Position numbers and translations under genes: made by a program
Notes under the pieces: generated by a model
Database searches by the model: none
Told to the model about the DNA's origin: nothing
What the model saw: only the letters and a program-made list of their open reading frames with translations
In this document: positions 1 through 64,000 of the stretch, piece after piece
Position numbering within the stretch: the first letter of the stretch is position 1
Layout: each line of letters starts with the position of its first letter
Source of the DNA: a bacterium
GTDB lineage: Bacteria > Bacillota_I > Bacilli_A > RFN20 > CAG-288
Reading direction: 5' to 3'
DNA length: 64,000 nucleotides
NCBI GenBank assembly: GCA_963660905.1
Contig: CAVKZJ010000003.1
Coordinates: 42,160 to 106,159, forward strand

Positions 1-7
1 AATCTGT

Positions 8-871
8 TTACAATTTGCCTCCAAATACCGGGAAGAAACCGAATTTGCCATAATCCTTGATTTTTTCTATGTGTTTGAGGATTTCCATATCCTCATCTGT
101 GATGACAAAGTCAACAGTGCCATTGGCTTTCATATGCTCTGGATTTGCTGCTTTCGGAAGAACAATCATGCCAAGCTGAATGTCAAAGCGGATGCATAGC
201 TGCGGAATTGTCACGTCATATTTTTTAGCCATTTCAGCGATTGCCTTGTTTTTCAGCATCTCACCATGGGCGACTGGGGAATAGGCTTCCATCACGATGC
301 CCTTCTTTTGACAGGAATCAATCAGTGCTAAGGGAGAATTGGAAATATGGCAGAGAACTTGATTGACCATAGGTTTGATTTGTGCTGTCTCATAAAGGCT
401 TTCGATATCCTCTTGTAAGAAGTTGGAAACGCCGATTGCACGAAGCTTTCCGACTTTGTAAGCGTCTTCAAGCGCTCTCCATGCTGCACGGTTTCCTTCC
501 ACATAACGATCATTGCTCTGATTCACCTTGTCCCATGGCTGCGGGCTATGAATGATCATCATATCAAGATAGTCAAGCTTCATATCAGCAAGGGTCTTGT
601 CAATGCTTGCCGCTGCCGCTTCATATGTCTTATGTTCTGCGGCAATCTTCGACGTGACAAAGATCTGTTCTCTTTGGATGCCACAGGTACGGATTCCTTC
701 GCCTACACCACGCTCATTTCCATAAGCTTGAGCTGTATCGATATGACGATATCCGATCTGCAGTGCAGATTTTACGGCATCGGCTGCCTTATTATCGTCG
801 ATAAGCCAGGTACCCAAAGCCAGTACAGGAATTTCCACTCCATTGCGAAGCATCATCGTTTTACAAAACAT
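8..871 (-). CDS. aldo/keto reductase family oxidoreductase
   Basis: 287-aa ORF with AKR family hallmarks (IDTAQAYGNE, IIHSP, LRAIGVSNF motifs); GGAGG RBS 9 nt upstream of the ATG at 871. Confidence 0.85.
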   Translation of the reverse strand: MFCKTMMLRNGVEIPVLALGTWLIDDNKAADAVKSALQIGYRHIDTAQAYGNERGVGEGIRTCGIQREQIFVTSKIAAEHKTYEAAAASIDKTLADMKLDYLDMMIIHSPQPWDKVNQSNDRYVEGNRAAWRALEDAYKVGKLRAIGVSNFLQEDIESLYETAQIKPMVNQVLCHISNSPLALIDSCQKKGIVMEAYSPVAHGEMLKNKAIAEMAKKYDVTIPQLCIRFDIQLGMIVLPKAANPEHMKANGTVDFVITDEDMEILKHIEKIKDYGKFGFFPVFGGKL

Positions 872-874
872 TTC

Positions 875-1201
875 TTATTCCTCCGTCCATACTTCCTTGG
901 CGAGATTGAATACAGCCCAGGCCTTCGGCCATCCTGTATAAAACGCCACATGCGTGACAATCGCGGCGATTTCCTTCTTCGTGACGCCGTGATTCTTTGC
1001 GTTCTGAAGATGATATTTCAAGGACGAATCCGTAATCCCCTGTGCCATCAAAGCGACCACAGTGATGATGCTCCTTGTCTTCAGATCGATATCTTCATTG
1101 TTCCAGTTTTCTCCAAAAAGAACGTCGTCATTGAAATGTGCGAACTCTGGAGCAAACTCCCCAAGTGCATCTCTTCCTGCTGTCTGAACGATCTTTTTCA
1201 T
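875..1201 (-). CDS. carboxymuconolactone decarboxylase (AhpD-like) family protein
   Basis: 108-aa ORF; the HVAFYTGWP..A motif region is typical of the CMD/AhpD fold; sits 3 nt downstream of the AKR gene on the same strand. Confidence 0.75.
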   Translation of the reverse strand: MKKIVQTAGRDALGEFAPEFAHFNDDVLFGENWNNEDIDLKTRSIITVVALMAQGITDSSLKYHLQNAKNHGVTKKEIAAIVTHVAFYTGWPKAWAVFNLAKEVWTEE

Positions 1202-1359
1202 GTTGATTTATCCTCCATTCCACTAATATTATTATAGGTTGCTGTTAAGAATATTCTCTTATAAGCAATAGCATCTAGATTGTTTATATTTATTCTGGTA
1301 AATGCCGAATATCTGCTGATGCATTTTCTTTCTTGTGCTTCCGTTTATGGCTGCAGAGT

Positions 1360-1794
1360 TTATTTTAGGCTGTTGTATTGTTCATCAGTCACCGGTTCGC
1401 ACCACTCGTTGTGGCACTGTTCTCCAGGGACTTCGATGGCAATGTGAGAAAACCAGCTATCCTTTTTTGCTCCATGCCAATGCTTGACATTTGCCGGAAT
1501 CATCACAACGCTTCCTTCGTGCAGGCTCACTGCATCTTTTCCTTCTTCCTGATACCATCCTTCTCCGGCAGTACAGATAAGCAACTGTCCGCCACCGCTT
1601 TTTGCATGATGGATGTGCCAGTTGTTTCGGCATCCCGGTTCGAAAGTTACATTCGCTGCAAAGAGACCTTCTTTTGAATCTGTAAGGGGATTTAAGAAGG
1701 AATTTCCGATAAAGTACTTTGCGTATGCTGTATTGGCAGTTCCGGTTCCAAACATATTGTGCTGTTCAAATGTATCCTTGTCATTGAATTTCAT
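1360..1794 (-). CDS. cupin domain protein
   Basis: 144 aa; His-rich cupin motifs (WHIHH...GEG, H..H near the C-terminus); GGGAGG RBS upstream. Confidence 0.7.
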   Translation of the reverse strand: MKFNDKDTFEQHNMFGTGTANTAYAKYFIGNSFLNPLTDSKEGLFAANVTFEPGCRNNWHIHHAKSGGGQLLICTAGEGWYQEEGKDAVSLHEGSVVMIPANVKHWHGAKKDSWFSHIAIEVPGEQCHNEWCEPVTDEQYNSLK

Positions 1795-1815
1795 GATAAT
1801 GCCTCCCTTGGAATT

Positions 1816-2493
1816 TTATGCGACTTTATATCGAATCCAGACAGCACCGCTTTCAAACGACTTTACCTGTATAAGCTTTAATGGTGTTACAGGCCTATTC
1901 ATCGGAAGTCCATCAAATACAGCATTCATTCCGCCTCGTCCGTCAATGCCTGCTCCAATCAGAATGCTGATTTCATCAAGGAGTCCTGCTGCGAGAAATC
2001 CTGCGTTGATATTTCCGCCTCCGACCACGGCCATTCTTTCGACAGCGAAATCATCTGCGAGAATTTCGCATGCACGTTTTAGATCAATACGTTTCTTGCC
2101 ACAGGCAATCCAGGAGATATGTCTTTTTTTCAGATAATCAAGATAGTCTTGATTGACATCCTCGCTGGTCAGAACAAGTAAGGGATGCTTTTCGTCTGTC
2201 TGATCCTCCCAGAGCAATGTTCCATGAGTATCTGCCACGACCTCGTATTCACTGGCAGTCGCTGCTTTATGAAACGCTTCTTTTCCAAGCGGAGCATGAA
2301 CCTCGCTTGAAAATCTTCCCGGCAATGCCATCTCAAGTTCCGCCGTCACACGTCCGCTGATTCTTGTTGGTGCATCAAAGGAATCCAAAGTATTGTAATA
2401 TTCTTCTACACCTGGCAGCTGCTCCGTCATGGCACAGTCAATTCGGCCATCCAGTGCTGTCATCATGTGGCAAATGATATAGGGTTTCTTCAT
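1816..2493 (-). CDS. dihydrofolate reductase family (RibD C-terminal domain) protein
   Basis: ORF trimmed to the internal MKKPYIICHMMTALDGRID start, which has a GGGAGGA RBS; the ALDG..D and VVGGG motifs match the RibD_C/DHFR-like fold. Confidence 0.75.
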   Translation of the reverse strand: MKKPYIICHMMTALDGRIDCAMTEQLPGVEEYYNTLDSFDAPTRISGRVTAELEMALPGRFSSEVHAPLGKEAFHKAATASEYEVVADTHGTLLWEDQTDEKHPLLVLTSEDVNQDYLDYLKKRHISWIACGKKRIDLKRACEILADDFAVERMAVVGGGNINAGFLAAGLLDEISILIGAGIDGRGGMNAVFDGLPMNRPVTPLKLIQVKSFESGAVWIRYKVA

Positions 2494-2559
2494 CCAAGTA
2501 TTCCTCCCGTCAGTATCTTGAAACACATCATTACACGTGCTATATTTACGATAAACCAT

Positions 2560-2610
2560 GAACCTGACTTTAGGTCAAGTGTTTTTGAAAGATAATTTTG
2601 GAGGTATGCC
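2560..2610. promoter_or_regulatory. divergent promoter region with imperfect dyad (TGAC-ttta-GGTCA), possible MerR operator
   Basis: Inverted repeat lies between the divergent DHFR-like and MerR genes; spacing of promoter elements not verified. Confidence 0.25.
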
Positions 2611-3066
2611 ATGTATACGATAGGACAGGTAGCAGAGATGTTTGATCTCCCGATTTCGACGCTTCGCTATTACGATAAACAGGGGCTTTTCCCGCAGCTT
2701 ACAAGAGAATCTGGAATTCGCAAATTCAGCGATCATGAAATTGAAGCGCTCCGAGTGATTGAGTGCTTAAAGAAATCTGGTCTTGAAATCAAGGATATCA
2801 AACTTTTCATGGAATGGTGTGCAAAGGGTTCTGATACGTATTCGAATCGTTATGAACTTATCCATAGACAAAAAGAACGCGTCGAAGCAGAAATTTTGCA
2901 GTTGCATAAGACATTGGATATGCTCACCTACAAATGCTGGTATTACACACAGGCCATGAAGGATGGCAATGAGGACAATGCAAAAGCATTGACTCCAGAG
3001 GGTCTGCCAAAAGATATCCGAAAAGCCTATGATAATTCGCACAATGAATGTCCTGATAAAAAATAA
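2611..3066 (+). CDS. MerR family transcriptional regulator
   Basis: N-terminal MerR-type HTH (YTIGQVAEMFDLPISTLRYYDKQGL); GGAGG RBS. Confidence 0.85.
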   Translation: MYTIGQVAEMFDLPISTLRYYDKQGLFPQLTRESGIRKFSDHEIEALRVIECLKKSGLEIKDIKLFMEWCAKGSDTYSNRYELIHRQKERVEAEILQLHKTLDMLTYKCWYYTQAMKDGNEDNAKALTPEGLPKDIRKAYDNSHNECPDKK

Positions 3067-3094
3067 ATCGAATTTGACATAAGGGTTTTCTGAA

Positions 3095-3126
3095 AAAATA
3101 AAAAAACTCAGCAATTGCTGAGTCAA
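3095..3126. terminator. bidirectional rho-independent terminator (CTCAGCAATTGCTGAG hairpin flanked by A-run/T-run)
   Basis: Perfect 16-nt palindrome; T-run on the minus strand terminates the tRNA, A-rich plus-strand side follows the merR-like gene. Confidence 0.5.
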
Positions 3127-3134
3127 TCATTCAT

Positions 3135-3209
3135 TGGTAGCGGGGAAAGGATTCGAACCGATGACCTCCAGGTTATGAGCCTGGCGAGCTACCACTGCTC
3201 CACCCCGCG
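3135..3209 (-). tRNA. tRNA with CAT anticodon (Met, or Ile2 if lysidinylated); T-stem appears mismatched
   Basis: Manual fold: 7-bp acceptor stem, GAGC/GCTC D-stem, CCAGG/CCTGG anticodon stem with CTCATAA loop, TTCGAAT T-loop and 3' CCA. The T-stem pairs ATCGG with CCTTT, so only 3 of 5 pairs form. Confidence 0.7.
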
Positions 3210-3320
3210 ATGTAGTTGCTATCTTTCTAGCGACGTTTATTCTATCACGCCTTGGATGGATATGCAAGACTTTTCGATGCTTGCTACTGTCTTGTGGTTG
3301 TTTTGCCTTTCTTATTTTCT

Positions 3321-4046
3321 TTATTCGATTTCGATTTCTGATAAGGATTCATGGATCGAAGAGGTAATCTTATCGACTTTTGACTGCACGAGTTCGGGTG
3401 AGGAAATAAACGTGAAAGAAGTATCGACTTTTTCGAGCATGGAGATGTCGTTATAGGAGTCTCCCATGCCATAGATGAAGTCGATGTTCATCAACTTCTT
3501 TAGTCGAAGGATGGCCTCCCCTTTTGAACATCCATTTGCCGTGATATCGACAAATGGACCGTTGTTATAGGCCTTGACCGGATAGAATGCATTAAGATGC
3601 TGACAGATATCATAGGCTTTAGCAGTGCTCTCTGTCAGAAAAGAGATGCCATAGACATGTGAAGGAAGCATATTGAGATCCTTCATCTGGACAACGATTT
3701 CATATTCATCGAAAAGAGAATAGAAATTGTCTCCACAGTTATAAGCTAGATGATACTTCTCTTGATATTCCTGGGTGATCTTCAAAACAGCATCGATGTC
3801 GATTGTCTTCGAAAAGATCGGATCTTTCCGGCTATCGAGTATCAGAGAACCGGTGGCAAGAATATAAAAATCGAAATGAATCCTTTCCTTTACTGGAACA
3901 AGAACGCCATAGAGGCTTCTTCCTGTGCAGACACCAAAAAGGAGACCTGCCTTTTGTTTTCTTTCGATGGCAAGGAGATCTTTTTCTCTGAAGCCGTCCT
4001 TGAAGTAGAGGGTATTGTCAAAATCGGAAGCAAAGGCCTTTTTCAT
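3321..4046 (-). CDS. HAD-superfamily Cof-type phosphatase
   Basis: Start trimmed to MKKAFASDFDNTL (DxD HAD motif I), which has an AAAGGAGAAG RBS; C-terminal GDSYNDISM motif (HAD motif IV). Confidence 0.8.
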   Translation of the reverse strand: MKKAFASDFDNTLYFKDGFREKDLLAIERKQKAGLLFGVCTGRSLYGVLVPVKERIHFDFYILATGSLILDSRKDPIFSKTIDIDAVLKITQEYQEKYHLAYNCGDNFYSLFDEYEIVVQMKDLNMLPSHVYGISFLTESTAKAYDICQHLNAFYPVKAYNNGPFVDITANGCSKGEAILRLKKLMNIDFIYGMGDSYNDISMLEKVDTSFTFISSPELVQSKVDKITSSIHESLSEIEIE

Positions 4047-4099
4047 GAATCTTCTCCTTTCTAGTGAAAACAAGAAACAAAATCATTATAATACAAAGG

Positions 4100-4594
4100 A
4101 TGAAAATCTTGGCTCTCTCTGATCTTCATAATGATCAGGAATATACTCGTGCAATGATTGAGCTCTTCAAGGAAGAAAAGTTCGATAAGATGTATATTCT
4201 TGGTGATATCCTTGAAGATTCCATTCGGATGCTCAATCCATTCAGCGAAAAAATCTTAGCAGTCAAGGGAAACTGTGATGGCACGACGGAGGAAGACCTT
4301 GCTCGGTTTCCTCTTCCCTATATTACGTATGACTATGCCTTTTCGAAACTGATTGTCTTGACGCACGGGCATTATTATAACCCGTATAATTATGATCAGC
4401 CCTTCGATATTATGCTCTTAGGACATTCTCATCAAAGCGGAATCTTTGTAGATGACAAAAAGAGAATCATCGCCAATCCCGGTTCGATTTCCCGTCCGAG
4501 AGATGGATATCATTCCTATATGACGATCAATGAAAAAGGGATCACCATCTTTGACTACAATTCCAGAGGTGTGATTCATAAGCTCGATTTCTAA
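4100..4594 (+). CDS. metallophosphoesterase, YfcE/MJ0936 family
   Basis: MKILALSDLHN ... GDILED ... GNCD ... LTHGH ... GHSH metal-binding motifs; start trimmed to the MKIL ATG. Confidence 0.8.
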   Translation: MKILALSDLHNDQEYTRAMIELFKEEKFDKMYILGDILEDSIRMLNPFSEKILAVKGNCDGTTEEDLARFPLPYITYDYAFSKLIVLTHGHYYNPYNYDQPFDIMLLGHSHQSGIFVDDKKRIIANPGSISRPRDGYHSYMTINEKGITIFDYNSRGVIHKLDF

Positions 4595-4607
4595 GGAGGA
4601 AAAGAAA

Positions 4608-5147
4608 ATGACAAATATTCTGATTGGTTCTGATATTCATGGAAGCTATAAGTTCGCAAAAATATTTTTTGGAAAGGTGGAGAAATATGCTCCGAAGAAG
4701 ATTCTTCTCTGTGGTGATTTTTATTACAATGGAGCAAGAAATGTACCGCCGGAGGAATATTCTCCCAAGGATGTTGTCTCCCTTTTGAATGAATATGCAG
4801 ATAAGATCATTGCGGTGAAAGGAAACTGTGAATCTGAGGTGGACCAGTGGGTAAGCAATTTCCCGATTTCCGATATGGCGACTCTCTATCTCTTCGATAA
4901 GGAAATTCTGATGACGCACGGACATCATTTTTCCTTTGAGAATCTTCCAAAAAATCCTGGTGATATCTTCCTTCAGGGCCATACCCATATCGGTGTTCTG
5001 GAAAAGAAGGAGAATCTGATCTTGATGAATCCGGGAAGCATTTCTCTTCCTAAGGATGGACATCATTCCTATATCCTGATGAATGAAGAAGGAATCAAGC
5101 TTCTTGATCTATTCGACGATCATGTCTATAAGGAACTGAAATTTTAG
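4608..5147 (+). CDS. metallophosphoesterase, YfcE/MJ0936 family (tandem paralog)
   Basis: Same motif set (GSDIHG, GDFYYNG, GNCE, MTHGH, GHTH); AAGGAGGA RBS; 13 nt after the upstream paralog. Confidence 0.8.
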   Translation: MTNILIGSDIHGSYKFAKIFFGKVEKYAPKKILLCGDFYYNGARNVPPEEYSPKDVVSLLNEYADKIIAVKGNCESEVDQWVSNFPISDMATLYLFDKEILMTHGHHFSFENLPKNPGDIFLQGHTHIGVLEKKENLILMNPGSISLPKDGHHSYILMNEEGIKLLDLFDDHVYKELKF

Positions 5148-5207
5148 CATAGGAAAAAGGTAGGCTTTCTTCTCACTACATGGATTGTAGTCAGAGCCTA
5201 CCTTTTT

Positions 5208-7154
5208 CTATAGCTTTCTCAATTCGTCAAGAAGGGTATCTGGACAGCTGTCCGAAGCCATTCTATAGTCTCCTCTCGGTGAGAGGGTGACACTGCCGAC
5301 TTTCGGACCATCAGGAAGACAGCTTCTCTTGAAATGCTGGCTGAAGAAGCGATGATAGAAATTTTCTAAACTCTTCTTTACATGTTCTTTTGTTTCTTCC
5401 GGATAGGCAAGAAGCGTGAGAATCATGATCTTTTCAGGGGAGAATCCATAGCGGAGGAAATAGAAAAGGAAGAAGTCGTTGAGATCATATTTTCCGATTC
5501 TTTCCTCGGTCTTTTGGGCAATCTTTCCATCCTTATTCGGTGTGAGTTCGGGAGAAATCGGAGTATCAATGATGCTTTTGAGTGTCTTGCTCAATTTTTC
5601 GTCGGCCAAGGTATCGCTATAGGCTTCCACGATGTATTTGACGAGCGTTTTCGGAATCGAGCTGTTGACGGCATACATAGACATATGATCTCCGTTGTAG
5701 GTGCACCAGCCGAGAGCCAATTCGCTGAGGTCTCCTGTTCCGACGACCATTCCCGATTCCATATTGGCAATATCCATCAGGATATAGGTTCGCATTCTTG
5801 CCTGCGCGTTCTCATAGGCCACATCCTTTTCTCCTTCATAGGATAGAGGATGATGGATATCCTTCAGATGCTCTTCGACGGTCTTTCGAATCGGAATCTC
5901 TCGGATTTCGACATCGAGTTCTTTCATGAGGTCGAAGGCATTGTTTTTTGTCAGATTGCTCGTCATTCCTTCACTGGGCATGGTGATGCCGATGATATGG
6001 ATTTCCGGGACGATTTTCTTTGCCTGACTGGCCACAAGAAGGGCTAAAGTGGAATCGAGTCCGCCGGAGATGCCGATGACAAGGTTATGTATCTTGGTGT
6101 TCTTCACTCTCGTGGCCAAGCCATGGGCCTGAATCGAAAGGATTTCAAGACATCTTTCCTTTCTTTCATCTTTCTTATCGGGAACGAAAGGGTTTCGAGT
6201 AATTGGATAATTTTCTTTCTTAAGAGCGCTGACCTTTTCCTCGAGAGATTGCTCGTCCTGGACAAATTTCCTCAGACGGACGGGAATGATCCGATAGCTG
6301 TCGTTTCTGTTTTCGAATGTGGATTGATGCATGCGGTTGTAGGTGGATTTATCGATATCGAGAATTCCGGAAATGGAAGACGGTGTTGTTGGGAAGAAGG
6401 TTTCATTTCGAATGCTTCCATTTTCGACAATCAGATTATGTCCGGAGAAGACAAGATCCTGAGAGGATTCATCAAAGCTGCTCGAGCAATACAGATAGGA
6501 ACAATATAGCGTTGATGACTGCATTCTGACGAGATCGTTTCTATATTTTCTTTTGGCAACATTTTCATCGCTTGCTGAAAGATTGAGAATGATGTTTGCT
6601 CCGTTTAGACAGGCTTTGGTCGAAGGCTTGTCTCCGACCCAGAGATCCTCACAGATTTCCGATGCGATGACAGCCGAAGAGTTCTCATCTTTTAAAAGAA
6701 GGTCGATTCCAAAAGGAACCTCTTCCCCATGGATCGAAATCGTTTTTCCAGTGATTTCTTTTCCAGAGGCAAACCAACGTGCCTCATAGAATTCGCCATA
6801 ATTCGGAATATAGGATTTTGGAACGACACCGATTATTTTCCCGTTAGAGAGATAGACTGCACAATTATAAAGCCGATTCTGAAATAGAAGAGGGGCACCG
6901 ACAACCAAGAGATTTTCCTGATGTGCGGTCATGTCCCTGAGCAGGAATAAGGCTTTTTCGATTTCATCGAAATATGACTTCTGAAAAAAGAGATCCTGAG
7001 CGGTATATCCGATCAGAGAGAGCTCGGGAGTCAAAAGAATCGCCGCGTCTTTCTTTTCGAGATAGAGCTTTTTGATGCTTTCCGTATTGAAATGAATATC
7101 GGCTATCTTCAGTTCAGGGATTAGGCAGGCAGCCTTCAATAGATTAAGGGACAT
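5208..7154 (-). CDS. nadE: glutamine-dependent NAD+ synthetase (N-terminal CN-hydrolase domain plus NadE domain)
   Basis: 648 aa; N-terminal nitrilase-like domain followed by the PP-loop ATPase motif GISGGLDS. Confidence 0.9.
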   Translation of the reverse strand: MSLNLLKAACLIPELKIADIHFNTESIKKLYLEKKDAAILLTPELSLIGYTAQDLFFQKSYFDEIEKALFLLRDMTAHQENLLVVGAPLLFQNRLYNCAVYLSNGKIIGVVPKSYIPNYGEFYEARWFASGKEITGKTISIHGEEVPFGIDLLLKDENSSAVIASEICEDLWVGDKPSTKACLNGANIILNLSASDENVAKRKYRNDLVRMQSSTLYCSYLYCSSSFDESSQDLVFSGHNLIVENGSIRNETFFPTTPSSISGILDIDKSTYNRMHQSTFENRNDSYRIIPVRLRKFVQDEQSLEEKVSALKKENYPITRNPFVPDKKDERKERCLEILSIQAHGLATRVKNTKIHNLVIGISGGLDSTLALLVASQAKKIVPEIHIIGITMPSEGMTSNLTKNNAFDLMKELDVEIREIPIRKTVEEHLKDIHHPLSYEGEKDVAYENAQARMRTYILMDIANMESGMVVGTGDLSELALGWCTYNGDHMSMYAVNSSIPKTLVKYIVEAYSDTLADEKLSKTLKSIIDTPISPELTPNKDGKIAQKTEERIGKYDLNDFFLFYFLRYGFSPEKIMILTLLAYPEETKEHVKKSLENFYHRFFSQHFKRSCLPDGPKVGSVTLSPRGDYRMASDSCPDTLLDELRKL

Positions 7155-7258
7155 GATTCTTCTTTTTCTTTCTTTTCGAAAAAGTATAATCCAAAACCTT
7201 TTCTTTGTCCACAGAATCGAAGGCAGTCATAAGGGTTGATGAACAAAAGATGTCAATC

Positions 7259-7287
7259 TTGACAAAGAGACACAGGGGGGGTAAAAT
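7259..7287 (+). promoter_or_regulatory. sigma-A-like promoter for the LytTR gene (TTGACA, 17-nt spacer, TAAAAT), spacer contains a G7 tract
   Basis: -35 hexamer at 7259-7264, -10 hexamer at 7282-7287, exactly 17 nt between them; GGGGGGG at 7275-7281. Confidence 0.4.
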
Positions 7288-7356
7288 TTCCACGAAAAAT
7301 GCCGTAAGTCGTCTTCTTTTGAGAAGCCGAAGCCGACATTTGGAGGATGGAAAACG

Positions 7357-8067
7357 ATGAAAGTGGCTATTGTCGGAAAGGATATATCCACGTATGAAAC
7401 TCTTGTGGATATTCTCCATGGATATTCTTCAGAAAACCATATGGAGATCGAAATCCAGCAATATGAGCAAGGACATCTGTTTTTGAAAAACCTTTCCCAT
7501 ATCTTTGATTTGGTTTTTATCGACACATCACTAGAAGATATGGACGGATTTGATGTTGCACGGAAATTGAAGGCTTTTGACGACAATGTCTTTCTTATTT
7601 TCACATCAGAGAATGAGAAACTTGCCATCAAGGGATATGAATTGAATGCAGTCGACTTTCTTCTGAAGCCGATTGACCAATCTTATCTTCTTCAGAAATT
7701 GCCTCGTGTCATTCTTTATATTAAGAAGGAGCAGGATAAATATCGAAAGATTATGATCAGCAATGAGAATGGCAGTCTGATTCTCAACAGCTACGAAATC
7801 AAATATGTCGAAATCATCAACCACAGGCTTTTCTATCATACGACCAAGGGTGTCTATGATACATATGGTTCACTTTCTGAAATCGAAAAGATTCTTCCCT
7901 CTATTTTTGTCCGATGCAATCACTGTTATCTTGTCAATCTCAGCTATGTATCCGGCATCAATAAATATACAGTCTATGTCGGAAAAGATGAATTGATGAT
8001 TTCGCATCCGAAGAAAAAGGAATTCCAGGATGCCTTGACGAAATATCTGAAAATGTATGGGCCTTGA
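7357..8067 (+). CDS. LytTR-family response regulator (orphan; no cognate histidine kinase in window)
   Basis: N-terminal receiver-like domain followed by a C-terminal LytTR DNA-binding domain (YEIKYVEI...FVRCNHCYLVNLSYV); GGAGG RBS. Confidence 0.85.
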   Translation: MKVAIVGKDISTYETLVDILHGYSSENHMEIEIQQYEQGHLFLKNLSHIFDLVFIDTSLEDMDGFDVARKLKAFDDNVFLIFTSENEKLAIKGYELNAVDFLLKPIDQSYLLQKLPRVILYIKKEQDKYRKIMISNENGSLILNSYEIKYVEIINHRLFYHTTKGVYDTYGSLSEIEKILPSIFVRCNHCYLVNLSYVSGINKYTVYVGKDELMISHPKKKEFQDALTKYLKMYGP

Positions 8068-8289
8068 TTGGGTGAATAAGAGATATCGAAAGATATCCAA
8101 TTTTTTATGTTGAAAAACACTTTCCGCAAGGATTTGCATTGATTACAGATTCGTGAAAATGACTATACAAATGAATAAATGTGTTAATTATCTTGCTTGA
8201 ATTCATCTTTCTTTGAGAGTGTATCCGCTTACATCTACGAAAATAATACGACAACTTACGAAGCCAAAAGAAGAAGTTAAGCGGTTACA

Positions 8290-8318
8290 TTGATTTACAA
8301 AATTCTTTTTCCTAGAAT
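8290..8318 (+). promoter_or_regulatory. candidate promoter of first GH3 gene (TTGATT, 17-nt spacer, TAGAAT)
   Basis: Hexamers and spacing read directly from the sequence; about 78 nt upstream of the ATG at 8396. Confidence 0.35.
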
Positions 8319-8395
8319 GCATTTGTCGATAAAAGGAACACTCTGTTAGTCCCCAATAACGGTCGTTCCATGGTTTTATTCTAAGGAGGTAACAT

Positions 8396-11300
8396 ATGAA
8401 AAAAACCAAAAAGAAGGCATTCTTCGCTGTTGCTGCACTGATGGGATTTGGACTTTTATCTGGTGAACTTGGTACGTCTGTTACAGGAAAAACTGGGCTG
8501 AAAGGGGCGAATGCAGCATCGACGGGCAAGAAATTCTATTCTGCCTATGCGTCGATGGAAGACGTTGGCGAAGCCGGAAACAAACTCACAAGAGAGATTG
8601 CCGGTGAAGGCATCGTCATGCTGAAGAACAAAGACAATGTTCTTCCGTTCACGAATGTGCACAATGTCACGGTCTTCGGCAAGAACTCGACTGCCACTTC
8701 AATCGGTGGAGGCGGTTCTGGTGCTTCGAAGGGATATTATCCTTCTGCCGGTATCTATGACACTCTTGAGGAAGCGGGATTCAATGTCAACCCTGCCCAG
8801 AAGGCATTCTATGAGGATGACACCCGTTCTGGCACTGCCCGTACATCAGGAGGTATGTTCTCTTCGGGTGGATTCACCATCGGTGAAACCCCAGTTTCGA
8901 GTTATGAGGATTCTGTCAAGGAGACATGGAACACCTATAATGATGCAGCCATCATCACCCTCGTCCGTTCTGGATCTGAAGGTGCCGATGAACCGGTGAC
9001 GGGCGTTGTCGATCATGTCGGTGACAATCCGGTCGATTCGGAAGGAAAGACGATTGATCATCATTATCTTGAACTCTCTGAAAATGAGAAAGACATGATC
9101 AAGATGGTCAAGGAATCCGGAAAGTTCAGCAAGATTGTTGTCGTTCTCAATGCGACGAACGTCATGGAACTTGGTGATTTGCAGGATGATGACATGATTG
9201 ATGCCATGTTGTGGACCGGTGGTGTCGGTGGAACGGGCTTCTATGCCATCGGCGATATTCTCACTGGAAAAGTCAATCCGTCCGGAAAGACGGTCGATGT
9301 CTATCCAAGAGATCTTCTGAAAGATCCGACCTCCCTCAACTTCGGAACCAACGCACAGAATCAGGAAGACAATGCTCAGAACTATTTCCTTTCCCCTGAT
9401 AAGACGGATGCGAATTATGAGTCGAAATACAAAGACGTCTGGTATAGCAAGGATAGAGAAGGCAACTATTCGACGACGGAAGTCGCCAATATCGCTGCAT
9501 ATACCAATTATGAGGAAGGTGTCTACCTTGGCTATAAGTATTATGAAACGATGTTCACCATCAAAGGCGGCGATTCGAGCGAGACAGCCAAGCAGTGGTA
9601 CAAGGAGAATGTCGTTTATCCATTCGGCTATGGCTTGAGCTTCACTAAGTTTGATGTCTCGAAGACGACGGAAGTCTCCTATAATGAAACCACTCATGAC
9701 ATGACGATGGGCGTGAAGGTGAAAAACACGGGTTCCGTTGCTGGCAAGAAGACTGTCCAGATCTATGTCGAAGCACCGTACTTCGAGGGTCAGATTGAAA
9801 AGCCATCCGCTGTCTTGGTCGCTTTTGCAAAGACAAAGATCCTTCAGCCGGGCGAGGAAGAAACACTCACATTGTCCTGGAAGGATACCGATGTTGCTTC
9901 CTATGACTACAACGATGCCAACAACAATGGCTTCAAGGGCTATGAATTGGATGCCGGACAATATAGTTTCAAGATTGCCGATGATTCCCATGATTACTTC
10001 GAAACGGTCACTTGGAATCTGGAAACAGGAAAGAAGTTGACAACTGACGGCTATACAGACAACAATGTCCATAACCTTTTCAGCGATTACATCGCGACGG
10101 ACAACACAACGGATACGACAACAAAGAATCCATATCGTTCCTTGCCGATGGAAGGCGATGGCCTTGTCGTCGAACAGCTTTCGAGAGCAAAGGGCAAGGA
10201 TTTGGCCAATATCAATAAGCCGAAAGCCCATGGAGATGCCGAAAGCACAGTCAAAGGCGATGCCTTAGCCATCATGTCTGGCATTGTCACCGGCGTGAGC
10301 ATGGAAGGAAATGACAACATCAATGGCTACATGCCAAGCAGCATGAAGAAGACCAAGGCGGATGTTGAGGCGGAATTCGGAACAGACTATACGCAAGGCG
10401 ATACGACTGTCACGGAAGATTTCTATTCGCTTGCCGGTGTCGATCCATCCACTGAGGAAGGAAAGAAACTCTACAACAAAGTCATCAACAAGATGAGTTG
10501 GGAAGACCTCTACAAGGCCTTGGATGATTGCGGATGGCATAATGCGGCCATCAAGTCCATCAACAAGCCGCAGACAACCGATGTCGATGGTCCTTCTGCC
10601 ATCTATAGAGTCGACTATCCTGTCGCCTGCACCTTGGCTGCCACCTTCAATATTGATCTGGCTACCAAATTTGGAACCCTCATCGGTGAAGAATCCTTAT
10701 GGGGTATCCGTCCAGGCTGGTATGGCCCTGCCATGGATACACATCGTTCGGCATTCAGCGGACGTAATTTCGAATATTATTCTGAGGATGGTCTCTTGGG
10801 CGGCATGATCGGCGCCTACTCCATCAAGGCTGCTCAGGCGAAAGGCTGCTATGCCTTCATGAAGCACATGGCTTTAAATGACTGCGAAACACAGCGTAAC
10901 GGCAACCATGCCTTCGTTTCTGAACAGGCCATGAGAGAAATTTACTTCAAGCCATTCCGTCTCTCTGTCGAAATCGGCGACTGCAAAGCCGTCATGGGTG
11001 GCATGAACTCTATCGGTTATATTGCCAACTACAACAACACAGCTGAAATGACGTATATGCTCCGTGATGAATGGGGATTCAACGGCTTCACCGAAACGGA
11101 TGCCGGATCCTTCAACTATGGAACCTCTCCATATTCCAATGGCTTCATGGCCAGAGTCGCCGGCATGGATACATTGCTCGGCTTTGGCGGAAGTCCGTCT
11201 GGATTGGGAACTTGGGATGCGACAAAGAAAGTTCCTGTCCAGGACGAAACTGAGTTATGGACTATCTACTATTACTATAGAAAGTCCATGATCAACCTTC

Positions 11301-12196
11301 TCTATGTCACTGCCAATTCTTCCATCACACAGAATGGAATCAGCTTCAGCAAGTGGGATGCTGAGAATGCCACATTCAATGCTCCAGCAGGAACAGCTTT
11401 CAATGAATCCTTGAGAGCCAGCGAAAGCGTCGGCACAACCGATGTCTGGTATGAAGTGACTGATGGAACCTTGCCAGAGGGCATCTCGCTTGACCGCTAT
11501 GGCAACTTCACTGGATCAAGCACAGCCAAGGGAAGCTATACCTTCACCGTCACGATGCATGCGGATGGATGGATCACGCATACGAAGCAGTACACATTGA
11601 ATGTCATCGACGCTTTCCAGATCGATAAGACAGAAATCACCGTCGGTGAAGACTTCGAAGCACAGATTTCCTCCGACTATGTCAAAGCAGAGGGAAGAAC
11701 GACCGTCACCTATATGGATCCGGAAGGAACCTTGCCGGAAGGCTTGACAATTTCCGCGGATGGAAAGATCACAGGAAAAGCCACGAAGAATGGAACCTAT
11801 GTCTTCAAACTCCATGTCATTCAGTTCACTCCTGGAAGCGGCTGGTACACTCCTGCAGTCACCAATGAATATGATCAGGAAATCGTCCTGACCGTCAAGG
11901 GCGGAACAGAAGAACATGTTGTCACTGCCGATGAGGCAAAAGAAGCTGCCGATGCTGCCAAGACTGCTGCTGATGCAGCAAAGACTGCTGCAGATGCAGC
12001 AAAGACGGCTGCTGACACTGCCAAGACAACAGCTGATGAAGCTAAGAAGACTGCCGATGAAGCCAAGACCGCTGCCGAAAGCAAGGCTGAAAATAAAGGC
12101 TGTGGCGGAAGCATCATCGCTGCCTCCTCTGCCTTGGGCGCAATGGCTCTCTTGGGAGTCGCTCTTGCCTTCAAGAAGAAGAGAGAAGAGAAGTAA
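8396..12196 (+). CDS. cell-surface glycoside hydrolase family 3 (domain-permuted) with signal peptide, two Ig-like (He_PIG-type) domains, an A-D-A-A-K-T repeat stalk and a C-terminal TM anchor
   Basis: 1266 aa. The GH3 C-terminal sandwich-like segment (VVVLNATNVMELG...WTGGVGG...GKVNPSGK) and the Fn3-like segment (YPFGYGLSFTKF...VKVKNTGSVAGK) come before the barrel segment. The barrel segment holds a KHMALND (KHF-type) motif and FTETDAGSF with the putative nucleophile Asp. LPEG..S.DG.ITG Ig-like repeats follow. The C-terminal hydrophobic helix is followed by KKKREEK. Confidence 0.85.
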   Translation: MKKTKKKAFFAVAALMGFGLLSGELGTSVTGKTGLKGANAASTGKKFYSAYASMEDVGEAGNKLTREIAGEGIVMLKNKDNVLPFTNVHNVTVFGKNSTATSIGGGGSGASKGYYPSAGIYDTLEEAGFNVNPAQKAFYEDDTRSGTARTSGGMFSSGGFTIGETPVSSYEDSVKETWNTYNDAAIITLVRSGSEGADEPVTGVVDHVGDNPVDSEGKTIDHHYLELSENEKDMIKMVKESGKFSKIVVVLNATNVMELGDLQDDDMIDAMLWTGGVGGTGFYAIGDILTGKVNPSGKTVDVYPRDLLKDPTSLNFGTNAQNQEDNAQNYFLSPDKTDANYESKYKDVWYSKDREGNYSTTEVANIAAYTNYEEGVYLGYKYYETMFTIKGGDSSETAKQWYKENVVYPFGYGLSFTKFDVSKTTEVSYNETTHDMTMGVKVKNTGSVAGKKTVQIYVEAPYFEGQIEKPSAVLVAFAKTKILQPGEEETLTLSWKDTDVASYDYNDANNNGFKGYELDAGQYSFKIADDSHDYFETVTWNLETGKKLTTDGYTDNNVHNLFSDYIATDNTTDTTTKNPYRSLPMEGDGLVVEQLSRAKGKDLANINKPKAHGDAESTVKGDALAIMSGIVTGVSMEGNDNINGYMPSSMKKTKADVEAEFGTDYTQGDTTVTEDFYSLAGVDPSTEEGKKLYNKVINKMSWEDLYKALDDCGWHNAAIKSINKPQTTDVDGPSAIYRVDYPVACTLAATFNIDLATKFGTLIGEESLWGIRPGWYGPAMDTHRSAFSGRNFEYYSEDGLLGGMIGAYSIKAAQAKGCYAFMKHMALNDCETQRNGNHAFVSEQAMREIYFKPFRLSVEIGDCKAVMGGMNSIGYIANYNNTAEMTYMLRDEWGFNGFTETDAGSFNYGTSPYSNGFMARVAGMDTLLGFGGSPSGLGTWDATKKVPVQDETELWTIYYYYRKSMINLLYVTANSSITQNGISFSKWDAENATFNAPAGTAFNESLRASESVGTTDVWYEVTDGTLPEGISLDRYGNFTGSSTAKGSYTFTVTMHADGWITHTKQYTLNVIDAFQIDKTEITVGEDFEAQISSDYVKAEGRTTVTYMDPEGTLPEGLTISADGKITGKATKNGTYVFKLHVIQFTPGSGWYTPAVTNEYDQEIVLTVKGGTEEHVVTADEAKEAADAAKTAADAAKTAADAAKTAADTAKTTADEAKKTADEAKTAAESKAENKGCGGSIIAASSALGAMALLGVALAFKKKREEK
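11923..12083 (+). repeat. imperfect 21-bp (7-aa A-A-D-A-A-K-T) tandem repeats, about 7 units, within the GH3 gene
   Basis: gctgc(c/t)gatgc(t/a)gc(c/a)aagac(t/g) units visible in the DNA; protein reads AADAAKTAADAAKTAADAAKTAADTAKTTADEAKKTADEAKTAAE. Confidence 0.75.
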
Positions 12197-12220
12197 TATT
12201 TGATACGCTTTCAAAAAGGA

Positions 12221-12250
12221 CACCCGATTGAAAAATCGGGTGTCTTCTCT
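12221..12250 (+). terminator. rho-independent terminator after GH3 gene 1
   Basis: GACACCCGATT-gaaaa-ATCGGGTGTC hairpin followed by TTCTCT. Confidence 0.5.
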
Positions 12251-12370
12251 ATATATTCATCACTTACGCTCTAAAAATTCAAAGTTAAGGGATTTGCTTT
12301 CTATCCATGATTTTTTTACTAAAATCAAAGTAAACGCATACATCTTTCTAAAGAAAGGAGATTATTATCT

Positions 12371-13135
12371 ATGAAAAAGAATTTGTTGCCTTTGTTGCTA
12401 TTGCCTTTGCTTGTCTCTTGCGGTGAGACATCCAACAACTCGAATACGAGTTCCACCAAGCCGGCTGATACTGCCGATACAGCCAAGACCACAGAGAATC
12501 AGAATACGACACCTGCTGCCTCCGATACGGCAGCAGACTCGACGGCTGCTCCAACAAGCACGTCCACCGAAGAACCGGGCACCCTTGTCGTGGAAGCAGA
12601 GTTCTCTCCCGATATCGAATGGGCCGAGGATTATCCTGGCTTTTCCGGATCACAGAGCGGAGAACATATCATCGTTCCGGATACAACCGGCGCATTCCAG
12701 GCTTCGAACGGCTACTATGTTTCCTATTTGTATAAGTATGGTGCCTCAATCGGATTTACCATCACAGCCAGCAAGGCCTGCACTGCAAAGCTGACCTGGA
12801 GAATCTCGGGCGAATTCTTCAACAATCAGACCTATACGATGGCAAACAACCAGATTACCATCAATGAGGCACCGGTTGTCTATGCTCAGATTTCGTTTAC
12901 GGACATTCCTTCTCAGACAGAAAAGAAGAGCAAGCCTTTCACGGACAAAGTCTTAGGCACAATCAATTTGGTTGAAGGTGAAAACCACCTTGTCTACACA
13001 ACCACGAACAATAATCGTTTAGGTGGAACAATGTCGGCCACGGCTCCGATTATCGACTGCTTCAAATTGACTGATTTCGGAGATGCTGAATTGGAATTCT
13101 CCGATAAGAAGACGGATTACGACGCTTTCGCATGA
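12371..13135 (+). CDS. lipoprotein with putative carbohydrate-binding (CBM6/35-like) beta-sandwich domain
   Basis: Lipobox LLVSC; Ser/Thr/Ala-rich linker; the globular domain opens with VVEAEF, which resembles CBM6/CBM35 starts. The CBM assignment is an inference. Confidence 0.6.
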   Translation: MKKNLLPLLLLPLLVSCGETSNNSNTSSTKPADTADTAKTTENQNTTPAASDTAADSTAAPTSTSTEEPGTLVVEAEFSPDIEWAEDYPGFSGSQSGEHIIVPDTTGAFQASNGYYVSYLYKYGASIGFTITASKACTAKLTWRISGEFFNNQTYTMANNQITINEAPVVYAQISFTDIPSQTEKKSKPFTDKVLGTINLVEGENHLVYTTTNNNRLGGTMSATAPIIDCFKLTDFGDAELEFSDKKTDYDAFA

Positions 13136-13151
13136 ACGGATGAAAAAACTT

Positions 13152-13182
13152 TGGCCTGCGGGTCAAAGCTTTTTTTATGCCG
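13152..13182 (+). terminator. rho-independent terminator after lipoprotein gene
   Basis: CTTTGGCC-tgcg-GGTCAAAG hairpin (one G-U pair) followed by CTTTTTTT. Confidence 0.5.
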
Positions 13183-13321
13183 AAAAATCCATTGACAACT
13201 TACGCTAGGAAAAAAGAAGTATAAGATAAAAAAATGAAAATGTAAGGGGTTTACCATAGAATATTACCAATCAACTTCTTTTCAATTGGGGAATGAAAAG
13301 CAGGCTGATCAGGGAGGAAAT

Positions 13322-16252
13322 ATGGATAATCAAAATCAAAAAAAACGTAATCCTTTTGCTGTCATTTTCCGACATGTCGGAAGCCGTGTTTGGTTTATCG
13401 TGACAGCTGTTGTCGCTGTTCTTCTGATTGTTGTGACGCCTCTTGCTTTGAGCAGGCAGGTGTTGGGTGGCGTTTTGGATCGACTCTTCGGCGGCGATCG
13501 TGCCATCGCGAAATCAGGTTCGACGGTCACGACGGCCTTTGAACTCGACGAAGATGTCAAGGAAGGGGATAAGGCAAGTGCCCAGGAACATGGAAACAAA
13601 GTCAACAATGAACTTTGTGAAGAGGGCATGGTTCTTTTGAAAAATAAGAATAATGCTCTTCCAGCCAAGACAGACTCCACAAAGAAAATTTCTGTCTTCG
13701 GACGCAATTCCATCAATATGGCAATTGCTGGATCCGGTTCGGCTGGCAATTCGACGGATAGCAAGACGAAAGATATTTATGATTCCTTGACGGATGCTGG
13801 CTATGAAGTCAACCCGACGTTGAAGGACTTCTATAAGAATGATAAGACGGAACGTTCTTCCAATCCGGGTATGGATTCCGGAGGCTCGGCGACATTGAAC
13901 GTCGGTGAGACACCGATTGCGAATTATACGGATTCGGTCAAGTCCACGTTCACTTCCTATTCTGATATGGCAATCATCTTCCTCACCCGTATCGGTGGCG
14001 AAGGATTCGATCTTCCAAGAGCCCAGCCGGGTGACTCATCCAAGACTTTCCTTGATCTCGACAAGGATGAGGAAGCCATGATCAACATGGTCACTTCAGC
14101 AGGATTCAAGAAAGTCGTTGTCTTGGTCAATGCGGCCAACCAGCTCAACTGCACAGCCTTAGAGGAAAATGATAAGATCGATGGTATTTTATGGATTGGT
14201 TTCCCAGGGGCCCAGGGAACCATGGCTGTCGGAAAGATTCTCAATGGCAGTGTGAACCCATCTGGACATCTCACCGACACGTATGTCAAGGACTTCAAGT
14301 CGATTCCTTCGTATTACAACTTCGGTGACAATTCCCAGTGTGAAGGCATCGGAGACTATGGCGATTCGTTCCTGATCAATTCGGGCGGAAAACTTAGAAA
14401 TTCTCTTTATTATTTCACCAACTATGAAGAAGGTGTCTATATCGGCTATCGCTATTATGAGACCAGAGGCGAAAACAATGAGAATTGGTATACGCAGAAT
14501 GTTCTCTATCCTTTCGGATATGGTCTCAGTTATTCGACATTCGAATGGACGATTACCAATGAAAGTTCTCTCAATGGCAAGGAATTGACTAAAGATCCAT
14601 TTGATGTCAAGGTGAAAGTCACCAACACATCCGATGTCGCTGGCAAGGATGTCGTTCAGATCTATATGGGCGGAACCTATTATGCCGGTGGAATCGAAAA
14701 ATCTTCCAAGGTACTTGTCGGCTTTGCCAAGACAGGACTTCTTGAGCCTGGCAAGTCAGAGGAACTCACCATCAACATCGATCCATATTATCTTGCCAAC
14801 TATGACTACAATGATGCAAATAAGAATGATTTCAAGGGCTATGAACTCGATAAGGGTGCCTATTCCTTGTATGTCGCCTCGACAGCTCATGATTCCTCAA
14901 GAAAGATTTCGATGAATTGTGAAAATGGACTGAAGTTCGAAAATGACAATGTCACTGGAACGAAAGTCGAAAATCATTTTGATGGATCAGATTCGAATTG
15001 TCAGTCGACGCTGTCGAGAAATGATTGGGAAGGAACATTCCCCGCTCCCTCGACGCAGGAAGAAAGAACCATCGATACGAAGTTCCGCGATCTTCTTAAG
15101 AACAACAATACCTCCGTGGATGATGCCAACCCTTATGTCAATGGAACCAAGACGGCGGAAATGCCGACCTATGGTGCCGATAATGGCATGAAGCTCATCG
15201 ACTTGCAGGGCAAGGATTTCGATGATCCGTTGTGGGACAAGCTTCTTGATCAGACGACCTATGATGAACAGCTGACCATGTATCTTGACGCTGGCTTCCA
15301 TACCGAAAAGATGGATTCCATCACGAAGCCTACCACCATCGATGCCGATGGCCCGGTTGGATTGACCGCATTCATGGGAGACCCGACCATCAACAATACC
15401 GTCATGTATTGCTGTGAAGTCATCACGGCCTCGACATGGAATGTCGACCTCCTTGAGAAATTAGGTGAATCGGTCGGCAATGAAGGTCTTGTTGGTCAGA
15501 ATGGTGTTCCGTATACCGGCTGGTATGCGCCTGCCATGAATCTCCACCGCAATCCATTCGGTGGAAGATGCTGTGAATATTTCTCTGAAGATCCATTCCT
15601 TTCCGGCATGATGGGTGCCTATGAAGTCAAGGGTGCCAACAAGAAGGGCATGACAACCTACTTGAAGCATTTTGTCGGAAATGAAGGCGAAACACACCGC
15701 GACGCCAATGGCGACTGCACGTTCGTCAATGAGCAGGCTCTTCGTGAACTCTATCTCAGACCATTCGAGATCACTGTCAAAGTCGGAAAGAGCCGTGGCA
15801 TCATGACCTCCTTCAACCGTATCGGAACCCGTTGGTCTGGTGCGACCTATAGTCTGACCACAACCATTCTGAGAGAAGAATGGGGATTCCACGGCGCTGT
15901 CATCACCGACTTCAATACACATCACAACAAAGGTGACTACATGCAGGTCAAGCCGGCTCTCTATGCCGGTGGAACGCTCGACCTCTGCTCACAGACGGCC
16001 GATAGTTCTCTCTTCGATTCGAAGAATGCGACGGATTGTCTGATGCTCAGAAATGCGACACATGAGACACTCTATGCTGTCTGCAATTCGAACATCCTTG
16101 GCGTTGAAATCGATCATTATGCGATGGCCTATTGGAAGATCGTTCTCATGATCGTCGATATCGCTGTTCCGGTCGGATTGGTCACTTGGGGATTCTTTGC
16201 AATCCGCAAGGCCTATAAGGACGAAAAGACGAAAGCAGCAGAAGAGAAGTAA
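13322..16252 (+). CDS. membrane-anchored glycoside hydrolase family 3 (domain-permuted) paralog 2, N-terminal and C-terminal TM helices
   Basis: Start chosen at MDNQNQ because of the AGGGAGGA RBS; N-terminal signal-anchor VWFIVTAVVAVLLIVV; motifs YPFGYGLSYSTF, KHFVGNEGETHRD and AVITDFNT; C-terminal TM helix followed by a basic tail. Confidence 0.85.
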   Translation: MDNQNQKKRNPFAVIFRHVGSRVWFIVTAVVAVLLIVVTPLALSRQVLGGVLDRLFGGDRAIAKSGSTVTTAFELDEDVKEGDKASAQEHGNKVNNELCEEGMVLLKNKNNALPAKTDSTKKISVFGRNSINMAIAGSGSAGNSTDSKTKDIYDSLTDAGYEVNPTLKDFYKNDKTERSSNPGMDSGGSATLNVGETPIANYTDSVKSTFTSYSDMAIIFLTRIGGEGFDLPRAQPGDSSKTFLDLDKDEEAMINMVTSAGFKKVVVLVNAANQLNCTALEENDKIDGILWIGFPGAQGTMAVGKILNGSVNPSGHLTDTYVKDFKSIPSYYNFGDNSQCEGIGDYGDSFLINSGGKLRNSLYYFTNYEEGVYIGYRYYETRGENNENWYTQNVLYPFGYGLSYSTFEWTITNESSLNGKELTKDPFDVKVKVTNTSDVAGKDVVQIYMGGTYYAGGIEKSSKVLVGFAKTGLLEPGKSEELTINIDPYYLANYDYNDANKNDFKGYELDKGAYSLYVASTAHDSSRKISMNCENGLKFENDNVTGTKVENHFDGSDSNCQSTLSRNDWEGTFPAPSTQEERTIDTKFRDLLKNNNTSVDDANPYVNGTKTAEMPTYGADNGMKLIDLQGKDFDDPLWDKLLDQTTYDEQLTMYLDAGFHTEKMDSITKPTTIDADGPVGLTAFMGDPTINNTVMYCCEVITASTWNVDLLEKLGESVGNEGLVGQNGVPYTGWYAPAMNLHRNPFGGRCCEYFSEDPFLSGMMGAYEVKGANKKGMTTYLKHFVGNEGETHRDANGDCTFVNEQALRELYLRPFEITVKVGKSRGIMTSFNRIGTRWSGATYSLTTTILREEWGFHGAVITDFNTHHNKGDYMQVKPALYAGGTLDLCSQTADSSLFDSKNATDCLMLRNATHETLYAVCNSNILGVEIDHYAMAYWKIVLMIVDIAVPVGLVTWGFFAIRKAYKDEKTKAAEEK

Positions 16253-16274
16253 AAAGACGATAACTTATCTATAG

Positions 16275-16305
16275 GGCTAAGGAGAGGCTTCCTTAGCCCT
16301 TTCTT
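16275..16305 (+). terminator. hairpin terminator after GH3 paralog 2
   Basis: AGGGCTAAGG-agaggcttc-CTTAGCCCT hairpin followed by TTCTT; the T-run is weak. Confidence 0.4.
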
Positions 16306-16310
16306 AAAGA

Positions 16311-16721
16311 ATGATGCTCAAGAAAATCAGATCTCATCCAATCAGCAGCCTCTTTCTCTTCTTCTCCTGGATTCTCTCTTTTTTATCGATTCTTTTTCTC
16401 TTTCTTTTTATTCCTCTGGAATGGAAAGGAATGCTTTGTGTTTGCTTTCTCTTTCTTTTTCTTGGAATCAGCATTTCTTCCTTCTTCGTGAAGGAGAATC
16501 TATCCTTCCTTCTTTCTCTTTTCTGTCCTGTTCTTCTTTCCATTTCTCTTGGCCTTCTTGTGTATTGCACGGTGTATGACTTTGTCGATTTCTTCCAAGG
16601 CATTGCGATGTTTGGAAATCCTGCTCTTGCACCATTTGATTTTGCAATCCTTCTTTTTCTTCTTCTTTCCTTAATCAGTTTCTTTCTCTTTTTCTTTCTG
16701 GATTGTCATCATGAAAAATAA
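16311..16721 (+). CDS. small highly hydrophobic Phe/Leu-rich protein (about 4 predicted TM segments), possibly translationally coupled to GH3 paralog 3
   Basis: 136-aa ORF in a CT-rich, low-complexity region; its stop overlaps the ATG of the downstream gene by 11 nt, and that gene has no RBS of its own; it could instead be a non-coding leader. Confidence 0.35.
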   Translation: MMLKKIRSHPISSLFLFFSWILSFLSILFLFLFIPLEWKGMLCVCFLFLFLGISISSFFVKENLSFLLSLFCPVLLSISLGLLVYCTVYDFVDFFQGIAMFGNPALAPFDFAILLFLLLSLISFFLFFFLDCHHEK

Positions 16722-19680
16722 AAAGTCTGCCGTTTTGTCATCTCTGTTTCTTTCTTTTTCCATCCTCCTTCTTTTTGTGTTTCTGATTTTTAATGAGAAC
16801 CAAGATAGTGTCAACAATTTTCTGCATATCACCACCTCGAAGGTGGTCAATGAGGATGATGCCTCTTCTGCTCTTTATTATGAACCGGATATCGGAGATC
16901 ATTCTCTTTCTGATGAGAATTTCGATGAACTCGAAAGGCTCTGCCGAGAGGAAGGGATCGAGGAGGAAACGGAAGGCGCTGTTCTTCTGTACAATGAGAA
17001 CGAAGCCCTCCCTCTGAAAGAGAAAAAAAGGATTACGCTCTTAGGCCATGCGAGTGTCAATCCGGTCTATAAGGCAAGCTCTGCAGGAAACTATGTGACA
17101 GAAGAAAGACCGTATCGCATCGACTTGAAGATGGCTATGGAGAATAATGGCTTTCTTATCAATGAGGAAGTCTATCAGGCGTTGCAGAAAGGAACAGCAA
17201 AAAGAAGGACATTGCCGATACCATCCAATCCATCTATGCAAGGCTATTCCGCATCCTTGAGTGAGGAGCCTCTTTCGTTTTATCAGAAATTGGAGTCTTC
17301 TTTTGAAGGCTATAGGGATTGCTGCATCATCACGCTTTCTCGTGTCGGTTCAGAAGGAGTCGACCTGCTGATGGATGACGTGGATGATGATGGGGTGAGC
17401 ATTCTTTCCTCATTGGCTCTTCATCAGAATGAGGAGGCATTGCTTTCCTTTGCTCGGGAGAAGTTCTCCAAGGTGATTGTGCTTCTGAATTCTTCGAATC
17501 AGATGGAAATCGAGAAAATAAAAGAATATGCGGATGCTATCATGGCGATCGGCCAACCGGGTCTGACAGGCTTTCAGGGAGTGGCGGATCTTCTGTGCGG
17601 AAAGGCAAATCCAAGCGGAAAGCTTGTCGACACGTATGCGGTCAACTCCTTATCTTCCCCGGCTGTCGTCAATTCCGGAACGAGAACACCTTTCTTTGAA
17701 AACGTCTCTTCCATGGATAAGAACATGACCATCAAGGAAAAAGCTAAGCTAGTATCTTTTCAGGCGGAGAACATTTATGTCGGATATAAATATTATGAAA
17801 CGAGGTATGCGGATTGTATCCTCAACCGTTTTTCAGCAAAAAGCGATGTCGGATCATCTGATCATCAGGAATGGAATTATGCAAAAGAGATTTCCTATCC
17901 TTTTGGATATGGATTAAGCTATACGACCTTTGATCAGGAAATCATCGATTCCTCAGTATCGAAAAAGGAAATCACCCTGAAAGTCCGCGTTCGGAATACA
18001 GGATCCGTTTCTGGGAAGGATGTTGTCCAGGTGTATGCCTCAACGCCCTATGGGGAATATGAAAAGGATAATGACGTCGAGAAAAGTGCCATCGTCCTTG
18101 TCGGATTCTCAAAGACAAAGGAACTTTTGCCGAATGAGGAAGAGATCCTGATGATTTCGATTGATCCTTATTTCCTTTCAAGCTACGACGCTTATCAAGC
18201 CAAGACCTATATTCTTTCTGAAGGATATTATTTCCTTTCCATCGGAAAGGATTGCCATGATGCTCTCAATCAGATTCTATCCTTTCAGAATCGGGAAGGC
18301 CTTTTTGATGAGGAAGGAAAGGGATACACTAGTGTAAAACGAAATGTTGTCTCATTTTCATGGAATTTTGATAAAGAAACATTTTCTATAAGCAATGGAA
18401 AAAAGGTGACCAATCTCTTTTCTGATTGTGATATTCATTCCTATAAGGACAAAAAGGAATACACCTATCTCTCTCGAAAGGATTATCAAAACACATATCC
18501 TGTTTCCCAGACAAGTGTTTCTGTCAATGATGAAATGATGGATTCTCTTCGAGGTGAATTCTATCAGGCGAATTCTTCCTTTGATGTTCTTCCTGAATCT
18601 CAGAATGAAAATATCCCGTTGATTGCTCTGAAGGGAGTTCCTCTTGATGATCCATTATGGGAAAAGTTTATCAATCAGGCGAGTTTAGATGATTTAGCCC
18701 TGACGACAGCGGAATCCTTCACTTGTCCGAGCATCGCATCACTTTCACAGCCTGAGGTTTATACAGGGGATGGCATGGATTCATTGGGAAGGACCTATTT
18801 TTATCAGGATGGGTCGAAGATGGAAACAATGACTTTTCCATGCAAGAACATTCTCACATCGACATGGAACGAATCTCTTTATGAGAAAAGAGGAAATCTC
18901 ATGGGAAACGAATCCCTGTTTACGAAATCCTTTGAGAATTATTGCATCGGGCCGAACCTTCATCGGACTCCTTTCGGTGGAAGAAATTTCGAATATATGT
19001 CTGAAGATAGCCATATGACTTATTTGGCCAGCATCAAAGAAATTCAGGCGATGGAGAAACTAGGCGTTCATGCGGCACCGAAGCATTTTGCCGGCAATGA
19101 TCAGGAGACAGGAAGAGAAGGAGTGAGCGTCTTCTTCAATGAACAGGCTTTCCGAGAAAATGATCTGCGTGCTTTCGAAGGAGCCGTCAAGAAGGGAAAA
19201 TGTCAAGGCATCATGCAGAGTTTTGAGAGAATCGGACTGACTTTTGCATCCTCCTCGTATGCTCTCAACACGTCTCTTTTAAGAGAAGAATGGGGATTTC
19301 AAGGCAATATCGTGACAGATGCCACGTATGGAGCGACCAGCGGATATAAAGGACATGTCAGAGAGATTCTCTCAAGCGGAACCAATCAGTTCTGCTTGGA
19401 TGGCAATGCCATAGCCGGGAAAAGAATCGTGAAATATATAAAGGAAGAAAATGACCTTGCATTATATCATCTTCTTCTTGAATCGGCGAAGAATTGGGAA
19501 TATCAGATTGTCAATTCCTGTGCAATGAATGGAATTGCCAAGACATCCAAAATCGTAAAAATCGTACCCTATTGGTTCATTCTTTTCATTTCGCTGATTG
19601 CTTTCTTCATGTTGCTTTCCTTGTTCTTCTTCGCATGGTTCATATGGAAAAACAAAAAGCTGGCAAAACGCCAGCTTTGA
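16711..19680 (+). CDS. membrane-anchored glycoside hydrolase family 3 (domain-permuted) paralog 3, N-terminal and C-terminal TM helices
   Basis: 989 aa; motifs YPFGYGLSYTTF, KHFAGNDQETGRE and NIVTDATYG; N-terminal TM SAVLSSLFLSFSILLLFVFLIF; C-terminal TM helix followed by KNKKLAKRQL; more AT-rich than paralogs 1 and 2. Confidence 0.8.
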   Translation: MKNKKSAVLSSLFLSFSILLLFVFLIFNENQDSVNNFLHITTSKVVNEDDASSALYYEPDIGDHSLSDENFDELERLCREEGIEEETEGAVLLYNENEALPLKEKKRITLLGHASVNPVYKASSAGNYVTEERPYRIDLKMAMENNGFLINEEVYQALQKGTAKRRTLPIPSNPSMQGYSASLSEEPLSFYQKLESSFEGYRDCCIITLSRVGSEGVDLLMDDVDDDGVSILSSLALHQNEEALLSFAREKFSKVIVLLNSSNQMEIEKIKEYADAIMAIGQPGLTGFQGVADLLCGKANPSGKLVDTYAVNSLSSPAVVNSGTRTPFFENVSSMDKNMTIKEKAKLVSFQAENIYVGYKYYETRYADCILNRFSAKSDVGSSDHQEWNYAKEISYPFGYGLSYTTFDQEIIDSSVSKKEITLKVRVRNTGSVSGKDVVQVYASTPYGEYEKDNDVEKSAIVLVGFSKTKELLPNEEEILMISIDPYFLSSYDAYQAKTYILSEGYYFLSIGKDCHDALNQILSFQNREGLFDEEGKGYTSVKRNVVSFSWNFDKETFSISNGKKVTNLFSDCDIHSYKDKKEYTYLSRKDYQNTYPVSQTSVSVNDEMMDSLRGEFYQANSSFDVLPESQNENIPLIALKGVPLDDPLWEKFINQASLDDLALTTAESFTCPSIASLSQPEVYTGDGMDSLGRTYFYQDGSKMETMTFPCKNILTSTWNESLYEKRGNLMGNESLFTKSFENYCIGPNLHRTPFGGRNFEYMSEDSHMTYLASIKEIQAMEKLGVHAAPKHFAGNDQETGREGVSVFFNEQAFRENDLRAFEGAVKKGKCQGIMQSFERIGLTFASSSYALNTSLLREEWGFQGNIVTDATYGATSGYKGHVREILSSGTNQFCLDGNAIAGKRIVKYIKEENDLALYHLLLESAKNWEYQIVNSCAMNGIAKTSKIVKIVPYWFILFISLIAFFMLLSLFFFAWFIWKNKKLAKRQL

Positions 19681-19688
19681 GCATGATT

Positions 19689-20606
19689 TTACTTCGCCTT
19701 GTAGAAATATCTTAGTAGGCTTTTGAAATATTCGTCAATCGGTGCATAGAATGTCATTCTCTTCAGGGTTCCTGGATGGATCAGAGATAAGGAATAGGCA
19801 TGGAGAGCCTGACCTTTTGATGCGACATCCTCTCTTCTTTTTCCGTAAAGAGGATCGCCGACAATGGGATATCCGATATAGGCAAGATGGGCTCTGATCT
19901 GATGGGTTCTTCCGGTTTCGAGTGTCACTTTCAGAAGGGAGACCTTGCCATTGTTGGCTAAAAGCTGACAATGGGTGATGGCATCTCTTCCCTTGTAGAT
20001 GTCGACTTCGGCTTTTCTGTGCGTATGGTTCGGTCTTGTCAGGGGAGCATCGATGCGGAATTTCTTGTGTTCCACATTTCCATAGACCAAAGCGAGATAG
20101 GTGCGATGGAACTCGCCTTCGCGAATTTCGTTCTGAAGAATGGTCTGGGATTCGATGTTGTTGGCAATGGCAAGCAGTCCAGAGGTGTCCTTATCGATTC
20201 TATGGACGATGCCAGGTCGGTTGTTTTCCTCGTCGTTGGGATCGAATTCGAATTTATCGTCCTGCATGAGATAGTTGACCAGGGTGTCATCATTGTGCCC
20301 GGGTGCTGGATGGACGACCATACCGCGCGGTTTGTTGAGAATGGAGATGTCCTCATCCTGATAGACGAAATCGAGATCGATTTTTTCCTTTGCCACTGCG
20401 ACGGCCGGCTTCTTTTCTTCGAGGACATAGGAGATTTCCTGATCCGGGGCCACTTTATAGGAAGCGGAGGAAACCATTTTCCCGTCGACAAAGACATTTT
20501 CTGATTTGATGAGCTTGCTCACTTGGGAGCGGGATAGCCCGCTAAGAGAAGAAAGGACGATATCGAGTCGTCCCTGAATATCACTTTTGAATGTTTTTGT
20601 TTCCAT
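19689..20606 (-). CDS. rluD: 23S rRNA pseudouridine synthase, RluA/RluD family
   Basis: S4 domain at the N-terminus, HRIDKDTSGLL catalytic motif, RTHQIRAH motif; AAGGAGA RBS; conserved lspA-rluD adjacency. Confidence 0.9.
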   Translation of the reverse strand: METKTFKSDIQGRLDIVLSSLSGLSRSQVSKLIKSENVFVDGKMVSSASYKVAPDQEISYVLEEKKPAVAVAKEKIDLDFVYQDEDISILNKPRGMVVHPAPGHNDDTLVNYLMQDDKFEFDPNDEENNRPGIVHRIDKDTSGLLAIANNIESQTILQNEIREGEFHRTYLALVYGNVEHKKFRIDAPLTRPNHTHRKAEVDIYKGRDAITHCQLLANNGKVSLLKVTLETGRTHQIRAHLAYIGYPIVGDPLYGKRREDVASKGQALHAYSLSLIHPGTLKRMTFYAPIDEYFKSLLRYFYKAK

Positions 20607-21330
20607 CGGTGTTCTCCTTCATGAGGGATTCGCTTTCCTTCTTTTCCAATTCGGAAAGCTTGCTGGCCATGTCTTCCTTTTCCTGTTCGGCTTCCGGGGA
20701 ATTCTTTTCCTGCTTTTCTCTTTCTTCCTCTTCCTTCATCTGTTTGTATTCTTTCTTGAATTCGAAGAAGAAGCCAATCAAGAGGACGACGATTCCGACG
20801 GTCAGACAATAGTCGGCGATGTTGCAGATGGCAAAGGATTTCCAGAAGGAAAACTGAAGGAAATCAATCACGCCCTTGTCATAAGGGACAGCCTTGCAGG
20901 CAAATCCGATGCGGTCAATGAGATTTCCGACCGCACCAGGCAGCATCAATGTGATGCCGATTGTCATGCCCCAGTTGTATTTGCGAAAACGAAACACGAG
21001 ATTGACGCTGAGCATGATGGAGGCAATCATGCTGACGGGAATCAAGAACCAAGACCATCCGGACATGCTTCCAAAGGCAGCGCCTTTATTGCCGACGAGA
21101 TTGAGATCGATAAGTCCGGGAATGAGGGTGATGATCTCTCCTGCTTGGAGACGGGGGTCGTTATATGCGGCACGCTTGGTGAAATAATCAAGAAGGAAAA
21201 GTCCGATTGAAATCAGAATCATCAGTATCCATAAAGGGTAGTTCAGATTTCTGAAGTAATCATGGAAATAGTTCTTCAGTCTGTTAGGAAGTTCCTTGAT
21301 GAACTTCTTTGCTTTGTTGTTATTCTCCAT
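20581..21330 (-). CDS. lspA: lipoprotein signal peptidase II with N-terminal and Glu/Lys-rich C-terminal extensions
   Basis: LVGNKGAAFG and AVGNLIDR signature motifs; overlaps the rluD start by 26 nt; 3 nt downstream of ileS; the start could alternatively be the internal MILISIG. Confidence 0.85.
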   Translation of the reverse strand: MENNNKAKKFIKELPNRLKNYFHDYFRNLNYPLWILMILISIGLFLLDYFTKRAAYNDPRLQAGEIITLIPGLIDLNLVGNKGAAFGSMSGWSWFLIPVSMIASIMLSVNLVFRFRKYNWGMTIGITLMLPGAVGNLIDRIGFACKAVPYDKGVIDFLQFSFWKSFAICNIADYCLTVGIVVLLIGFFFEFKKEYKQMKEEEEREKQEKNSPEAEQEKEDMASKLSELEKKESESLMKENTDGNKNIQK

Positions 21331-21333
21331 AGA

Positions 21334-24075
21334 TCAGTCTTTGTTTTCTTTCTTCAGAGATGAAATGACATCGAAGCAGCGCTGGCAGACATGATGATTT
21401 TCATCATCGAGAAGACATTCATCGAAGTAGTTCCAGCAGCGTTCGCATTTTTCGCCTTCATGCTTGATGACATTGTCCTTTTCGCCCAGGACGAAATGGG
21501 AAACCTGAAGAATCTTCGCCAATTCATCGAAGGAGAATTTCTTGATGACTTCATTTTCTTCCTTGGATTTCGGAAGATAAGTGACGCTGGCTTCCTGGGA
21601 TGAACCGATGACACCATCTTTTCGATAGGGTTCCATCACGGCGTTGACATGGTCTCTCAGCAAGAGGAAATGTTCATATTCCTTTGAGAGAGTCTCATCG
21701 ATTGCACCGAGGTCTGGATAGGACTCCAAGGCAACAGAATTCTTTCTTTCTTCGATCGGGATGGCACGATAGATTTCTTCACATGTGAAGGAAAGAATCG
21801 GAGAATAGGCAATCGCCAAGGATTTGATGATCGTGTATAGGACATATTGGGTATTTCTTCGGCTTGCCGAATCTTTTCCATCACAATAGAGGGTATCCTT
21901 CTTGAAGTCGAGATAGAAACTTGAAAGGTCATTGACGAAGAAATTCATGACAGTGTTGCTGACCAAGGAGAAATCATAGGTGTCGTATCCCTTCTTCATA
22001 TCCGCAAGGACGACTTTCAGCTTGTTGATCATCATCTGATCAACCAAGGAAAGATTATTTGGCTTATAGGTGATGTCGAAATGGTTTCCATTTTCATCAT
22101 CATCCAAATTCGTGATCATGAATTTGAAGGTGTTGCGAATCTTTCGATACTGATCCGAGCAGACCTTGAGAAGCTCCTGGGTCAATTTGATTTCGGCCGT
22201 CGTATAGTCGATGCTTGTTGTCCATAAGCGGAGAATGTCCGCGCCGAACTGATTGCAGATCGTAACTGGGTCGATACCGTTTTTCTTTGACTTGGAGAAT
22301 TTCTCACCATTCTGATCGACGATGAAGCCATGGGTGAGAATCTGCTTGTATGGAGATTTTCCGGTATAGGCAACAGAAAGAATCATCGAGGAATTGTACC
22401 ATCCACGGTATTGATCATTTCCTTCGAAATAGACATCAGCCGGGAAGGGGTGATTCAATGCGATATCCGAACCAAGGAAGGAGGAACCGGAATCAAACCA
22501 GACATCCATGATGTCCTTTTCCTTTGTGAAGAGCCCATTGGGGGAGTGTGGATTTGTATATCCTTCCGGAAGAAGATCTTTTGCTTCCTTTTCATACCAG
22601 ATATCGGAACCATATTCTGAGAAGAGCTTTTCGATGTGCTCGAAGAGGGCTTTGTCAAGAAGAGCTTCGCCATCCTCGCCATAGAAAATCGGAATCGGAA
22701 CACCCCAGAGTCTTTGTCTGGAGATGCACCAGTCTTCTCTTCCGGTGAGCATGTTTTCGAAACGGACTTTGCCCCAGGAAGGCTTGTATTTGACTTTTTC
22801 GGCTTCTTCGAGAAGCTTATTCTTGATCTTTCCGACGGAGCAGAACCACTGCGCTGTGGCGCGGAAGATGACCGGCTTCTTTGTTCTCCAGTCATGCGGA
22901 TAGGCATGGATTAGTTCCTTTGTGGATAAAAGGTTTCCGTTTCCTTTGAGAATCTCGATGACCTTTGTGGAGCAGTCTTCATAGAAAAGACCATTGACTT
23001 CCTCGCCGGCATCGATCATATGTCCCTTGGAATCGACTGTGCAGATGATGGGAAGCCCATATTTCTTTCCGACGCGATAGTCGTCAGCACCATGTCCAGG
23101 ACCAAGATGGACAATGCCTGTACCGGAATCGGAGGTGACATAATCATCCACGCAGACTGGAACAAGTCTGTCTTGGTAAGGATGATGAACCTTGACGCCT
23201 TCGACTTCTCTTCCTGTGAAGGACTTGAGAAGTTCCATCGATTCGAAAGGAATCTCTTCCTTCATTTTCTCAGCCAAGCTCTTGAGCATAACAAAATTGC
23301 CTTTTTCGGTATGGAAAAGACCATATTCCATGGAAGGGTTCAGGCAGAGACCTTGGTTGGACGGAATCGTCCACCCGGTGGTTGTCCAGACAAGGAAGCA
23401 GTCACCCTTGCCGACGAATTCATTTCCTTCTTCGACGGGGAAGCGGAAATAGATGGTAGTGGCAGAGACATCCTTGTATTCGACCTCGGCTTCCGCCAAG
23501 GCGGATTCGCTTGACCAAGACCAGATGACAGGCTTCAATCCCTTGTAGATGAGACCATCCATCGCCATTTTGGCGAAAATCCTGACCTGATTGACTTCAT
23601 AGTCTCTGTCCAAGGTGAGATAGGGGTGATGATAGTCGCCGATCACACCCAAGCGGAGCATCTGACCTCTTTGCTTATCGACTTGGGTCAATGCGTATTC
23701 GCGGCATTTCTTTCTGAAGTCGGCAGGAGCAGTCGTTCTTCTGTCGATTCCCATTTTGGTTACGCAATTCTCGATCGGAAGACCATGGGTATCCCATCCT
23801 GGGGTATATGGAACGTAGTATCCTTCAAGATTCTTGGAACGTAAGATGATGTCCTTGATGATCTTATTCAGGGCATGTCCTGCATGAATTTCATTATTTG
23901 CATATGGAGGGCCATCATGAAGATAGAAGGGATCCTTATTCATGTGAGCCTGCAGAAGCTGCTCATAAAGATTCGCGCTATCCCATCCCTTTGCCATATC
24001 ACCTTCCCAGGAAGGAAGATTGGCGCGCATCGGGAATTTTCCTTTCGGCATAATCAATGTTTTCTTTAATTCCAT
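21334..24075 (-). CDS. ileS: isoleucyl-tRNA synthetase
   Basis: 913 aa; HAGH (HIGH-class) motif, KFSKSK (KMSKS) motif, C-terminal CxxC...CxxC zinc finger; GGAGG RBS. Confidence 0.95.
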   Translation of the reverse strand: MELKKTLIMPKGKFPMRANLPSWEGDMAKGWDSANLYEQLLQAHMNKDPFYLHDGPPYANNEIHAGHALNKIIKDIILRSKNLEGYYVPYTPGWDTHGLPIENCVTKMGIDRRTTAPADFRKKCREYALTQVDKQRGQMLRLGVIGDYHHPYLTLDRDYEVNQVRIFAKMAMDGLIYKGLKPVIWSWSSESALAEAEVEYKDVSATTIYFRFPVEEGNEFVGKGDCFLVWTTTGWTIPSNQGLCLNPSMEYGLFHTEKGNFVMLKSLAEKMKEEIPFESMELLKSFTGREVEGVKVHHPYQDRLVPVCVDDYVTSDSGTGIVHLGPGHGADDYRVGKKYGLPIICTVDSKGHMIDAGEEVNGLFYEDCSTKVIEILKGNGNLLSTKELIHAYPHDWRTKKPVIFRATAQWFCSVGKIKNKLLEEAEKVKYKPSWGKVRFENMLTGREDWCISRQRLWGVPIPIFYGEDGEALLDKALFEHIEKLFSEYGSDIWYEKEAKDLLPEGYTNPHSPNGLFTKEKDIMDVWFDSGSSFLGSDIALNHPFPADVYFEGNDQYRGWYNSSMILSVAYTGKSPYKQILTHGFIVDQNGEKFSKSKKNGIDPVTICNQFGADILRLWTTSIDYTTAEIKLTQELLKVCSDQYRKIRNTFKFMITNLDDDENGNHFDITYKPNNLSLVDQMMINKLKVVLADMKKGYDTYDFSLVSNTVMNFFVNDLSSFYLDFKKDTLYCDGKDSASRRNTQYVLYTIIKSLAIAYSPILSFTCEEIYRAIPIEERKNSVALESYPDLGAIDETLSKEYEHFLLLRDHVNAVMEPYRKDGVIGSSQEASVTYLPKSKEENEVIKKFSFDELAKILQVSHFVLGEKDNVIKHEGEKCERCWNYFDECLLDDENHHVCQRCFDVISSLKKENKD

Positions 24076-24528
24076 ATAAAAGCCTCCAAAAAAGAAATGT
24101 TATTAAAACTTTAGTATTATATACTAACTGCTCGTGTAGAGCAACGAACAAGAAGGAGTCACAGACTGAAAATCAACCTTTTGCCGACAATTTTCAAGAG
24201 GAGATGAAAGTCATCTGGCTTAGGCTGAGAAGGAACGGATAGAAAATGACTTATCGAGCTATAGGGAAATGAACGCGAAAGGCATTTTAGAAAACTTCCC
24301 TTTCATCTGATTTTTCAATGTGCTTTTTCGTGGAATCGATTCATTTCTATTCGCATGCCAATCGATCATTATTATGATAACTTTGTATTGATAATATAAA
24401 TTGCTTTCCGATTTTATGAAAAATAAATCTATATTTTCCTCTAAAAGATAGTTTTATAGGAATAAATATAATTTTGATTCCGTTGCCCCATATTGATCAC
24501 GGGATGATTTTAAAGCCAGGATTCATAA

Positions 24529-24567
24529 GAAAAGGACTGCCGAGCAAGAAAATGCTTTGGCAGTCCT
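24529..24567 (-). terminator. rho-independent terminator of the hydrolase/methyltransferase operon
   Basis: AGGACTGCC...GGCAGTCCT 9-bp stem with a T-run on the minus strand, directly downstream of the stop at 24589. Confidence 0.5.
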
Positions 24568-24588
24568 GATGAAATCCGATTCAGGAAT

Positions 24589-25527
24589 TTAGAATTCGTT
24601 CTCCTGCTGTGTCGAAAAATCGTCTCCGCTTGGATCGATCTGAGAGAAAATCTCTCCGAATGTCGGGATGACATATCCATCTTCATCCAACTTGACTTTT
24701 TCTTCATTCTCTTCTTTGTTAACAGGCTGAACGAATTGGACAGAATTCTCAAGATGGAAAGGCGTATCGAAGCAGAAATGGAATATATCCTCATAGACGA
24801 TCCCGTTTAAACGGACACTTTTGAGAATGCCGTGGGACATCTTTGGATAAAGGTAGGTTTCCTTTTCTCCTTTGATTTTCCTTGTGATCTTTCGTAAGGA
24901 ATGCTCGGTGCAGAGAATATCTTCCTTTCCCCGGATGAGAAGCGTCGGCTGTTCGACCTTCTTGAAATATTTTCGATTCTGAAGAATGGAAAAGAGAATG
25001 GCCAGCAAGAGTTTTGGAAGACCTTTGACAGTCTGTCTTCCGATGGCCTTGGAGACCTTTTTTCCATACTTCTTATTCAGTTTGTGGAATTTCCATGCGT
25101 ATTTGATATATCCGGAGATCATATGGTTGAGAATCGTATCATAGACAGGAGCCACAAGAATCACTCGGAGAATATCCTTCTGATATTTCCTGGCCATCTT
25201 GCAGATCAAGGCAGCCGAAAAGGAATAGCCCATGAGATAGATGTTGTATCCTTTTTGAATGTATTCCTGTATTTTCTTCTCGAGCTCATGCTCAAAGGAA
25301 AGATGGCGATGTGTTTTTGTTCTTGATGGCTCGAAGAGCTTCACAAGTGCGATTTCACATTCCGGGAAATCATTCTGAAAGGAATTGTTGAAGTATTCCT
25401 GCATGGGAAGAGAATCATGGGTATCGGTGGTTTGGAATCCGTTTGTACATAAAAGCACGGTCTTTCTTAGAGGCCGATAGACTTCGATCTTTGGATTTCT
25501 TTCTTTGATGACTTGAATGGCTTCCAT
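24589..25527 (-). CDS. alpha/beta-hydrolase fold protein
   Basis: Start trimmed to MEAIQVIKERN, which has an AGGAG RBS; LMGYSFSAA nucleophile-elbow-like motif; general alpha/beta-hydrolase architecture. Confidence 0.65.
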   Translation of the reverse strand: MEAIQVIKERNPKIEVYRPLRKTVLLCTNGFQTTDTHDSLPMQEYFNNSFQNDFPECEIALVKLFEPSRTKTHRHLSFEHELEKKIQEYIQKGYNIYLMGYSFSAALICKMARKYQKDILRVILVAPVYDTILNHMISGYIKYAWKFHKLNKKYGKKVSKAIGRQTVKGLPKLLLAILFSILQNRKYFKKVEQPTLLIRGKEDILCTEHSLRKITRKIKGEKETYLYPKMSHGILKSVRLNGIVYEDIFHFCFDTPFHLENSVQFVQPVNKEENEEKVKLDEDGYVIPTFGEIFSQIDPSGDDFSTQQENEF

Positions 25528-25540
25528 TCTTTTTTGACTC

Positions 25541-26263
25541 CTAGTTCTTCTTGAAACGATACATGAAGATTCCTGCTGCAACGCCGACGTTGAGGGAATC
25601 GATTCCACTCATTTCGATTTTGATTTTTTCTCCCAGAGAGAGATTCTTTGGATTGACGCCTCTCCCTTCATTTCCCATGACCAAGGCAAAAGGCAAGGGA
25701 AGGGAAGAGAATTTTCTTTCATCCTCACCATCCAAGGTGGTCAGATAGATGTGATATTCTTTTTCTTTTAGAAGAGAGAGATCGCCTCTGGCGACAGGTA
25801 GATGAAATATGGCTCCTTTTGTGGATTGGATGACTTTACTATTATACAATGAAACCGAGTCAGTTGAAAGCATGACCCCCGTATACTGGAAACTCAGAGC
25901 GGTGCGGATGATGGTTCCGACATTGCCGGGATCCTGCACACCATCAAGATAGATAACCCTTTCTCCGAGCATGGAGCAGTCGACCATATCGACATGAGCG
26001 ATGCCCATCGCCTTTGGCAAAGACTGATAAGAGGAGAGTTCTCGATACAATCCTTGCTTCAGTCCATAGATTGGAAGATTGATCATCGGCATCTTTGTTC
26101 CGTCAGGAACGATGACGGCGGTCAGTTTTCCTTCCTTGTAGGCTTCGTTGAGAAGGTCTTCTCCTTCAATCAGGAACAACCCGTTTTTTGGATCACCTTT
26201 TTTCAGTCGGACAAGGTCTTTATAGGTTTTGTTTTCTTTGCTCTCAATGACTTTAAATGACAT
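25541..26263 (-). CDS. SpoU/TrmH-family RNA 2'-O-methyltransferase
   Basis: Start trimmed to MSFKVIESKE, which has an AAGGAGAAA RBS; C-terminal SPOUT motifs (VMGNEGRGV, LNVGVAAGIFMYRF). Confidence 0.85.
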   Translation of the reverse strand: MSFKVIESKENKTYKDLVRLKKGDPKNGLFLIEGEDLLNEAYKEGKLTAVIVPDGTKMPMINLPIYGLKQGLYRELSSYQSLPKAMGIAHVDMVDCSMLGERVIYLDGVQDPGNVGTIIRTALSFQYTGVMLSTDSVSLYNSKVIQSTKGAIFHLPVARGDLSLLKEKEYHIYLTTLDGEDERKFSSLPLPFALVMGNEGRGVNPKNLSLGEKIKIEMSGIDSLNVGVAAGIFMYRFKKN

Positions 26264-26945
26264 AATCTTGGCTTTCTCCTTCAAATTCTCCGTTCTCAAT
26301 CTGACGATCGAGATAATCGTAGAGTGGGCAATATAATTTTACGATTGTGTAGAATCTTTCGTTATGATGGACTTCATAGGTATGGGCAATTTCATGGATG
26401 ATGACGCTGTCCATGACTTCCGGCTTGTAGGCAAAGAGTCGATAATCGAATTTGAACTGATGCTTCGTTGGAAAACAGACTGCATAGTAGGAAAGGAAGA
26501 GTCCTGTTCGGATAACATAGGAAGAAAGATCTTTTCCCATTTTCCTTCCGAGAAGATTCACTCTTTCTCTCAGATAGGCAAGAAAGAGTTTCTTGTATTT
26601 TGTCAATGGATCTTTCGTGTTGCTTGGAAGAAAGAAATAATTCGAATCATCCTTCTTGCTTGGATCATAGGTAAAATATCTTTTCTTTCCTAGCATATAG
26701 ATATAGACGTTTTCCTTCATGAATGGTCTATTCAGAATCTTGCCTTTGAACTTGTTATAGGCAGAGGAGACGAATTTATCCATGTCGGAAAAGGTCGTAT
26801 AGGTGGAAATGTAAATTTCCATTTCACCATAGACGGCACGGATGGAGATTCCGCGGTTGTTTGATTTCCGATAAATTTTAGCCACAAAAGAATTTCCGTC
26901 TGTCATATGATATTCTCTTTGGCCGATATAAGTGCGTTTATCCAT
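26253..26945 (-). CDS. YgjP-like (DUF45/WLM-type) zinc metallohydrolase
   Basis: HEIAHTYEVHHNERF matches the H-E-x-x-H...N-H-S-x-R-F signature of the YgjP family; the ORF's N-terminal extension translates the tRNA-Leu gene and was trimmed; start is uncertain. Confidence 0.7.
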   Translation of the reverse strand: MDKRTYIGQREYHMTDGNSFVAKIYRKSNNRGISIRAVYGEMEIYISTYTTFSDMDKFVSSAYNKFKGKILNRPFMKENVYIYMLGKKRYFTYDPSKKDDSNYFFLPSNTKDPLTKYKKLFLAYLRERVNLLGRKMGKDLSSYVIRTGLFLSYYAVCFPTKHQFKFDYRLFAYKPEVMDSVIIHEIAHTYEVHHNERFYTIVKLYCPLYDYLDRQIENGEFEGESQDYVI

Positions 26946-27022
26946 AAAATGTATGCAAAATATTTTATAAAAAACTTGCAATAATAGCAAAGGTTTGGTA
27001 TGATTTATAGGCTTAAAGATAT

Positions 27023-27106
27023 GCGGACGTGGCGAAATTGGTAGACGCGTACGTTTGAGGGGCGTATGGGCTTCCCATGTCGGTTCGATTCCGACCGTCC
27101 GCACCA
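27023..27106 (+). tRNA. tRNA-Leu (GAG anticodon), type II with long variable arm
   Basis: Manual fold: GCGGACG/CGTCCGC acceptor stem, 3-bp D-stem, TACGT/GCGTA anticodon stem with loop TTGAGGG (anticodon GAG), GGGCTTCCC variable hairpin, GTCGG/CCGAC T-stem, 3' CCA. Confidence 0.8.
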
Positions 27107-27123
27107 TTAAGAAAAAAATGACC

Positions 27124-27146
27124 CGAGAAATCGGGCTTTTTTTGTG
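27124..27146 (+). terminator. rho-independent terminator after tRNA-Leu
   Basis: CCCGAGAAATCGGG hairpin followed by CTTTTTTT. Confidence 0.55.
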
Positions 27147-27506
27147 TTTCGTGAACAGCATTCATATTGTCTGATGAGTGAAACTTTGATAGGAATGGCA
27201 TTATAGTCACATTGTAAGGTATTAGTATAACATCGTGATATATAGAATGAAAAAAATGAGTGTAAAGGTTACATAAAATAACGAAAAGCGATTTTATGCA
27301 TGATGATGAACTTGTGATGTGATGATTTCACTTAGCGGATATATATTAAGTGAGAATGAATCTTTGATTGATATCCCGTTTTCCTTTTCAGAGATAAGAA
27401 AAGCGACCAAGAAGGAATTTGGTCGAAGAGCATGGCAATTATTCCACACTCGATAAAGGGGAAAACATATAACGAAGTATAAAGATCCTTTATCTTACTT
27501 TCTGTT

Positions 27507-28010
27507 CTAGCTTAATACCTTTTCTACGTATTCAGCAAGCAATTCTGCTACATACTCTGGACTCTCTTCTTTTTCTTCTGCTATCCACATTTCGATTGTC
27601 TTGATTAGTCCCATCACAGCGAAAGTCGTCTGATAGGAATCAAGTTCGACGGAATAGATATGATGACATTTTTCTGCAAGCTTTTTTGTGAGATTTTCCT
27701 GAAGATGAATGTAGCATTGGAAGTATTTATCTTCCTTTAGTTTTTTCAATAAGAGAGTGAGAAGCAGTGATAAATCATCTTTTGTATCTTTGTATTTGAT
27801 GACATCGTCATATTTTTCTTCAATCCAGTGGCAGTAATCATGGTAGAGATCATCAAGGGAATCATAATGATTGTAGAAGGTATTTTTGCTGATATTTGCC
27901 AGGGTGATGAATTCGTTTAGGCTTAGTTCCTTTGGATTATGGCTCTTTAGGATATCAGGAAGCAGGTTCAGAATCCTTATTCTTGTGTTCTCATATTTTG
28001 TTGTTTTCAT
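27507..28010 (-). CDS. TetR/AcrR family transcriptional regulator
   Basis: N-terminal TetR-type HTH (LSLNEFITLANISKNTFYNHY); 167 aa. Confidence 0.85.
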   Translation of the reverse strand: MKTTKYENTRIRILNLLPDILKSHNPKELSLNEFITLANISKNTFYNHYDSLDDLYHDYCHWIEEKYDDVIKYKDTKDDLSLLLTLLLKKLKEDKYFQCYIHLQENLTKKLAEKCHHIYSVELDSYQTTFAVMGLIKTIEMWIAEEKEESPEYVAELLAEYVEKVLS

Positions 28011-28239
28011 GCATAATCCCTCTGTTGAATTTTTTTACATTGGCTCATTGTTTGTTTGATTATGTCGACTTCCTATCTTTGTATTTCCCAAGCGAGCCCT
28101 TTCATATAGTATATCCTTTTTTTAGAGAAAGTGAACCGATAATACGAAAACGGTTCTTTTCTATTCCCTTTTTAAGAGTGATAATATTTATAAAGATATG
28201 TCTAAGAAAACTTGATGACGTAACATAAGGAGATATTAT

Positions 28240-28917
28240 ATGAAAAAAACAAAGATTGTCGGATTTGCCTTTTTGACACTTCTTTCATCCTGTGGAAATG
28301 AATGGCGTGAGGTCACAAGCATTCAGGGACCGCGTTATCATTCGAAATTGGAGTTCCCAAAGAAATCGTTCTATACAGCATGCGATCCGCATTATCTGTA
28401 TTCGACGGATGAGCATCTCCTGGATACGATGATGAAGGATGAGACATTCTTTTCGAGCAAAATCAAATCGAGAAAAAGAGTCTCAAATCAGGTTTATGTG
28501 ATAACAGAAGATCATGACGCTTATCAATTTGTGGATTTGAATTCCACAAACACAAGAGATAATGCAGTCTATCATAGTTATTGGGCTGATGCTTCCATCT
28601 GCTATATAAAAGATGGTGATGTGAAAAGCATGGTTTATTTTCCAAATTATTTTGTTCTGAGTGAAGCGGACATCGGAAATAAATCATTCAGCAAAACCTT
28701 TGTCATCGATACCGCACACAAATCTGAAAATGCATCCTTCGATTCCTTTGCTGAATTTTATAGAGATTTAGGAATGGAAATTCAAGATGACAAAATCTAT
28801 CTGGATTGTTTTTTGGGAATGAGCAGCGAGAGTCAGGATCTTCAGATAAAAAAGAAGATGATTCTTTCTGTGAAGGAAAACGAATTTACTTTCCATTTGG
28901 AAGAAGATAAGGAATGA
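28240..28917 (+). CDS. lipoprotein, function unknown
   Basis: Signal peptide with lipobox LLSSC; AAGGAGA RBS. Confidence 0.65.
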   Translation: MKKTKIVGFAFLTLLSSCGNEWREVTSIQGPRYHSKLEFPKKSFYTACDPHYLYSTDEHLLDTMMKDETFFSSKIKSRKRVSNQVYVITEDHDAYQFVDLNSTNTRDNAVYHSYWADASICYIKDGDVKSMVYFPNYFVLSEADIGNKSFSKTFVIDTAHKSENASFDSFAEFYRDLGMEIQDDKIYLDCFLGMSSESQDLQIKKKMILSVKENEFTFHLEEDKE

Positions 28918-28972
28918 GAAAAAAGAGTCTGCTTAGAAGAAACATTTAAGTTTCTCCAGCAGACCCTTTTCT

Positions 28973-29908
28973 TTAGTCGTTGTTTTCTAAAAGCAGCTTA
29001 GCCACTTTTTCTCTCAGGATATCCGAGACGATTTCTTCTTTGCGGCTGGAAAGGAATTCGTCGATCTTGTCATCGGGGAGATGATAGGTATTCTTGAAAA
29101 GCTGAACTTTTTGGTTGATTTCTTCTTCGGTGGGAAGAAGGTTTTCTTTTTCGCCGATATATTGGGCAATCATATCCGTCTTGGCAGTATTCTCTGCTTC
29201 CTTAAGGATGGTTTGCTCGAATTTTGCCTTATCCATGCCGATAGCCTGGAGATAAGTATCGAGTGTCATGCCATACTGGCTGACGGCAGAGGCATAGTAT
29301 TCGATGATGCGATCCTTGCATTTGCTGATCTGTTCAGGCGTCGGTTCAAGAGAAGAAGTCATGACGAGATGACGAAGCAGTTTCTCGAGATATTTATTTT
29401 TGGCATCGTTCTGATGGACGATTTCGAGATTGGCCTTGATGGCATATTTGAGTTCATCGACCGATTTGTATCCCAAATGAGCAGCGAATTCATCGTTGAG
29501 TTCCGGCTTCGATTTCGTCTTGACTTCATGGATTTTGCATTTGAAGACTGTTTCTTTTCCGGCCAGGTTGGCTGCCTGATAATTCTGTGGGAAGGTGACT
29601 TTGACTTCGACATCCTCTCCGGCAACATGCCCGACAAGCTGATCCTCGAATCCGGGAATGAAGGAATGGGATCCCAATTCGAGATCGTAGTGTTCTCCTT
29701 TTCCTCCATCGAAGGCGATGCCATCGAGGAATCCTTCGAAATCGATGTTGACGATATCTCCATTTTCTGATGGGCCTTCTTTCTTCTTTCCGTGATTATG
29801 CTCTGAAAGAAGATGACTGATCTCATGATCGATTTCTTCTTGAGTGACGGCTTCGGCACTTTCTTTTCCGATGTGATTGCCTTTGTAGGCGGCAAAGATG
29901 TTTACCAT
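28973..29908 (-). CDS. trigger-factor-like FKBP-type peptidyl-prolyl isomerase lacking the N-terminal ribosome-binding domain
   Basis: Start trimmed to MVNIFAAYKG, which has an AGGAGAAAAT RBS; FKBP PPIase segment (FEGFLDGIAFDGGKGE...GSHSFIPGFEDQLVGH) plus a TF C-terminal-like domain; no GFRxGxxP-type N-domain. Confidence 0.65.
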   Translation of the reverse strand: MVNIFAAYKGNHIGKESAEAVTQEEIDHEISHLLSEHNHGKKKEGPSENGDIVNIDFEGFLDGIAFDGGKGEHYDLELGSHSFIPGFEDQLVGHVAGEDVEVKVTFPQNYQAANLAGKETVFKCKIHEVKTKSKPELNDEFAAHLGYKSVDELKYAIKANLEIVHQNDAKNKYLEKLLRHLVMTSSLEPTPEQISKCKDRIIEYYASAVSQYGMTLDTYLQAIGMDKAKFEQTILKEAENTAKTDMIAQYIGEKENLLPTEEEINQKVQLFKNTYHLPDDKIDEFLSSRKEEIVSDILREKVAKLLLENND

Positions 29909-29955
29909 ATATTTTCTCCTATTTTGTACTTGAATAGTATATCGTATCGAAGGTA

Positions 29956-29992
29956 AAACAAAAACACTATTCCCCGAAAAAGAGGAATAGTG
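29956..29992 (-). terminator. rho-independent terminator after kdgK
   Basis: CACTATTCC...GGAATAGTG hairpin with a T-run on the minus strand. Confidence 0.45.
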
Positions 29993-30011
29993 CAAATGAA
30001 TTTCAGATGGA

Positions 30012-31037
30012 TTATCTCTGAACTCTGCCGGAACCATTGCCGTTGGCAAGAGTTTCGACTTCATTCCAGGAGACAAGGTTGTAGTCGCCTTCGATGGAGT
30101 GCTTCAAGCAAGAGGCAGCAACAGCCAATTCGATAACCTGCTGATCATCATATCCCTTGAGGATAGCAGCAATCAAGCCGCCACCGAAGGAATCGCCGCC
30201 GCCGACTCTGTCGACGATGCGCATAGCATATTTCTTGGAAGTATAGAACTTTCCATCGCTATAGAGCATGGCAGACCAATTGTTGTCAGAAGCAGAGAGA
30301 GATTCTCTCAAAGTGATGGCAACCTTCTTGAAACCGAATTTGCTGACAAGCTGATTGCAGACATCTTCATAACCTTTGGCAGAAAGCTTGCCGGTGTTGA
30401 TGTCGGTATCTGTTGCCTTGATTCCGAAGACATCGGAGGCATCTTCTTCATTGGCGATGCAGACATCGACATATTTGCAGACTTCAGTCATGACCTTGTT
30501 GGCCTGTTCCTTGCTCCAGAGCTTCTTACGGAAGTTGAGGTCAGTGGAAACGGTCAAACCGAGCTTCTTTGCAGCCTTGACAGCTTCGATGGTGATTTCA
30601 GCCATATTTTCAGAGATGGCTGGTGTGATACCCGTGACATGGAACCATGTGGCACCGGCAAAGATCTTTTCCCAATCGAAGTCGGATGGCTTGGCTTCGG
30701 AAATAGCGGAATGAGCTCTGTCATAGATGACCTTGCTTGGACGCTGGGAAGCACCCTTTTCGCAATAATAGATACCGACCTTGTCACCACCACGAACGAT
30801 GAGGGAAGTGTCAACACCGAATTTTCTCAAGGAATTGACGGCAGCCTGACCGATTTCATGGCTAGGAAGCTTTGTGACGAAAGCAGCATCGATGCCATAG
30901 TTGGCCAAAGAGACGGCAACATTGGCTTCGGCACCACCATAGGTGGCTTCCATCGTATCGGACTGGACAAAACGGAGATAGCCCATCGGGGCAAGGCGAA
31001 GCATGACTTCACCGAACGTAATGACTTTCTGAGACAT
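30012..31037 (-). CDS. kdgK: 2-dehydro-3-deoxygluconokinase (PfkB family sugar kinase)
   Basis: PfkB N-terminal motif (GGAEANVAVSLA) and C-terminal GGGDSFGGGL motif; adjacent to eda. Confidence 0.85.
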   Translation of the reverse strand: MSQKVITFGEVMLRLAPMGYLRFVQSDTMEATYGGAEANVAVSLANYGIDAAFVTKLPSHEIGQAAVNSLRKFGVDTSLIVRGGDKVGIYYCEKGASQRPSKVIYDRAHSAISEAKPSDFDWEKIFAGATWFHVTGITPAISENMAEITIEAVKAAKKLGLTVSTDLNFRKKLWSKEQANKVMTEVCKYVDVCIANEEDASDVFGIKATDTDINTGKLSAKGYEDVCNQLVSKFGFKKVAITLRESLSASDNNWSAMLYSDGKFYTSKKYAMRIVDRVGGGDSFGGGLIAAILKGYDDQQVIELAVAASCLKHSIEGDYNLVSWNEVETLANGNGSGRVQR

Positions 31038-31062
31038 TGTTTTCTTTTTCCTTTTCTATTTA

Positions 31063-31710
31063 TTACTTCGAATACTGAGCACGAGCCTTCTTGACTTCAT
31101 CGACAAAGGCTTTGGCGTTGTCGATGATCTTTTCATATTCACCGGTCTTGGCTGGAGCAGTCAAGGAAGAACCGGCAGAGACAGCGACAGCACCGAACTT
31201 GATCCAGTCATTGATGTTTTCAAGGGAAACACCGCCGGAAGGAAGAAGCTTGGCCTTCGGGAACGGTCCATGGACATCCTTGAAGTAGCTCGGCTTGCAG
31301 ACGGAGCCAGGGAAGACTTTGACAACCTTGACACCCTTCTTCATTGCATTGTAGATTTCGGTTGGAGTGAAGCAGCCAGCGAAATATGGAATATCCACAG
31401 ATTTGCAGAATTCATTGACGCCATCATCAAAGCAAGGAGAAACGATGAACTTGGCACCTTTGGAATAAGCCAATTTTGCGGTTTCTTCATTTAAGACAGT
31501 TCCGGCACCGACAACAGCATCGACCTTGTCAGCAACCAACTTTTCGATGACTTTGTCTGCATCGGGAACAGTGAAGGTGATTTCCAAACCTTTGATACCA
31601 CCTTTGGCAGCATAGCTGGCCATTTTGACGGCCTCGTCAACAGAATTGGCTCTGATGACAGCTAAGACGCCGGAATCGACAATCGCCTGAATGATTTCAT
31701 CTGAATTCAT
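31063..31710 (-). CDS. eda: 2-keto-3-deoxy-6-phosphogluconate / 4-hydroxy-2-oxoglutarate aldolase
   Basis: 215 aa; class I KDPG aldolase motifs (GLEITFT, KVFPG); AAAGAGG RBS. Confidence 0.85.
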   Translation of the reverse strand: MNSDEIIQAIVDSGVLAVIRANSVDEAVKMASYAAKGGIKGLEITFTVPDADKVIEKLVADKVDAVVGAGTVLNEETAKLAYSKGAKFIVSPCFDDGVNEFCKSVDIPYFAGCFTPTEIYNAMKKGVKVVKVFPGSVCKPSYFKDVHGPFPKAKLLPSGGVSLENINDWIKFGAVAVSAGSSLTAPAKTGEYEKIIDNAKAFVDEVKKARAQYSK

Positions 31711-31887
31711 AGTACTTACCTCTTTTCATATGAATCTGACATCTTCTATAACTTGTATACAAGATATCTCCTAAGTTCAAGTATAGCCCTTTCACTATAA
31801 ATAGTAAAGTCTCTTTTTACTTCTTTGTTCTTTTGTAACAAAAAAAATCTTGCAATAGATTATTTGTATACAAATAAGTCATTCTAT

Positions 31888-32661
31888 CTATTTGTCATCT
31901 GAAGGGGAAATTCCGATGACTTTCAGATATTGTCTATAGAAAGTGGAATAGTCATTGAAGTTGAGTCTTTCACAGACATCCTGAGGCTTGGCTCCTCCCT
32001 GGATCAGAGAGTGAGCGTGTATAATCTTTTTCGAGCGAATATATTTCATGATTGGGATATGCATCTCTTTTTTGAAGCAATTCGAGATATACGATTCCGA
32101 ATAGGAAAGATCCTGGCTCATTTTGGTTAGGCTGAGATTGTCCTCAAGATGCAATTCGATATAGTTCGTGATCTTGGAGATGACGGAGAGCTCGCGGTTG
32201 CTATCCAGTGCCTGCTTGGTGTTGTCTAATAGGGCAAGCAGTTCCCAAAGCTTGGCTATCGCCATGACATACATATCTTCATCCGTCATCTGATTGTAGT
32301 AGTTGTCCAAGGATTTGAAGATGCTGACTTCCTCTGAGGTCAGATGGAAGAAAGGTGCCTTGGTATGGAACTTGAGGCGAATGGGCTCCGGAAAAAGATT
32401 TTCAGGGAATTTCAGGACATAGCGTTCATAGAGAATCGTTTTGTTGACTTCGGCAAAGTGGAATTTTCCCGGCTGGATGAGGATGCAGTCCCCGGAACGG
32501 AGTTTTCTCACCTCACCTTCCACGTTGTATTTCGCATCTCCGGAGACGAAATAAAGAATCTCAAAGAAGGGATGCATATGCTTTCCATATTCATCCTTGG
32601 GGGAGGAGGCATGGTCGAGTTTGTGACTGAAATCGAGGCTCCGGTATGTGAAATTGAACAT
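31888..32661 (-). CDS. AraC-family transcriptional regulator with N-terminal cupin sensor domain
   Basis: C-terminal AraC HTH signature; N-terminal cupin; sits between kdgK-eda and the divergent uxuAB genes. Confidence 0.8.
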   Translation of the reverse strand: MFNFTYRSLDFSHKLDHASSPKDEYGKHMHPFFEILYFVSGDAKYNVEGEVRKLRSGDCILIQPGKFHFAEVNKTILYERYVLKFPENLFPEPIRLKFHTKAPFFHLTSEEVSIFKSLDNYYNQMTDEDMYVMAIAKLWELLALLDNTKQALDSNRELSVISKITNYIELHLEDNLSLTKMSQDLSYSESYISNCFKKEMHIPIMKYIRSKKIIHAHSLIQGGAKPQDVCERLNFNDYSTFYRQYLKVIGISPSDDK

Positions 32662-32770
32662 ATGAGATTATTATAGGAGATTATTTCATTTTTTGCAAAC
32701 TATCAAACATAAAATTGCAATGGTAAGAATGACAGCGCTTTACTAAAATAGGTGCAAAGGAGAAAAACAT

Positions 32771-33814
32771 ATGAAACTGTCTTTTCGATGGTATGGCTTA
32801 AACGATTCCATCCCGCTTACCTATATCAAGCAGATACCGAATATGTATTCTGTCGTCACGTCCGTTTACGATAAGAAACCAGGTGAAGTCTGGGATAAGG
32901 AAAGCCTTCTTGCCTTGAAGGAACATAGTGCAAAACATGGTCTTGCCATGGAAGTCATCGAGTCCATTCCAGTCAGCGAAGACATCAAGATGGGTTCCGC
33001 AAAAAGAGATGAACACATCGCCGCCTTCCGCAAGAACCTCGCCTTATGTGGTGAAGTCGGAGTCAAATGCGTCTGCTATAATTTCATGCCGGTCTTCGAT
33101 TGGCTGAGAACCAACATGCATCATCAAAATCCGGATTATTCGAATTCCCTTAGCTATTCCGCTGATGATTTTGCCAAGGTTGATCCGAATCATCTTCATC
33201 TTCCCGGATGGGATGAATCCTATTCTCCGGATGAATTGCAGAACCTTTTGCATATCTATCAGGGAATCAGCCATGAGGAATACTTCAAGAACTTAGTTTA
33301 TTTCCTCAATTCCATCATGGATGTCTGCGATCAGTACGATATCAATATGGCCATCCATCCGGATGATCCGCCGTGGGATATCTTCTCTCTTCCGAGAATC
33401 GTCTCCAACGAAAAGAATCTCGATAGCATGTTCGCCGCAGTCCCGAATAAGCACAACGGCTTGACTCTCTGCACAGGATCATTTGGTGCCGGAAGAAAGA
33501 ATGATGTTCCGCACATGGCTGAAAAATATGCCAAGGAAGGAAGAATCTATTTTGCTCATCTCCGCAACGTCCTGTACACGGATGATAAGGATTCCTTCGT
33601 GGAAGTCGGACATTATTCCAATGCGGGTTCATTGGATATGTTCAAGATCGTCAAGAATCTTGTCGACAATGGTTTTGATGGCTATGTGAGACCAGATCAT
33701 GGAAGAAATATCTTTGGCGAAGAAGAAAAGCCAGGATATGGACTTTATGACCGTGCCCTTGGCTGTGCCTACATCAATGGCCTATTCGAAGCTGCTGAAA
33801 AAATGAAGAAATAA
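32771..33814 (+). CDS. uxuA: mannonate dehydratase
   Basis: N-terminal M.LSFRWYG...D motif characteristic of UxuA; 347 aa; GGAGA RBS. Confidence 0.85.
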   Translation: MKLSFRWYGLNDSIPLTYIKQIPNMYSVVTSVYDKKPGEVWDKESLLALKEHSAKHGLAMEVIESIPVSEDIKMGSAKRDEHIAAFRKNLALCGEVGVKCVCYNFMPVFDWLRTNMHHQNPDYSNSLSYSADDFAKVDPNHLHLPGWDESYSPDELQNLLHIYQGISHEEYFKNLVYFLNSIMDVCDQYDINMAIHPDDPPWDIFSLPRIVSNEKNLDSMFAAVPNKHNGLTLCTGSFGAGRKNDVPHMAEKYAKEGRIYFAHLRNVLYTDDKDSFVEVGHYSNAGSLDMFKIVKNLVDNGFDGYVRPDHGRNIFGEEEKPGYGLYDRALGCAYINGLFEAAEKMKK

Positions 33815-33833
33815 AAAAAGAGGAATCAAGAAA

Positions 33834-34688
33834 ATGAAAGTCAATGAATTGCCGTTTGCCACCAATCTGAAGGATAAGGTGGCAGTCATCACCGGTGCCG
33901 GTGGTGTTCTCTGCTCCTTGATGGGCAAGGCCTTAGCCTGCTGTGGTGCCAAAGTCGCCATCATGGATCTTCACCTCACCTCCGCTCAGAAAGTCGTCGA
34001 TGAGATTGTTGCCGAAGGCTATGTTGCCAAGGCCTATGAAGCAAACTGCCTCGACAAGAATTCTCTTCTTGCTGCCCATGCCGCAATCCTGAAGGATCTC
34101 GGAAAGTGCGATATCCTCATCAATGGTGCCGGAGGAAATTCGCCGAAGGCTTCCACAACCCAGGAATTCTATGCTCCGAAGGTCGATGAAGACACCATCA
34201 CCTTCTTCGACTTGAAGGAAGAAGGATTCGAATTCGTCTTCAACCTCAACATCATGGCGACCTTGGTCACGACTCAGATCTTCGCTGCCGATATGATCGG
34301 CCGTGAAGGATGCTCGATCCTCAACATCTCTTCCATGAATGCCTTCACTCCGCTGACCAAGATTCCAGCTTACTCCTCTGCCAAAGCCGGTGTCTCCAAT
34401 TTTACTAAGTGGTTGGCCACCTATTTCGCAAAGGAAGGCATTCGCGTCAATGCCATCGCTCCTGGATTCTTTGCCACCAAGCAGAATCAGGCTCTTCTCT
34501 TCAATCCCGATGGCACGCCAACGGCGAGAACCGGAAAGATTCTCAACAATACCCCGATGGGAAGATTCGGTACACCGGAAGAACTTCTCGGCGCTGTCCT
34601 GTTCCTTACTGATAGCAAGGCTGCCAGCTTCGTCACCGGTGTCGTTCTCCCGATCGATGGTGGCTTCTCTGCCTATTCTGGTGTCTAA
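33834..34688 (+). CDS. uxuB: SDR-family oxidoreductase, likely D-mannonate/fructuronate oxidoreductase
   Basis: TGAGGVLC Rossmann motif, YSSAK active-site motif; position immediately downstream of uxuA. Confidence 0.75.
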   Translation: MKVNELPFATNLKDKVAVITGAGGVLCSLMGKALACCGAKVAIMDLHLTSAQKVVDEIVAEGYVAKAYEANCLDKNSLLAAHAAILKDLGKCDILINGAGGNSPKASTTQEFYAPKVDEDTITFFDLKEEGFEFVFNLNIMATLVTTQIFAADMIGREGCSILNISSMNAFTPLTKIPAYSSAKAGVSNFTKWLATYFAKEGIRVNAIAPGFFATKQNQALLFNPDGTPTARTGKILNNTPMGRFGTPEELLGAVLFLTDSKAASFVTGVVLPIDGGFSAYSGV

Positions 34689-34711
34689 TCCGATTCGATT
34701 TTGATTCAATG

Positions 34712-34756
34712 TGCCTAGACTTTCCTTTTTGGAAGGCCTAGGTTTTTTTCTTTGAA
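34712..34756 (+). terminator. hairpin terminator after uxuB
   Basis: GCCTAGACTTTCC-ttttt-GGAAGGCCTAGG followed by TTTTTTT. Confidence 0.45.
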
Positions 34757-34760
34757 AAGT

Positions 34761-34790
34761 CTTTTAGCAATCCTAATGAAAACGTATAAT
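34761..34790 (+). promoter_or_regulatory. candidate promoter of the McrBC-like island (TTAGCA ... TATAAT)
   Basis: Perfect -10 hexamer TATAAT at 34785-34790; the -35-like hexamer sits at sub-optimal 15-nt spacing. Confidence 0.3.
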
Positions 34791-34817
34791 GAAAGGAAAT
34801 CAAAAGGAGGTATTCAA

Positions 34818-35222
34818 ATGGCCTATTATCTACAGCAGAGTGGGCAAAATCTTGTCGTCGCTAAAGAAATTATGGTTCTTTTCTCGACCGATCGAGTTGA
34901 GATCGTCAATTTAGGAAAGAACACAAAGGATACAAGATCATTCCCAAATAAAATCTATGATATTGTCTATCAGCCTGAATTGAAATCGGATCTATATGAA
35001 TTGAGAGTCTATCTGTTCGAAACATATATTCCCATCGATCGAGTGTATTTCAATGTGGAGAATCTGATGAAGACAAAAGAAGAGCTTCCCCCGCAGACAA
35101 AAAGAAAGATTATGGAAGTGAAGAAGGAAGTGAAAATCAAAACGACGAAAACAAAAGTGGAATCCTTAAAGAATGAGTTCCAGGAAAAGGTAAAGGAGAT
35201 TGTGAAAAATGTACTTGAATAA
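34818..35222 (+). CDS. hypothetical protein (134 aa), first gene of McrBC-like island
   Basis: Start at MAYYLQ chosen for its AAAAGGAGG RBS; no recognisable domain; Lys/Glu-rich C-terminus; its stop overlaps the next gene's start. Confidence 0.5.
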   Translation: MAYYLQQSGQNLVVAKEIMVLFSTDRVEIVNLGKNTKDTRSFPNKIYDIVYQPELKSDLYELRVYLFETYIPIDRVYFNVENLMKTKEELPPQTKRKIMEVKKEVKIKTTKTKVESLKNEFQEKVKEIVKNVLE

Positions 35223-36132
35223 AGAAAATCTGTCATCCATGAGTGAAGCGGAAATTGAGAGACTATGTACGATTGCGAGCGTTGAAAGACTGAAAAACAT
35301 CCTGATTGATTATTATGGAGATGAATCAACTAGAAGAAAGCATTACGGAAAAGGATCGAAAGAGTGGAATAATAAAGACAAAAAAAATCCGCCAGCCTCC
35401 TTTGTGAAGAGTTTCTTTGTGTTTCTCTTCACCAAGGAAGAGAATGTTCCTGAAAAATATTATCAGCTGTTCGAAGAGAAACTTTTGAAGACGATTGTCG
35501 GGAAGGAAAAATATCAGAATGCCTCTGCGGAGATGATCCATTCTTCTATCGATGAGGATGAGAAATATAGCCAGAGAGACTATAAGGCGATTCTCTATAA
35601 GGCTTTTGGTTTTGAGTTGGAAAAGGAAGAAGACCTCCCTGTAGAGGAAGCCGACGAAGAGGAAGAAAAGGAAGAAGTGAAAACCAAATTCTCCTTGCCT
35701 AAGATTTCCAAGAAGGATGATGTGGAGACAAGAATCAATCAAGCTGTCAGCAAGCAGGCCAAGGAAGACAAGAAAAACTACGATGACCTGAAGAAGAAAT
35801 ATGACGCATCGGAAAACAAGCTCAAAAAAGCTCAAGAGGATCTTTCTGTTCTGAAGAATTCCTACTCCACGCTGAAAAAAGAACGCGATGGATTCGAAAA
35901 AAAGAATGCGGAGAATGAGGAAAAATTATCTTCCATCCTGAAAAAACTGAATACTCTATCGAAAAGAAAGATGGCTGATCTTGATAAAAATACGCTTTTG
36001 GTTGAGCAGAGCAATGCCGTGGAAATTCTTCAGCTGGCCATCGATGAATTGAAGAAATCCCATTATTCTCTCTCGATGGATCAGATTGTGAAGGCCTATG
36101 TGATTTTAGGTCTTCTTGAGAAGGGAGAATGA
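35209..36132 (+). CDS. coiled-coil protein (307 aa), function unknown
   Basis: Globular N-terminal domain, acidic linker (EEADEEEEKEE), long heptad-like Lys/Glu-rich segment; 14-nt overlap with the upstream gene and ATGA overlap with the downstream gene. Confidence 0.55.
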   Translation: MYLNKENLSSMSEAEIERLCTIASVERLKNILIDYYGDESTRRKHYGKGSKEWNNKDKKNPPASFVKSFFVFLFTKEENVPEKYYQLFEEKLLKTIVGKEKYQNASAEMIHSSIDEDEKYSQRDYKAILYKAFGFELEKEEDLPVEEADEEEEKEEVKTKFSLPKISKKDDVETRINQAVSKQAKEDKKNYDDLKKKYDASENKLKKAQEDLSVLKNSYSTLKKERDGFEKKNAENEEKLSSILKKLNTLSKRKMADLDKNTLLVEQSNAVEILQLAIDELKKSHYSLSMDQIVKAYVILGLLEKGE

Positions 36133-38087
36133 GAATGGAACAGGAAATGGATTTTAGCGGACTGAGCGAGAAATTCGACGAGGTTTCTGATCATGTCGTT
36201 TTGGCTGTTCTCTATAAGACCTTCATGATGCAAAGTCAGAACCATTGCTATTTGCAATGTGCACTTCTTCCGATTTCGGATGAACCGGATATTCTTCTAG
36301 AGAATGAATCGGTTTTCTGGAGCAAAGCCATGATTGATGGGAAATCCTGCTATACTGTCACAGGTGACAACCTTTTGCAGTATCTTGGCAAATGGGATGG
36401 ATATTCTTCTGAATCCGAGGAGGATGTGAGAAGACAAGAGGAAATCATTGTCGAAGCGATGAAGGAGAAAATGCTTCTTTTCACTCCGTATTACAAATAT
36501 GATGAGAGAAAGAATATTTTCTACAAAAATGTCGATTCCAATGAGGACGTCTTGACTCTTCCGCTTCATTATCTCAATGAAAGCTACTTTGTTGTCCCGA
36601 TTCTCAATGAACAGAATTTCAGACTGTTTTTGGCCCACAAAACCTTCTCTCTTTCCAATTGGAATCTGAGTCTCTTTGGAAAACCGAAATATATTCTCTA
36701 TGGAAACCACCTTATTCTTGCTCCTTTAACGACAAGCGAGAACTCGGATTACAACTGCCAATGGGAAAAGAAAGATAAGGATTATCTTGATCTCGAGTTC
36801 GACTTCGATGATTTCGTCTCTAACGGTTTCCTTTACTATGAAAATGGATCGGGATACTGCTTCTTGGAAAAGGCAAGCCTTCCTCTCATGAGGAAAATGC
36901 AGTCCCTTCCTTTCCAAGACGATGATTCACAGGATGAGATGGAGAAAATCGTCCAGCCTTCCGATCAGTATGATACAAGAAAAGCCTTACTCGGCTTTGA
37001 GTCCTATCTGAAAAGCAAGAATCTCTACTATTATGATGACGATGTCAAGAATTTTCATGCCTGTCTGAAATGCCGGCTTCTGACGATTCTTGCTGGCATG
37101 TCGGGAACGGGAAAGACACGTCTTCCCTTGGAATATGCAAACTACTTCAACATGACAGAGGAGAACGGCACGCTTCTTTTTGTTCCGATTTCGCCAAGCT
37201 ATACGGAGCCGAGCGATATGCTCGGATTCTATAATCCGGCCAATGAAAACTATATGTCCAGTGAGACGGGCTTGGTTAGTTTTCTTAAGCATGCCTCAGA
37301 AAATCCTGACAAGATGCATATGGTGGTTTTCGATGAGATGAATCTTGCACAGATCGAATATTATTTTGCTCCCTTCCTTTCGATATTGGAAAGAGAAAAA
37401 GACCGTCGGATTCTTCGACTCTACGACCAAAACCTGGAATGCAAGAATAAGGAACTCTATCCCGATTCCATCAAAATCGGAGACAATGTCCTTTTTGTCG
37501 GAACCATCAATCTTGATGATACGACAAAAGAGCTTTCCGAAAGACTTCTTGACCGTTCATTTGTGATTTCCTTGCGCCGTGCTTCGTTTGATAAATACAA
37601 TGGCGTCATGCTCGATAGGGCAGAAGAAAACGGAAAGATCTATGAAGGGGAATTGATGTCCTTGATGCCAAAGATGGCAAAGACGTTCAACTTCAACTCC
37701 TTTCTGACTCCGACGATGCGAGAATTCTTCGATGAATTCAATCGTCTCCTCTCGGAGAAGGACCCACAGAAAGGCATCTCCTTCAGAACTGTTCGCAACA
37801 TCTCTCTCTATCTTGCCAATTCGAGAATGGAGGAAGACGGTCTACTCGATGACATCGGGGCAAAACAGGCTTTTGACTTTGTTTTCCGTCAGACGGTTTT
37901 AAGAAGAATCCGAGGAAGTGACGAGATTTTGAGCGAAGTGCTTGGATGTCGTACGGAAGATGGTAAAATTCATTCTCCAATCTATGATCTGCTTGAGAAA
38001 TATGGCGAGATATCCTCGTTTGAGCTTTCCAAGCAGGAAATCGCCAATAAAATACTTGAATTGAAGCGGTATGGCTATGTCCGATAA
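36129..38087 (+). CDS. McrB-like AAA+ GTPase (AAA_5 type) with novel about 300-aa N-terminal domain
   Basis: Walker A GMSGTGKT, Walker B VVFDEMN, and McrB-signature GTINLDD...LDRSF (compare McrB GTMNxxD...RRF); the first 300 aa match nothing recognisable. Confidence 0.8.
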   Translation: MRMEQEMDFSGLSEKFDEVSDHVVLAVLYKTFMMQSQNHCYLQCALLPISDEPDILLENESVFWSKAMIDGKSCYTVTGDNLLQYLGKWDGYSSESEEDVRRQEEIIVEAMKEKMLLFTPYYKYDERKNIFYKNVDSNEDVLTLPLHYLNESYFVVPILNEQNFRLFLAHKTFSLSNWNLSLFGKPKYILYGNHLILAPLTTSENSDYNCQWEKKDKDYLDLEFDFDDFVSNGFLYYENGSGYCFLEKASLPLMRKMQSLPFQDDDSQDEMEKIVQPSDQYDTRKALLGFESYLKSKNLYYYDDDVKNFHACLKCRLLTILAGMSGTGKTRLPLEYANYFNMTEENGTLLFVPISPSYTEPSDMLGFYNPANENYMSSETGLVSFLKHASENPDKMHMVVFDEMNLAQIEYYFAPFLSILEREKDRRILRLYDQNLECKNKELYPDSIKIGDNVLFVGTINLDDTTKELSERLLDRSFVISLRRASFDKYNGVMLDRAEENGKIYEGELMSLMPKMAKTFNFNSFLTPTMREFFDEFNRLLSEKDPQKGISFRTVRNISLYLANSRMEEDGLLDDIGAKQAFDFVFRQTVLRRIRGSDEILSEVLGCRTEDGKIHSPIYDLLEKYGEISSFELSKQEIANKILELKRYGYVR

Positions 38088-39747
38088 ACTCTTCGTCACG
38101 ATAAATAAAGAGGAACCGATTGCCTTTGATCTTTTAAAGGAAAAGGAAAGAATCCTCTTTTCAATGAATGATACCTGCCACCTTCGTGTTTCTTTTCATA
38201 CGGATTCCAACGGCCGGTTTTCCATGCAGTGCTATCAGGCATTGAATGAAAAGAAGAACAAGAAAATCACGATTGAAAAAAACATCCTCCTCTTGGATAA
38301 GGATGTTACGTATTATGTTTCCGGAGGAAGCGAATATTATTACCTTCCGGGAGTCTATTGTCTTTACTATGAATGCACCACGGGCAAGAAGACATTCTAT
38401 TTTGAAGTGAAAAATAATTCTGTCTTGGGAAAGGATGGATTTGGAAACATCATCGTAAGACTCGAATCGATTCTTCAGAATATCACCCGTGAGCTTTCCA
38501 GGAAAGGCGATGTGGATTCTTCCGAGCAGTCCTATCCTCTTTTGGCACATCGATTGGAAGAAAATTTTCCTTCCTTCAAGGAACTTGAAAGAAGGATGCT
38601 TTCCTGTCTGAAGGAGGATGTGGTGACGGTCTATGGCTTTTTTTCCTCTGGAAGAGAAGACTACAAGACATTCAGGAGAAACGTCACGCATCCTTTTTCG
38701 GAAAAGATGACGAAGAAAAAAAGACTCTCCTATGATTCGAACGAAAACCGTTTTCTGAAGTATCGGATGAATGCCTTCAAAAGAAAGATATCTTCCCTTT
38801 TGAATTCCCTGAAGGAACAAGAGGTGAAAAATCATCTCTTGCAAAAGGAAGGGATGGAAAAACAGGAAGAGCTTACCAAAAAAAGAGAAGAGAATCTCTA
38901 TATGGATGCTCGGCTTTCCAAGGAAGACCTTGTTCTCCAAAAGAAACAGAATGAGCTGCGAGGAGAAGACAAAGTCATATCTGGCCTGATGGAAATTTTG
39001 ATGAGATACTATCGCATCTGCGGTTCCTTTCTGCAAGATGAAAGAATCAAGAAGGTCAGACTTCTCTCGACACCATCCTATTTATCTTCCTCGCCGATGG
39101 CAAAAGAAATCCGTGACATGCAAAAGAAGATTTTTCCAGATAAGGATAAAGTCTCCTATAAACCGGCTCGCGAACTGTTCGAACTCTATGGCTATTATCT
39201 GATCCACACGGCTTTGATGGAACTCGGCTATCAAAAAACAGACCAATCTCTTTCTGTCCTCAAGGAAAATGAAAGCTTTTTTGTCTATGAAAGTGAACAG
39301 AGGATGGTCAAGGTTCTCTATGGTCCCTTCTGTAAGGATTTCCTTACCAATAAAGAGATGGATTGCACGGTCAGCATCAATTCTCATCACCGATCGCCTG
39401 ATTTCATCATGGAAGTCTATGATTCAAACACAAATGTCTTCCTTTTCGATTTGGTTTTGGAAATCAAATATATCCCGATTTTCAAGTTTGAGGAAAAACC
39501 GGATCTGAAAAAGGATATTTTATTGACAGCGAGCGACTATCTCCAATTCGGCTTTGTCTCTTCAGAAGGATTGCGAGTCGGTGCCGTGAGAAAAGTGATG
39601 ATTCTTTTCCCATCATTGGAAGAGAAAATTGACGACTATCTTTCTTTCCATAAGATTTATCTCTTAGGCATCGACATGAATAAGGAGACCGATGAAAGCA
39701 TGGTCTATTCCTTCCTGAGAGAAGAATTAAGCAAAGAAAATGAATGA
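38071..39747 (+). CDS. McrC-like PD-(D/E)xK endonuclease with long N-terminal extension
   Basis: C-terminal PDF...D-x-EIK motif (SPDFIMEVYD...FLFDLVLEIKY) consistent with the McrC nuclease core; coiled-coil segment in the middle; 17-nt overlap with the McrB-like gene. Confidence 0.65.
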   Translation: MAMSDKLFVTINKEEPIAFDLLKEKERILFSMNDTCHLRVSFHTDSNGRFSMQCYQALNEKKNKKITIEKNILLLDKDVTYYVSGGSEYYYLPGVYCLYYECTTGKKTFYFEVKNNSVLGKDGFGNIIVRLESILQNITRELSRKGDVDSSEQSYPLLAHRLEENFPSFKELERRMLSCLKEDVVTVYGFFSSGREDYKTFRRNVTHPFSEKMTKKKRLSYDSNENRFLKYRMNAFKRKISSLLNSLKEQEVKNHLLQKEGMEKQEELTKKREENLYMDARLSKEDLVLQKKQNELRGEDKVISGLMEILMRYYRICGSFLQDERIKKVRLLSTPSYLSSSPMAKEIRDMQKKIFPDKDKVSYKPARELFELYGYYLIHTALMELGYQKTDQSLSVLKENESFFVYESEQRMVKVLYGPFCKDFLTNKEMDCTVSINSHHRSPDFIMEVYDSNTNVFLFDLVLEIKYIPIFKFEEKPDLKKDILLTASDYLQFGFVSSEGLRVGAVRKVMILFPSLEEKIDDYLSFHKIYLLGIDMNKETDESMVYSFLREELSKENE

Positions 39748-39910
39748 AAATGTTTTCACGAAGTTATGAAAATATTTTCAAAATAGGTTGTTTTTCCGAT
39801 TTGATGATGTGACTAGATTCTTGAAACCCCTTCCCATCATGAAATGTTTCTTTGAAAGATTTTTATACGTGATATAATTTTTTTTGTTCAGAATCCAAGG
39901 AGCTCTTCAA

Positions 39911-41140
39911 ATGAAAGAATTCGTTGCAAAAAGAAGTAGACAGGGCGTTTCCAAGACGGACATCATTGCAATCAACTCTCAGGCTTTGAAGGATGCAAAA
40001 GAAGGCAATAAGGTCATCAACGCATCCATCGGCACTTTCCTAGACGATGATAAGAAAGTCGGATCTGTTCCATTGATCAAGGAAGCTATAAAGGATCACA
40101 TCACGGATAACTTGGGTTATTCGGGAACTTCCGGTGTCGCCTCCTATCTGGATGGCGTGATGAAGTATGTTTTTGCTGACAAATTAGAGTCCGTTCAGTC
40201 TCTCTACACACCTTTTGTAGGCGGAACTCTTGGTGGCACGGGTGCGATTTCCATCGCTTTCAATCTCTTTTTGGAGGAAGGCGAAGCGGTTTTGCTTCCG
40301 GATGTCATGTGGACGAACTACAAACTGATTGCCAAGAAGGCACATGCTACTTACATGACGTATACGATGTTTGATGAAAAAGGTGGATTGAATCTTCCTT
40401 CCATCCGTAAGACGATTCAAGAGGCAAGAGAAAAATATCACCACGTGCTTTTGGTCATCAATGATCCCTGCCAGAATCCGACAGGATATTGCATGACGAA
40501 GGAAGAATATGATGAATTGTTTGTCATTCTCAATGAGGAAGGAAGAAAAGGATATCTGACTGTCTTATTCGATATCGCCTATATCTCCTTCTTCCATATC
40601 GATGGAAAAGAGTGCGGCCTGATTGAGAAACTCGCAGAAGGAAAATGCGATTTCCTTCCGCTTGTCTGCTTCTCCTGCTCGAAACTGTTTGGCCTTTATG
40701 GACTTCGTGTCGGCGCCTTGATTGTGCTTTGCCCGAATGAGGAGAATCAGATCGAAGTCAAAAGAGCGTTCGGTGCCATGGCAAGAGGAACCTATTCCGT
40801 TCCGAACGGTCCTGCCCAAATTGCCGTCAGCCAGGTTCTCAATGATCCTGAGAAAATCGCTGAACTGAATGCACAGGTCCAGAAGAATTCGGATATTCTT
40901 GCGGAAAGAAGCAAAATTCTGATGGAAGAACTTGAAAAAGCGGGAATCGAATATTATCCCTATAAGAGTGGTTTCTTCATCACCTTGAAGATCAAGGATG
41001 CATTCGAAGTCTCCAAGAAACTTGTCGCTTCCCATATGTATGTCGTTCCGATGAATGAGGACTCAATCCGTTTAGCCATATCCGGCATGACGAAAGAAGA
41101 AGTCGCTCTTCTCATCCAGGAAATCAAGAAAGTCCAATAA
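39911..41140 (+). CDS. class I/II pyridoxal-phosphate aminotransferase (aspartate/aromatic type)
   Basis: Start trimmed to MKEFVAK, which has an AAGGAG RBS; fold-type I aminotransferase with a conserved Lys region (SCSKLFGLYGLRVG). Confidence 0.85.
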   Translation: MKEFVAKRSRQGVSKTDIIAINSQALKDAKEGNKVINASIGTFLDDDKKVGSVPLIKEAIKDHITDNLGYSGTSGVASYLDGVMKYVFADKLESVQSLYTPFVGGTLGGTGAISIAFNLFLEEGEAVLLPDVMWTNYKLIAKKAHATYMTYTMFDEKGGLNLPSIRKTIQEAREKYHHVLLVINDPCQNPTGYCMTKEEYDELFVILNEEGRKGYLTVLFDIAYISFFHIDGKECGLIEKLAEGKCDFLPLVCFSCSKLFGLYGLRVGALIVLCPNEENQIEVKRAFGAMARGTYSVPNGPAQIAVSQVLNDPEKIAELNAQVQKNSDILAERSKILMEELEKAGIEYYPYKSGFFITLKIKDAFEVSKKLVASHMYVVPMNEDSIRLAISGMTKEEVALLIQEIKKVQ

Positions 41141-41144
41141 AAAA

Positions 41145-41185
41145 AGAAAACGATCGATCACATTGTGGGTCGGTCGTTTTTTAGA
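41145..41185 (+). terminator. rho-independent terminator after aminotransferase gene
   Basis: AAACGATCGATC...GGTCGGTCGTTTTTT imperfect hairpin followed by a T-run. Confidence 0.45.
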
Positions 41186-41207
41186 AGATAAATATGGCAA
41201 TGAGATG

Positions 41208-41567
41208 TTATTTATCGACGATTTCGATTTTGGAGACGTTATTGAGCTTTGGAGGATAGACAAGGGAAACCGTTCCGTCATAGGTGATCTTTAATTTGTC
41301 ACCTTCCTTGATATCCTCGAATTTTGCTTCTTGTCCGTTCTTGATCACCTTGGAAATGTCATTCTGCTCAAAGGTATAGAAATAATCTTCTGTGCCGGTA
41401 TCCGTAACATTCAGTCCCCAGAAGTTATTGACATTCTTGTAGGTTCCGGAAATGATGAATTCGTTGTTTTTTTCAATTTCCATTCCTTTGATGCCCTGAT
41501 TATCCTCATGGTATTTGGAGAAGTTGGACACTAAAGACAACGCGGCAAAAAGAAAATTTTTCTTCAT
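41208..41567 (-). CDS. small secreted protein, function unknown
   Basis: Start at MKKNFL has an AAGGAGAGG RBS at good spacing; signal peptide. Confidence 0.5.
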   Translation of the reverse strand: MKKNFLFAALSLVSNFSKYHEDNQGIKGMEIEKNNEFIISGTYKNVNNFWGLNVTDTGTEDYFYTFEQNDISKVIKNGQEAKFEDIKEGDKLKITYDGTVSLVYPPKLNNVSKIEIVDK

Positions 41568-41609
41568 GTTCATCCTCTCCTTTCCATTCGGTTTATTTAT
41601 TATAAAATA

Positions 41610-42539
41610 TTACACCCGTTTTGTGTAGTTGCTGAAAAATCTTTTTACATAGGGTGCGACTTTTTCATTTCCATAGAGGTTCTTCAGTCTTCCGAATACA
41701 GTATCGACGCTTCTTGAGGCTCCTTTTGGGATTTCCATATGGAAAACTTCTTCCATCTTTTTCCATTCGACTAAAAAGGTATATCGTGCAATGACGCTTG
41801 ATACCGCAACGGAAGGATAATAAGTTTCTCCTTTTGTTCTGAAATAGAGTGGATTTTTGATAATGTCATCGGCAACGTATTTCCGATAATTGTCTTCGGC
41901 AAGAAATTGGTCGACATAGGTGATGAGAAAATCAGGAAGACCATATTTTTCCATCAGTCCACGATGGGCGTGGTTATGTGCAATGGAAAGCGCTTTATCG
42001 ATATTGATGTGATTGTCATGGAGTTTGGAAAGCTTATCAGCGGAAATCAGGACGATATAGTTCTTGATTTTCTTTTTTAGGGCAGGTCCGATCTCTAGGA
42101 TGTAGTCATCATTCATTTTCTTGGAATCATTGATCTTCATCTTCTCTAAATAGGGGATATCTTCTTTTCCGACGTAGCTTGCAGTGACAATCAACGGACC
42201 AAAAAAATCACCTTTTCCGACTTCGTCTGATCCAATCTGAGGACCAAAGTCCTCCCATCCTTCGATGATATTATGGGATTTTGTCTCTTTTGGCTCAGTT
42301 TTCTTGATCGTAAAATCCTTAGAAAAAATACTGACAAGTTCTCTTGTCTTTTCTTCCTCTCCTGAAAAAGAGATGGTATAGATTTCTTTTTTGTTTTTAT
42401 AGGCATGGATATGGACGCCCTGATAGGTTGTATCGAAATAGTCATAAGGATGCTTTTCGTCAGAGATTTCGCTTGCTTGAAGGAAATCCTTGATTTCGCT
42501 GGCCTTGGCCAAGTCTGTCTTGATGGTTATGTAAGTCAT
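41610..42539 (-). CDS. rnhC: ribonuclease HIII
   Basis: 309 aa; N-terminal extra domain plus RNase HII-fold core with a DEVGKGDFFGPL catalytic motif. Confidence 0.8.
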   Translation of the reverse strand: MTYITIKTDLAKASEIKDFLQASEISDEKHPYDYFDTTYQGVHIHAYKNKKEIYTISFSGEEEKTRELVSIFSKDFTIKKTEPKETKSHNIIEGWEDFGPQIGSDEVGKGDFFGPLIVTASYVGKEDIPYLEKMKINDSKKMNDDYILEIGPALKKKIKNYIVLISADKLSKLHDNHINIDKALSIAHNHAHRGLMEKYGLPDFLITYVDQFLAEDNYRKYVADDIIKNPLYFRTKGETYYPSVAVSSVIARYTFLVEWKKMEEVFHMEIPKGASRSVDTVFGRLKNLYGNEKVAPYVKRFFSNYTKRV

Positions 42540-42658
42540 AGGAATATTATAAAGGATTTCCTATGTGGATAGAAAACTCTTTCTCATTCCAGAAAGGGAC
42601 AAAATCTCCTTCCAGTGCGATATAATACCTATTATGCATAGAAAATGAGAATGAGAAT

Positions 42659-45010
42659 ATGGAAGAAAATTATTTGAACCACGAAGTGGATGAAGTCATC
42701 GAAAAACTGAAAGGTTTCTTTTCTCTTCAGGGGATGAAGAAAAACTTCAGCCGTGAAAGATATCTTGCGACCTCGAAGGATGATATCCTTCTTTCCCATG
42801 AATATCTGGACGAGTTTTCTCGGCTTCTTCATGATGGAAATGAAATCAATATTCCTTCCCTTCTTGATTTTGAGCCGATTTTCATCTCTCTTGAGAAACA
42901 GTCGGTTCTCTCCTGCGCGGAGTTGAATTCCATAGCGGATCTTCTTTCTGCAAGCGAAGGACTTTATGATCTTCTTTATGACAAGAAGCAATATTTTCAT
43001 CTGAATGATGATGCATTGGATCTCAATCCTCTTGTCCAGCTAAAAAGAGACTTGGTGAATTGCATCGAACCGGATCTGACTGTTTCGGATAATGCAAGTG
43101 CTCCGCTTCGCGATTGCCGAAGTGCTTTGCGAAGCATCCGAAGACAACTTTCGAATATCATGAATTCGTATAAAAACCGCTATAGCGCCTATCTCTCGAG
43201 CGATAGCATCGCCTTAAGAGACAATCAGGAAGTCCTGGCAGTCCGAACATCGGACAAAGGGTTTGTCAAAGGAAGTGTGATTTCCTATTCCTCGACGGGA
43301 GAAACGGTCTTCATGGTTCCCTATGAGGCATTGGAACTGAGGAACAAGGAATCGAGTCTTGTTCAGGAAGAGGCCACCGAGGTGATGAAGGTTCTCTCCG
43401 ATCTTTCCTTGAAGGCCTACAAGCAGATCAAATATCTCAAAAGGGATTATGAGATCATCCTGAACTTTGACCGCTACCTCGGGGCTGTCCGGTTTGGCGC
43501 ATCCTATAATGGATGCATTTCTGAGATGACCGAGAATGAATTCTCTTTGAAGGAACTTTTCCATCCTCTTCTTAAGGCAAAAAACGTCGTCAAGAATAGT
43601 ATTTCCCTAGGCGGAAAGGAACCAAAGGTTCTTCTGATCACCGGACCCAATGCCGGTGGAAAATCCATTTTCATCAAGGCCTGTGCCTTGACTGTCATGA
43701 TGGATAAGCTTGGCTTGATGGCTCCTTGCATGTATGAATGCAAGATCCCCTATATCGATGAAGTCTATTTCCTTGGCGGAGACAATCAGTCAGTGATGGA
43801 CAATCTCTCCACTTTCTCGAGTCACCTTTTGGGAATCAAGAATATCACGACATCCGCAACGAAGAATTCCCTTGTCATCATCGATGAAGTCGGTGAGGGA
43901 ACATCTCCGAAAGATGGGGAAGCGCTCGGCGTCGGGCTTCTTCGCTTCTTTGAGAAAAAAGGTTGTTTGACCATGCTGACATCCCATTTCGATGGATTGA
44001 AGATTTATGCAGCAAATGATGAGAAATGCCTCACGGGGGCCATGGAATTCAATACGACTGGGCTCAAGCCGACGTATCGTCTTCTTCTTCATACGACAGG
44101 AAAATCCTATGGTATCCTTTTGGCAAGACAGATGGGACTGGATGAGGAAATTCTTTCTGATGCCATCGATTTCCAGAATCAGAGAAGCAATAAGGATACC
44201 GATGCCTTGATGGAGAAGCTCACCCAGCAGGTGATGGACAATGAGAAGAAGGCAAGAGAACTCGACAATGCCAAAAAGGATCTCGAGAAGCTCGCGGAAA
44301 AAAGACAGAAGGCGATTGACGCTCTCAATGAGGAAAGAAATTCCATCAAGATGAAGGCGGAAAATAAAATCAATCGTCTTGTCGATGAAAGAATCGAAGA
44401 AATCAATCGCATCTGGAAACAGGAATCGAATAAGAAGGATTCTTCCATGAACTATTCGGATGTCTCTCAGAAGAAAGGACAGCTCAATAAGATCAAGGAA
44501 GAAAAATCGCCGAGTCTTTCTCCTTTGGGGAAAAGCGAAGCCCTCAAGGATATCAAGGTGGGCGACCTTCTTTTGGATGAAGACAAAAGGCAGGGAAAAG
44601 TTCTCGAAGTCAAAAAGAATGAAGTCCTTCTGGATATGTCCGGTCTCCGCATCCGAAGAAAGATTCAGGGGCTCACTCGAGCCAAGCTCACAGCCTTGGA
44701 TGTCAAGACGAAGAAGACGCCAACTGCCTTGATTGACCAGACCATATTGAATATCGGCTCATCCCAGGGGTTGGAACTCAACATCATCGGCCAGCATGTC
44801 GACGAAGCCATGCGAAACGTGGTGTCTTTCCTCGATTCGGCACGGATCCGTAAATTCTCCTGTGTGCGCATCATCCATGGAACAGGAACATTCGCCTTGA
44901 AGAATGCTCTTTGGAAATATCTTTCCAATCATAAGGAATTTGTCAAGGATTACCAATTCGGAAATGAAGGGGAAGGCGGGCTTGGTGCGACCGTTATTCA
45001 TTTGAAATAG
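42659..45010 (+). CDS. mutS2: endonuclease MutS2 (MutS-family ATPase with C-terminal Smr domain)
   Basis: Walker A LITGPNAGGKS; C-terminal Smr motif (IIGQHVDEAM...IIHGTGT). Confidence 0.9.
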   Translation: MEENYLNHEVDEVIEKLKGFFSLQGMKKNFSRERYLATSKDDILLSHEYLDEFSRLLHDGNEINIPSLLDFEPIFISLEKQSVLSCAELNSIADLLSASEGLYDLLYDKKQYFHLNDDALDLNPLVQLKRDLVNCIEPDLTVSDNASAPLRDCRSALRSIRRQLSNIMNSYKNRYSAYLSSDSIALRDNQEVLAVRTSDKGFVKGSVISYSSTGETVFMVPYEALELRNKESSLVQEEATEVMKVLSDLSLKAYKQIKYLKRDYEIILNFDRYLGAVRFGASYNGCISEMTENEFSLKELFHPLLKAKNVVKNSISLGGKEPKVLLITGPNAGGKSIFIKACALTVMMDKLGLMAPCMYECKIPYIDEVYFLGGDNQSVMDNLSTFSSHLLGIKNITTSATKNSLVIIDEVGEGTSPKDGEALGVGLLRFFEKKGCLTMLTSHFDGLKIYAANDEKCLTGAMEFNTTGLKPTYRLLLHTTGKSYGILLARQMGLDEEILSDAIDFQNQRSNKDTDALMEKLTQQVMDNEKKARELDNAKKDLEKLAEKRQKAIDALNEERNSIKMKAENKINRLVDERIEEINRIWKQESNKKDSSMNYSDVSQKKGQLNKIKEEKSPSLSPLGKSEALKDIKVGDLLLDEDKRQGKVLEVKKNEVLLDMSGLRIRRKIQGLTRAKLTALDVKTKKTPTALIDQTILNIGSSQGLELNIIGQHVDEAMRNVVSFLDSARIRKFSCVRIIHGTGTFALKNALWKYLSNHKEFVKDYQFGNEGEGGLGATVIHLK

Positions 45011-45011
45011 C

Positions 45012-46829
45012 ATGTCTTATCTTGATTATCCTGTTCTGAAACAGAAGATATCCCTTTTGCCTGATGTTCCCGGCTCCTATCAGATGAAGGATGCCAACGG
45101 CACCATCATTTATGTCGGAAAGGCAAAATCCCTTGTCAAAAGAGTGAAACAGTATTTCACAAGGCCCCAGGTCGGAAAAGTGAAGAGAATGGTTGATGAA
45201 ATCCGAGATTTCGATTATATCGAGACGAATTCCGAGAAAGAGGCTCTTCTTCTTGAAATTTCCCTGATTCATAAATATTATCCGAAATACAACATCATGC
45301 TGATGGATGATCGCATGTATCCTTATATTGCCTTGAAGAAGAAGGAAGATCCCTATCTGAAGATTGCCAGAAGCGATAAGGAGAAGGGATACTATTATTT
45401 CGGTCCTTTTCCCAACAGCTCGGACGCCTTCAAGATGATCGACCTTCTCAACAAAATCTATCCCTTGAGAAAATGCAAGAATATCCCTTCAAAGCCATGT
45501 CTTTATTATCACATGTCGCAATGCCTTGCTCCCTGCATCAAGAAAGTCGAGGAGAAGGAGTATCAGAAGATGGTGGAGGAAATCAACCGATTCCTCAATG
45601 GGGATTCTTCCTCCCTGGAAGCACAGATGAAGGCTAAGATGAAGGAATATGCCGATAAGATGGAATTCGAAAGAGCGCAGGACTATAAGAATCTTCTTGC
45701 AAGCATTCAAAAGATCACCTCTTCCCAGAAAATCATCTTTAAGGACCATGTCTCGAGAGACATTGTGGGCTATTCCATCCGTGAAGGCTATATCTGCGTG
45801 GTTTTCCTGCTCTATCGAAAAGGCGTTCTTTTAGGAAAGAATACCTATATTGAGGAACTGCAGGATGATATCGATGATCTTCTTGAGGAAATCATTCTGG
45901 AATTCTATGAAAAGCACAAGGATTATCCAAAGGAACTGATTGTTCCTTCTGATTCGATCAAGGATGTCCTTTCGCAGTCCTTGTCGATTAAGGTTTATTG
46001 TCCGACAAGAGGAAAGAAAAGAGACCTGATGGCGATGGCTTTGGAAAATTCAAAGCAGATGCTTGACCAGCATTTCCAGACTGCCCGTTTGGAGGATGAT
46101 GTCCTAGTTCTTCTTGAGGAACTGAAGAGCAAACTCGGACTGAAGAAGACGCCTTTGGATATCGAACTGTATGATAACTCCCATACCCAGGGCTATGATC
46201 CAGTCGGGGCGATGGTCAAATACATCAATGGCGAAAAGGCGCCGCAGCAGTATCGGAAATACAAAATCACCCAACCCAATCCCCAAGACGACTTGGCCAG
46301 CATGTACGAAGTGTTGACCCGTCGCTTCTCCAGGCTCAAGGAAGAGAATGCCAAGATGCCAGATCTCATCATTCTCGATGGCGGCACCACCCAATGTCAG
46401 GTTGGCCTAAAAGCCAAGGAGGACGTCGGCGTGGAGATTCCTCTTGCCGGTCTGCAGAAGAATGACAAGCATGAAACGGATACCCTCATCAATGCGGATA
46501 CGGGAGAAGAGATTCCCCTAGAGAAGAATTCGCCTCTCTTCTTTCTTCTGATGAGAATGCAGGATGAGATTCATCGCTTTGCCATCACCTATCATCGTGG
46601 GAAGAGAGGCAAATCGGTTTTCAAGACCATCTATGATGATGTGAAGAATATCGGCGAAAAAAGAAAGCAGAAGCTTCTTGACCTCTATCCGACCATGGAG
46701 TCCTTGGAGGGCGTCAAAGAGGAGGAACTATCCCAGATTGTTCCCTTGGAATCCGCAAAAGCGATTCTAAAGAAGAGAGATGATTATTTTCTGGAAAAGA
46801 AAAAACTGGAAGGAAGGAATAAATCATGA
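45012..46829 (+). CDS. uvrC: excinuclease ABC subunit C
   Basis: N-terminal GIY-YIG motif (GSYQMKD...IIYVGKA), UvrBC-interacting region, C-terminal RNase H-like and HhH domains; 605 aa. Confidence 0.95.
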   Translation: MSYLDYPVLKQKISLLPDVPGSYQMKDANGTIIYVGKAKSLVKRVKQYFTRPQVGKVKRMVDEIRDFDYIETNSEKEALLLEISLIHKYYPKYNIMLMDDRMYPYIALKKKEDPYLKIARSDKEKGYYYFGPFPNSSDAFKMIDLLNKIYPLRKCKNIPSKPCLYYHMSQCLAPCIKKVEEKEYQKMVEEINRFLNGDSSSLEAQMKAKMKEYADKMEFERAQDYKNLLASIQKITSSQKIIFKDHVSRDIVGYSIREGYICVVFLLYRKGVLLGKNTYIEELQDDIDDLLEEIILEFYEKHKDYPKELIVPSDSIKDVLSQSLSIKVYCPTRGKKRDLMAMALENSKQMLDQHFQTARLEDDVLVLLEELKSKLGLKKTPLDIELYDNSHTQGYDPVGAMVKYINGEKAPQQYRKYKITQPNPQDDLASMYEVLTRRFSRLKEENAKMPDLIILDGGTTQCQVGLKAKEDVGVEIPLAGLQKNDKHETDTLINADTGEEIPLEKNSPLFFLLMRMQDEIHRFAITYHRGKRGKSVFKTIYDDVKNIGEKRKQKLLDLYPTMESLEGVKEEELSQIVPLESAKAILKKRDDYFLEKKKLEGRNKS

Positions 46830-47518
46830 AAGATCAAATCGAAAAGAAACAATTCATACCAAATCTCATAAGTCTTCTTTTTTCCATCAGCATGTTTTTA
46901 TTGATGATGGTTCCGCATTCACAATACGATCTTCTCAATGAGATGCTGACATTGTCCAATAAGGAGAGCATCAATCTCTTTGTCATTCTTCCAAGCATCG
47001 CAACGGTGTTTGTCATCATTTCGTATTGCTTTGTCGGCATGATGTCGCTTCTTTCTTTTTTGATTTCCTATTTCTATAATTATCATTTTGTCAGCCGAGG
47101 CATCCTGATTGCCTTCTGGATCTCTGTGGTTCTCCAATCCTTCTATTTCTTCTTTGGACTTGGCGGGGTATTGGACAATGGTCAGAGTGTGATTGCTGTG
47201 GGAAATGGCATCATCTATGCCCTGAATCTTCTTTTCTTGGGAGTCTATTCCTATCTCTATTTCCGCTTGATTGAGCATCCTTATCAGAAAATCAAAAAGG
47301 AAGCTTCCTTGCTTCTGAAAGAGGAAAAAGAGAAAACCATATCTTCTTTGGATGCAAAAGAAGAAAAGGAAGAAAAGAAAGAAGAGCCAAAGGAGAATAA
47401 GACAAAAGATGATCTTCAGAAAACCATTCTGAAGATGGTCAGTGAAGGAAAAATGAAAGTGGAGGATGCCAATAACATTCTGCAGGAACTGAACAAGGAG
47501 AACCGGGACGCAAAGTAA
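46826..47518 (+). CDS. integral membrane protein with Lys/Glu-rich C-terminal tail, function unknown
   Basis: 4-5 predicted TM helices; ATGA overlap with uvrC. Confidence 0.5.
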   Translation: MKDQIEKKQFIPNLISLLFSISMFLLMMVPHSQYDLLNEMLTLSNKESINLFVILPSIATVFVIISYCFVGMMSLLSFLISYFYNYHFVSRGILIAFWISVVLQSFYFFFGLGGVLDNGQSVIAVGNGIIYALNLLFLGVYSYLYFRLIEHPYQKIKKEASLLLKEEKEKTISSLDAKEEKEEKKEEPKENKTKDDLQKTILKMVSEGKMKVEDANNILQELNKENRDAK

Positions 47519-47582
47519 AAAAATCCTTGAAATAGACGGGTGGTTAAAATATAATTGTAAAGCCTATCGAAAGGTGGGTGTT

Positions 47583-47659
47583 CGGGACGTAGCGCAGCTT
47601 GGTAGCGCACTTCCTTGGGGTGGAAGGGGTCATGGGTTCAAATCCCATCGTTCCGACCA
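47583..47659 (+). tRNA. tRNA-Pro (GGG anticodon)
   Basis: Manual fold: CGGGACG/CGTTCCG acceptor stem, GCGC D-stem, CTTCC/GGAAG anticodon stem with loop TTGGGGT, ATGGG/CCCAT T-stem, 3' CCA. Confidence 0.85.
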
Positions 47660-47671
47660 TGATAGTCAAAG

Positions 47672-47700
47672 ATGCCTCTTCGGGGGCGTTTTTTTATGGA
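47672..47700 (+). terminator. rho-independent terminator after tRNA-Pro
   Basis: GCCTC-ttcg-GGGGC hairpin followed by GTTTTTTTAT. Confidence 0.45.
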
Positions 47701-47844
47701 AAAAGACATCTTGTGGATGTTTTCTTGTTTCTGAGATTGACAAATATACTATTATGTCATGCTACATTCTAATTTTCTTTTCTTCTATCCATTTCTTTTT
47801 GATTTCTGTCTTATCTGTGTATACAATATACACTAAAGGAGAAA

Positions 47845-50800
47845 ATGTATTATATGATGCTCGAAGTTAGGCATCTGATGCGTACATACAGGGTGAAGAA
47901 TGCCGATCCTGTCTATGCGCTGAATGATGTGTCATTGAAATTCCCGGAAACGGGTCTTGTCTTTATTTTAGGTAAATCTGGTTCAGGAAAATCCACTCTT
48001 CTCAACGTCATGGGCGGATTGGATAAGGCGGATGATGGCGAAATCATCATCAATGGAAAATCCTCGAAGGAATTTTCGGGAAGCGAGATGGATTCCTATC
48101 GTAACACCTATCTCGGCTTCATCTTTCAGGAATACAATATTCTTTCTGATTTCACGGTCAAGGAGAATATTGCCCTTGCTCTGCAATTGCAGCATAAGAA
48201 GGCCACCGATGAGGCCATTGAGAACATTCTTAAGGAAGTCGATCTTTCCGGATATGGAAAAAGAAAGCCGAATGAACTCTCCGGCGGTCAGAAGCAGAGA
48301 GTCGCCATCGCCAGAGCCTTGGTCAAGGAACCGAAAATCATCTTCGGCGATGAACCGACTGGTGCCTTGGATAGCAATACAGGAAAGCAGGTTTTCGAAA
48401 CACTGAAGAAGCTTTCGAAGACGAAGCTGGTCGTCATCGTTTCCCATGACCGTGATTTTGCAGAACACTTCGGTGACAGAGTCATCGAACTGAAGGATGG
48501 GAAAGTCATTTCGGATATCACCAAGACGAGTGTAGAAAGCATCAAGGCTACTTCAGGTCTGTCCTTGATTGGCGACAACATGATCCGAATCGAAAAGAAC
48601 CGACCTTTGACAGCGGAAGATCTTCCCTTGATCAACAAAGCCATCGAGAACGCGAGTAGCGATATCTATATCACCGCCGATAGCCATGCCAATGAAGCAC
48701 TCTGTGAAGCGGCAAGAATCGATAAGGATGGAAATCGTCAGGAATTTGTTTCCACTGATCCAGATAAGATCAAGATGGGAAATGATTCCTTCGATGTCGT
48801 CAAAAGCCGTTTCTCTTTAGGCCATGCCTTCAGAATGGGTGGAAAATCCATGCGAGTGAAGCCTTTCCGTTTGGTTTTCACGATTTTCCTATCGACCATC
48901 TCCTTCTCTTTGTTCGGAACAAGCGCCACTTTGGCGATGTTCTCTGAAAAGAGTGCGGTCAAGAATGTCATCCAGGATAACAAGATCGATGTTCTTTCCC
49001 TCCGCTATTCGGATAAAACGGAAAACGGCAAACAATCGGAAGGATTGAGCGAAGAGAAGATTGCCGAAGTCAAGAAGGAAACCGGGGTGCAGATTTATAC
49101 CTCCAAATACAGCAATCTCAATCTGAATGTGAATACATCAGGCAATGACTTTTTCCATGCGACACAGATGAATTATGCCATGGAAGCAAGTCAGCAGATG
49201 ATGGATGATCTTGGCTTTTCATTGACATGCGGAAATCTTCCGACAAACGAGAGTGAAATCTGTCTTTCCCTTTATGCCTACTATTCTTTGCAGGATTTGG
49301 GAACGAGCACCATCGAGAAGCCGGAGGATGTCCTCGGCATGGAATTCAGCGTTTATCAGTATTCCTCTTCCTCGTCAAGGACATTGACGCTCACGGGCAT
49401 TATCGATACGAAGCTTCCTGAAAAGTATCTCCAGTACCGAACTTCGACGGAGAAACTCGATTGGAGCAATCCGGATTATCAGGCTCTCATGAATTTGAGA
49501 AACAATAGTTCGATTCATACGACCTATTTCTATGGAGGCTCTCAGGGTTCTCAAGGACAGGACAGCGATATCATCATAAATACAAATCTTATGCCGGATG
49601 GTGATAAGTACTACAATCTTTCCTTGGCCTATTATGCCAATCATGCCGATACCTATTTCTTCGATAAGAGCAAGACGAGTCTTTCTTCTGAAGAGGCACT
49701 TGTCTCATCCGAATATTTCCTCAATCTTTTAAGCCAGTCGTCATCTTCCACAAGTGAAAACACATATAGTTTTACCTTCACGGGTGCGCCGGAATACTTT
49801 GGAGGAACCGATTATTCCTTCACGGATGAATCAGAGAACATGATTTCAGAGCATATTCAGCAGGCCGCAAGTTATAAGACAATCAATGACAAGTATAGTG
49901 ATTTCTACCAGAATGATTTTGCGATAGCAAAAGCAATCAATGAAGGAACTGGTTCATACGATCGATGTACTGTGATCATGCCTTCTTATGATTCCGCGTC
50001 TGGAACTGAGGTCTATAAAGATGAAGACTATCAGAATGCGACGAATGAACAGAAGTATCAGCTGTTCAGCTATTATTTCAATAACTATATCCGAAATCAG
50101 AACGACATTTCCTCTTCTTATTACAATTACTATCTGGATGCCATTTCGGGATATCAGAAGGAATTGGCAAACAAATATTCCAACCTGACTGCAGAGTTCA
50201 TCAATCAACAGACTAATGATATTTCTATGAAACTGCAAAATGAATATATTTCGAAATACTATGAGGAAGCCTATCAGAAATACAAAAATCAGTCGTATTA
50301 TGCGGATGCAATCAATCAATTGAAAAAGCAGTACAAAGTCGATGAAGTGACGGATGCCATCAAAAAAGATGTTTTCCAAATGTACTTCTATCAGACTTCA
50401 TATTATAAGCAGTATCAAAGCGACTATAAGAAAAAACAGAAAGAAATCTTCCAGAATTATGATTTCTCGTCTCTGAATTTGAGCATTGTCCCATCAAGTT
50501 CGGAAGATGATAAATATTCTCTCTCCTTCCCGACCTTCCGTGTTGTCGGCGTAGACTTCGACCTGAATTACATGAACATGGCCATCTCCAAGAATGATGC
50601 GGAAACTCTCAAGGCCAAAGAAAATGAAATGGGAATCAGCTACGAAAATCAAATCACGACGGGATATGTCGGCATCTCCAATCAGAATATGGATAAATTC
50701 CTCGATTTCTATTTCAAAAAGAAGAAGTCGCTCGAGGATTATGAATCTGCGGCAGTTGGTTCCTGGAAGTTTGCGATTACCAATAGCGAAGTTTCGACAA

Positions 50801-51234
50801 CAGAGAGCTATGCCTATATGATTGCCATACTGACTCAGGTCTTCCTTTATGTCGGTATTGTCCTAGCCATATTCAGTATGCTTCTCTTCTATAACTTCAT
50901 CTCCGTGTCCATCAATAACAAGAAGAGAGAAATCGGTATTCTCAGGGCAGTCGGTGCCAAGAGAAGCGATGTCTTCAAGATCTTCTATTCCGAAGCCTTC
51001 ATCATCGCGATGTTCAACTTTGTCTTCTCTACCATCATCACCTTCATTCTCTCCTACATCCTAAATCAGGGATTCAAGGAAGCAGCCAGCTTATCCTTCA
51101 ACCTCATGAATCCGAATATCCTAATTATTTTGCTTCTGTTCGGCGTTGCCATCCTGACGAGTTTCATCTCCTCGATTCTTCCTGTCACGAAGATTGCCAA
51201 CAAGAAGCCAATCGACGCAATTCAGAATCGTTAA
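47845..51234 (+). CDS. fused ABC transporter ATPase plus MacB/FtsX-type permease with about 650-aa extracytoplasmic domain
   Basis: N-terminal Walker A GKSGSGKST, ABC signature LSGGQKQR, Walker B IFGDEP; a TM segment at about residue 340, then a long Tyr/Ser/Asn-rich extracellular region; C-terminal FtsX-like 3-TM bundle; the start could be 47854. Confidence 0.85.
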   Translation: MYYMMLEVRHLMRTYRVKNADPVYALNDVSLKFPETGLVFILGKSGSGKSTLLNVMGGLDKADDGEIIINGKSSKEFSGSEMDSYRNTYLGFIFQEYNILSDFTVKENIALALQLQHKKATDEAIENILKEVDLSGYGKRKPNELSGGQKQRVAIARALVKEPKIIFGDEPTGALDSNTGKQVFETLKKLSKTKLVVIVSHDRDFAEHFGDRVIELKDGKVISDITKTSVESIKATSGLSLIGDNMIRIEKNRPLTAEDLPLINKAIENASSDIYITADSHANEALCEAARIDKDGNRQEFVSTDPDKIKMGNDSFDVVKSRFSLGHAFRMGGKSMRVKPFRLVFTIFLSTISFSLFGTSATLAMFSEKSAVKNVIQDNKIDVLSLRYSDKTENGKQSEGLSEEKIAEVKKETGVQIYTSKYSNLNLNVNTSGNDFFHATQMNYAMEASQQMMDDLGFSLTCGNLPTNESEICLSLYAYYSLQDLGTSTIEKPEDVLGMEFSVYQYSSSSSRTLTLTGIIDTKLPEKYLQYRTSTEKLDWSNPDYQALMNLRNNSSIHTTYFYGGSQGSQGQDSDIIINTNLMPDGDKYYNLSLAYYANHADTYFFDKSKTSLSSEEALVSSEYFLNLLSQSSSSTSENTYSFTFTGAPEYFGGTDYSFTDESENMISEHIQQAASYKTINDKYSDFYQNDFAIAKAINEGTGSYDRCTVIMPSYDSASGTEVYKDEDYQNATNEQKYQLFSYYFNNYIRNQNDISSSYYNYYLDAISGYQKELANKYSNLTAEFINQQTNDISMKLQNEYISKYYEEAYQKYKNQSYYADAINQLKKQYKVDEVTDAIKKDVFQMYFYQTSYYKQYQSDYKKKQKEIFQNYDFSSLNLSIVPSSSEDDKYSLSFPTFRVVGVDFDLNYMNMAISKNDAETLKAKENEMGISYENQITTGYVGISNQNMDKFLDFYFKKKKSLEDYESAAVGSWKFAITNSEVSTTESYAYMIAILTQVFLYVGIVLAIFSMLLFYNFISVSINNKKREIGILRAVGAKRSDVFKIFYSEAFIIAMFNFVFSTIITFILSYILNQGFKEAASLSFNLMNPNILIILLLFGVAILTSFISSILPVTKIANKKPIDAIQNR

Positions 51235-51617
51235 AAAAGAAAGGCGATCAATTCACTTGTCTATTTCTAGGTCAGTGATTGATTGCTTTTTTCTTATGGG
51301 AGAAGACGATATTCATTTATAGGATGTATCCATGAATGGTCAATCTCGATATAGGTACTGCTTTTTTATGACTTTGATGGATACAAGATAATTCATTTCA
51401 TGATTTCATTGATACAGACATTTGGACCAAATCGTTTTTCTTATCGTTCGTGTATTGATAAATACTGTACATTTTTGCACTAGATAATGAATTTCAAGAT
51501 GGGTTAATATAAAAAACTATATTTTTTTAAGGCTTTTGCTTGAAAAAATGATGGAAAGCGATTATCATTTAACATGAGCCTATGGTTTTGCCGTAGGTGT
51601 AAAGAGAGGATTGAGAT

Positions 51618-51845
51618 ATGATTATTGTCAACGTCGATGTCGAACTTGCCAAGCACAAGATGACGGTCACGGAACTGTCCGAGAAACTTGGCCTTACCAT
51701 GGCGAATGTTTCCATTCTGAAGAATGGAAAGCTCAAGGCCATCAAATTGAAGACCTTGGACAAACTCTGTGAGATTTTTGACTGCCAGCCGAGCGATCTC
51801 TTCGAATATCGTCCGGATGTCAAGGAAGACGAAGAAGAGAAGTAA
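51618..51845 (+). CDS. XRE/Cro-type HTH transcriptional regulator (YozG-like)
   Basis: 75 aa; HTH MTVTELSEKLGLTMANVSILKNGK; acidic C-terminal tail. Confidence 0.8.
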   Translation: MIIVNVDVELAKHKMTVTELSEKLGLTMANVSILKNGKLKAIKLKTLDKLCEIFDCQPSDLFEYRPDVKEDEEEK

Positions 51846-51848
51846 ACA

Positions 51849-52208
51849 ATGAAAGAAAAAAAGGCTGTTGACCAAGCGGAAGCGGAAGCGAGAAAAATGC
51901 ATCTTCCTCCATTCTATTTGGGATACAGCCTTTTTGTGTTGTGCGGAATCCTTTCCATGCTCATCATTCTCTTCTTTGCAGTCTTCACCTCGGAAAATCA
52001 TTCCGGAGACCTGATGCTGCACGCCGTCTTGATTGTCGAACTTGCCGGAATCGGCTATTTTCTTCCATTCTACTTCCTTCCGGAAGTCTTGGGTATCACT
52101 CGATATGAAAAAATGAGAAAACCAAACCTGATCTTCTTGATCATCAACACGGTTTTGTTTTCCTGCTTCTATCCGATTCTATCTTTGCTTTTCTCGCTTA
52201 CATGCTAA
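51849..52208 (+). CDS. small membrane protein (DUF2975-like partner of the YozG-type regulator)
   Basis: 119 aa, 3-4 TM helices; 4 nt after the HTH gene; such pairs are common in Firmicutes, and the family assignment is by architecture only. Confidence 0.55.
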   Translation: MKEKKAVDQAEAEARKMHLPPFYLGYSLFVLCGILSMLIILFFAVFTSENHSGDLMLHAVLIVELAGIGYFLPFYFLPEVLGITRYEKMRKPNLIFLIINTVLFSCFYPILSLLFSLTC

Positions 52209-52992
52209 AGAAAGGCGCTGTTTCAGAGACCATGATTTCCTTATCCCCGATGAGGAATTTTTTTTGTTTTCCTATGTAAATCTCGATTGTGTTTTCCTGT
52301 CGGATGGGAAGATTCATGAACCCATAGCGGATACGATATTCCATAAGGGAATGGATGATCAGCTTTTCATTTCTGAAGGAAATGTCCATGCTCGCTTCCT
52401 TGAAGTCGGGATAGGAGTCGAATTTTCCTCGATTTTTTATGGATAGGGAAAGATGGCAGTGAGTGATTTTTGGGTTCAGGGAAAGAGAATAGGTCTCCTC
52501 TTCCTTATGGATGGATTTGATTCCATCTAAAATGATGTCTTCCGGGAATAGATTCTGGATTGTCATGGATTTCTCGTTTTCTTCTTCCTGGAAGAGTTCA
52601 TTGAGAATCTCATCCTTTTTTCTTGGCTGACAGAAAACCGAATATTTTTTCTGGCAGAGTTTCCCATATGTTTGGATGTAGGTTTGATAATCATATTCCT
52701 TCGGATTCTTTTTTAGGAGATCCGTCTTGTCTTTTCCTTGGTATTCCTTAATCTTGCCATGATTGTCATCGATGGTGAAACTCGCAAAATGGACAAAGCA
52801 GGAATCCGAGAGAGTGGTGATCATGCTTTTCTCTTCCATATAGAAGGCATCTGAATATGTTTTCTGTGTTGTCTCGATGCCCATTAAGGAGACAAAGGAA
52901 AGAGTCTCGGAATGAAGATAGAGTTCATCCTGGGAAAGATAGAAATCCAGGTTGGACAATAAATCTTGAATCAGGTTTTCTTTTACGTTCAT
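52198..52992 (-). CDS. hypothetical protein, paralog of the C-terminal part of the membrane protein at 58428-59663
   Basis: Shared block KKNPKEYDYQTYIQTYGKLCQKKY versus KKNNTPKEYTYDEYIQSYGKLLQGSYY and downstream similarity; no TM segment; start is uncertain (trimmed to MNVKEN, weak RBS). Confidence 0.45.
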   Translation of the reverse strand: MNVKENLIQDLLSNLDFYLSQDELYLHSETLSFVSLMGIETTQKTYSDAFYMEEKSMITTLSDSCFVHFASFTIDDNHGKIKEYQGKDKTDLLKKNPKEYDYQTYIQTYGKLCQKKYSVFCQPRKKDEILNELFQEEENEKSMTIQNLFPEDIILDGIKSIHKEEETYSLSLNPKITHCHLSLSIKNRGKFDSYPDFKEASMDISFRNEKLIIHSLMEYRIRYGFMNLPIRQENTIEIYIGKQKKFLIGDKEIMVSETAPFFSM

Positions 52993-53074
52993 ATGTTTAT
53001 TATACCATTGTACTTTTTCTGGCCAAGCAAAAGAAAAAATATGATATGATAAATGCAAGAAGGAGTTATGAACA

Positions 53075-53977
53075 ATGTCCATATTCACAGTCAAAATCAA
53101 TGATGAATTTTCTCTCAGGGGAAATGATTATCTCATCGAGAATTCGAAAGCCCATCTTCTTGCCATCACAGGCATGAATGAGCATTCTTCCCGTTATGAG
53201 ACGTTCGCTAAGGAACTCAATGCCCATGGCTATTCGGTTTCGGTCTTGGATCATTTCGGCCAGGGAGAGAATGCTCCAAATCCCGATGATCAGGAAAAAT
53301 GGCCGGTTGGCGCATGGAAGATGATGCTCAAGGCTTTGAACAACAAAGTGCAGGAACTGAGAAAGGATGGCAAGCCCGTCTATCTGATGGGACATTCCAT
53401 GGGAAGCTTTGCCATGCAGGCCTACTTGGAAAACTATCCAGACACGATTGACAAGATCATCATCATGTCGAGCAATGGAATGAATAATAGACTCGCCATT
53501 AAGATGGGCTATTGTCTTTCCAAGATGACAACCAATAAGAAGAATTTCGACAAAGAAGATAAATTGATGGCCAAGATGTCTCTCGGTCCTTATATCAAAT
53601 CGGTAAAGGATCGTGAGGATGACAATGACTGGCTTTCCTTCAACAAGGAAAATGTCAAATGCTACAATGCCGATCCGTATTGCGGACACTATAATACCCA
53701 TGGCTTTTTCTTAGGCTTCATGACGGGATTGAAGGAACTCTATAAAAAGAAGAATCTCGCCAAGATTTCCAAGAACGAAAAGATTCTCATTGTGGCAGGA
53801 ACGGAAGATCCGGTGGGCGCCTTTGCAAAAGGACCAAAATCCCTCGAAAAAATGTATCGTTCTTTGGGTATAAAGGATGTCACGCTGATTCTTTATCCAA
53901 ATATGCGTCATGAAATCCTCAATGAAACAGAAAGAGACAAAGTCGTCAACGATATCATTTCCTTCCTCGATAAGTGA
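53075..53977 (+). CDS. alpha/beta hydrolase (lysophospholipase / monoacylglycerol lipase-like)
   Basis: GHSMGS nucleophile elbow; a conserved Asp and HE.L near the C-terminus make a plausible catalytic triad; 300 aa. Confidence 0.8.
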   Translation: MSIFTVKINDEFSLRGNDYLIENSKAHLLAITGMNEHSSRYETFAKELNAHGYSVSVLDHFGQGENAPNPDDQEKWPVGAWKMMLKALNNKVQELRKDGKPVYLMGHSMGSFAMQAYLENYPDTIDKIIIMSSNGMNNRLAIKMGYCLSKMTTNKKNFDKEDKLMAKMSLGPYIKSVKDREDDNDWLSFNKENVKCYNADPYCGHYNTHGFFLGFMTGLKELYKKKNLAKISKNEKILIVAGTEDPVGAFAKGPKSLEKMYRSLGIKDVTLILYPNMRHEILNETERDKVVNDIISFLDK

Positions 53978-54004
53978 TTCGAAAAAAGGAATAGACCCTA
54001 GGAT

Positions 54005-57000
54005 CTATTCCCAATAGCAGAAGTAGGCGTTGTTCTTCAAGGAATCCGGATAGGCTGAACTGGAAGACCAATCGCTTGTGACGGATTTTGTTTTCGACTT
54101 CCCGTTGTCAGTCGGTGTTCCTGCGGATTCCACTGCGCTGATTTCGTAGATGTCGGAACCGAGTTCATCATAGACGAGATTCCAATATTCATAATATCGT
54201 TTCATATAGGTCTTTGCCGTACTGGCGGAGACCTTTTCTAGACGGCTCAGTGTGAATGTGTTGACGCTCGACGAGGAGGTGATATTGACCGTCAGAACGG
54301 AAACAGATAGCATTCCATCAATGGCAATGGATTTCAGGGGCTTATAGGATTTGCCGTTGAGGGTCGTTTCATCCTCATGCTTGATCGTAAGCTTGAGCGA
54401 ATCGATTGAGGCAGGAGATATGTTGAGGAAATCCTTGAGGTTGAGGTCAAGGACGAAAGTGTTCGTCGAAGAATCATAGGATGTGGAATCGGCCTTGATG
54501 ATGGTGGAGAAGTCATTGCTCATGGAGGCAGTGCTATCACTGGAATTCATCGCTTTATAGATTTCGTTGAGAGCGATGTTCCCAGATTCGACAAAAAGTG
54601 TTTTCACGCTTCCGATATTCATCGAATAGTCGAGGATATAGTAAGCTATATTCTTAACGATGTTTTCGCTTGTTGTCTTGTAATAGGTGGAAGAAGCTGT
54701 ATAACGGTATTCTGTTTTTCGATTGAAAATAGAACCGGTTTTCTGTGTTTCGCTTGAAATTGTCGTCTGGTTGACTAGGACTTCCTTTTCCTTGATGAAA
54801 TATTCCGTGACCCTGTTGCCACTATCCGTGACTTTCTTGTTGAACGCGTTGATTCTCAAATAGGCATATGCGGTTTCATTTTCGACGTAGATTTCCGCAT
54901 AGGCACTTGCAGTCACATTTTCGAGTGAAATACCGATGGCTTTGATGTCCAAACTCAAAGTTCCGCTTATCTCGAAGAAGTTGTTTTCCGTGGTATCAAT
55001 TGTACATTCAAGCAGAATTTTGAATCCATCGATATCGACAAAGGAAGAGGATGTGACGTCGGAAACATATTCGAGCATGGTCTTGCTTTCCTTTGTCTTG
55101 GATGTATCCTGCGTCAATGTGCGGGCATAGGATTTCTCATTTCCTGCTTTGAGTGAAAGCGAGAGATCAAGATTGGTCGTCTTTGTCTTTTCATCGACGA
55201 GGTGAATGTATTTTGCCTTGATGGATGCGCCTGTGACCTTCTTTTCCGTGGTGTCATATTGGATTGTCAGAACAGCTTCACTTCCCTCGAGCGAATCGCT
55301 TTTCACAAGCTTCGGATCCAAGCAAAGCGTGATGCTTCCTTCCTGGAAGGATAAGGATTTTAGATATTTGTAGGCAAAGATTCCTGATGTCGACAAGGCT
55401 TTTCCATTGATGACATCCATCAGTGGCGAACCACTTGTCTCGACGACCGAATTCATGAATTTCAGATAACGGAAGAGAAGATTCGAATCGCTGTCGACGC
55501 CATTGATCGTATTCATGATGGAATAGAGATCGCTGTTTTCCATCTTGACGTGCATGTTGTCATTGTATTCCAAAGTGAATTGGCTTCTGTTGACTAGGTT
55601 ATGGGAATTGTTTTCGATCTGTCCATCCAGATCCTGAAGAGCGAATTCGAGTTTCTGGTCTGAGGATGCCTTGCTGGAGTCATTGATATCCTTGTGGGTC
55701 AGGGTGACTTCCCCGGAGATATCCTTCTTTTCACCTGTCATGTCTGCGCTGAGACCTGAGCCTTCCTTGATGGATAAAGTGGGAACGCTGTCTCCTTCAT
55801 TCTGAAGCGTTCCGCTTAAGGATAAGTCGAACTGCTTCAGATCGGTCGGAAGAGAGAAGAGAGATTCAGACAAGGCTTCGAAATTCGTAATCGGAGGATA
55901 GTCAGTTACATTGAAGGAAGAAGAATGATCTTTAACCTGATCAGAGAAGTTCATGCTGAAGGCGAGATTGCATCCGTTTGCTTTTCCTTTGATGGACAAG
56001 GAAAGGATTTCATTTGTCTCAGACAGGGTCAAAACGAATTTCTCTGTATTGCTTTCGTATTTGCTTCCGGCAAAGAACGTCGATGGGTCAAGCGTGAGCT
56101 TGATCGTTCCCTGTTCATCGCTCGAAAGGGAAACAACTCCATCGAGTCCCTTTAAAGAGAGATGATTGCATAAATCATCCTTGAGTGTCTTGAAGGATTC
56201 GCTCTTCGAAAGTGTCTGAAGAATATCCGACATCGAGAAGATGCTCGAGGACGTGTTGGAAGAATCATCCTGGACTTTGGAGTCGATGAGAGCATACATG
56301 GAACGGATATCGCTATCGCTTAAGGAATTGCGGAAGACATAGTCACTGTCCTGATTATATCCATATCCGAAATAGAGATTTTTATCCGTGCCGGAATAGT
56401 ACATCTCGATTCCCTGTCCGATGATGCTCTTTTCATCATTCTTCGAAGAGGGAAGATTCAGGGAGAGGTAGTAGTCGCCTAAGGATGTATAGAGTGTGTT
56501 CTGATCGATGACTCCATTTTTGGAGACATCGACGCTGATTTCTCCTTCTCCATTGAAGGTGACATTCTGCTGATCGGTGAAGATGAGCGAATAGTCCACG
56601 CTGAGTTTTTTCTTGTCGATGAGATTTGCCAAAGAGGAGAACAGATCAAGGCTTTCCGTATAGGAATCATAGTCTTCCTCATTTGGTGGAGTGATCGTGG
56701 TGAAATTGGAAATGGAGAAGGAAAGATTCTCTATGGCGATATCTCCAAAATCCAGTCTGGAAAGAGTGATATCCTTTACTTCATATCCTTCCTCTTCTAA
56801 ATCATTGAAGGAAACTGTCAAGCTAAGATCATCCTTCAAGGATAAGGAAGTGCCATCCAGGGTGATAGAGAAGGATGTCGAAGAGAAGTGATACGCTTTC
56901 AAGAGACCATTGAGGGGGGATAAATCCCCGTTTTTGATCTTCTCAATGCTGCTTTTGTCAACTTTTTTGAAGATGATATTGAGGTTCTCATCGATTTTTT

Positions 57001-58249
57001 CAATCGTAAAATCATTTAACAGTTTACTGATTGTGTTAAAAGTATCTTTCAATTTGCTGTTATCGATTCTTCCTTTGAAAAAACTGTTGAGAGAAAGATA
57101 ACTGGTGCTTTTCTTGAAGTACAAGTCGATGTCATTCAAGGATTTCCCATCGAATGCTTCCTTTTCGTTCTGATCCAAACAGAGAGCATATTCACCGACA
57201 TTGCTATCCAAGAACACGTCTGTGATATCGCAATCCAGTCTTCCTTTTAGATAGGAAGTCTTCGTTGTGGAGTCGTCGATCTTTTTTGATAAATTCGCTT
57301 TTAGATTTATTGAGAATTGCTTCTTTTCTTCTGTGTTGCCAGCGGAGGAATATTTTCCTGAGAAGATATCAGAAAGCAAGGAAAAGATGGAAGAATCCTG
57401 TGATGTGATATCTGTGGAGGAAGAAGAATGGCTTGTATAGGTTGAGATCTCCTTCACATTCTTGATCGTTCCTTCAAGAGCAAAGGCGGAGGTGACATTC
57501 TTCTCAGTCGAGGAAAGAAGAACTTTGTCTTTTGTCTTGATGGAGGTTGGATTTTCCTGCTTGTCTGAAAAAAGAAGGAGAGATAGATTTTGGATATTCG
57601 TTGTCCCGATTGTGAAATCAGGAAGAGAGACGAGGAAGGAATTCTGTGAATCGGATGTTGTGTTTTCTATCGCATTGGCACTCGCTTTCTGTAAAGAAGA
57701 AAAAAGAGAATACAAAGAAACATTTCCACTTTCCGATTTGGAATTGATGTTTAATCCCAACTGCTTGAGCAATCCAAAGAGGTCATCAAATGTCTTGGGA
57801 AGGCTTGTCTTTATGGCGTTTCCTTTTTCTGTGGAGAGATAGAGGTAGTCGTCGGCTTTGTATTCACAGTCGAGATTGATCTTCAACCCTTTATAGGATG
57901 CTGTCAGATTCGTATAGAAATTGAAGGAAAGGGTATTGCTTCCGCTTAGGTCCAAATCAAGGTCTTTCATTTCCAATGCCAAGACATCATTGACAGAGGA
58001 GATATCGGGTGTGATGCTGATTTTCAAGGTATCCATCTGAATCTGTTTGGCAGAAAAGAAACGATTCAGGGCTGTCGAAAGAGAATTGTCGATTCTGTCA
58101 TTCTGATTCTTGTCGATGTCAGGAAGAATGTTTTCTTGGCAGTTTGACTGCTCTTTCTGGATGGAATTTCTTTGGTCGACAAAAGATTCCTGAAAAGGAG
58201 TGATCAAGAAAAGGGTGAAGAAAAGTCCACGAATTGCATTCTTTTTCAT
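54005..58249 (-). CDS. giant Ser/Thr/Asn-rich secreted protein (about 1414 aa), function unknown, probable surface protein
   Basis: Start trimmed to MKKNAIRGLFFTLFLI (signal peptide); low-complexity but non-repetitive polar composition; C-terminal region homologous to the downstream-window part of the gene at 59667. Confidence 0.65.
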   Translation of the reverse strand: MKKNAIRGLFFTLFLITPFQESFVDQRNSIQKEQSNCQENILPDIDKNQNDRIDNSLSTALNRFFSAKQIQMDTLKISITPDISSVNDVLALEMKDLDLDLSGSNTLSFNFYTNLTASYKGLKINLDCEYKADDYLYLSTEKGNAIKTSLPKTFDDLFGLLKQLGLNINSKSESGNVSLYSLFSSLQKASANAIENTTSDSQNSFLVSLPDFTIGTTNIQNLSLLLFSDKQENPTSIKTKDKVLLSSTEKNVTSAFALEGTIKNVKEISTYTSHSSSSTDITSQDSSIFSLLSDIFSGKYSSAGNTEEKKQFSINLKANLSKKIDDSTTKTSYLKGRLDCDITDVFLDSNVGEYALCLDQNEKEAFDGKSLNDIDLYFKKSTSYLSLNSFFKGRIDNSKLKDTFNTISKLLNDFTIEKIDENLNIIFKKVDKSSIEKIKNGDLSPLNGLLKAYHFSSTSFSITLDGTSLSLKDDLSLTVSFNDLEEEGYEVKDITLSRLDFGDIAIENLSFSISNFTTITPPNEEDYDSYTESLDLFSSLANLIDKKKLSVDYSLIFTDQQNVTFNGEGEISVDVSKNGVIDQNTLYTSLGDYYLSLNLPSSKNDEKSIIGQGIEMYYSGTDKNLYFGYGYNQDSDYVFRNSLSDSDIRSMYALIDSKVQDDSSNTSSSIFSMSDILQTLSKSESFKTLKDDLCNHLSLKGLDGVVSLSSDEQGTIKLTLDPSTFFAGSKYESNTEKFVLTLSETNEILSLSIKGKANGCNLAFSMNFSDQVKDHSSSFNVTDYPPITNFEALSESLFSLPTDLKQFDLSLSGTLQNEGDSVPTLSIKEGSGLSADMTGEKKDISGEVTLTHKDINDSSKASSDQKLEFALQDLDGQIENNSHNLVNRSQFTLEYNDNMHVKMENSDLYSIMNTINGVDSDSNLLFRYLKFMNSVVETSGSPLMDVINGKALSTSGIFAYKYLKSLSFQEGSITLCLDPKLVKSDSLEGSEAVLTIQYDTTEKKVTGASIKAKYIHLVDEKTKTTNLDLSLSLKAGNEKSYARTLTQDTSKTKESKTMLEYVSDVTSSSFVDIDGFKILLECTIDTTENNFFEISGTLSLDIKAIGISLENVTASAYAEIYVENETAYAYLRINAFNKKVTDSGNRVTEYFIKEKEVLVNQTTISSETQKTGSIFNRKTEYRYTASSTYYKTTSENIVKNIAYYILDYSMNIGSVKTLFVESGNIALNEIYKAMNSSDSTASMSNDFSTIIKADSTSYDSSTNTFVLDLNLKDFLNISPASIDSLKLTIKHEDETTLNGKSYKPLKSIAIDGMLSVSVLTVNITSSSSVNTFTLSRLEKVSASTAKTYMKRYYEYWNLVYDELGSDIYEISAVESAGTPTDNGKSKTKSVTSDWSSSSAYPDSLKNNAYFCYWE

Positions 58250-58427
58250 TTGTCTATTGTGCTCGGGAGAAAGTATACACATTTTTTGCGTCAAAGAAAA
58301 CAATATTTTCTTCTAACAATCTGACATGAAAACAGTTTTGATATTTAATTATTTTGAAGCTAGAATGTTTATAAAAGAAATATTTTACTTTTGTTTTCTT
58401 TCAACGTATATTTATGTGGTAAAAAAG

Positions 58428-59663
58428 ATGGAAGAAAAAAATAAAGAAGAAAAAGAGAGCCAAGATTTGGTTTGTAAACCAAAAGAAGAAGCACAAAAGC
58501 AGGATGAGGCTCGCATAAAGGAAAAGAACCGAAAAAAGATCAAGGCAAAACCGGATGCCAAGAAGAAAAACTGGATCCCTGTTGCCATTGTCGTCTCCGT
58601 TTCGATTCTTGTCGGTGGAGGAGGAGGCTATCTCCTTTACCGTTGGCAGAATCCGGAATCAGCCACGTTGGCAGGTGCGGGTTTTGAAGGATATGTTCCT
58701 TCCAAGGATGAGATCCAGAAATCGATTTCCAATAATTCATTGGAAAAAGACTATGAAGGAAAATTCTATCAACTGGTGAATTATGCTTTATCGATACAGG
58801 GACAAAGCAAGTACGCGCTGACGATTGGCAAGGCAAAGGTCGTTGCCAATGCAGGTGTCTCCGTCACGCAGAACATCGTTTCCTGCAATTACACGACGCC
58901 GGAAGGAATCTACAATCAGAATGTCTCTTCCTCAAGCGTGGTCAAGACGGCCAACCGCTTCTATGACAATCTCGATGGAAAGGTTCTCGGATATCTCGAG
59001 TCTGTCCCGGATGATTGGAAGAAGAACAATACGCCCAAGGAATATACCTATGACGAATATATCCAAAGCTATGGAAAACTTCTTCAGGGTTCGTATTACT
59101 GCACGACGGTCTTAGATTCGTCCCATGTGACTGAGGCGACGCCGATCTCGGATCGCTATCTGACCTCGGATAAGAGCGTCTATGATTCCTCATCTGAGAA
59201 AAGCAAGCACCATGTCAATGGGGTTGTCATCTATCTCATCGGGCCAAGCAGCGTGAAGAACTCATCCCTTGAGAAAAAGGATGATGGGTATCTTATCTCG
59301 CTTGACCTCTATACAGATAAGGATCGAAAGTCGGCGAGCGATGAAGAAAAAAAGAAGATCTCCATCGGCAATACCTATTATTCTGTTCAGATGCGAACCA
59401 CTGGTGGGCTTAATTCAAGACCATCGTTCTCTCTCACTCATCTCGAATTCACCTTGGATGAAGAACTCCAGCTAGTGTCAACTTATTTCAAGGACGAATA
59501 TTCTGCAACCGTCGGACCGATCAGCTCGACGACCGCAAGCGATATGTATCAGTATTATTTCCGTTCGGAGAGCAATGTCTTCTCCGGCGTGGAAGTCACT
59601 ATTCCCAAAAGCGATGACCCAGATAATTTCGCGGGGTATCAGCTATTTCCTCAGGAGGCTTAG
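58428..59663 (+). CDS. membrane-anchored protein (N-terminal Lys/Glu-rich cytoplasmic tail, single TM, extracellular domain)
   Basis: TM WIPVAIVVSVSILVGGGGGYLLY; 3 nt upstream of the giant-protein gene; start uncertain between 58326 and 58428. Confidence 0.5.
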   Translation: MEEKNKEEKESQDLVCKPKEEAQKQDEARIKEKNRKKIKAKPDAKKKNWIPVAIVVSVSILVGGGGGYLLYRWQNPESATLAGAGFEGYVPSKDEIQKSISNNSLEKDYEGKFYQLVNYALSIQGQSKYALTIGKAKVVANAGVSVTQNIVSCNYTTPEGIYNQNVSSSSVVKTANRFYDNLDGKVLGYLESVPDDWKKNNTPKEYTYDEYIQSYGKLLQGSYYCTTVLDSSHVTEATPISDRYLTSDKSVYDSSSEKSKHHVNGVVIYLIGPSSVKNSSLEKKDDGYLISLDLYTDKDRKSASDEEKKKISIGNTYYSVQMRTTGGLNSRPSFSLTHLEFTLDEELQLVSTYFKDEYSATVGPISSTTASDMYQYYFRSESNVFSGVEVTIPKSDDPDNFAGYQLFPQEA

Positions 59664-59666
59664 AAT

Positions 59667-62600
59667 ATGAAAAAAAACACATGGAAAAGAATCGGAGCAT
59701 TGACACTTTTGGGTGCCTTCAGTGCTTCTGCTTCCGGATCCGCTGTCTATATGATGATGCATGCCACGAAACAGAATCAGGATGCTTCCGACGATATTAC
59801 GATTCCGGATATCGATGACAACAATCAGGAAAAGGAAGAGACCAATCTTTCCAAGACATTGAATTCCTTATTGAATTCCAAGGAGATTTCTTCTGGAAAT
59901 CTTTCCCTGTCCATCAAACCTGTGGGCAAGGAATCCATCGACTTAAAGCTGAACAGTCTCAATGTCGACCTAAGCAAGCTCAACACGAGCGTCGTCAATG
60001 TCGCAACGGATGTCCAGGTTCTTTATGGTAAGTCTTCGACAACAGAGGAAAATGCTGTCAAGAGACTCAATCAGACACTTTCCTTGCGTGTGGAAGAAAA
60101 CGAAGCGTGCTATGTTACCTTCAAGAATCGTAATTTCTGTTTCGATATTCCCCAGAATCTTTCAGATCTGATGGAAATCTTCAAGGCACTCGGCCTTGTC
60201 AAGACAAATGATGCCACTTCAACTTCCTCTTTAGACCTCTCTTCAATCGTCTCGAAAGTCCAGGACTTGGCAGGTGAGATTACGGCGACGGATTCCATTG
60301 AGGATACCGCAAGCGACTTGGTTCATTTCGATATCTCGATTCCAGAAATCACGATTGGCAATACAAAGATCGGAAGCGATGCAGGAAAACTGAATCTGAC
60401 ATTGTATGCGACCAAAGACACCTATCGTCTGAAGAAGATCCAGACGAAGGAAGATATCGCGATCTATTCCAGAAAGGATGAGTCCTCTTCTTTCGAAAAG
60501 AATTTAGCCCTTTCCCTGGATGGACAGATTGAGCTTAAGGAAGTCAGCAGCTATAAGACCTTGACTTCCGAGCAGATCTCGACGTATTCCAATGTCACGG
60601 ATGCCAACACGTCGATTTTCTCGACGATCCAGGATGTCATGGGCAACGATTCGGATGTCTCTTTGGCTGTCCATGTTGAGAAGAGCGTTTCGGATGCTTC
60701 GTCAAGCAGTGTGCAATCCTCCTTCGATGTGAACGGATTGCTTGCGATGGATTGTAAAAAGAATAATTATTCTCTTTCTTTGGACCATCTGAGTGCCGAT
60801 AATGAGAATCTTAATTCCTTGGATGTGAAATTCATCGATAAGAATCTTTATCTGAAGCTGAATGAACTGGTGAAGGGAAGAATATCGGATACCAAGATTA
60901 CCGAGATGTTCTCTTATATTACGAAGATCACGTCTTCTCCATTGATTGAGGTCTTTGCCTCGGAGACACAAACAGTCTTGGGAACTCTGGATATCGACAA
61001 ACTGAAGGATGGCGATATGACGCAGATCCAAGGACTCTTGGATCAGGAGAATACCTATTTCGACTATGATTCCTCCACCTCGAGTTTCACCCTTTCCATC
61101 GATGGAAGCTATCTTGGATTGACGGATGGGGCCATCGTCTTAAAGATCAAATGTTCTTCGGAAAAGAAAATCGAGAAAATCACGATCGAAGGACTCTCCT
61201 TCTCTTCGACGGATTCCACGTCCAATAAGAAAGAGACAACGACGATTTCTCTTTCGATGACTCCAAAAGCATCTACTCAAGAAACCAAAAAGGAATTGAC
61301 TATCAGCGAGGAAGAAAAGAGCCAGTATCAGAATCTTGCCCCGGCCTGTGATATTTTCTCCTCCATTTCGAATTTTGCCCAGAACCAGAAATTCCTGGCA
61401 GATTATACCTTGACCTACAATGACAAGATCAATGACGGAACCAATAATAACTATTCCATGATTTCGGCCAGCGGTTCCATCGGAGCGGATCTTACCTCTG
61501 TGACGAACAAGGGAACAATCCTTGATAAGGTGAGTCAAGGCGATTATCTTCTTTCCATGAAGGCGAGCTGTGGGGAGAGTGTTCATAATCTGAACATGAA
61601 CTATCAGAATCATTGCCTTTATTTTGGATATGACACAATCTATGGAAACAATCCATCGAATACGGTCTTCAAAAACGAAATCGAGAACGTGAATCTCGGA
61701 AAGATGATGACCATCTTAGATAAGAAAACAAATTCCTCGGTTTCCGTTTCCTTTGACCAGGTCTCCAAAGTTCTGGATTTCCTTGGCATGAACGAGGATT
61801 TCCAAAATGCCATCAGGAAAGTCCAGAGCGGTTCTCTTAAAGGCTTTGATGATGTCTTCACTCTCACCTCGAATGAGGATGAGAATGGCGGATATCTCTC
61901 GCTTGTGTTGAATATCGATAAGATTTTCAAATCGGATTCCCTGATCGGAAAGAATCTGAGCAATATCACGATTCTTCTTTCGACGAAAGATAAAAGCATG
62001 AAGAGTCTTTCCATTTCGACAAAGATTTCTTCCACACAGGATTTCTCCTTCACATTGAATTTCTCTTCTTCCTTCACCTCCTTCATCTTGGACGAGGAAG
62101 CCTGCCAAAAATATCAGAAGATCGAGGACTTCAATACGATTGTCGATTCCTTCTACAATCTTGGAAACCAGATTGAGAAATATGGCATCAAGGTCAATGC
62201 GGAATACAAGAAAGACCCGACGCTGGATGAGAACGGAAGCGTTGTCTCCTATGGCAGTGCCTTGACGTTATCTGGTTCGGCTTATTGGGATTTGAGTGTG
62301 AAAGATGATCCGAAATTTGCCGGCAGCCTTGTTCTTTCCCATCCATTTGTCTCAATCGACAACTCACCTCGAATGAGGATGAGAATGGCGGATATCTCTC
62401 GCTTGTGTTGAATATCGATAAGATTTTCAAATCGGATTCCCTGATCGGAAAGAATCTGAGCAATATCACGATTCTTCTTTCGACGAAAGATAAAAGCATG
62501 AAGAGTCTTTCCATTTCGACAAAGATTTCTTCCACACAGGATTTCTCCTTCACATTGAATTTCTCTTCTTCCTTCACCTCCTTCATCTTGGACGAGGAAG

Positions 62601-64000
62601 CCTGCCAAAAATATCAGAAGATCGAGGACTTCAATACGATTGTCGATTCCTTCTACAATCTTGGAAACCAGATTGAGAAATATGGCATCAAGGTCAATGC
62701 GGAATACAAGAAAGACCCGACGCTGGATGAGAACGGAAGCGTTGTCTCCTATGGCAGTGCCTTGACGTTATCTGGTTCGGCTTATTGGGATTTGAGTGTG
62801 AAAGATGATCCGAAATTTGCCGGCAGCCTTGTTCTTTCCCATCCATTTGTCTCAATCGACAACACATTGAGCGTGAAAAAGACCCAGGCTGATCAGAATC
62901 TGAAGTTCAAATATCAGAAGGATTCCTCAAATGATGGCGAACTGACCGCAGACTATAATGAGCATCTTCATGCTGTCTTGCACTCTTCGACCATCAAGGA
63001 TATGGTCAATACCATCTCTTCGACAAGCGAGACATCCTTGTTGAATAATCTCTTGGATACCTCTTCCTCTGTCGCTTCAAATATGCCGATCAAGGACGTC
63101 ATTTCTCTTTCGGCTCCAAGTCTTCTTCTTTCTTACCCATATATTCAGTCCGTGGATTTTTCCGATACGGACAATGAAATCACCATCAAGGTCGATAAGA
63201 GACTCTATAACATCAAGGAAGAAGGGGATTCTGTCATCCTGAAGATCAAATATGAGGATTCTCAGAATCCGATTCTGACTTCTCTCTCTGTTGATCTCTC
63301 CAAGGAAGGAAAGAGTGTCTGCAAAGGAAGCATCGAGCTTGTTCCTTATTCCGAAGAGGAACTTCCCGACGTCTTGGAATACAATGAAGCCAATAAAGGC
63401 AAATTCGTCTCTCTCGATGGATTGAAGAACCTGACGAAGATGATGATCGATACCACGGAAAACAATTACTTCCACTTCCAGGGATATCTCAATCTGGATT
63501 TCACCATGTTTGAGAATTCCACTTCCCAGCAGCCGATCAATCTGGATGCTCTCTGCTTCGATCTGAATTTCAATGTTTCCCTCTATATCGATGAAAACGG
63601 CGATGTGAATACTTATCTGGCATTGAAGGTCGGAAATGAGACGATTCAGCAATCTGGCTATTATGTGACGGAATTTGCCTTCACAAGCAAAGAAGATGTC
63701 GATTATGTCTATATGGACAACACCAGAACGGATGCTGTCTTGGATGAAAACGAGAATGTCGTCAATCAGATTTCCTCGACGGCTTATCGTGTGACCAAGA
63801 AGGAATTCGAAAACAATATTCTCTACTATCTTGTCTCCCAGGGTCTTGGCATCGATGACAGAATCGCGGGAAAGACCGTGATGGCAAATATCTATCAGAC
63901 ACTGAAGAACAAGGAAGACGGAAAGAATTCCTCTTCGACTCAGAAATCAGAGGATGTCTCCTCTTTGACGACGAATCTGTCCATTCAGCTCAATTCGGAT
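59667..64000 (+). CDS. giant Ser/Thr-rich secreted protein paralog; reading frame interrupted by a 500-bp tandem duplication (as assembled: ORF 59667-62411, continuation in +2 frame from 62364 to beyond the window end)
   Basis: Signal peptide MKKNTWKRIGALTLLGAFSASASGSA; the frame opened manually from 62864 has no stop through 64000 and aligns with the C-terminal third of the 54005-58249 protein (IDTTENNYFHF versus IDTTENNFFEI). Confidence 0.6.
61864..62863 (+). repeat. perfect 500-bp direct tandem duplication (2 x 500 bp)
   Basis: Copy 1 at 61864-62363 and copy 2 at 62364-62863 are identical at every anchor checked (cttattggga at 62281 and 62781; ctcaatcgacaac ending at 62363 and 62863); 500 is not divisible by 3. 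Confidence 0.85.

Follow-up and report, generated by a model that had tools for sequence, protein, structure and literature searches.

The N-terminal domain (NTD) of an McrB-like GTPase from a gut member of the Bacillota is, with a probability of about 0.65, the target-selection domain of a CnuB-type protein in a four-gene cassette resembling the Type I-B CoCoNuT systems. The gene lies in the window, the whole stretch of 64,000 nucleotides of DNA that was analysed. Few restriction systems are as common as the relatives of McrBC, whose N-terminal domains decide the targets. The NTD is a genuine domain, confined to this protein family, and by profile comparison it is an unusual member of the described CoCoNuT-type class and not a new kind. 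Its role is most likely the selection of a target, and it is probably a module that binds RNA or single-stranded DNA. The features of the cassette are collected in Table 1.

Table 1. Features of the cassette, with positions in the window
Feature	Position	Strand	Remarks
Terminator-like hairpin between upstream SDR gene and g1	34720..34736	+	5' edge of cassette
g1, small accessory ORF	34818..35222	+	134 aa from ATG 34818
g2, CnuA-like protein	35209..36132	+	307 aa; overlaps g1 and GTPase gene
CnuB/McrB-like GTPase gene	36129..38087	+	652 aa
NTD, residues 1-255	36129..36893	+	conserved in 59 full-length homologues
N-terminal module of NTD, residues ~20-112	36186..36464	+	DSSP of model
C-terminal beta-rich module of NTD, residues ~113-255	36465..36893	+	
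Acidic, poorly conserved linker, residues 256-284	36894..36980	+	gap-rich variable columns; pLDDT falls at model end
GTPase (AAA+) module with C-terminal helical part	36981..38084	+	
Walker A, GMSGTGKT, residues 323-330	37095-37118	+	
Walker B, FDEMN, residues 401-405	37329-37343	+	
NxD signature, N461-L-D463	37509-37517	+	
CnuC/McrC-like partner	38071..39747	+	558 aa; 17 nt overlap with GTPase gene
DUF2357, residues 212-291 of McrC-like protein	38704-38943	+	Pfam E 2.5e-6
PD-(D/E)xK nuclease, E371	39181-39183	+	McrC-like protein
PD-(D/E)xK nuclease, P443-D444...E464-x-K466	39397-39468	+	McrC-like protein

The GTPase and the extent of its N-terminal domain

The translation of the GTPase reading frame opens MRMEQEMDF. 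Translation probably begins at the second ATG, position 36135, because M3 is nearly invariant and an identical protein present in the database (P0001) is the resulting 650 aa long. A preliminary description of this DNA had called the protein an McrB-like GTPase, and this is borne out by the Walker A and B motifs, a Pfam AAA_5 match (residues 320-476, E 1.1e-7) and the match of residues 312-488 to the E. coli McrB structures 6hz4, 6ut6 and 7vsr (E 1.5e-5 to 3.7e-5). The NCBIfam McrB model also matches with E 3.3e-5, at a score of 22.8 that is far under its cut-off of 637, and the PADLOC model PDC-M26A does so with E 3.6e-41, confined to the GTPase part. As judged by alignment, the protein belongs to the McrB family and resembles CoCoNuT CnuB more closely than it does E. 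coli McrB. In BLASTP, Type I-A CnuB proteins show 28-36% identity (E ~1e-22 to 1e-24) and E. coli McrB shows 23% (E 7e-9), and the sequence INLDD aligns with MNTAD of E. coli McrB, placing NxD where the canonical signature is NxxD.

An exhaustive profile search among 1.84 billion representatives detected the NTD in 90 clusters (50% identity), of which 73 have E<=1e-10. With few exceptions it forms the N-terminal part of McrB-like proteins of 600-700 aa. The AF2 model of the domain has a pLDDT of 93.2 and a pTM of 0.89. Conservation across the 90 clusters and the confident AF2 fold establish it as a true domain, and a chance ORF sequence is ruled out. The preliminary description had given it 300 residues, and the model and alignment reduce the folded part to ~255 aa, since residues 285-318 are conserved together with the GTPase module throughout the family. 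Its reading frame and opening peptide were correct; the peptide NFHACLKCRLL, with which it closed the region, is residues 308-318, beyond position 37030 (residue ~300) where the region was said to end. Its remark that the region is rich in Tyr, Asp and Glu and carries several Cys holds, with 7.0% Y, 8.3% D, 8.7% E and five Cys (40, 44, 74, 210 and 244). A Cys metal site is ruled out, since none of the five Cys (0/5) lies in a conserved column.

The same description found no assignable motif, and searches with residues 1-262 agree, giving no match in Pfam, NCBIfam, PADLOC or PHROGs. A profile search of the NTD against PDB sequences yielded noise alone, and no conserved 7-mer exists within the domain. 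Models of CSD, YTH, EVE, ASCH, SRA and DUF3578 do not match any of 42 family members even at E<=1, and a standard DUF3578 or EVE domain, looked for both by sequence and with Foldseek, was not detected in the region, as the description had supposed. With no database model for the NTD, annotation pipelines call such genes only "AAA family ATPase". A word-index search with the NTD alone was blank although the database contains an identical protein; this is a limitation of the tool, and the domain is not an orphan. With a median pairwise identity of 20%, compared to 56% for the GTPase core, the NTD evolves as a specificity module does, ~2.5 times faster than the GTPase.

Predicted fold and charge of the N-terminal domain

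In the AF2 model the first ~110 residues of the NTD look OB-fold-like. The order of elements in residues ~20-90 (strand-strand-strand-helix-strand-strand) is that of an OB-like module, and a long helix (97-110) follows. This part carries a conserved motif, P-[IV]-S-D-E-P (residues 48-53), of which S50, E52 and P53 are conserved. In the C-terminal module the conserved positions are K114, P120, K133-N134, P157, W178, P186, Y188 and F245. Candidate ligand-contact residues are S50, E52, K114, K133, N134, W178 and Y188.

Foldseek matches to the NTD model among PDB and viral structures are at the top, almost without exception, OB-fold binders of single-stranded DNA or RNA. For example, they include LEF-3, Teb1, RPA70, an editosome OB protein, hSSB1 (5d8f) and DUF669 phage proteins, the last with probability up to 1.00 and E 2e-3. 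The best E values are 2e-2 (PDB) and 2e-3 (viral) with TM-scores of 0.2-0.5, none statistically strong. The OB-fold matches vanish once residues 1-92 are removed. Residues 93-262, modelled separately, fold with a pLDDT of 91.9, and a Foldseek search of the PDB with them gave no match (best E 1.1); the cut at 93 probably also splits the OB-like module. A YTH-like fold in the NTD was not reproduced by Foldseek.

The net charge of the NTD is -19 in this protein, and the mean is -12 in its branch and -8.4 in the group of three-gene systems described below. The mean is -9 for residues 1-112, so the negative charge sits mainly in the OB-like half. Conserved basic positions are few, with K114 and K133 alone reaching 80%. 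An OB fold that binds nucleic acid would not usually be so acidic; acidity is, however, a property of the whole protein, and the GTPase part has a net charge of -9.

The four-gene cassette and its surroundings

The cassette consists of g1, g2, the GTPase gene and an McrC homologue, four overlapping genes in ~5 kb. For g1 the mechanical ORF begins at TTG 34752 (156 aa), and the RBS AAAGGAGG is found 7 nt upstream of ATG 34818. This small protein has no family match in Pfam, PADLOC, NCBIfam or PHROGs, and its homologues are limited to close relatives (7 loci). In distant four-gene loci this place is taken by an ORF of 104-181 aa that overlaps the gene after it, and between sub-branches these ORFs have no detectable sequence similarity.

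The g2 protein begins with a helical N-terminal part and an acidic stretch; a coiled-coil region (~165-255), charged and heptad-like, comes next, and a tail of ~50 aa ends the protein. Its profile matches are weak and of coil type (LmuB and TrlF, E 0.05). In 24 loci jackhmmer detects g2 homologues upstream of the GTPase gene, among them a 434 aa protein of Brevibacillus (L059). Proteins of the g2 family have 261-331 aa, compared to 415-460 aa for the upstream proteins of three-gene loci, and hhalign aligns the two weakly (prob 46%, N-terminal residues 8-58 only). A REC domain is absent on grounds of sequence and length: there is no Response_reg match in g2, and the ~50 residues after the coil are too short. 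That g1 and g2 are a split CnuA is ruled out by the hhalign probability of 0.1% for g1 against the 415-460 aa proteins. In P0074/L019 the GTPase is joined directly to a g2-like region, which takes the place of the NTD; this natural fusion argues for a functional link between g2 and the GTPase.

A homologue of the McrC-like protein is found directly downstream of the GTPase in almost all loci examined. Its predicted nuclease is intact, with E371, P443, D444 and K466 invariant in 73 McrC-like sequences, and ~210 residues precede DUF2357. PDB sequence searches with g1, g2 and the McrC-like protein gave no match. Many genome loci share the four-gene layout, as do the loci of homologues that are 38% and 34% identical.

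In the window the cassette lies between hexuronate-catabolism genes and an aminotransferase, outside any defence island, and a 90%-identical locus (L009) keeps these neighbours. Elsewhere the distribution is patchy and the neighbourhoods vary; one homologue adjoins AIPR, a SLFN-like helicase, MazG and HipA, and another adjoins a Fic protein. A phage origin was considered and rejected, with just 7 viral contigs holding distant relatives that match the GTPase only. The cassette is also not the PDC-M26 system of PADLOC, because the A model alone matches, on the GTPase part only; the same holds for the relatives in Brevibacillus, Paenibacillus and Bacillus.

Proposed target selection and relation to known systems

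A shortened NxD signature is the hallmark of the CoCoNuT branch within McrBC (Bell et al., eLife 2024, PMC11090510). This branch has been described by computation only and is predicted to target RNA. No experimental test of any CoCoNuT was found in the literature searched. The Type I-B form is made up of CnuA, CnuB (CSD-YTH-McrB) and CnuC (IG-McrC_N-PD-DxK), in which CnuA is a separate coiled-coil protein with an N-terminal PYD/CARD-like domain and a C-terminal REC domain (PMC11090510). Type I-B and Pseudo-Type I-B have been described mainly in Bacillota (PMC11090510). The relatives of the cassette show three layouts that agree with this description: the A-B-C order in Bacillota, B-C without A in Bacillus, and in some a coil fused to B.

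The preliminary description had treated the NTD as unrecognisable, standing in place of known modules, and had missed the four-gene operon, whose overlapping ORFs can be seen in the window. The domain is instead homologous to the NTDs of NxD-clade McrB proteins in three-gene A-B-C systems of Clostridium, Paenibacillus and Brevibacillus. In hmmsearch it matches these Bacillota systems with E 1e-18 to 1e-28, and hhalign aligns the two NTDs over 222 columns (columns 12-256) with prob 99.6% and E 7.9e-25, at an identity of ~17%. With the two-gene form of Bacillus/Gottfriedia the homology is weaker, and the alignment covers residues 95-218 (prob 92%, E 7e-7). The three-gene loci fit the published Type I-B, the two being equated by architecture and taxonomy and not by accession numbers.

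Going by E. coli McrBC and by Bell et al. 2024, the GTPase would form GTP-bound hexamers that display six NTDs. The trigger that these bind would most likely be RNA or single-stranded nucleic acid, which may be modified. The McrC homologue would then insert its DUF2357 stalk into the hexamer, stimulating GTP hydrolysis, after which the PD-(D/E)xK domain would cleave the nucleic acid. The coiled-coil g2 may serve as scaffold or regulator.

Could the NTD instead be a wholly new target-recognition module, unrelated to OB/CSD, to YTH/EVE or to any described McrB NTD? The absence of sequence-model matches in all 42 members, the small number of clusters and the well-modelled residues 93-262 that resemble nothing in the PDB speak for this, and it is nevertheless unlikely. 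An equally unlikely reading is that the domain binds protein or is regulatory, sensing a basic phage protein or docking g1 or g2 with the OB-like barrel as interaction surface. The strong, conserved negative charge of residues 1-112 and the scarcity of conserved basic positions are consistent with it, as are the hypervariable small ORF and the coiled-coil protein always just upstream, and the replacement of the NTD by a g2-like region in P0074/L019. However, every characterised McrB N-terminal domain binds nucleic acid (PMC11090510), the nearest fold matches are binders of ssDNA or RNA, and the acidity extends beyond the NTD.

A composite of such ideas is possible, if doubtful: jointly, the four-gene branch of gut Bacilli would be a CoCoNuT subtype in its own right, the last ~140 residues of the NTD would form a module that is not a YTH/EVE reader and whose fold lacks any solved relative, and the acidic NTD with g1 would sense something other than modified nucleic acid, e.g., a phage protein. 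Very improbable is a role of the cassette in stress response or housekeeping RNA surveillance and not in antiviral restriction. Such a role has been proposed for Pseudo-Type I-B in Bacillus (PMC11090510), and the metabolic neighbours of the cassette here and in L009, with no defence island, would suit it. The patchy distribution and variable neighbourhoods, the intact nuclease motifs, the match of the GTPase part to a PADLOC defence-candidate model and the fast divergence of the NTD, typical of arms-race modules, all argue in the other direction. Under the preferred reading, with the NTD as target selector, the locus is a compact example from gut Bacillota (~5 kb, four genes, intact nuclease motifs and a confidently modelled putative sensor domain) that could be used for testing what CoCoNuT-type systems recognise.

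Several known systems can be compared with the cassette. In structure the NTD comes nearest, if only weakly, to the OB-fold binders of single-stranded nucleic acid (RPA70, hSSB1/SOSS-B1, phage DUF669, baculovirus LEF-3 and S1/cold-shock proteins). In contrast to these, the NTD lacks sequence similarity and RNP-type motifs, has an acidic surface composition, and has its OB-like part fused to a second beta-rich module of ~140 aa with no structural neighbour. With Type I-B CoCoNuT the cassette has in common the NxD GTPase signature, a putative separate coiled-coil protein just upstream (g2, with its charged heptad-like region), directly downstream an McrC homologue that has DUF2357 and an intact PD-(D/E)xK, Bacillota hosts, and an NTD of ~255-290 aa that is interpretable by structure-based methods only. 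CnuB of Type I-B has no fused coiled coil, and likewise here the NTD is followed by a 29-aa acidic linker and then the GTPase, with no long helix in the model. The cassette differs in having four genes and not three, the extra one being the hypervariable g1, and in the shorter g2 family, which leaves no space for a C-terminal REC domain. The Pseudo-Type I-B of Bacillus (CnuB and CnuC only) has a related GTPase and McrC homologue and a partly alignable NTD, whereas it has no upstream coiled-coil gene and the N-terminal OB-like part of the NTD is unaligned. McrBC of E. coli K-12, a Type IV restriction enzyme, shares the Walker A/B AAA+ GTPase followed in one operon by a partner with DUF2357 and PD-(D/E)xK, and the union of a modular N-terminal specificity domain with a motor. 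Unlike it, the cassette has NxD and not NxxD, an NTD that is not DUF3578/ADAM, a GTPase at 23% identity and two extra upstream genes.

The GTPase gene and its N-terminal domain

The C-terminal half of the protein is a McrB-type AAA+ GTPase, as the preliminary description had it: Pfam AAA_5 matches residues 320-476 (E 1.1e-7), E. coli McrB structures (6hz4/6ut6/7vsr) match residues 312-488 (E 1.5e-5 to 3.7e-5), and Walker A (GMSGTGKT, residues 323-330) and Walker B (FDEMN, residues 401-405) motifs are present. Two in-frame ATGs occur at the start of the gene, at 36129 and 36135. The second, which is better spaced from a GGGAG RBS, encodes the near-invariant Met of the family and begins the identical database protein P0001 (650 aa), is probably the true start codon.

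A real N-terminal domain (NTD) precedes the GTPase. It had been described as 300 aa long, ending at NFHACLKCRLL (residues 308-318); the folded part stops near residue 255, and the quoted end lies in the GTPase module. The composition is as reported, rich in Tyr (7.0%), Asp (8.3%) and Glu (8.7%) with five Cys, none of them conserved in the family alignment. The absence of an assignable motif was also borne out. Residues 1 to ~260 have no match in Pfam, NCBIfam, PADLOC or PHROGs, and a profile of 42 homologous NTDs has no meaningful match among PDB sequences. Even with a cut-off of E<=1, none of the 42 matches CSD, YTH, EVE, ASCH, SRA or DUF3578; EVE and DUF3578 are the two domains that the preliminary description had named as evidence against its claim. 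No sequence-family library covered by the searches contains a model for the NTD.

Features of the cassette (nucleotide positions in the window; residues of the GTPase protein)
Feature	Position	Strand	Remarks
Terminator-like hairpin	upstream of g1
g1, small ORF	34818-35222 (probable)	+	134 aa; strong RBS AAAGGAGG at 34803-34810 before ATG 34818
g2, coiled-coil protein	35209-36132	+	307 aa; charged coiled-coil-like region
McrB-like GTPase gene	36129-38087	+	652 aa; translation begins MRMEQEMDF
Folded NTD	residues ~1-255	+	alignment and AlphaFold2 model
Acidic variable linker	residues 256-284	+	alignment and model
Start of conserved GTPase module	residues 285-318	+	alignment and model
McrC-like gene	38071-39747	+	558 aa; McrC N-terminal domain DUF2357, E 2.5e-6

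Relatives of the domain and gene layouts

A full-length search finds 660 relatives of the GTPase protein, more than 100 of which are 32-60% identical to the query over 93-100% of its length. The full-length query also recovers the 100% identical protein by word-index search. With the NTD alone as query the same kind of search returns nothing, though that protein is in the database, so a word-index search that comes back empty for a divergent domain is no sign of orphan status. Searched exhaustively with HMMER, 1.84 billion representative proteins yield just 90 clusters that match the NTD profile, nearly all of them proteins of 600-700 aa that carry the domain N-terminally. The domain is therefore uncommon and tied to this GTPase. 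Conserved positions in the alignment include a P-[IV]-S-D-E-P motif at 48-53, P120, K133-N134, P157, W178, Y188 and F245. In pairwise comparisons the median identity is 20% for NTDs versus 56% for GTPase cores. The NTD evolves far more quickly than the motor, as would be expected of a specificity module.

The four genes of the window overlap or abut on one strand. The mechanical ORF for g1 begins at TTG 34752 (34752-35222); from ATG 34818 the product is as long as its homologue in locus L010. The PD-(D/E)xK site of the McrC-like protein is intact, with E371, P443-D444 and K466 invariant across 73 homologues. The layout is repeated around two homologues, 38% and 34% identical, and AIPR, a SLFN-like helicase, MazG and HipA adjoin one of them. 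In the window, the cassette has genes of hexuronate catabolism (KDG kinase, KDPG aldolase, AraC-type regulator, UxuA, SDR) on one side and aminotransferase, RNase HIII and MutS2 genes on the other, a neighbourhood (30000-45000) that is not a defence island. GC is 0.395 at 38-40 kb (the McrC-like gene) versus about 0.42-0.46 in adjacent windows. A 90% identical locus, L009, shares the upstream neighbours. This Bacillota-type cassette also occurs on contigs assigned to bins of Bacteroides uniformis, Alistipes onderdonkii, Bacteroidales and Sodaliphilus (L010, with a protein 86% identical to that of the window, L013, L066, L079); either these MAG contigs are mis-binned or the cassette was transferred recently.

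Taking a single genome for each species, a scan yielded 80 loci, which show three layouts. Gut Bacilli, Erysipelotrichaceae and Acholeplasmatales MAGs have the four-gene form, in which ORFs of 104-181 aa and 261-331 aa precede the GTPase and McrC-like genes. In Clostridium, Paenibacillus, Brevibacillus and many Bacillaceae there is a three-gene form, its upstream protein being 415-460 aa long, and in Bacillus and Gottfriedia a two-gene form (GTPase and McrC-like only). This reproduces the published Type I-B / Pseudo-Type I-B picture of CoCoNuTs (coiled-coil nuclease tandems, in which CnuA, CnuB and CnuC are the coiled-coil protein, McrB GTPase and McrC homologue). In the three-gene group, the NTD profile matches the N-terminal regions (E 1e-18 to 1e-28). 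Profile-profile comparison with that group gives 99.6% probability (E 7.9e-25, 222 columns, residues 12-256), with an S-x-E-P motif inside the alignment; the match to the two-gene Bacillus form is weaker (92%, E 7e-7, residues 95-218). By this 99.6% match the NTD is assigned to the Type I-B-like CnuB NTD family as a divergent member (~17% identity), the three-gene loci being typed on architecture and taxonomy and not on accession numbers. The domain therefore does not stand "in place of" known modules, as had been proposed.

Predicted fold and candidate target

The AlphaFold2 model of the NTD, built from its alignment (pLDDT 93.2, pTM 0.89), is largely beta and includes a few helices. Foldseek finds no significant match for it in the PDB (best E 0.02-0.7) or among viral predicted structures (E from 2e-3, probability up to 1.00). 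The best of these non-significant matches are, almost without exception, OB-fold proteins that bind single-stranded nucleic acid: baculovirus LEF-3, Teb1, RPA70, editosome OB proteins, hSSB1 (5d8f), bacterial SSBs and phage DUF669 proteins. Residues ~20-90 are modelled as strand-strand-strand-helix-strand-strand, the order of an OB fold. A separate model of residues 93-262 (pLDDT 91.9) has no PDB neighbour in Foldseek (best E 1.1), so the OB-like signal depends on the first ~92 residues, and the beta-rich module of ~140 residues that follows is not identifiable by Foldseek.

Both the OB-like module and the CSD/YTH reading in the literature suggest, as the candidate target, RNA or another single-stranded nucleic acid, which may be modified. 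By analogy with E. coli McrBC, and following Bell et al., the GTPase would form GTP-dependent hexamers, the McrC homologue would stimulate hydrolysis through its DUF2357 stalk and cleave with its PD-(D/E)xK nuclease, and six NTDs would select the target. The main argument against a nucleic-acid ligand is charge. The NTD is strongly acidic (net -19 in the window protein; mean -12 over the 42 homologues of its branch and -8.4 in the three-gene group), unexpectedly so for a domain presumed to bind nucleic acid with an OB fold, and few basic positions are conserved. A protein-sensing or regulatory module is for these reasons a serious rival, although the rest of the GTPase protein is likewise acidic, which weakens the charge argument against nucleic-acid recognition.

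Comparison with published CoCoNuTs

The literature already contains both this kind of system and a structural interpretation of the homologous NTD. Type I-B, mainly from Bacillota, has a separate CnuA (PYD/CARD-coil-REC), a CnuB of CSD-YTH-McrB without fused coil and a CnuC of IG-McrC_N-PD-DxK, and Pseudo-Type I-B of Bacillus is without CnuA (Bell et al. 2024, PMC11090510). No experimental test of any CoCoNuT was found in the literature searched.

The architectural twist worth noting is the four-gene form, with its short CnuA-like protein and hypervariable small ORF. Compared with Type I-B CnuA, the coiled-coil protein of this branch is shorter; the ~50 residues beyond the coil are too few for a REC domain. 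It is weakly similar to the 415-460 aa proteins of the three-gene form: jackhmmer ties g2 to the Brevibacillus upstream protein, and hhalign aligns the N-terminal 50 residues with a probability of 46%. No counterpart of g1 was found within those proteins. In L001-L008 and L017-L030 the g1-position ORF is conserved in place, size (104-181 aa) and overlap with the coiled-coil gene, with no detectable sequence similarity between sub-branches; it is either hypervariable or repeatedly recruited.

Natural fusions support a physical coupling of coiled-coil protein and GTPase. In P0074 and L019:6296-8098 (Acholeplasmatales MAG), a 600-aa protein joins g2-like residues 1-253 directly to the GTPase, without the NTD. 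Others (P0168, P0187, P0189; L033, L043, L045; 840-925 aa) carry a helical/coiled-coil extension of ~270-370 aa before NTD and GTPase. The coil-fused CnuB of other CoCoNuT types is similar, except that in these variants the coil lies N-terminal to the sensor domain.

The MNTAD (NxxD) of E. coli McrB aligns with INLDD in the window GTPase, giving an NxD motif (N461-L-D463); this deletion marks a large McrB branch that includes CoCoNuTs (Bell et al. 2024, PMC11090510). The window GTPase is 28-36% identical to Type I-A CnuB sequences of the Bell et al. supplement (E ~1e-22 to 1e-24) and more distant from E. coli McrB (23%, E 7e-9). The cassette is rated a divergent member of this published kind of system.

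Follow-up and report, generated by a model that had tools for sequence, protein, structure and literature searches.

Proteins of the LolA/LprG superfamily fold into an open antiparallel beta-barrel with helices and measure ~180-240 aa in the known members. In single-membrane bacteria, proteins with this fold can serve as partners of other proteins, as in GerS-CwlD and SsdC (bioRxiv 10.1101/2025.01.13.632879). Mycoplasmas require P116, an exported lipid-extracting protein; the P116 of M. pneumoniae is large, mixes long beta-sheets with helices and acts as a homodimer that has no LolA-like partner (PMC10023570). AsmA/TamB/YhdP bridges carry an N-terminal signal or anchor and a distinct conserved C-terminal domain on a beta-rich chain of 1300-1500 aa. 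Very large size, export and richness in Ser and Thr characterise Bacillota adhesins (LPXTG/MSCRAMM, serine-rich repeat and Listeria-Bacteroides-repeat proteins), whose tandem domains differ in number from one homologue to the next. Gut and rumen commonly harbour RFN20-type Bacilli and their relatives; to our knowledge they have never been cultured, and their cell surface is almost wholly undescribed. Here we analysed a 64,000-nt stretch of DNA from such a bacterium (the window), in which the gene of a membrane protein with a predicted LolA/LprG-type ectodomain (C) directly precedes the gene of a giant exported protein (B), with a second giant gene (A) in divergent orientation. The giants recall the adhesins in size, export, composition and tandem domains, P116 as large exported proteins of a Mollicutes-type host with a predicted mixture of sheets and helices, and the AsmA/TamB/YhdP bridges in their overall plan.

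Gene A (54005..58249, minus strand; 100% identical to P0001) is an ORF of 1414 aa, apparently monocistronic. Its short N-terminus resembles a signal peptide and is followed by four X-Y units and a C-terminal domain. Gene B (59667..64000, plus strand) has the same module order and leaves the window at residue 1278 of 1477. Their paralogy, C-terminal homology included, had been proposed from the sequence and was borne out: BLASTP aligned the two collinearly over 1296 columns at 25% identity (214 bits, E=2e-60), against a best score of 24.3 bits when shuffled versions of B (n=30) were compared with A. The N-terminal blocks quoted in the preliminary description were swapped, LSIKPVGKES... belonging to B and LKISITPDISS... 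to A. Both giants are as polar as described there, with Ser, Thr and Asn at 30.6% in A and 29.4% in B, against 12-18% in two other proteins of the window, UvrC and MutS2, and a composition count found Arg and His to be scarce. By sequence composition, both N-termini are basic and then hydrophobic, in keeping with the signal peptides previously assigned to them, and N-terminal export signals are present in 47 of 47 full-length giants. A hydropathy scan revealed no further transmembrane segment in A or B. The C-termini of the 47 giants are polar or aromatic and have neither LPXTG nor a hydrophobic tail; unlike that of the known adhesins, anchoring of the giants, if any, would be N-terminal.

The earlier statement that no family can be assigned also stands. 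A, B, C and D match no Pfam or NCBIfam family, and PDB sequence searches with the A/B profile and with the C profile found nothing, P116 included in the case of the giants. The giants matched no adhesin, Ig-like or SRR domain (Pfam, NCBIfam), no SLH, CWB2 or other cell-wall-binding domain (Pfam) and, among 14 giants, no AsmA, DUF490 or DUF748 family at E<=1 (Pfam). Another word-indexed search for homologues, using the A+B profile, yielded no protein beyond the 10 already found. A phage or defence origin was rejected, because PHROGs and PADLOC models gave no matches. Structure prediction for A residues 260-1414 from a 7-sequence alignment yielded a poor model (pLDDT 48, pTM 0.29), with predicted helices between blocks of strands. 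At this low confidence, the regular interspersion of strands with helices distinguishes the giants from AsmA/TamB/YhdP proteins, as do their hosts, which have a single membrane and lack an outer one. Foldseek searches with the same model gave mostly noise (Mediator, FAS, porins); LolA3 (9tp6) was the sole match with a probability >0.8, at an E of about 0.01-0.02, and P116 was not in the top 50 for this query of pLDDT 48.

The giants had been called non-repetitive, which holds for the DNA and for plain sequence but not for profile comparison, where four tandem X-Y units of ~250 aa each and a distinct conserved C-terminal domain emerged. On the minus strand, A comprises U0 (57326..58072, residues 60-308, modules N1+N2), U1 (56609..57325, residues 309-547, X module M1 and Y module M2), U2 (55829..56608, residues 548-807, M3+M4), U3 (55007..55828, residues 808-1081, M5+M6) and a C-terminal region unrelated to the repeats (54158..55006, residues 1082-1364, M7+M8); U4 gave no profile match to U0-U3. 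Using hhalign, U1 was matched to U2 (99.4%, E=4e-21) and U3 (98.4%, E=5e-15), and U0 to U1 (93.9%) and U2 (93.2%). Single modules paired in the same manner (M1 with M3, 98.6%; M2 with M4, 95.8%, and with M6, 96.4%). Repeat number differs among members, from 3 (P0094, locus L029) to ~8 (P0081, locus L030), and two distant members of the family also carry Flg_new repeats. M7 is found in nearly all members, distant homologues included, and holds the near-invariant motif TTENN[FY]; the invariant alignment columns of the giants are 1070-1204. As read from the sequences, the plan of the giants is an export signal, (X-Y)n with variable n, and a conserved C-terminal domain. From the Bacillota adhesins they differ in that their repeats are ancient, detectable only by profiles and of two alternating module types, and in that they lack LPXTG, SLH, CWB2 and any Pfam adhesin domain. 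We also considered that the giants might be chains of C-like domains; this has no support in sequence, because no giant module is related to C or D by profile comparison.

In the deposited assembly, B is interrupted by an exact 2 x 500-nt tandem duplication (61863..62862, plus strand; 61863-62362 equals 62363-62862). It covers B residues 733-899, that is most of M4 and the start of M5, and it shifts the frame at 62363 and brings up a stop codon at 62409-62411, which leaves a truncated ORF of 914 aa (P0042, from the same NCBI contig of 110,498 bp). Once the duplication is taken out, the B frame stays open as far as 64000, and its product shares 93% identity with the L001 orthologue, which is intact at 1478 aa. 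In a 98.6-99.9% identical strain (L027) the duplication is absent and B is intact at 1477 aa. Most likely, the duplication arose either in assembly or, very recently, as a mutation specific to this strain; as deposited, gene B is mis-represented as encoding a 914-aa truncated protein.

Protein C (58428..59663, plus strand; 411 aa) begins with a disordered, Lys-rich tail in the cytoplasm, followed by a single transmembrane helix (residues 48-71, counted on the 411-aa form) and an ectodomain of ~320 aa. It is the single-pass membrane protein that had been noted 3 nt upstream of B, its gene ending at 59663, and the C and giant genes are probably translationally coupled. A start at 58428 is more likely than the ATG at 58326, because of the homologues and of a promoter-like site at 58338-58366. 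Between the divergent A gene and C-B operon, the intergenic region (58250..58427) has promoter-like sites on both strands, among them one upstream of A (58375-58348); these are no better than the shuffle expectation and thus indicative only. A terminator-like hairpin lies at the end of A (54012-53987).

The AF2 model of C reached a pLDDT of 82.7 and a pTM of 0.78, with a pLDDT above 90 for the ectodomain. In Foldseek against the PDB, 11 matches had E<1e-3, and ten of these are LolA-superfamily proteins, among them LprG (3mh8, E=3.9e-5, probability 1.0), LolA (8cgm and 9tp6), 3buu, 4egd, 3bk5, 4z48 and 8i34. TM-scores were low (0.27-0.44, normalised to the target; rmsd of 8-12 A), and the likeness is therefore one at the level of the fold only. 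That is, the C ectodomain is predicted to adopt a LolA/LprG-type fold, an open antiparallel beta-barrel with a helical plug or lid, and by homology the same may apply to D. At the sequence level, neither C nor D belongs to the superfamily: they have no Pfam or NCBIfam match to LolA-clan families (LolA, LolB, LppX_LprAFG, MucB_RseB, DUF1329, DUF4367 and others), and none was found at E<=1 in 24 C homologues either. Pfam matches of C to 'ETRAMP' and 'CD1107-like' were judged spurious, because they lie below the family cut-offs and are confined to the Lys-rich tail and the transmembrane helix. C further differs from the known members in the length of its ectodomain, in its anchoring by an N-terminal transmembrane helix behind the Lys-rich tail with no lipobox or cleaved signal, in its obligate tandem with a giant modular protein gene and in the presence of a presumably cytoplasmic paralogue. 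C homologues form 25 clusters and, to judge by identity (39-100%, versus 19-100% for the giants), C is better conserved than its partners. In the alignment of these homologues, the conserved residues are mostly polar or aromatic (NQNVSSS, TANRFYD, YGKL, YYSVQMRTTGGL, QYYF), a pattern better suited to an interface with proteins or glycans than to a pocket for acyl chains.

The pairing of C with giants extends far beyond the window. All of the ~20 loci with an available 5' flank have a C-like gene directly upstream of the giant, with giants spanning 19% to 100% identity; known Bacillota adhesins have no such dedicated LolA-fold partner. In L029, the 3-repeat giant P0094 overlaps the upstream C-like gene by 4 nt, and in L030 a 316-aa gene upstream of the ~8-repeat giant P0081 matches the C HMM (E=4e-20). 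C occurs with one giant in L016-L019, L022, L024-L026, L029 and L030, and with two in L014, where both stand in tandem behind a single C and D is absent, and in the window clade, where the giant gene is duplicated into B, in an operon with C, and the divergent A, with a common intergenic region. The conserved unit is a C gene with one or two giants, and not the duplicated two-component module (A-D, B-C) that had been proposed. Nor is the locus accessory or variable, as had also been suggested: it is syntenic and conserved, with identities between the window and L001 of 88% for A, 93% for B and 90-93% for C, compared to 96% for UvrC. By these values, the giants diverge little faster than housekeeping genes.

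Among 1.84 billion representatives searched exhaustively, ~95 clusters were retrieved, and every one of them stems from MAGs of gut or rumen Bacilli. The module is lineage-restricted and conserved, and occurs in uncultured gut bacteria related to mycoplasmas only. Its closest named carrier is Ca. Enterosoma (L012, L015), which has been placed in GTDB RFN20/CAG-288 (PMC8035907), and peptidoglycan is predicted to be absent from the CAG-288 family (PMC10868615). The hosts may have no cell wall, which for the window organism is an extrapolation from the family of Ca. Enterosoma.

D (52198..52992, minus strand; 264 aa) had been recognised as a paralogue of the C ectodomain, and both BLASTP (E=5e-9 over 89 aa) and hhalign (probability 98.9%, E=2e-17, 230 columns) agree. 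It has no signal peptide or transmembrane segment and is therefore presumably cytoplasmic. D is divergently paired with an alpha/beta-hydrolase gene (53075..53977, plus strand; 300 aa) of the Hydrolase_4, lysophospholipase or monoacylglycerol-lipase type (Pfam E=2.8e-41), whose product likewise has no export signal and which separates D from A in opposite orientation; a promoter-like site for D lies at 53026-52999. D adjoins the hydrolase in L001-L005, L007, L009-L011 and L027, and in L005 and L011 both genes lie past the 3' end of B, away from A. D is restricted to the window clade and its nearer relatives. The partnership of D with A assumed earlier does not hold up, given the missing export signal, the intervening hydrolase and the fact that D follows the hydrolase upon rearrangement. 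D may rather be a cytoplasmic offshoot of the C family paired with the neighbouring hydrolase. With E=0.21 against the window hydrolase, a hydrolase-like gene beside the L030 giant was rejected as its orthologue.

At lower coordinates, an XRE-type HTH protein (51618-51845, plus strand; 75 aa) and a multi-pass membrane protein (51849-52208, plus strand; 119 aa) are conserved neighbours, at most candidate members of the module. A fused MacB/LolD-like ABC-FtsX gene, with LolD as its best NCBIfam match, lies at 47845-51234, and another ABC-FtsX gene is close to the module in the distant locus L029. In Lol trafficking, a dedicated LolCDE/MacB-type ABC transporter works with the carrier; near the module, no ABC-FtsX gene was found in L014, L024-L026 or L030.

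We favour, at slightly less than an even chance, the reading of the module as a membrane-docked surface stalk complex. C would, by contact between the two proteins, dock the giants on the membrane or aid in their assembly, by analogy with the LolA-fold protein partners named above. The giants would form extended stalks, the number of X-Y units setting their length; since the model of A is poor, the stalk shape is inferred only from the periodicity of the secondary structure and the variation in repeat number. The conserved C-terminal domain may sit at the far end of the stalk and engage an external ligand. If a wall is absent, sortase- or wall-based anchoring is unavailable and a dedicated membrane dock would be needed.

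The leading rival, which we regard as possible but unlikely, is capture and transfer of lipids or lipoproteins, functionally similar to Mycoplasma P116 or mycobacterial LprG. At the membrane surface, C would bind acyl chains; the giants, as chains of open beta-sheet-plus-helix modules, would draw hydrophobic cargo, for instance host or dietary lipids, from the surroundings or relay it, and inside the cell the cargo would pass to D and the lysophospholipase-type hydrolase. The fold of C fits this reading, although its conserved residues are not aliphatic, and there is no sequence relation to LolA-clan Pfam families, P116 or AsmA/TamB. The sole high-probability Foldseek match of A is itself a LolA protein, but comes from a low-confidence model. 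D, a LolA-fold paralogue, constantly stands beside a lipase-type enzyme, and an ABC-FtsX gene is nearby in the window clade and in L029, yet these linkages are missing in most distant lineages (L014, L024-L026, L030). The hosts are Mollicutes-like with reduced genomes and keep the module in all relatives examined, as expected for a core function; variable repeat number, however, is commoner in spacer or stalk proteins. Somewhat more doubtful still is the specific proposal that C and the giant form an unrecognised envelope machine, in which a LolA-fold carrier and open-sheet repeats extract lipids or hydrophobic nutrients and shuttle them to the membrane. If the lipid reading is right, the giants are possibly a functional analogue of P116, and the machine would be an independent, non-homologous counterpart of P116 in Mycoplasma and of LprG and Lpt in two-membrane bacteria.

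A passive coat or spacer, with abundant polar giants forming a glycocalyx- or S-layer-like barrier, C as its anchor and no specific ligand, we consider improbable. It would account for the richness in Ser, Thr and Asn and the scarcity of the charged residues Arg and His, the size and variable repeat number of the giants and their conserved presence within the lineage. However, the near-invariant M7 motifs in very divergent members point to a specific function rather than bulk coverage, and the modest evolutionary rate of the giants also speaks against a mere coat. While an adhesin or S-layer role of the giants is in itself plausible, its version as a duplicated two-component module, A with D and B with C, is very improbable and already contradicted by synteny and by D: both paralogies are real, and A and D, both encoded on the minus strand, are within 1 kb of each other, but D, having no export signal, cannot meet the exported A, the opposite-strand hydrolase gene lies between them, D and the hydrolase are found beyond B in L005 and L011, L014 has a single C and two giants with no D, and SLH, CWB2 and LPXTG were not found.

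The module encodes the largest exported proteins of these RFN20-type Bacilli, which have so far been un-annotated. The predicted fold of C provides the first concrete lead on it, whether C serves as the dock of a surface stalk or as a lipid carrier, and would represent another use of the LolA fold in bacteria that have no outer membrane.

Giant A occupies 54005-58249 on the minus strand (1414 aa) in the ORF map of the window, and its paralogue, giant B, starts at 59667 on the plus strand. Between them lies the plus-strand gene for C (58428-59663, 411 aa), a small single-pass membrane protein, whose homologues, together with a promoter-like site at 58338-58366, place its start at 58428 and not at the upstream ATG (58326). 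On the other side of A, an alpha/beta-hydrolase gene (53075-53977, plus strand; Pfam Hydrolase_4, E=2.8e-41) is followed by D (52198-52992, minus strand, 264 aa; ORF map), a paralogue of the C ectodomain. The paralogy of A and B, proposed earlier from the sequence, was borne out by BLASTP, which aligned them collinearly over 1296 columns (214 bits, E=2e-60, 25% identity; best of 30 shuffled B sequences, 24.3 bits). Two N-terminal blocks quoted in the preliminary description do align with each other, but had been swapped between the proteins. Serine, threonine and asparagine make up 30.6% of A and 29.4% of B, compared to 12-18% of UvrC and MutS2, which are also encoded in the window. The proposal that both giants are exported was largely right. 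A-type giants of the window clade have short, signal-peptide-like N-termini, and those of B-type and single giants are longer and hydrophobic, with a small-residue motif (SGxAVY) resembling the G-rich transmembrane helix of C.

The B reading frame is not intact in the window. Positions 61863-62362 are copied exactly at 62363-62862 (tandem, 2 x 500 nt). Since 500 cannot be divided by 3, the copy shifts the frame, which ends at a stop at 62411; the preliminary description had missed this defect. With one copy deleted, B is open to the window end and matches an intact 1478-aa orthologue in the close relative L001 at 93% identity along its entire length. Another relative, L027 (GCA_963658105.1), whose DNA is 98.6-99.9% identical, carries the 500-nt segment only once and encodes an intact 1477-aa B. 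The truncated 914-aa product (P0042) is recorded on the same 110,498-bp NCBI contig, and the duplication therefore belongs to the deposited assembly, not to the cutting of the window. It spans B residues 733-899, out of register with the internal repeats. A length so round, copies without a single difference and the lack of the duplication in a near-identical strain suggest either an assembly artefact, which is probable, or a very recent mutation. Apart from this duplication and a 38-nt low-complexity array (58421-58458), no DNA-level tandem repeats were found in the region.

At the protein level, the giants are not the non-repetitive sequences they had been taken for: profile comparison revealed alternating X and Y modules. 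For this analysis, 47 full-length members were aligned and cut at secondary-structure boundaries of the AF2 model, and the pieces were compared by hhalign. Only the secondary-structure periodicity was used from the model of A, which covers residues 260-1414, was built from a 7-sequence alignment and has a pLDDT of 48. X modules (M1, M3, M5; ~135-150 aa) consist of a long-strand block followed by helices and alternate with Y modules (M2, M4, M6; ~100-120 aa). Among the resulting X-Y units, U1 matched U2 with 99.4% probability (E=4e-21) and U3 with 98.4%, U2 matched U3 with 96.9%, and U0 matched U1 and U2 with about 93-94%. None of the repeats is related to the C-terminal region (A residues 1082-1364), which bears the best-conserved motifs, among them TTENN[FY]. 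Module HMMs gave a family plan of export signal, N1, (X-Y)n, M7 and sometimes M8, with three units in ~1000-aa members and four in A, B and most others; two 2.3-kaa members have about eight Y modules plus Listeria-Bacteroides repeats.

In C, a single transmembrane helix separates a Lys-rich tail from a large ectodomain. The proposed relationship of this ectodomain to D (BLASTP E=5e-9 over 89 aa) was confirmed by profile-profile comparison (probability 98.9%, E=2e-17, 230 columns). In a Foldseek search of the PDB with the C model (pLDDT 82.7, ectodomain above 90; pTM 0.78), 10 of the 11 matches with E<1e-3 belonged to the LolA superfamily: M. tuberculosis LprG, P. gingivalis LolA and LolA3, NE2245, a Vibrio lipoprotein-sorting protein domain, DUF1329, S. 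aureus SAOUHSC_02783 and an ependymin-type protein. Probabilities were about 1.0 and TM-scores modest (0.44 or less), and the model thus places C in the LolA/LprG class at fold level only. The poor A model gave one suggestive match, again LolA3 (probability about 0.85, E about 0.01), which we take as a hint, no more.

We then compared gene context. The entire arrangement is syntenic in close relatives (L001, L002-L004, L007, L009, L027). In L005 and L011, D, the hydrolase and the small (119-aa) multi-pass membrane-protein gene lie past the 3' end of B, and in L014 a single C precedes two giants on the same strand, with neither D nor hydrolase detected at that locus; the proposed pairing of A with D was thus not upheld. 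Eight loci (L016-L019, L022, L024-L026) have one C and one giant among unrelated housekeeping genes, with a 16-nt gap in L024-L026, where gene calls exist. Even the most divergent giants are directly preceded by a C-like gene, encoding 316 aa in L030 (C HMM, E=4e-20) and a partial ORF overlapping the giant start by 4 nt in L029 (E=3e-13). C together with its giant or giants is therefore the part that does not vary; D, a presumably cytoplasmic paralogue confined to one clade, goes with the hydrolase. Nor is the module hypervariable: identities between window and L001 are 88% for A, 93% for B and 90-93% for C, compared to 96% for UvrC, 82% for the ABC-FtsX gene and 81% for D. Downstream of B, close strains differ (a 948-aa protein with weak collagen-repeat matches in L027, 16197-19043; a PDDEXK_2 nuclease-like gene in L001, 3096-3973), which looks like a small variable spot beside a conserved module.

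Upstream of this region, an XRE-type HTH gene (51618-51845, plus strand, 75 aa) is followed after 3 nt by the multi-pass membrane-protein gene (51849-52208, plus strand, 119 aa), whose 3' end overlaps the end of convergent D by 11 nt. In relatives, these two genes keep their synteny with D and the hydrolase; a comparable pair in L026 consists of HTH and DUF2975. A MacB/LolD-like fused ABC-ATPase/FtsX permease (47845-51234, 1129 aa; Pfam and NCBIfam) whose extracytoplasmic domain is very large (~640 aa) is encoded a few kb away from the module in the window clade, with tRNA-Pro(GGG) (47583-47659) just upstream. A similar fused gene (L029, 6189-8939) is located near a very distant C-giant pair, the conserved parts being ATPase (E=1e-57) and FtsX (E=4e-15) only. 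Elsewhere, the window encodes tRNA-Met (3135-3209), tRNA-Leu(GAG) (27023-27106) and, in a row on the plus strand, three paralogues of glycoside hydrolase family 3 (8396-19680; 1266, 988 and 989 aa), all with a permuted domain order, the GH3 C-terminal domain ahead of the N-terminal one, and the first with additional He_PIG Ig-like domains. Overlapping AAA_5 (McrB-like, 652 aa) and DUF2357 (McrC-like, 558 aa) genes at 36129-39747 are probably a McrBC-type restriction system.

A and C have no sequence match in Pfam, NCBIfam, PHROGs, PADLOC or PDB. In a word-indexed search across 5.8 billion entries, A had only 10 clusters and C 25. When 1.84 billion representatives were searched exhaustively by HMM, 95 clusters were found (E<=1e-3), and a scan of 185,579 species genomes gave 17 loci. 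These 17 are all in MAGs from gut or rumen, whose labels read Bacilli, Ca. Enterosoma or 'Erysipelotrichaceae' or, for a few bins, look wrong. Record titles of the module-bearing MAG contigs L009, L017 and L022 are among Bacteroides uniformis, Oscillospiraceae and Alistipes onderdonkii; these bins are likely mis-binned or mislabelled. Ca. Enterosoma corresponds to GTDB genus UBA7642 (order RFN20, family CAG-288; PMC8035907). Family CAG-288 is predicted to lack peptidoglycan (PMC10868615), and the window organism may be wall-less.

A LolA-fold single-pass membrane protein is thus obligately paired, and probably co-translated, with exported modular giants. C would dock or assemble the giants at the membrane, and each giant would stand out from it as a stalk that carries M7 at its far end. 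Those LolA-fold proteins of single-membrane bacteria that have been studied to date act by protein-protein contacts, GerS activating the amidase CwlD and SsdC forming a ring (bioRxiv 10.1101/2025.01.13.632879). By analogy with GerS-CwlD, D may regulate the adjoining hydrolase. B and C lying together in the membrane would fit the likeness of their hydrophobic segments; that A needs a dock is speculation. A role in capturing or transferring lipids is the leading alternative; in its favour are the LolA/LprG fold of C, the lipase-type hydrolase adjoining D, the MacB/LolD-like ABC-FtsX near the module in two lineages and the P116 precedent in mycoplasmas (PMC10023570). However, those residues of C that are invariant have polar or aromatic rather than aliphatic side chains, and most lineages have neither hydrolase nor ABC-FtsX neighbours, both of which weaken it. 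The partner protein C now falls into a known fold class. The module itself is an envelope system without annotation, conserved and restricted to its lineage, and we rate it as giant modular surface proteins unusual in their obligate LolA-fold partner.

Follow-up and report, generated by a model that had tools for sequence, protein, structure and literature searches.

The 64-kb window analyzed here, by which the whole stretch of DNA under study is meant, ends inside a large gene on the plus strand. This gene starts at ATG 59667, downstream of a strong AGGAGG Shine-Dalgarno sequence, and as assembled it terminates at 62411 (59667–62411, plus strand; 914 aa). Such a ribosome-binding site is suggestive of a Firmicutes-like host. 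A second plus-strand gene (58326–59663), which encodes a membrane-anchored protein that belongs to no family, lies 4 nt before it, and the two genes probably form one operon. Next to this pair, an intact paralogue of the interrupted gene (54005–58303, minus strand; 1432 aa) is divergently transcribed. The two paralogous proteins share 25% identity over about 1380 residues (E 2e-56). In the rest of the window, the IleRS, UvrC, and MutS2 proteins have the same lengths as in relatives.

The feature that interrupts the large gene is a tandem repeat. Two copies of a 500-nt unit are arranged head to tail on the plus strand (copy 1, 61864–62363; copy 2, 62364–62863), and a direct string comparison found 500 of 500 positions to be identical. 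Tandem Repeats Finder places the array at 61863–62863 (period 500, 2.0 copies, 100% matches, 0 indels, score 2002) and detects no other array in the last 9 kb of the window. Outside of the 500-nt copies, the identity extends by 1 nt to the left (a C at 61863, 62363, and 62863) and by 0 nt to the right. The C that is common to both copies at the left edge brings the repeated stretch to 1001 nt, a small correction to the original prediction. Microhomology at the duplication junction thus amounts to this 1 nt, which is about the level expected by chance. Across the 64-kb window there are 462 exact 40-mer repeats, every one of which is found at offset 500, and this confinement to a single offset excludes a chance origin of the repeat. 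No other long exact repeat was found in the window or in the fetched related loci, and an artefact of overlapping chunks that recurs every N kb was rejected for both on these grounds. Inverted repeats of at least 40 nt were likewise not found in the window, and no flanking short repeats or other features that promote recurrent duplication were found at the endpoints of the 500-nt unit. The sole sequence that distinguishes the duplicated from the single-copy state is the novel junction at 62346–62383 on the plus strand, at which the end of one unit meets the start of the next (…ATCGACAAC followed by TCACCTCG…, also written as …ATCGACAAC followed by TCACCTCGAATG…).

The consequence of the repeat for the reading frame is a premature stop. 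Copy 1 is read in the native frame and encodes residues 733–899, and ribosomes that arrive from 59667 read copy 2 one base out of register. The resulting ORF consists of 899 native residues and a 15-residue frameshift tail (SPRMRMRMADISRLC), and its TGA (62409–62411) lies 47 nt beyond the junction. The remainder of the gene continues in the +2 frame from 62366 to 64000 on the plus strand, where it reaches the window end without a stop codon; 199 further codons lie outside. When one 500-nt copy is deleted in silico, the frame from ATG 59667 is open for 1278 codons up to the window end, with no further stop or frameshift, and the restored ORF is collinear with its homologues. An in-frame domain duplication was rejected: 500 is not a multiple of three, and the copies are identical. 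On the minus strand, the antisense ORFs at 61640–62086 and 62194–62586 have their first 74 residues in common and starts that are 500 nt apart. A second twin pair (61716–62108 and 62282–62608, minus strand) behaves likewise, and these twin ORFs are by-products of the 500-nt repeat. The original prediction had described a perfect 500-bp tandem duplication at 61864–62863, a frameshift that ends the ORF 47 nt after the junction, an open remainder in the +2 frame, and the first pair of minus-strand ORFs as by-products; all four descriptions were reproduced.

Comparison with other strains, which had been proposed as a check, shows the relatives to be single-copy. The 90%-identity cluster of protein P0001 has 20 members, and among the 15 that are listed, 14 are full-length proteins. 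These 14 close homologues, which come from different assemblies, are 1476–1478 aa long, share 92–93% amino acid identity with the collapsed window protein, and align with it end to end with 0–1 gaps. Six more distant homologues (26–56% identity, 1443–1579 aa) are also collinear with the collapsed protein. A duplicate, either at this position or elsewhere in the gene, is present in none of these 20 homologues (14 close and 6 distant) and in none of three aligned loci. The three loci (L002, L003, and L004) are collinear with the window over 11–12.7 kb at 84–88% DNA identity; a scan of the GTDB representative genomes returned two relatives only. In BLAST comparisons with the three loci, the sole rearrangement within the gene is a pair of segments that overlap by 500 nt on the subject and meet at window position 62362/62363, and in a multiple alignment with the same loci the window carries a clean 500-nt insertion. 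Copy 2 is therefore the extra copy, missing from all relatives. At the level of sequence comparison, these alignments prove that the interrupted gene is normally one uninterrupted gene of about 1477 codons.

The same loci provide a measure of selective constraint. Between the collapsed window gene and its counterparts in L002, L003, and L004, dN/dS is 0.05 along the full gene; for the 379 codons that follow the frameshift, it is 0.045. These values argue that the gene has been under strong purifying selection until essentially now, including the part beyond the frameshift, so that the interruption, if real at all, can be only generations old. An old or decaying pseudogene was rejected, since dN/dS is 0.045–0.05 on both sides of the break and the gene contains no other stop or frameshift.

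An interruption that is only generations old would mean that a tandem duplication truly arose, spontaneously and very recently, in the population that was sequenced, by way of an illegitimate and essentially homology-free join. This explanation is a serious contender, although it falls somewhat short of being probable. Two products would result, an N-terminal piece of 914 aa that is secreted or anchored and a remainder of 730 aa that lacks targeting, and the allele would in effect be null. Because recombination between the 500-bp copies would remove exactly one of them and restore the gene, the state would be unstable and revertible. Phage or antibody pressure, for example, could for a time favor cells that have lost an exposed envelope protein. 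The duplicate does stand in the deposited record, its precise collapse gives back a fully open frame, and zero divergence between the copies, combined with strong constraint on both halves of the gene, fits so young an event. Graph assemblers would also be expected to need junction reads in order to emit such a path. Bacterial tandem duplications are in general unstable and are lost by recombination between the copies. The identical 500-bp direct repeats would similarly be a good substrate for deletion, so that a real duplicate would be expected to revert. The classical unstable duplications are large and arise between copies of rrn or IS elements, whereas the present one is a small intragenic duplication with a junction that is essentially free of homology. 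A real event would, however, make the exact length of 500 nt a coincidence, would have had no useful microhomology at its junction, and is absent from all 20 homologues. In addition, the allele would need to be the prevalent one in a natural population even though it inactivates a gene with a dN/dS of 0.05 and even though recombination would frequently remove the extra copy.

A precedent that speaks for a real duplication is found in pneumococcus, where reversible tandem duplications within the ORFs of cap3A, cap8E, and tts switch these genes off (Waite et al. 2001, 2003, as cited in PMC4243769). As in the capsule phase variation outlined in that article, a tandem duplicate within an ORF disrupts an envelope function here, and precise loss of a copy restores the ORF. 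In the pneumococcal system as it is presented there, switching was seen in experiments and occurred repeatedly in independent variants, whereas the present duplicate comes from a single record with no recurrence in 20 homologues. The interrupted gene is also different from the pneumococcal capsule genes and is uncharacterized.

The likely nature of the gene product was approached by structure prediction, since its sequence has no Pfam, NCBIfam, or PDB match. An AlphaFold model of residues 1–899, built from 10 sequences, has a modest mean pLDDT of 61 and a pTM of 0.34. In this model, an N-terminal hydrophobic helix (residues 10–35) is followed by repeated blocks of long β-strands with interspersed helices. 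The best PDB matches that Foldseek returned for the model are LprG (3mh8, E 9e-5, target TM about 0.5) and members of the LolA family, and these LprG/LolA matches span E values of 9e-5 to 2e-3 and target TM values of 0.35–0.54 at an rmsd of about 9 Å. Proteins of the LolA, LolB, and LprG type are single-domain lipid-binding half-barrels of about 200 aa. The protein studied here differs from them in its length of about 1477 aa, its N-terminal membrane helix, and its lack of a sequence-family match, and the predicted likeness of residues 1–899 to LprG and LolA is weak. A LolA/LprG-like fold is accordingly best treated as a weak lead and not as a classification, and the secondary-structure pattern of the model suggests that the product may contain several such modules. 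From the predicted helix, it is reasonable to regard the product as a putative N-terminally membrane-anchored envelope protein. The gene had originally been described as one for a giant surface protein: the N-terminal hydrophobic helix makes this plausible, but a surface location is not proven, no family is matched, and the fold signal is weak.

A probable exposure at the envelope, as predicted from the N-terminal membrane helix and the LolA/LprG-like fold signal, would suit an evolved on/off phase-variation switch, in which the 500-bp copy would be gained and lost at high frequency and a surface antigen would be displayed by part of the population. Duplication and collapse are also reversible in principle. 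Such a switch is nevertheless extremely improbable, as no relative carries a duplicate anywhere in the gene, the endpoints of the unit are devoid of short repeats, and the window is devoid of inverted repeats of at least 40 nt. No recombinase was found among the neighboring genes scanned (about 39.9–59.7 kb). Homology-free forward duplication is moreover rare, so that switching to the OFF state would be slow. The reversible switch that had been raised at the outset is thus disfavored as an evolved device, given that 0 of 20 homologues are duplicated and purifying selection acts on both sides of the break. A real duplicate could revert, as tandem repeats generally can, but this ability does not amount to a designed mechanism. 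A related proposal is very doubtful: the duplicate would be real, and the contig would record a gut commensal whose spontaneous, revertible duplication switch stood at OFF and silenced a giant membrane-anchored envelope protein made up of LolA/LprG-like modules, from a family that is uncharacterized. If this were true, duplication-based phase variation of the pneumococcal type would also occur in an uncultured commensal, and with a much longer unit; the pneumococcal units are reportedly shorter than 500 bp.

The public record already contains the gene in two pieces. An NCBI contig of 110,498 bp encodes protein P0002 (914 aa), which matches the window ORF exactly, frameshift tail included. Protein P0011 (730 aa), from the same contig, is the downstream piece; a gene caller placed its start at TTG 62408, in overlap with the TGA that ends P0002. 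P0011 adds 199 residues beyond the window, and the uninterrupted protein is therefore 1477 aa long. Other proteins of the window (NadE, IleRS, MutS2, UvrC, and a hydrolase) are found on the same single contig. A duplicate that was planted, or made by the scan pipeline, was rejected because both split products are NCBI-derived proteins on this contig. The exact collapsed 1477-aa protein is absent from a collection of 15 billion proteins, and no independent intact assembly of this strain is known, nor does another of its contigs span the site.

The same strain is also present in SRA run SRR13434620, solely as contigs of 3.6–4.4 kb. Of these, Logan contig L001 matches window positions 57013–60631 exactly and L005 matches 52655–57042 with 2 mismatches; together they reach only to 60631, short of the 500-nt repeat. 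The two contigs overlap each other by exactly 30 nt, which equals k−1, and they consequently end at branches of the assembly graph. Judged from these contig sequences, the branching indicates probable co-existing strain variants, and the deposited contig seems to come from a metagenome bin whose sample shows strain branching. Partial products that were guessed for SRR13434620 on the premise that its assembly graph branches at the borders of the repeat (167, 430, 588, and 1165 aa) were not found, and a 321-aa positive control from L001 was missing as well. A degenerate 38-mer of the junction had 0 matches in the JGI metagenome contigs, as did the control (the normal unit-to-downstream boundary), which places the species outside the JGI collection.

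With modest confidence, we favor the explanation that the second 500-nt copy arose as an artefact at the assembly level in one deposited, metagenome-derived contig. This preference rests on several features: the unit is exactly 500 nt long with 500 of 500 positions identical, the duplicate is unique to one record among 20 homologues, the broken gene is strongly constrained (dN/dS 0.05), and the source resembles a metagenome bin with strain branching. The 1-nt microhomology is also more in keeping with blunt joining or a software cut than with short-repeat slippage, and duplications of the slippage type mostly rely on short repeats. Natural duplications have no preference for round-number lengths. 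By our own estimate, the chance of hitting any "round" length is about 1%, and coincidence is possible. In its identical copy, single record, broken conserved gene, and round length, the duplicate resembles the false duplications and loop mis-traversals of draft or metagenome assemblies, and the apparently metagenomic source with strain-level branching is a further likeness. False duplications in assemblies are mostly located at contig ends, gaps, or known repeats, whereas the duplicate here is interior and lies in unique sequence.

If the second copy is such an artefact, the real gene would be a single uninterrupted ORF of 1,477 codons for an N-terminally membrane-anchored envelope protein. 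In the assembly graph, the single-copy and duplicated states would differ by a junction path of 30–60 nt alone, and a few chimeric reads might suffice to create this path. Template jumping during PCR could yield such reads, as could a library fragment of about insert size that was intramolecularly ligated or circularized. Given these reads, an assembler or polisher that resolves repeats would pass through the 500-nt loop one time more than the genome does. By an alternative route, a processing step with a 500-nt chunk, window, or overlap setting might write one piece twice. The artefact would in turn account for the "proteins" of 914 and 730 aa and for the twin antisense ORFs. Against this explanation, we know of no program for which the insertion of an exact 500-nt duplicate into the interior of a sequence has been documented, and nothing usable was found in the literature on assembler loop or duplication artefacts. 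The junction k-mers of a de Bruijn graph must also exist in some reads, and these more often represent real DNA than chimeras. Two further observations point the same way: the rest of the 64-kb window is clean, with no other exact repeat and with IleRS, UvrC, and MutS2 of normal length, and reversible duplications within ORFs are documented in pneumococcal capsule genes.

The duplicate is, then, either an assembly error, which is most likely, or a brand-new mutation, and under neither reading does it represent a novel type of genetic element. If it is an artefact, one public record mistakenly presents a conserved 1,477-aa gene as two "proteins" of 914 and 730 aa, the entries for which (P0002 and P0011) already stand separately in protein collections, and metagenome bins would be worth screening for exact duplicates of round length. 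If it is real, one more gene was knocked out by a fresh, revertible tandem duplication, a known phenomenon that touches no open question. Of greater biological interest is the gene family, which comprises paired, divergently transcribed genes for membrane-anchored proteins of about 1,450 aa that carry no annotation. Finally, the gene at 58326–59663 is annotated as 445 aa, and its relatives are 410–415 aa long; the real start is therefore probably ATG 58428, which gives a 411-aa product.

The interrupted gene (window 59667 to beyond 64000, plus strand) belongs to a three-gene module that also comprises a large paralogue on the minus strand (54005-58303) and a gene for a membrane protein of approximately 411 aa (58326-59663, plus strand). 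The two large proteins are divergently transcribed, membrane-anchored and approximately 1,430-1,480 aa in length, and share 25% identity (E = 2e-56). For the interrupted gene product, residues 1-899 were modeled with moderate confidence, and the top match of this N-terminal model is to LprG/LolA-type lipid-binding half-barrels. The module may represent an undescribed envelope or lipid-handling family of an uncultured gut Firmicutes-like lineage. It is conserved, being present also in the related locus L002 (4332-14437), and is without family annotation. A gene encoding a fused ABC ATPase and FtsX-permease protein of 1129 aa (47845-51234, plus strand) is likewise conserved beside the module in relatives (L002).

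The ORF called at 58326 encodes 445 aa and is probably too long, with window 58326-58427 as the excess, because its relatives are 410-415 aa in length and an internal Met is present at codon 35 (MEEKNKEEK…). If this Met is used, the true start is probably 58428, which would give a divergent intergenic region of 125 nt.

Two Logan contigs from SRA run SRR13434620 cover part of this region. One of them, L005, differs from window 52655-57042 at 2 positions and abuts the other, L001, at window 57013-57042 with an overlap of exactly 30 nt. These two features indicate that closely related strains exist side by side in the sample. A further collinear locus, L004 (CAVCCX010000020.1), is titled Bacteroides uniformis isolate H07666-L1_cleanbin_000019. 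Based on its collinearity with both the window and L003, a "bacterium" bin, and on the strong AGGAGG ribosome-binding site of the window gene, which is atypical for Bacteroides, L004 is probably mis-binned or its bin wrongly labeled.

Elsewhere in the window, three paralogous GH3-type glycosidase genes lie in tandem on the plus strand (8396-12196, 1266 aa; 13286-16252, 988 aa; 16711-19680, 989 aa), with diverged 62-nt direct repeats between them. They match models for beta-glucosidase, xylosidase and arabinopyranosidase only at sub-threshold level, and the order of their GH3 domain segments appears permuted relative to these models. Finally, two overlapping plus-strand genes, one of 652 aa with a weak McrB-like match (36129-38087, E = 3e-5) and one of 558 aa with no hit (38071-39747), may constitute a McrBC-type restriction pair.
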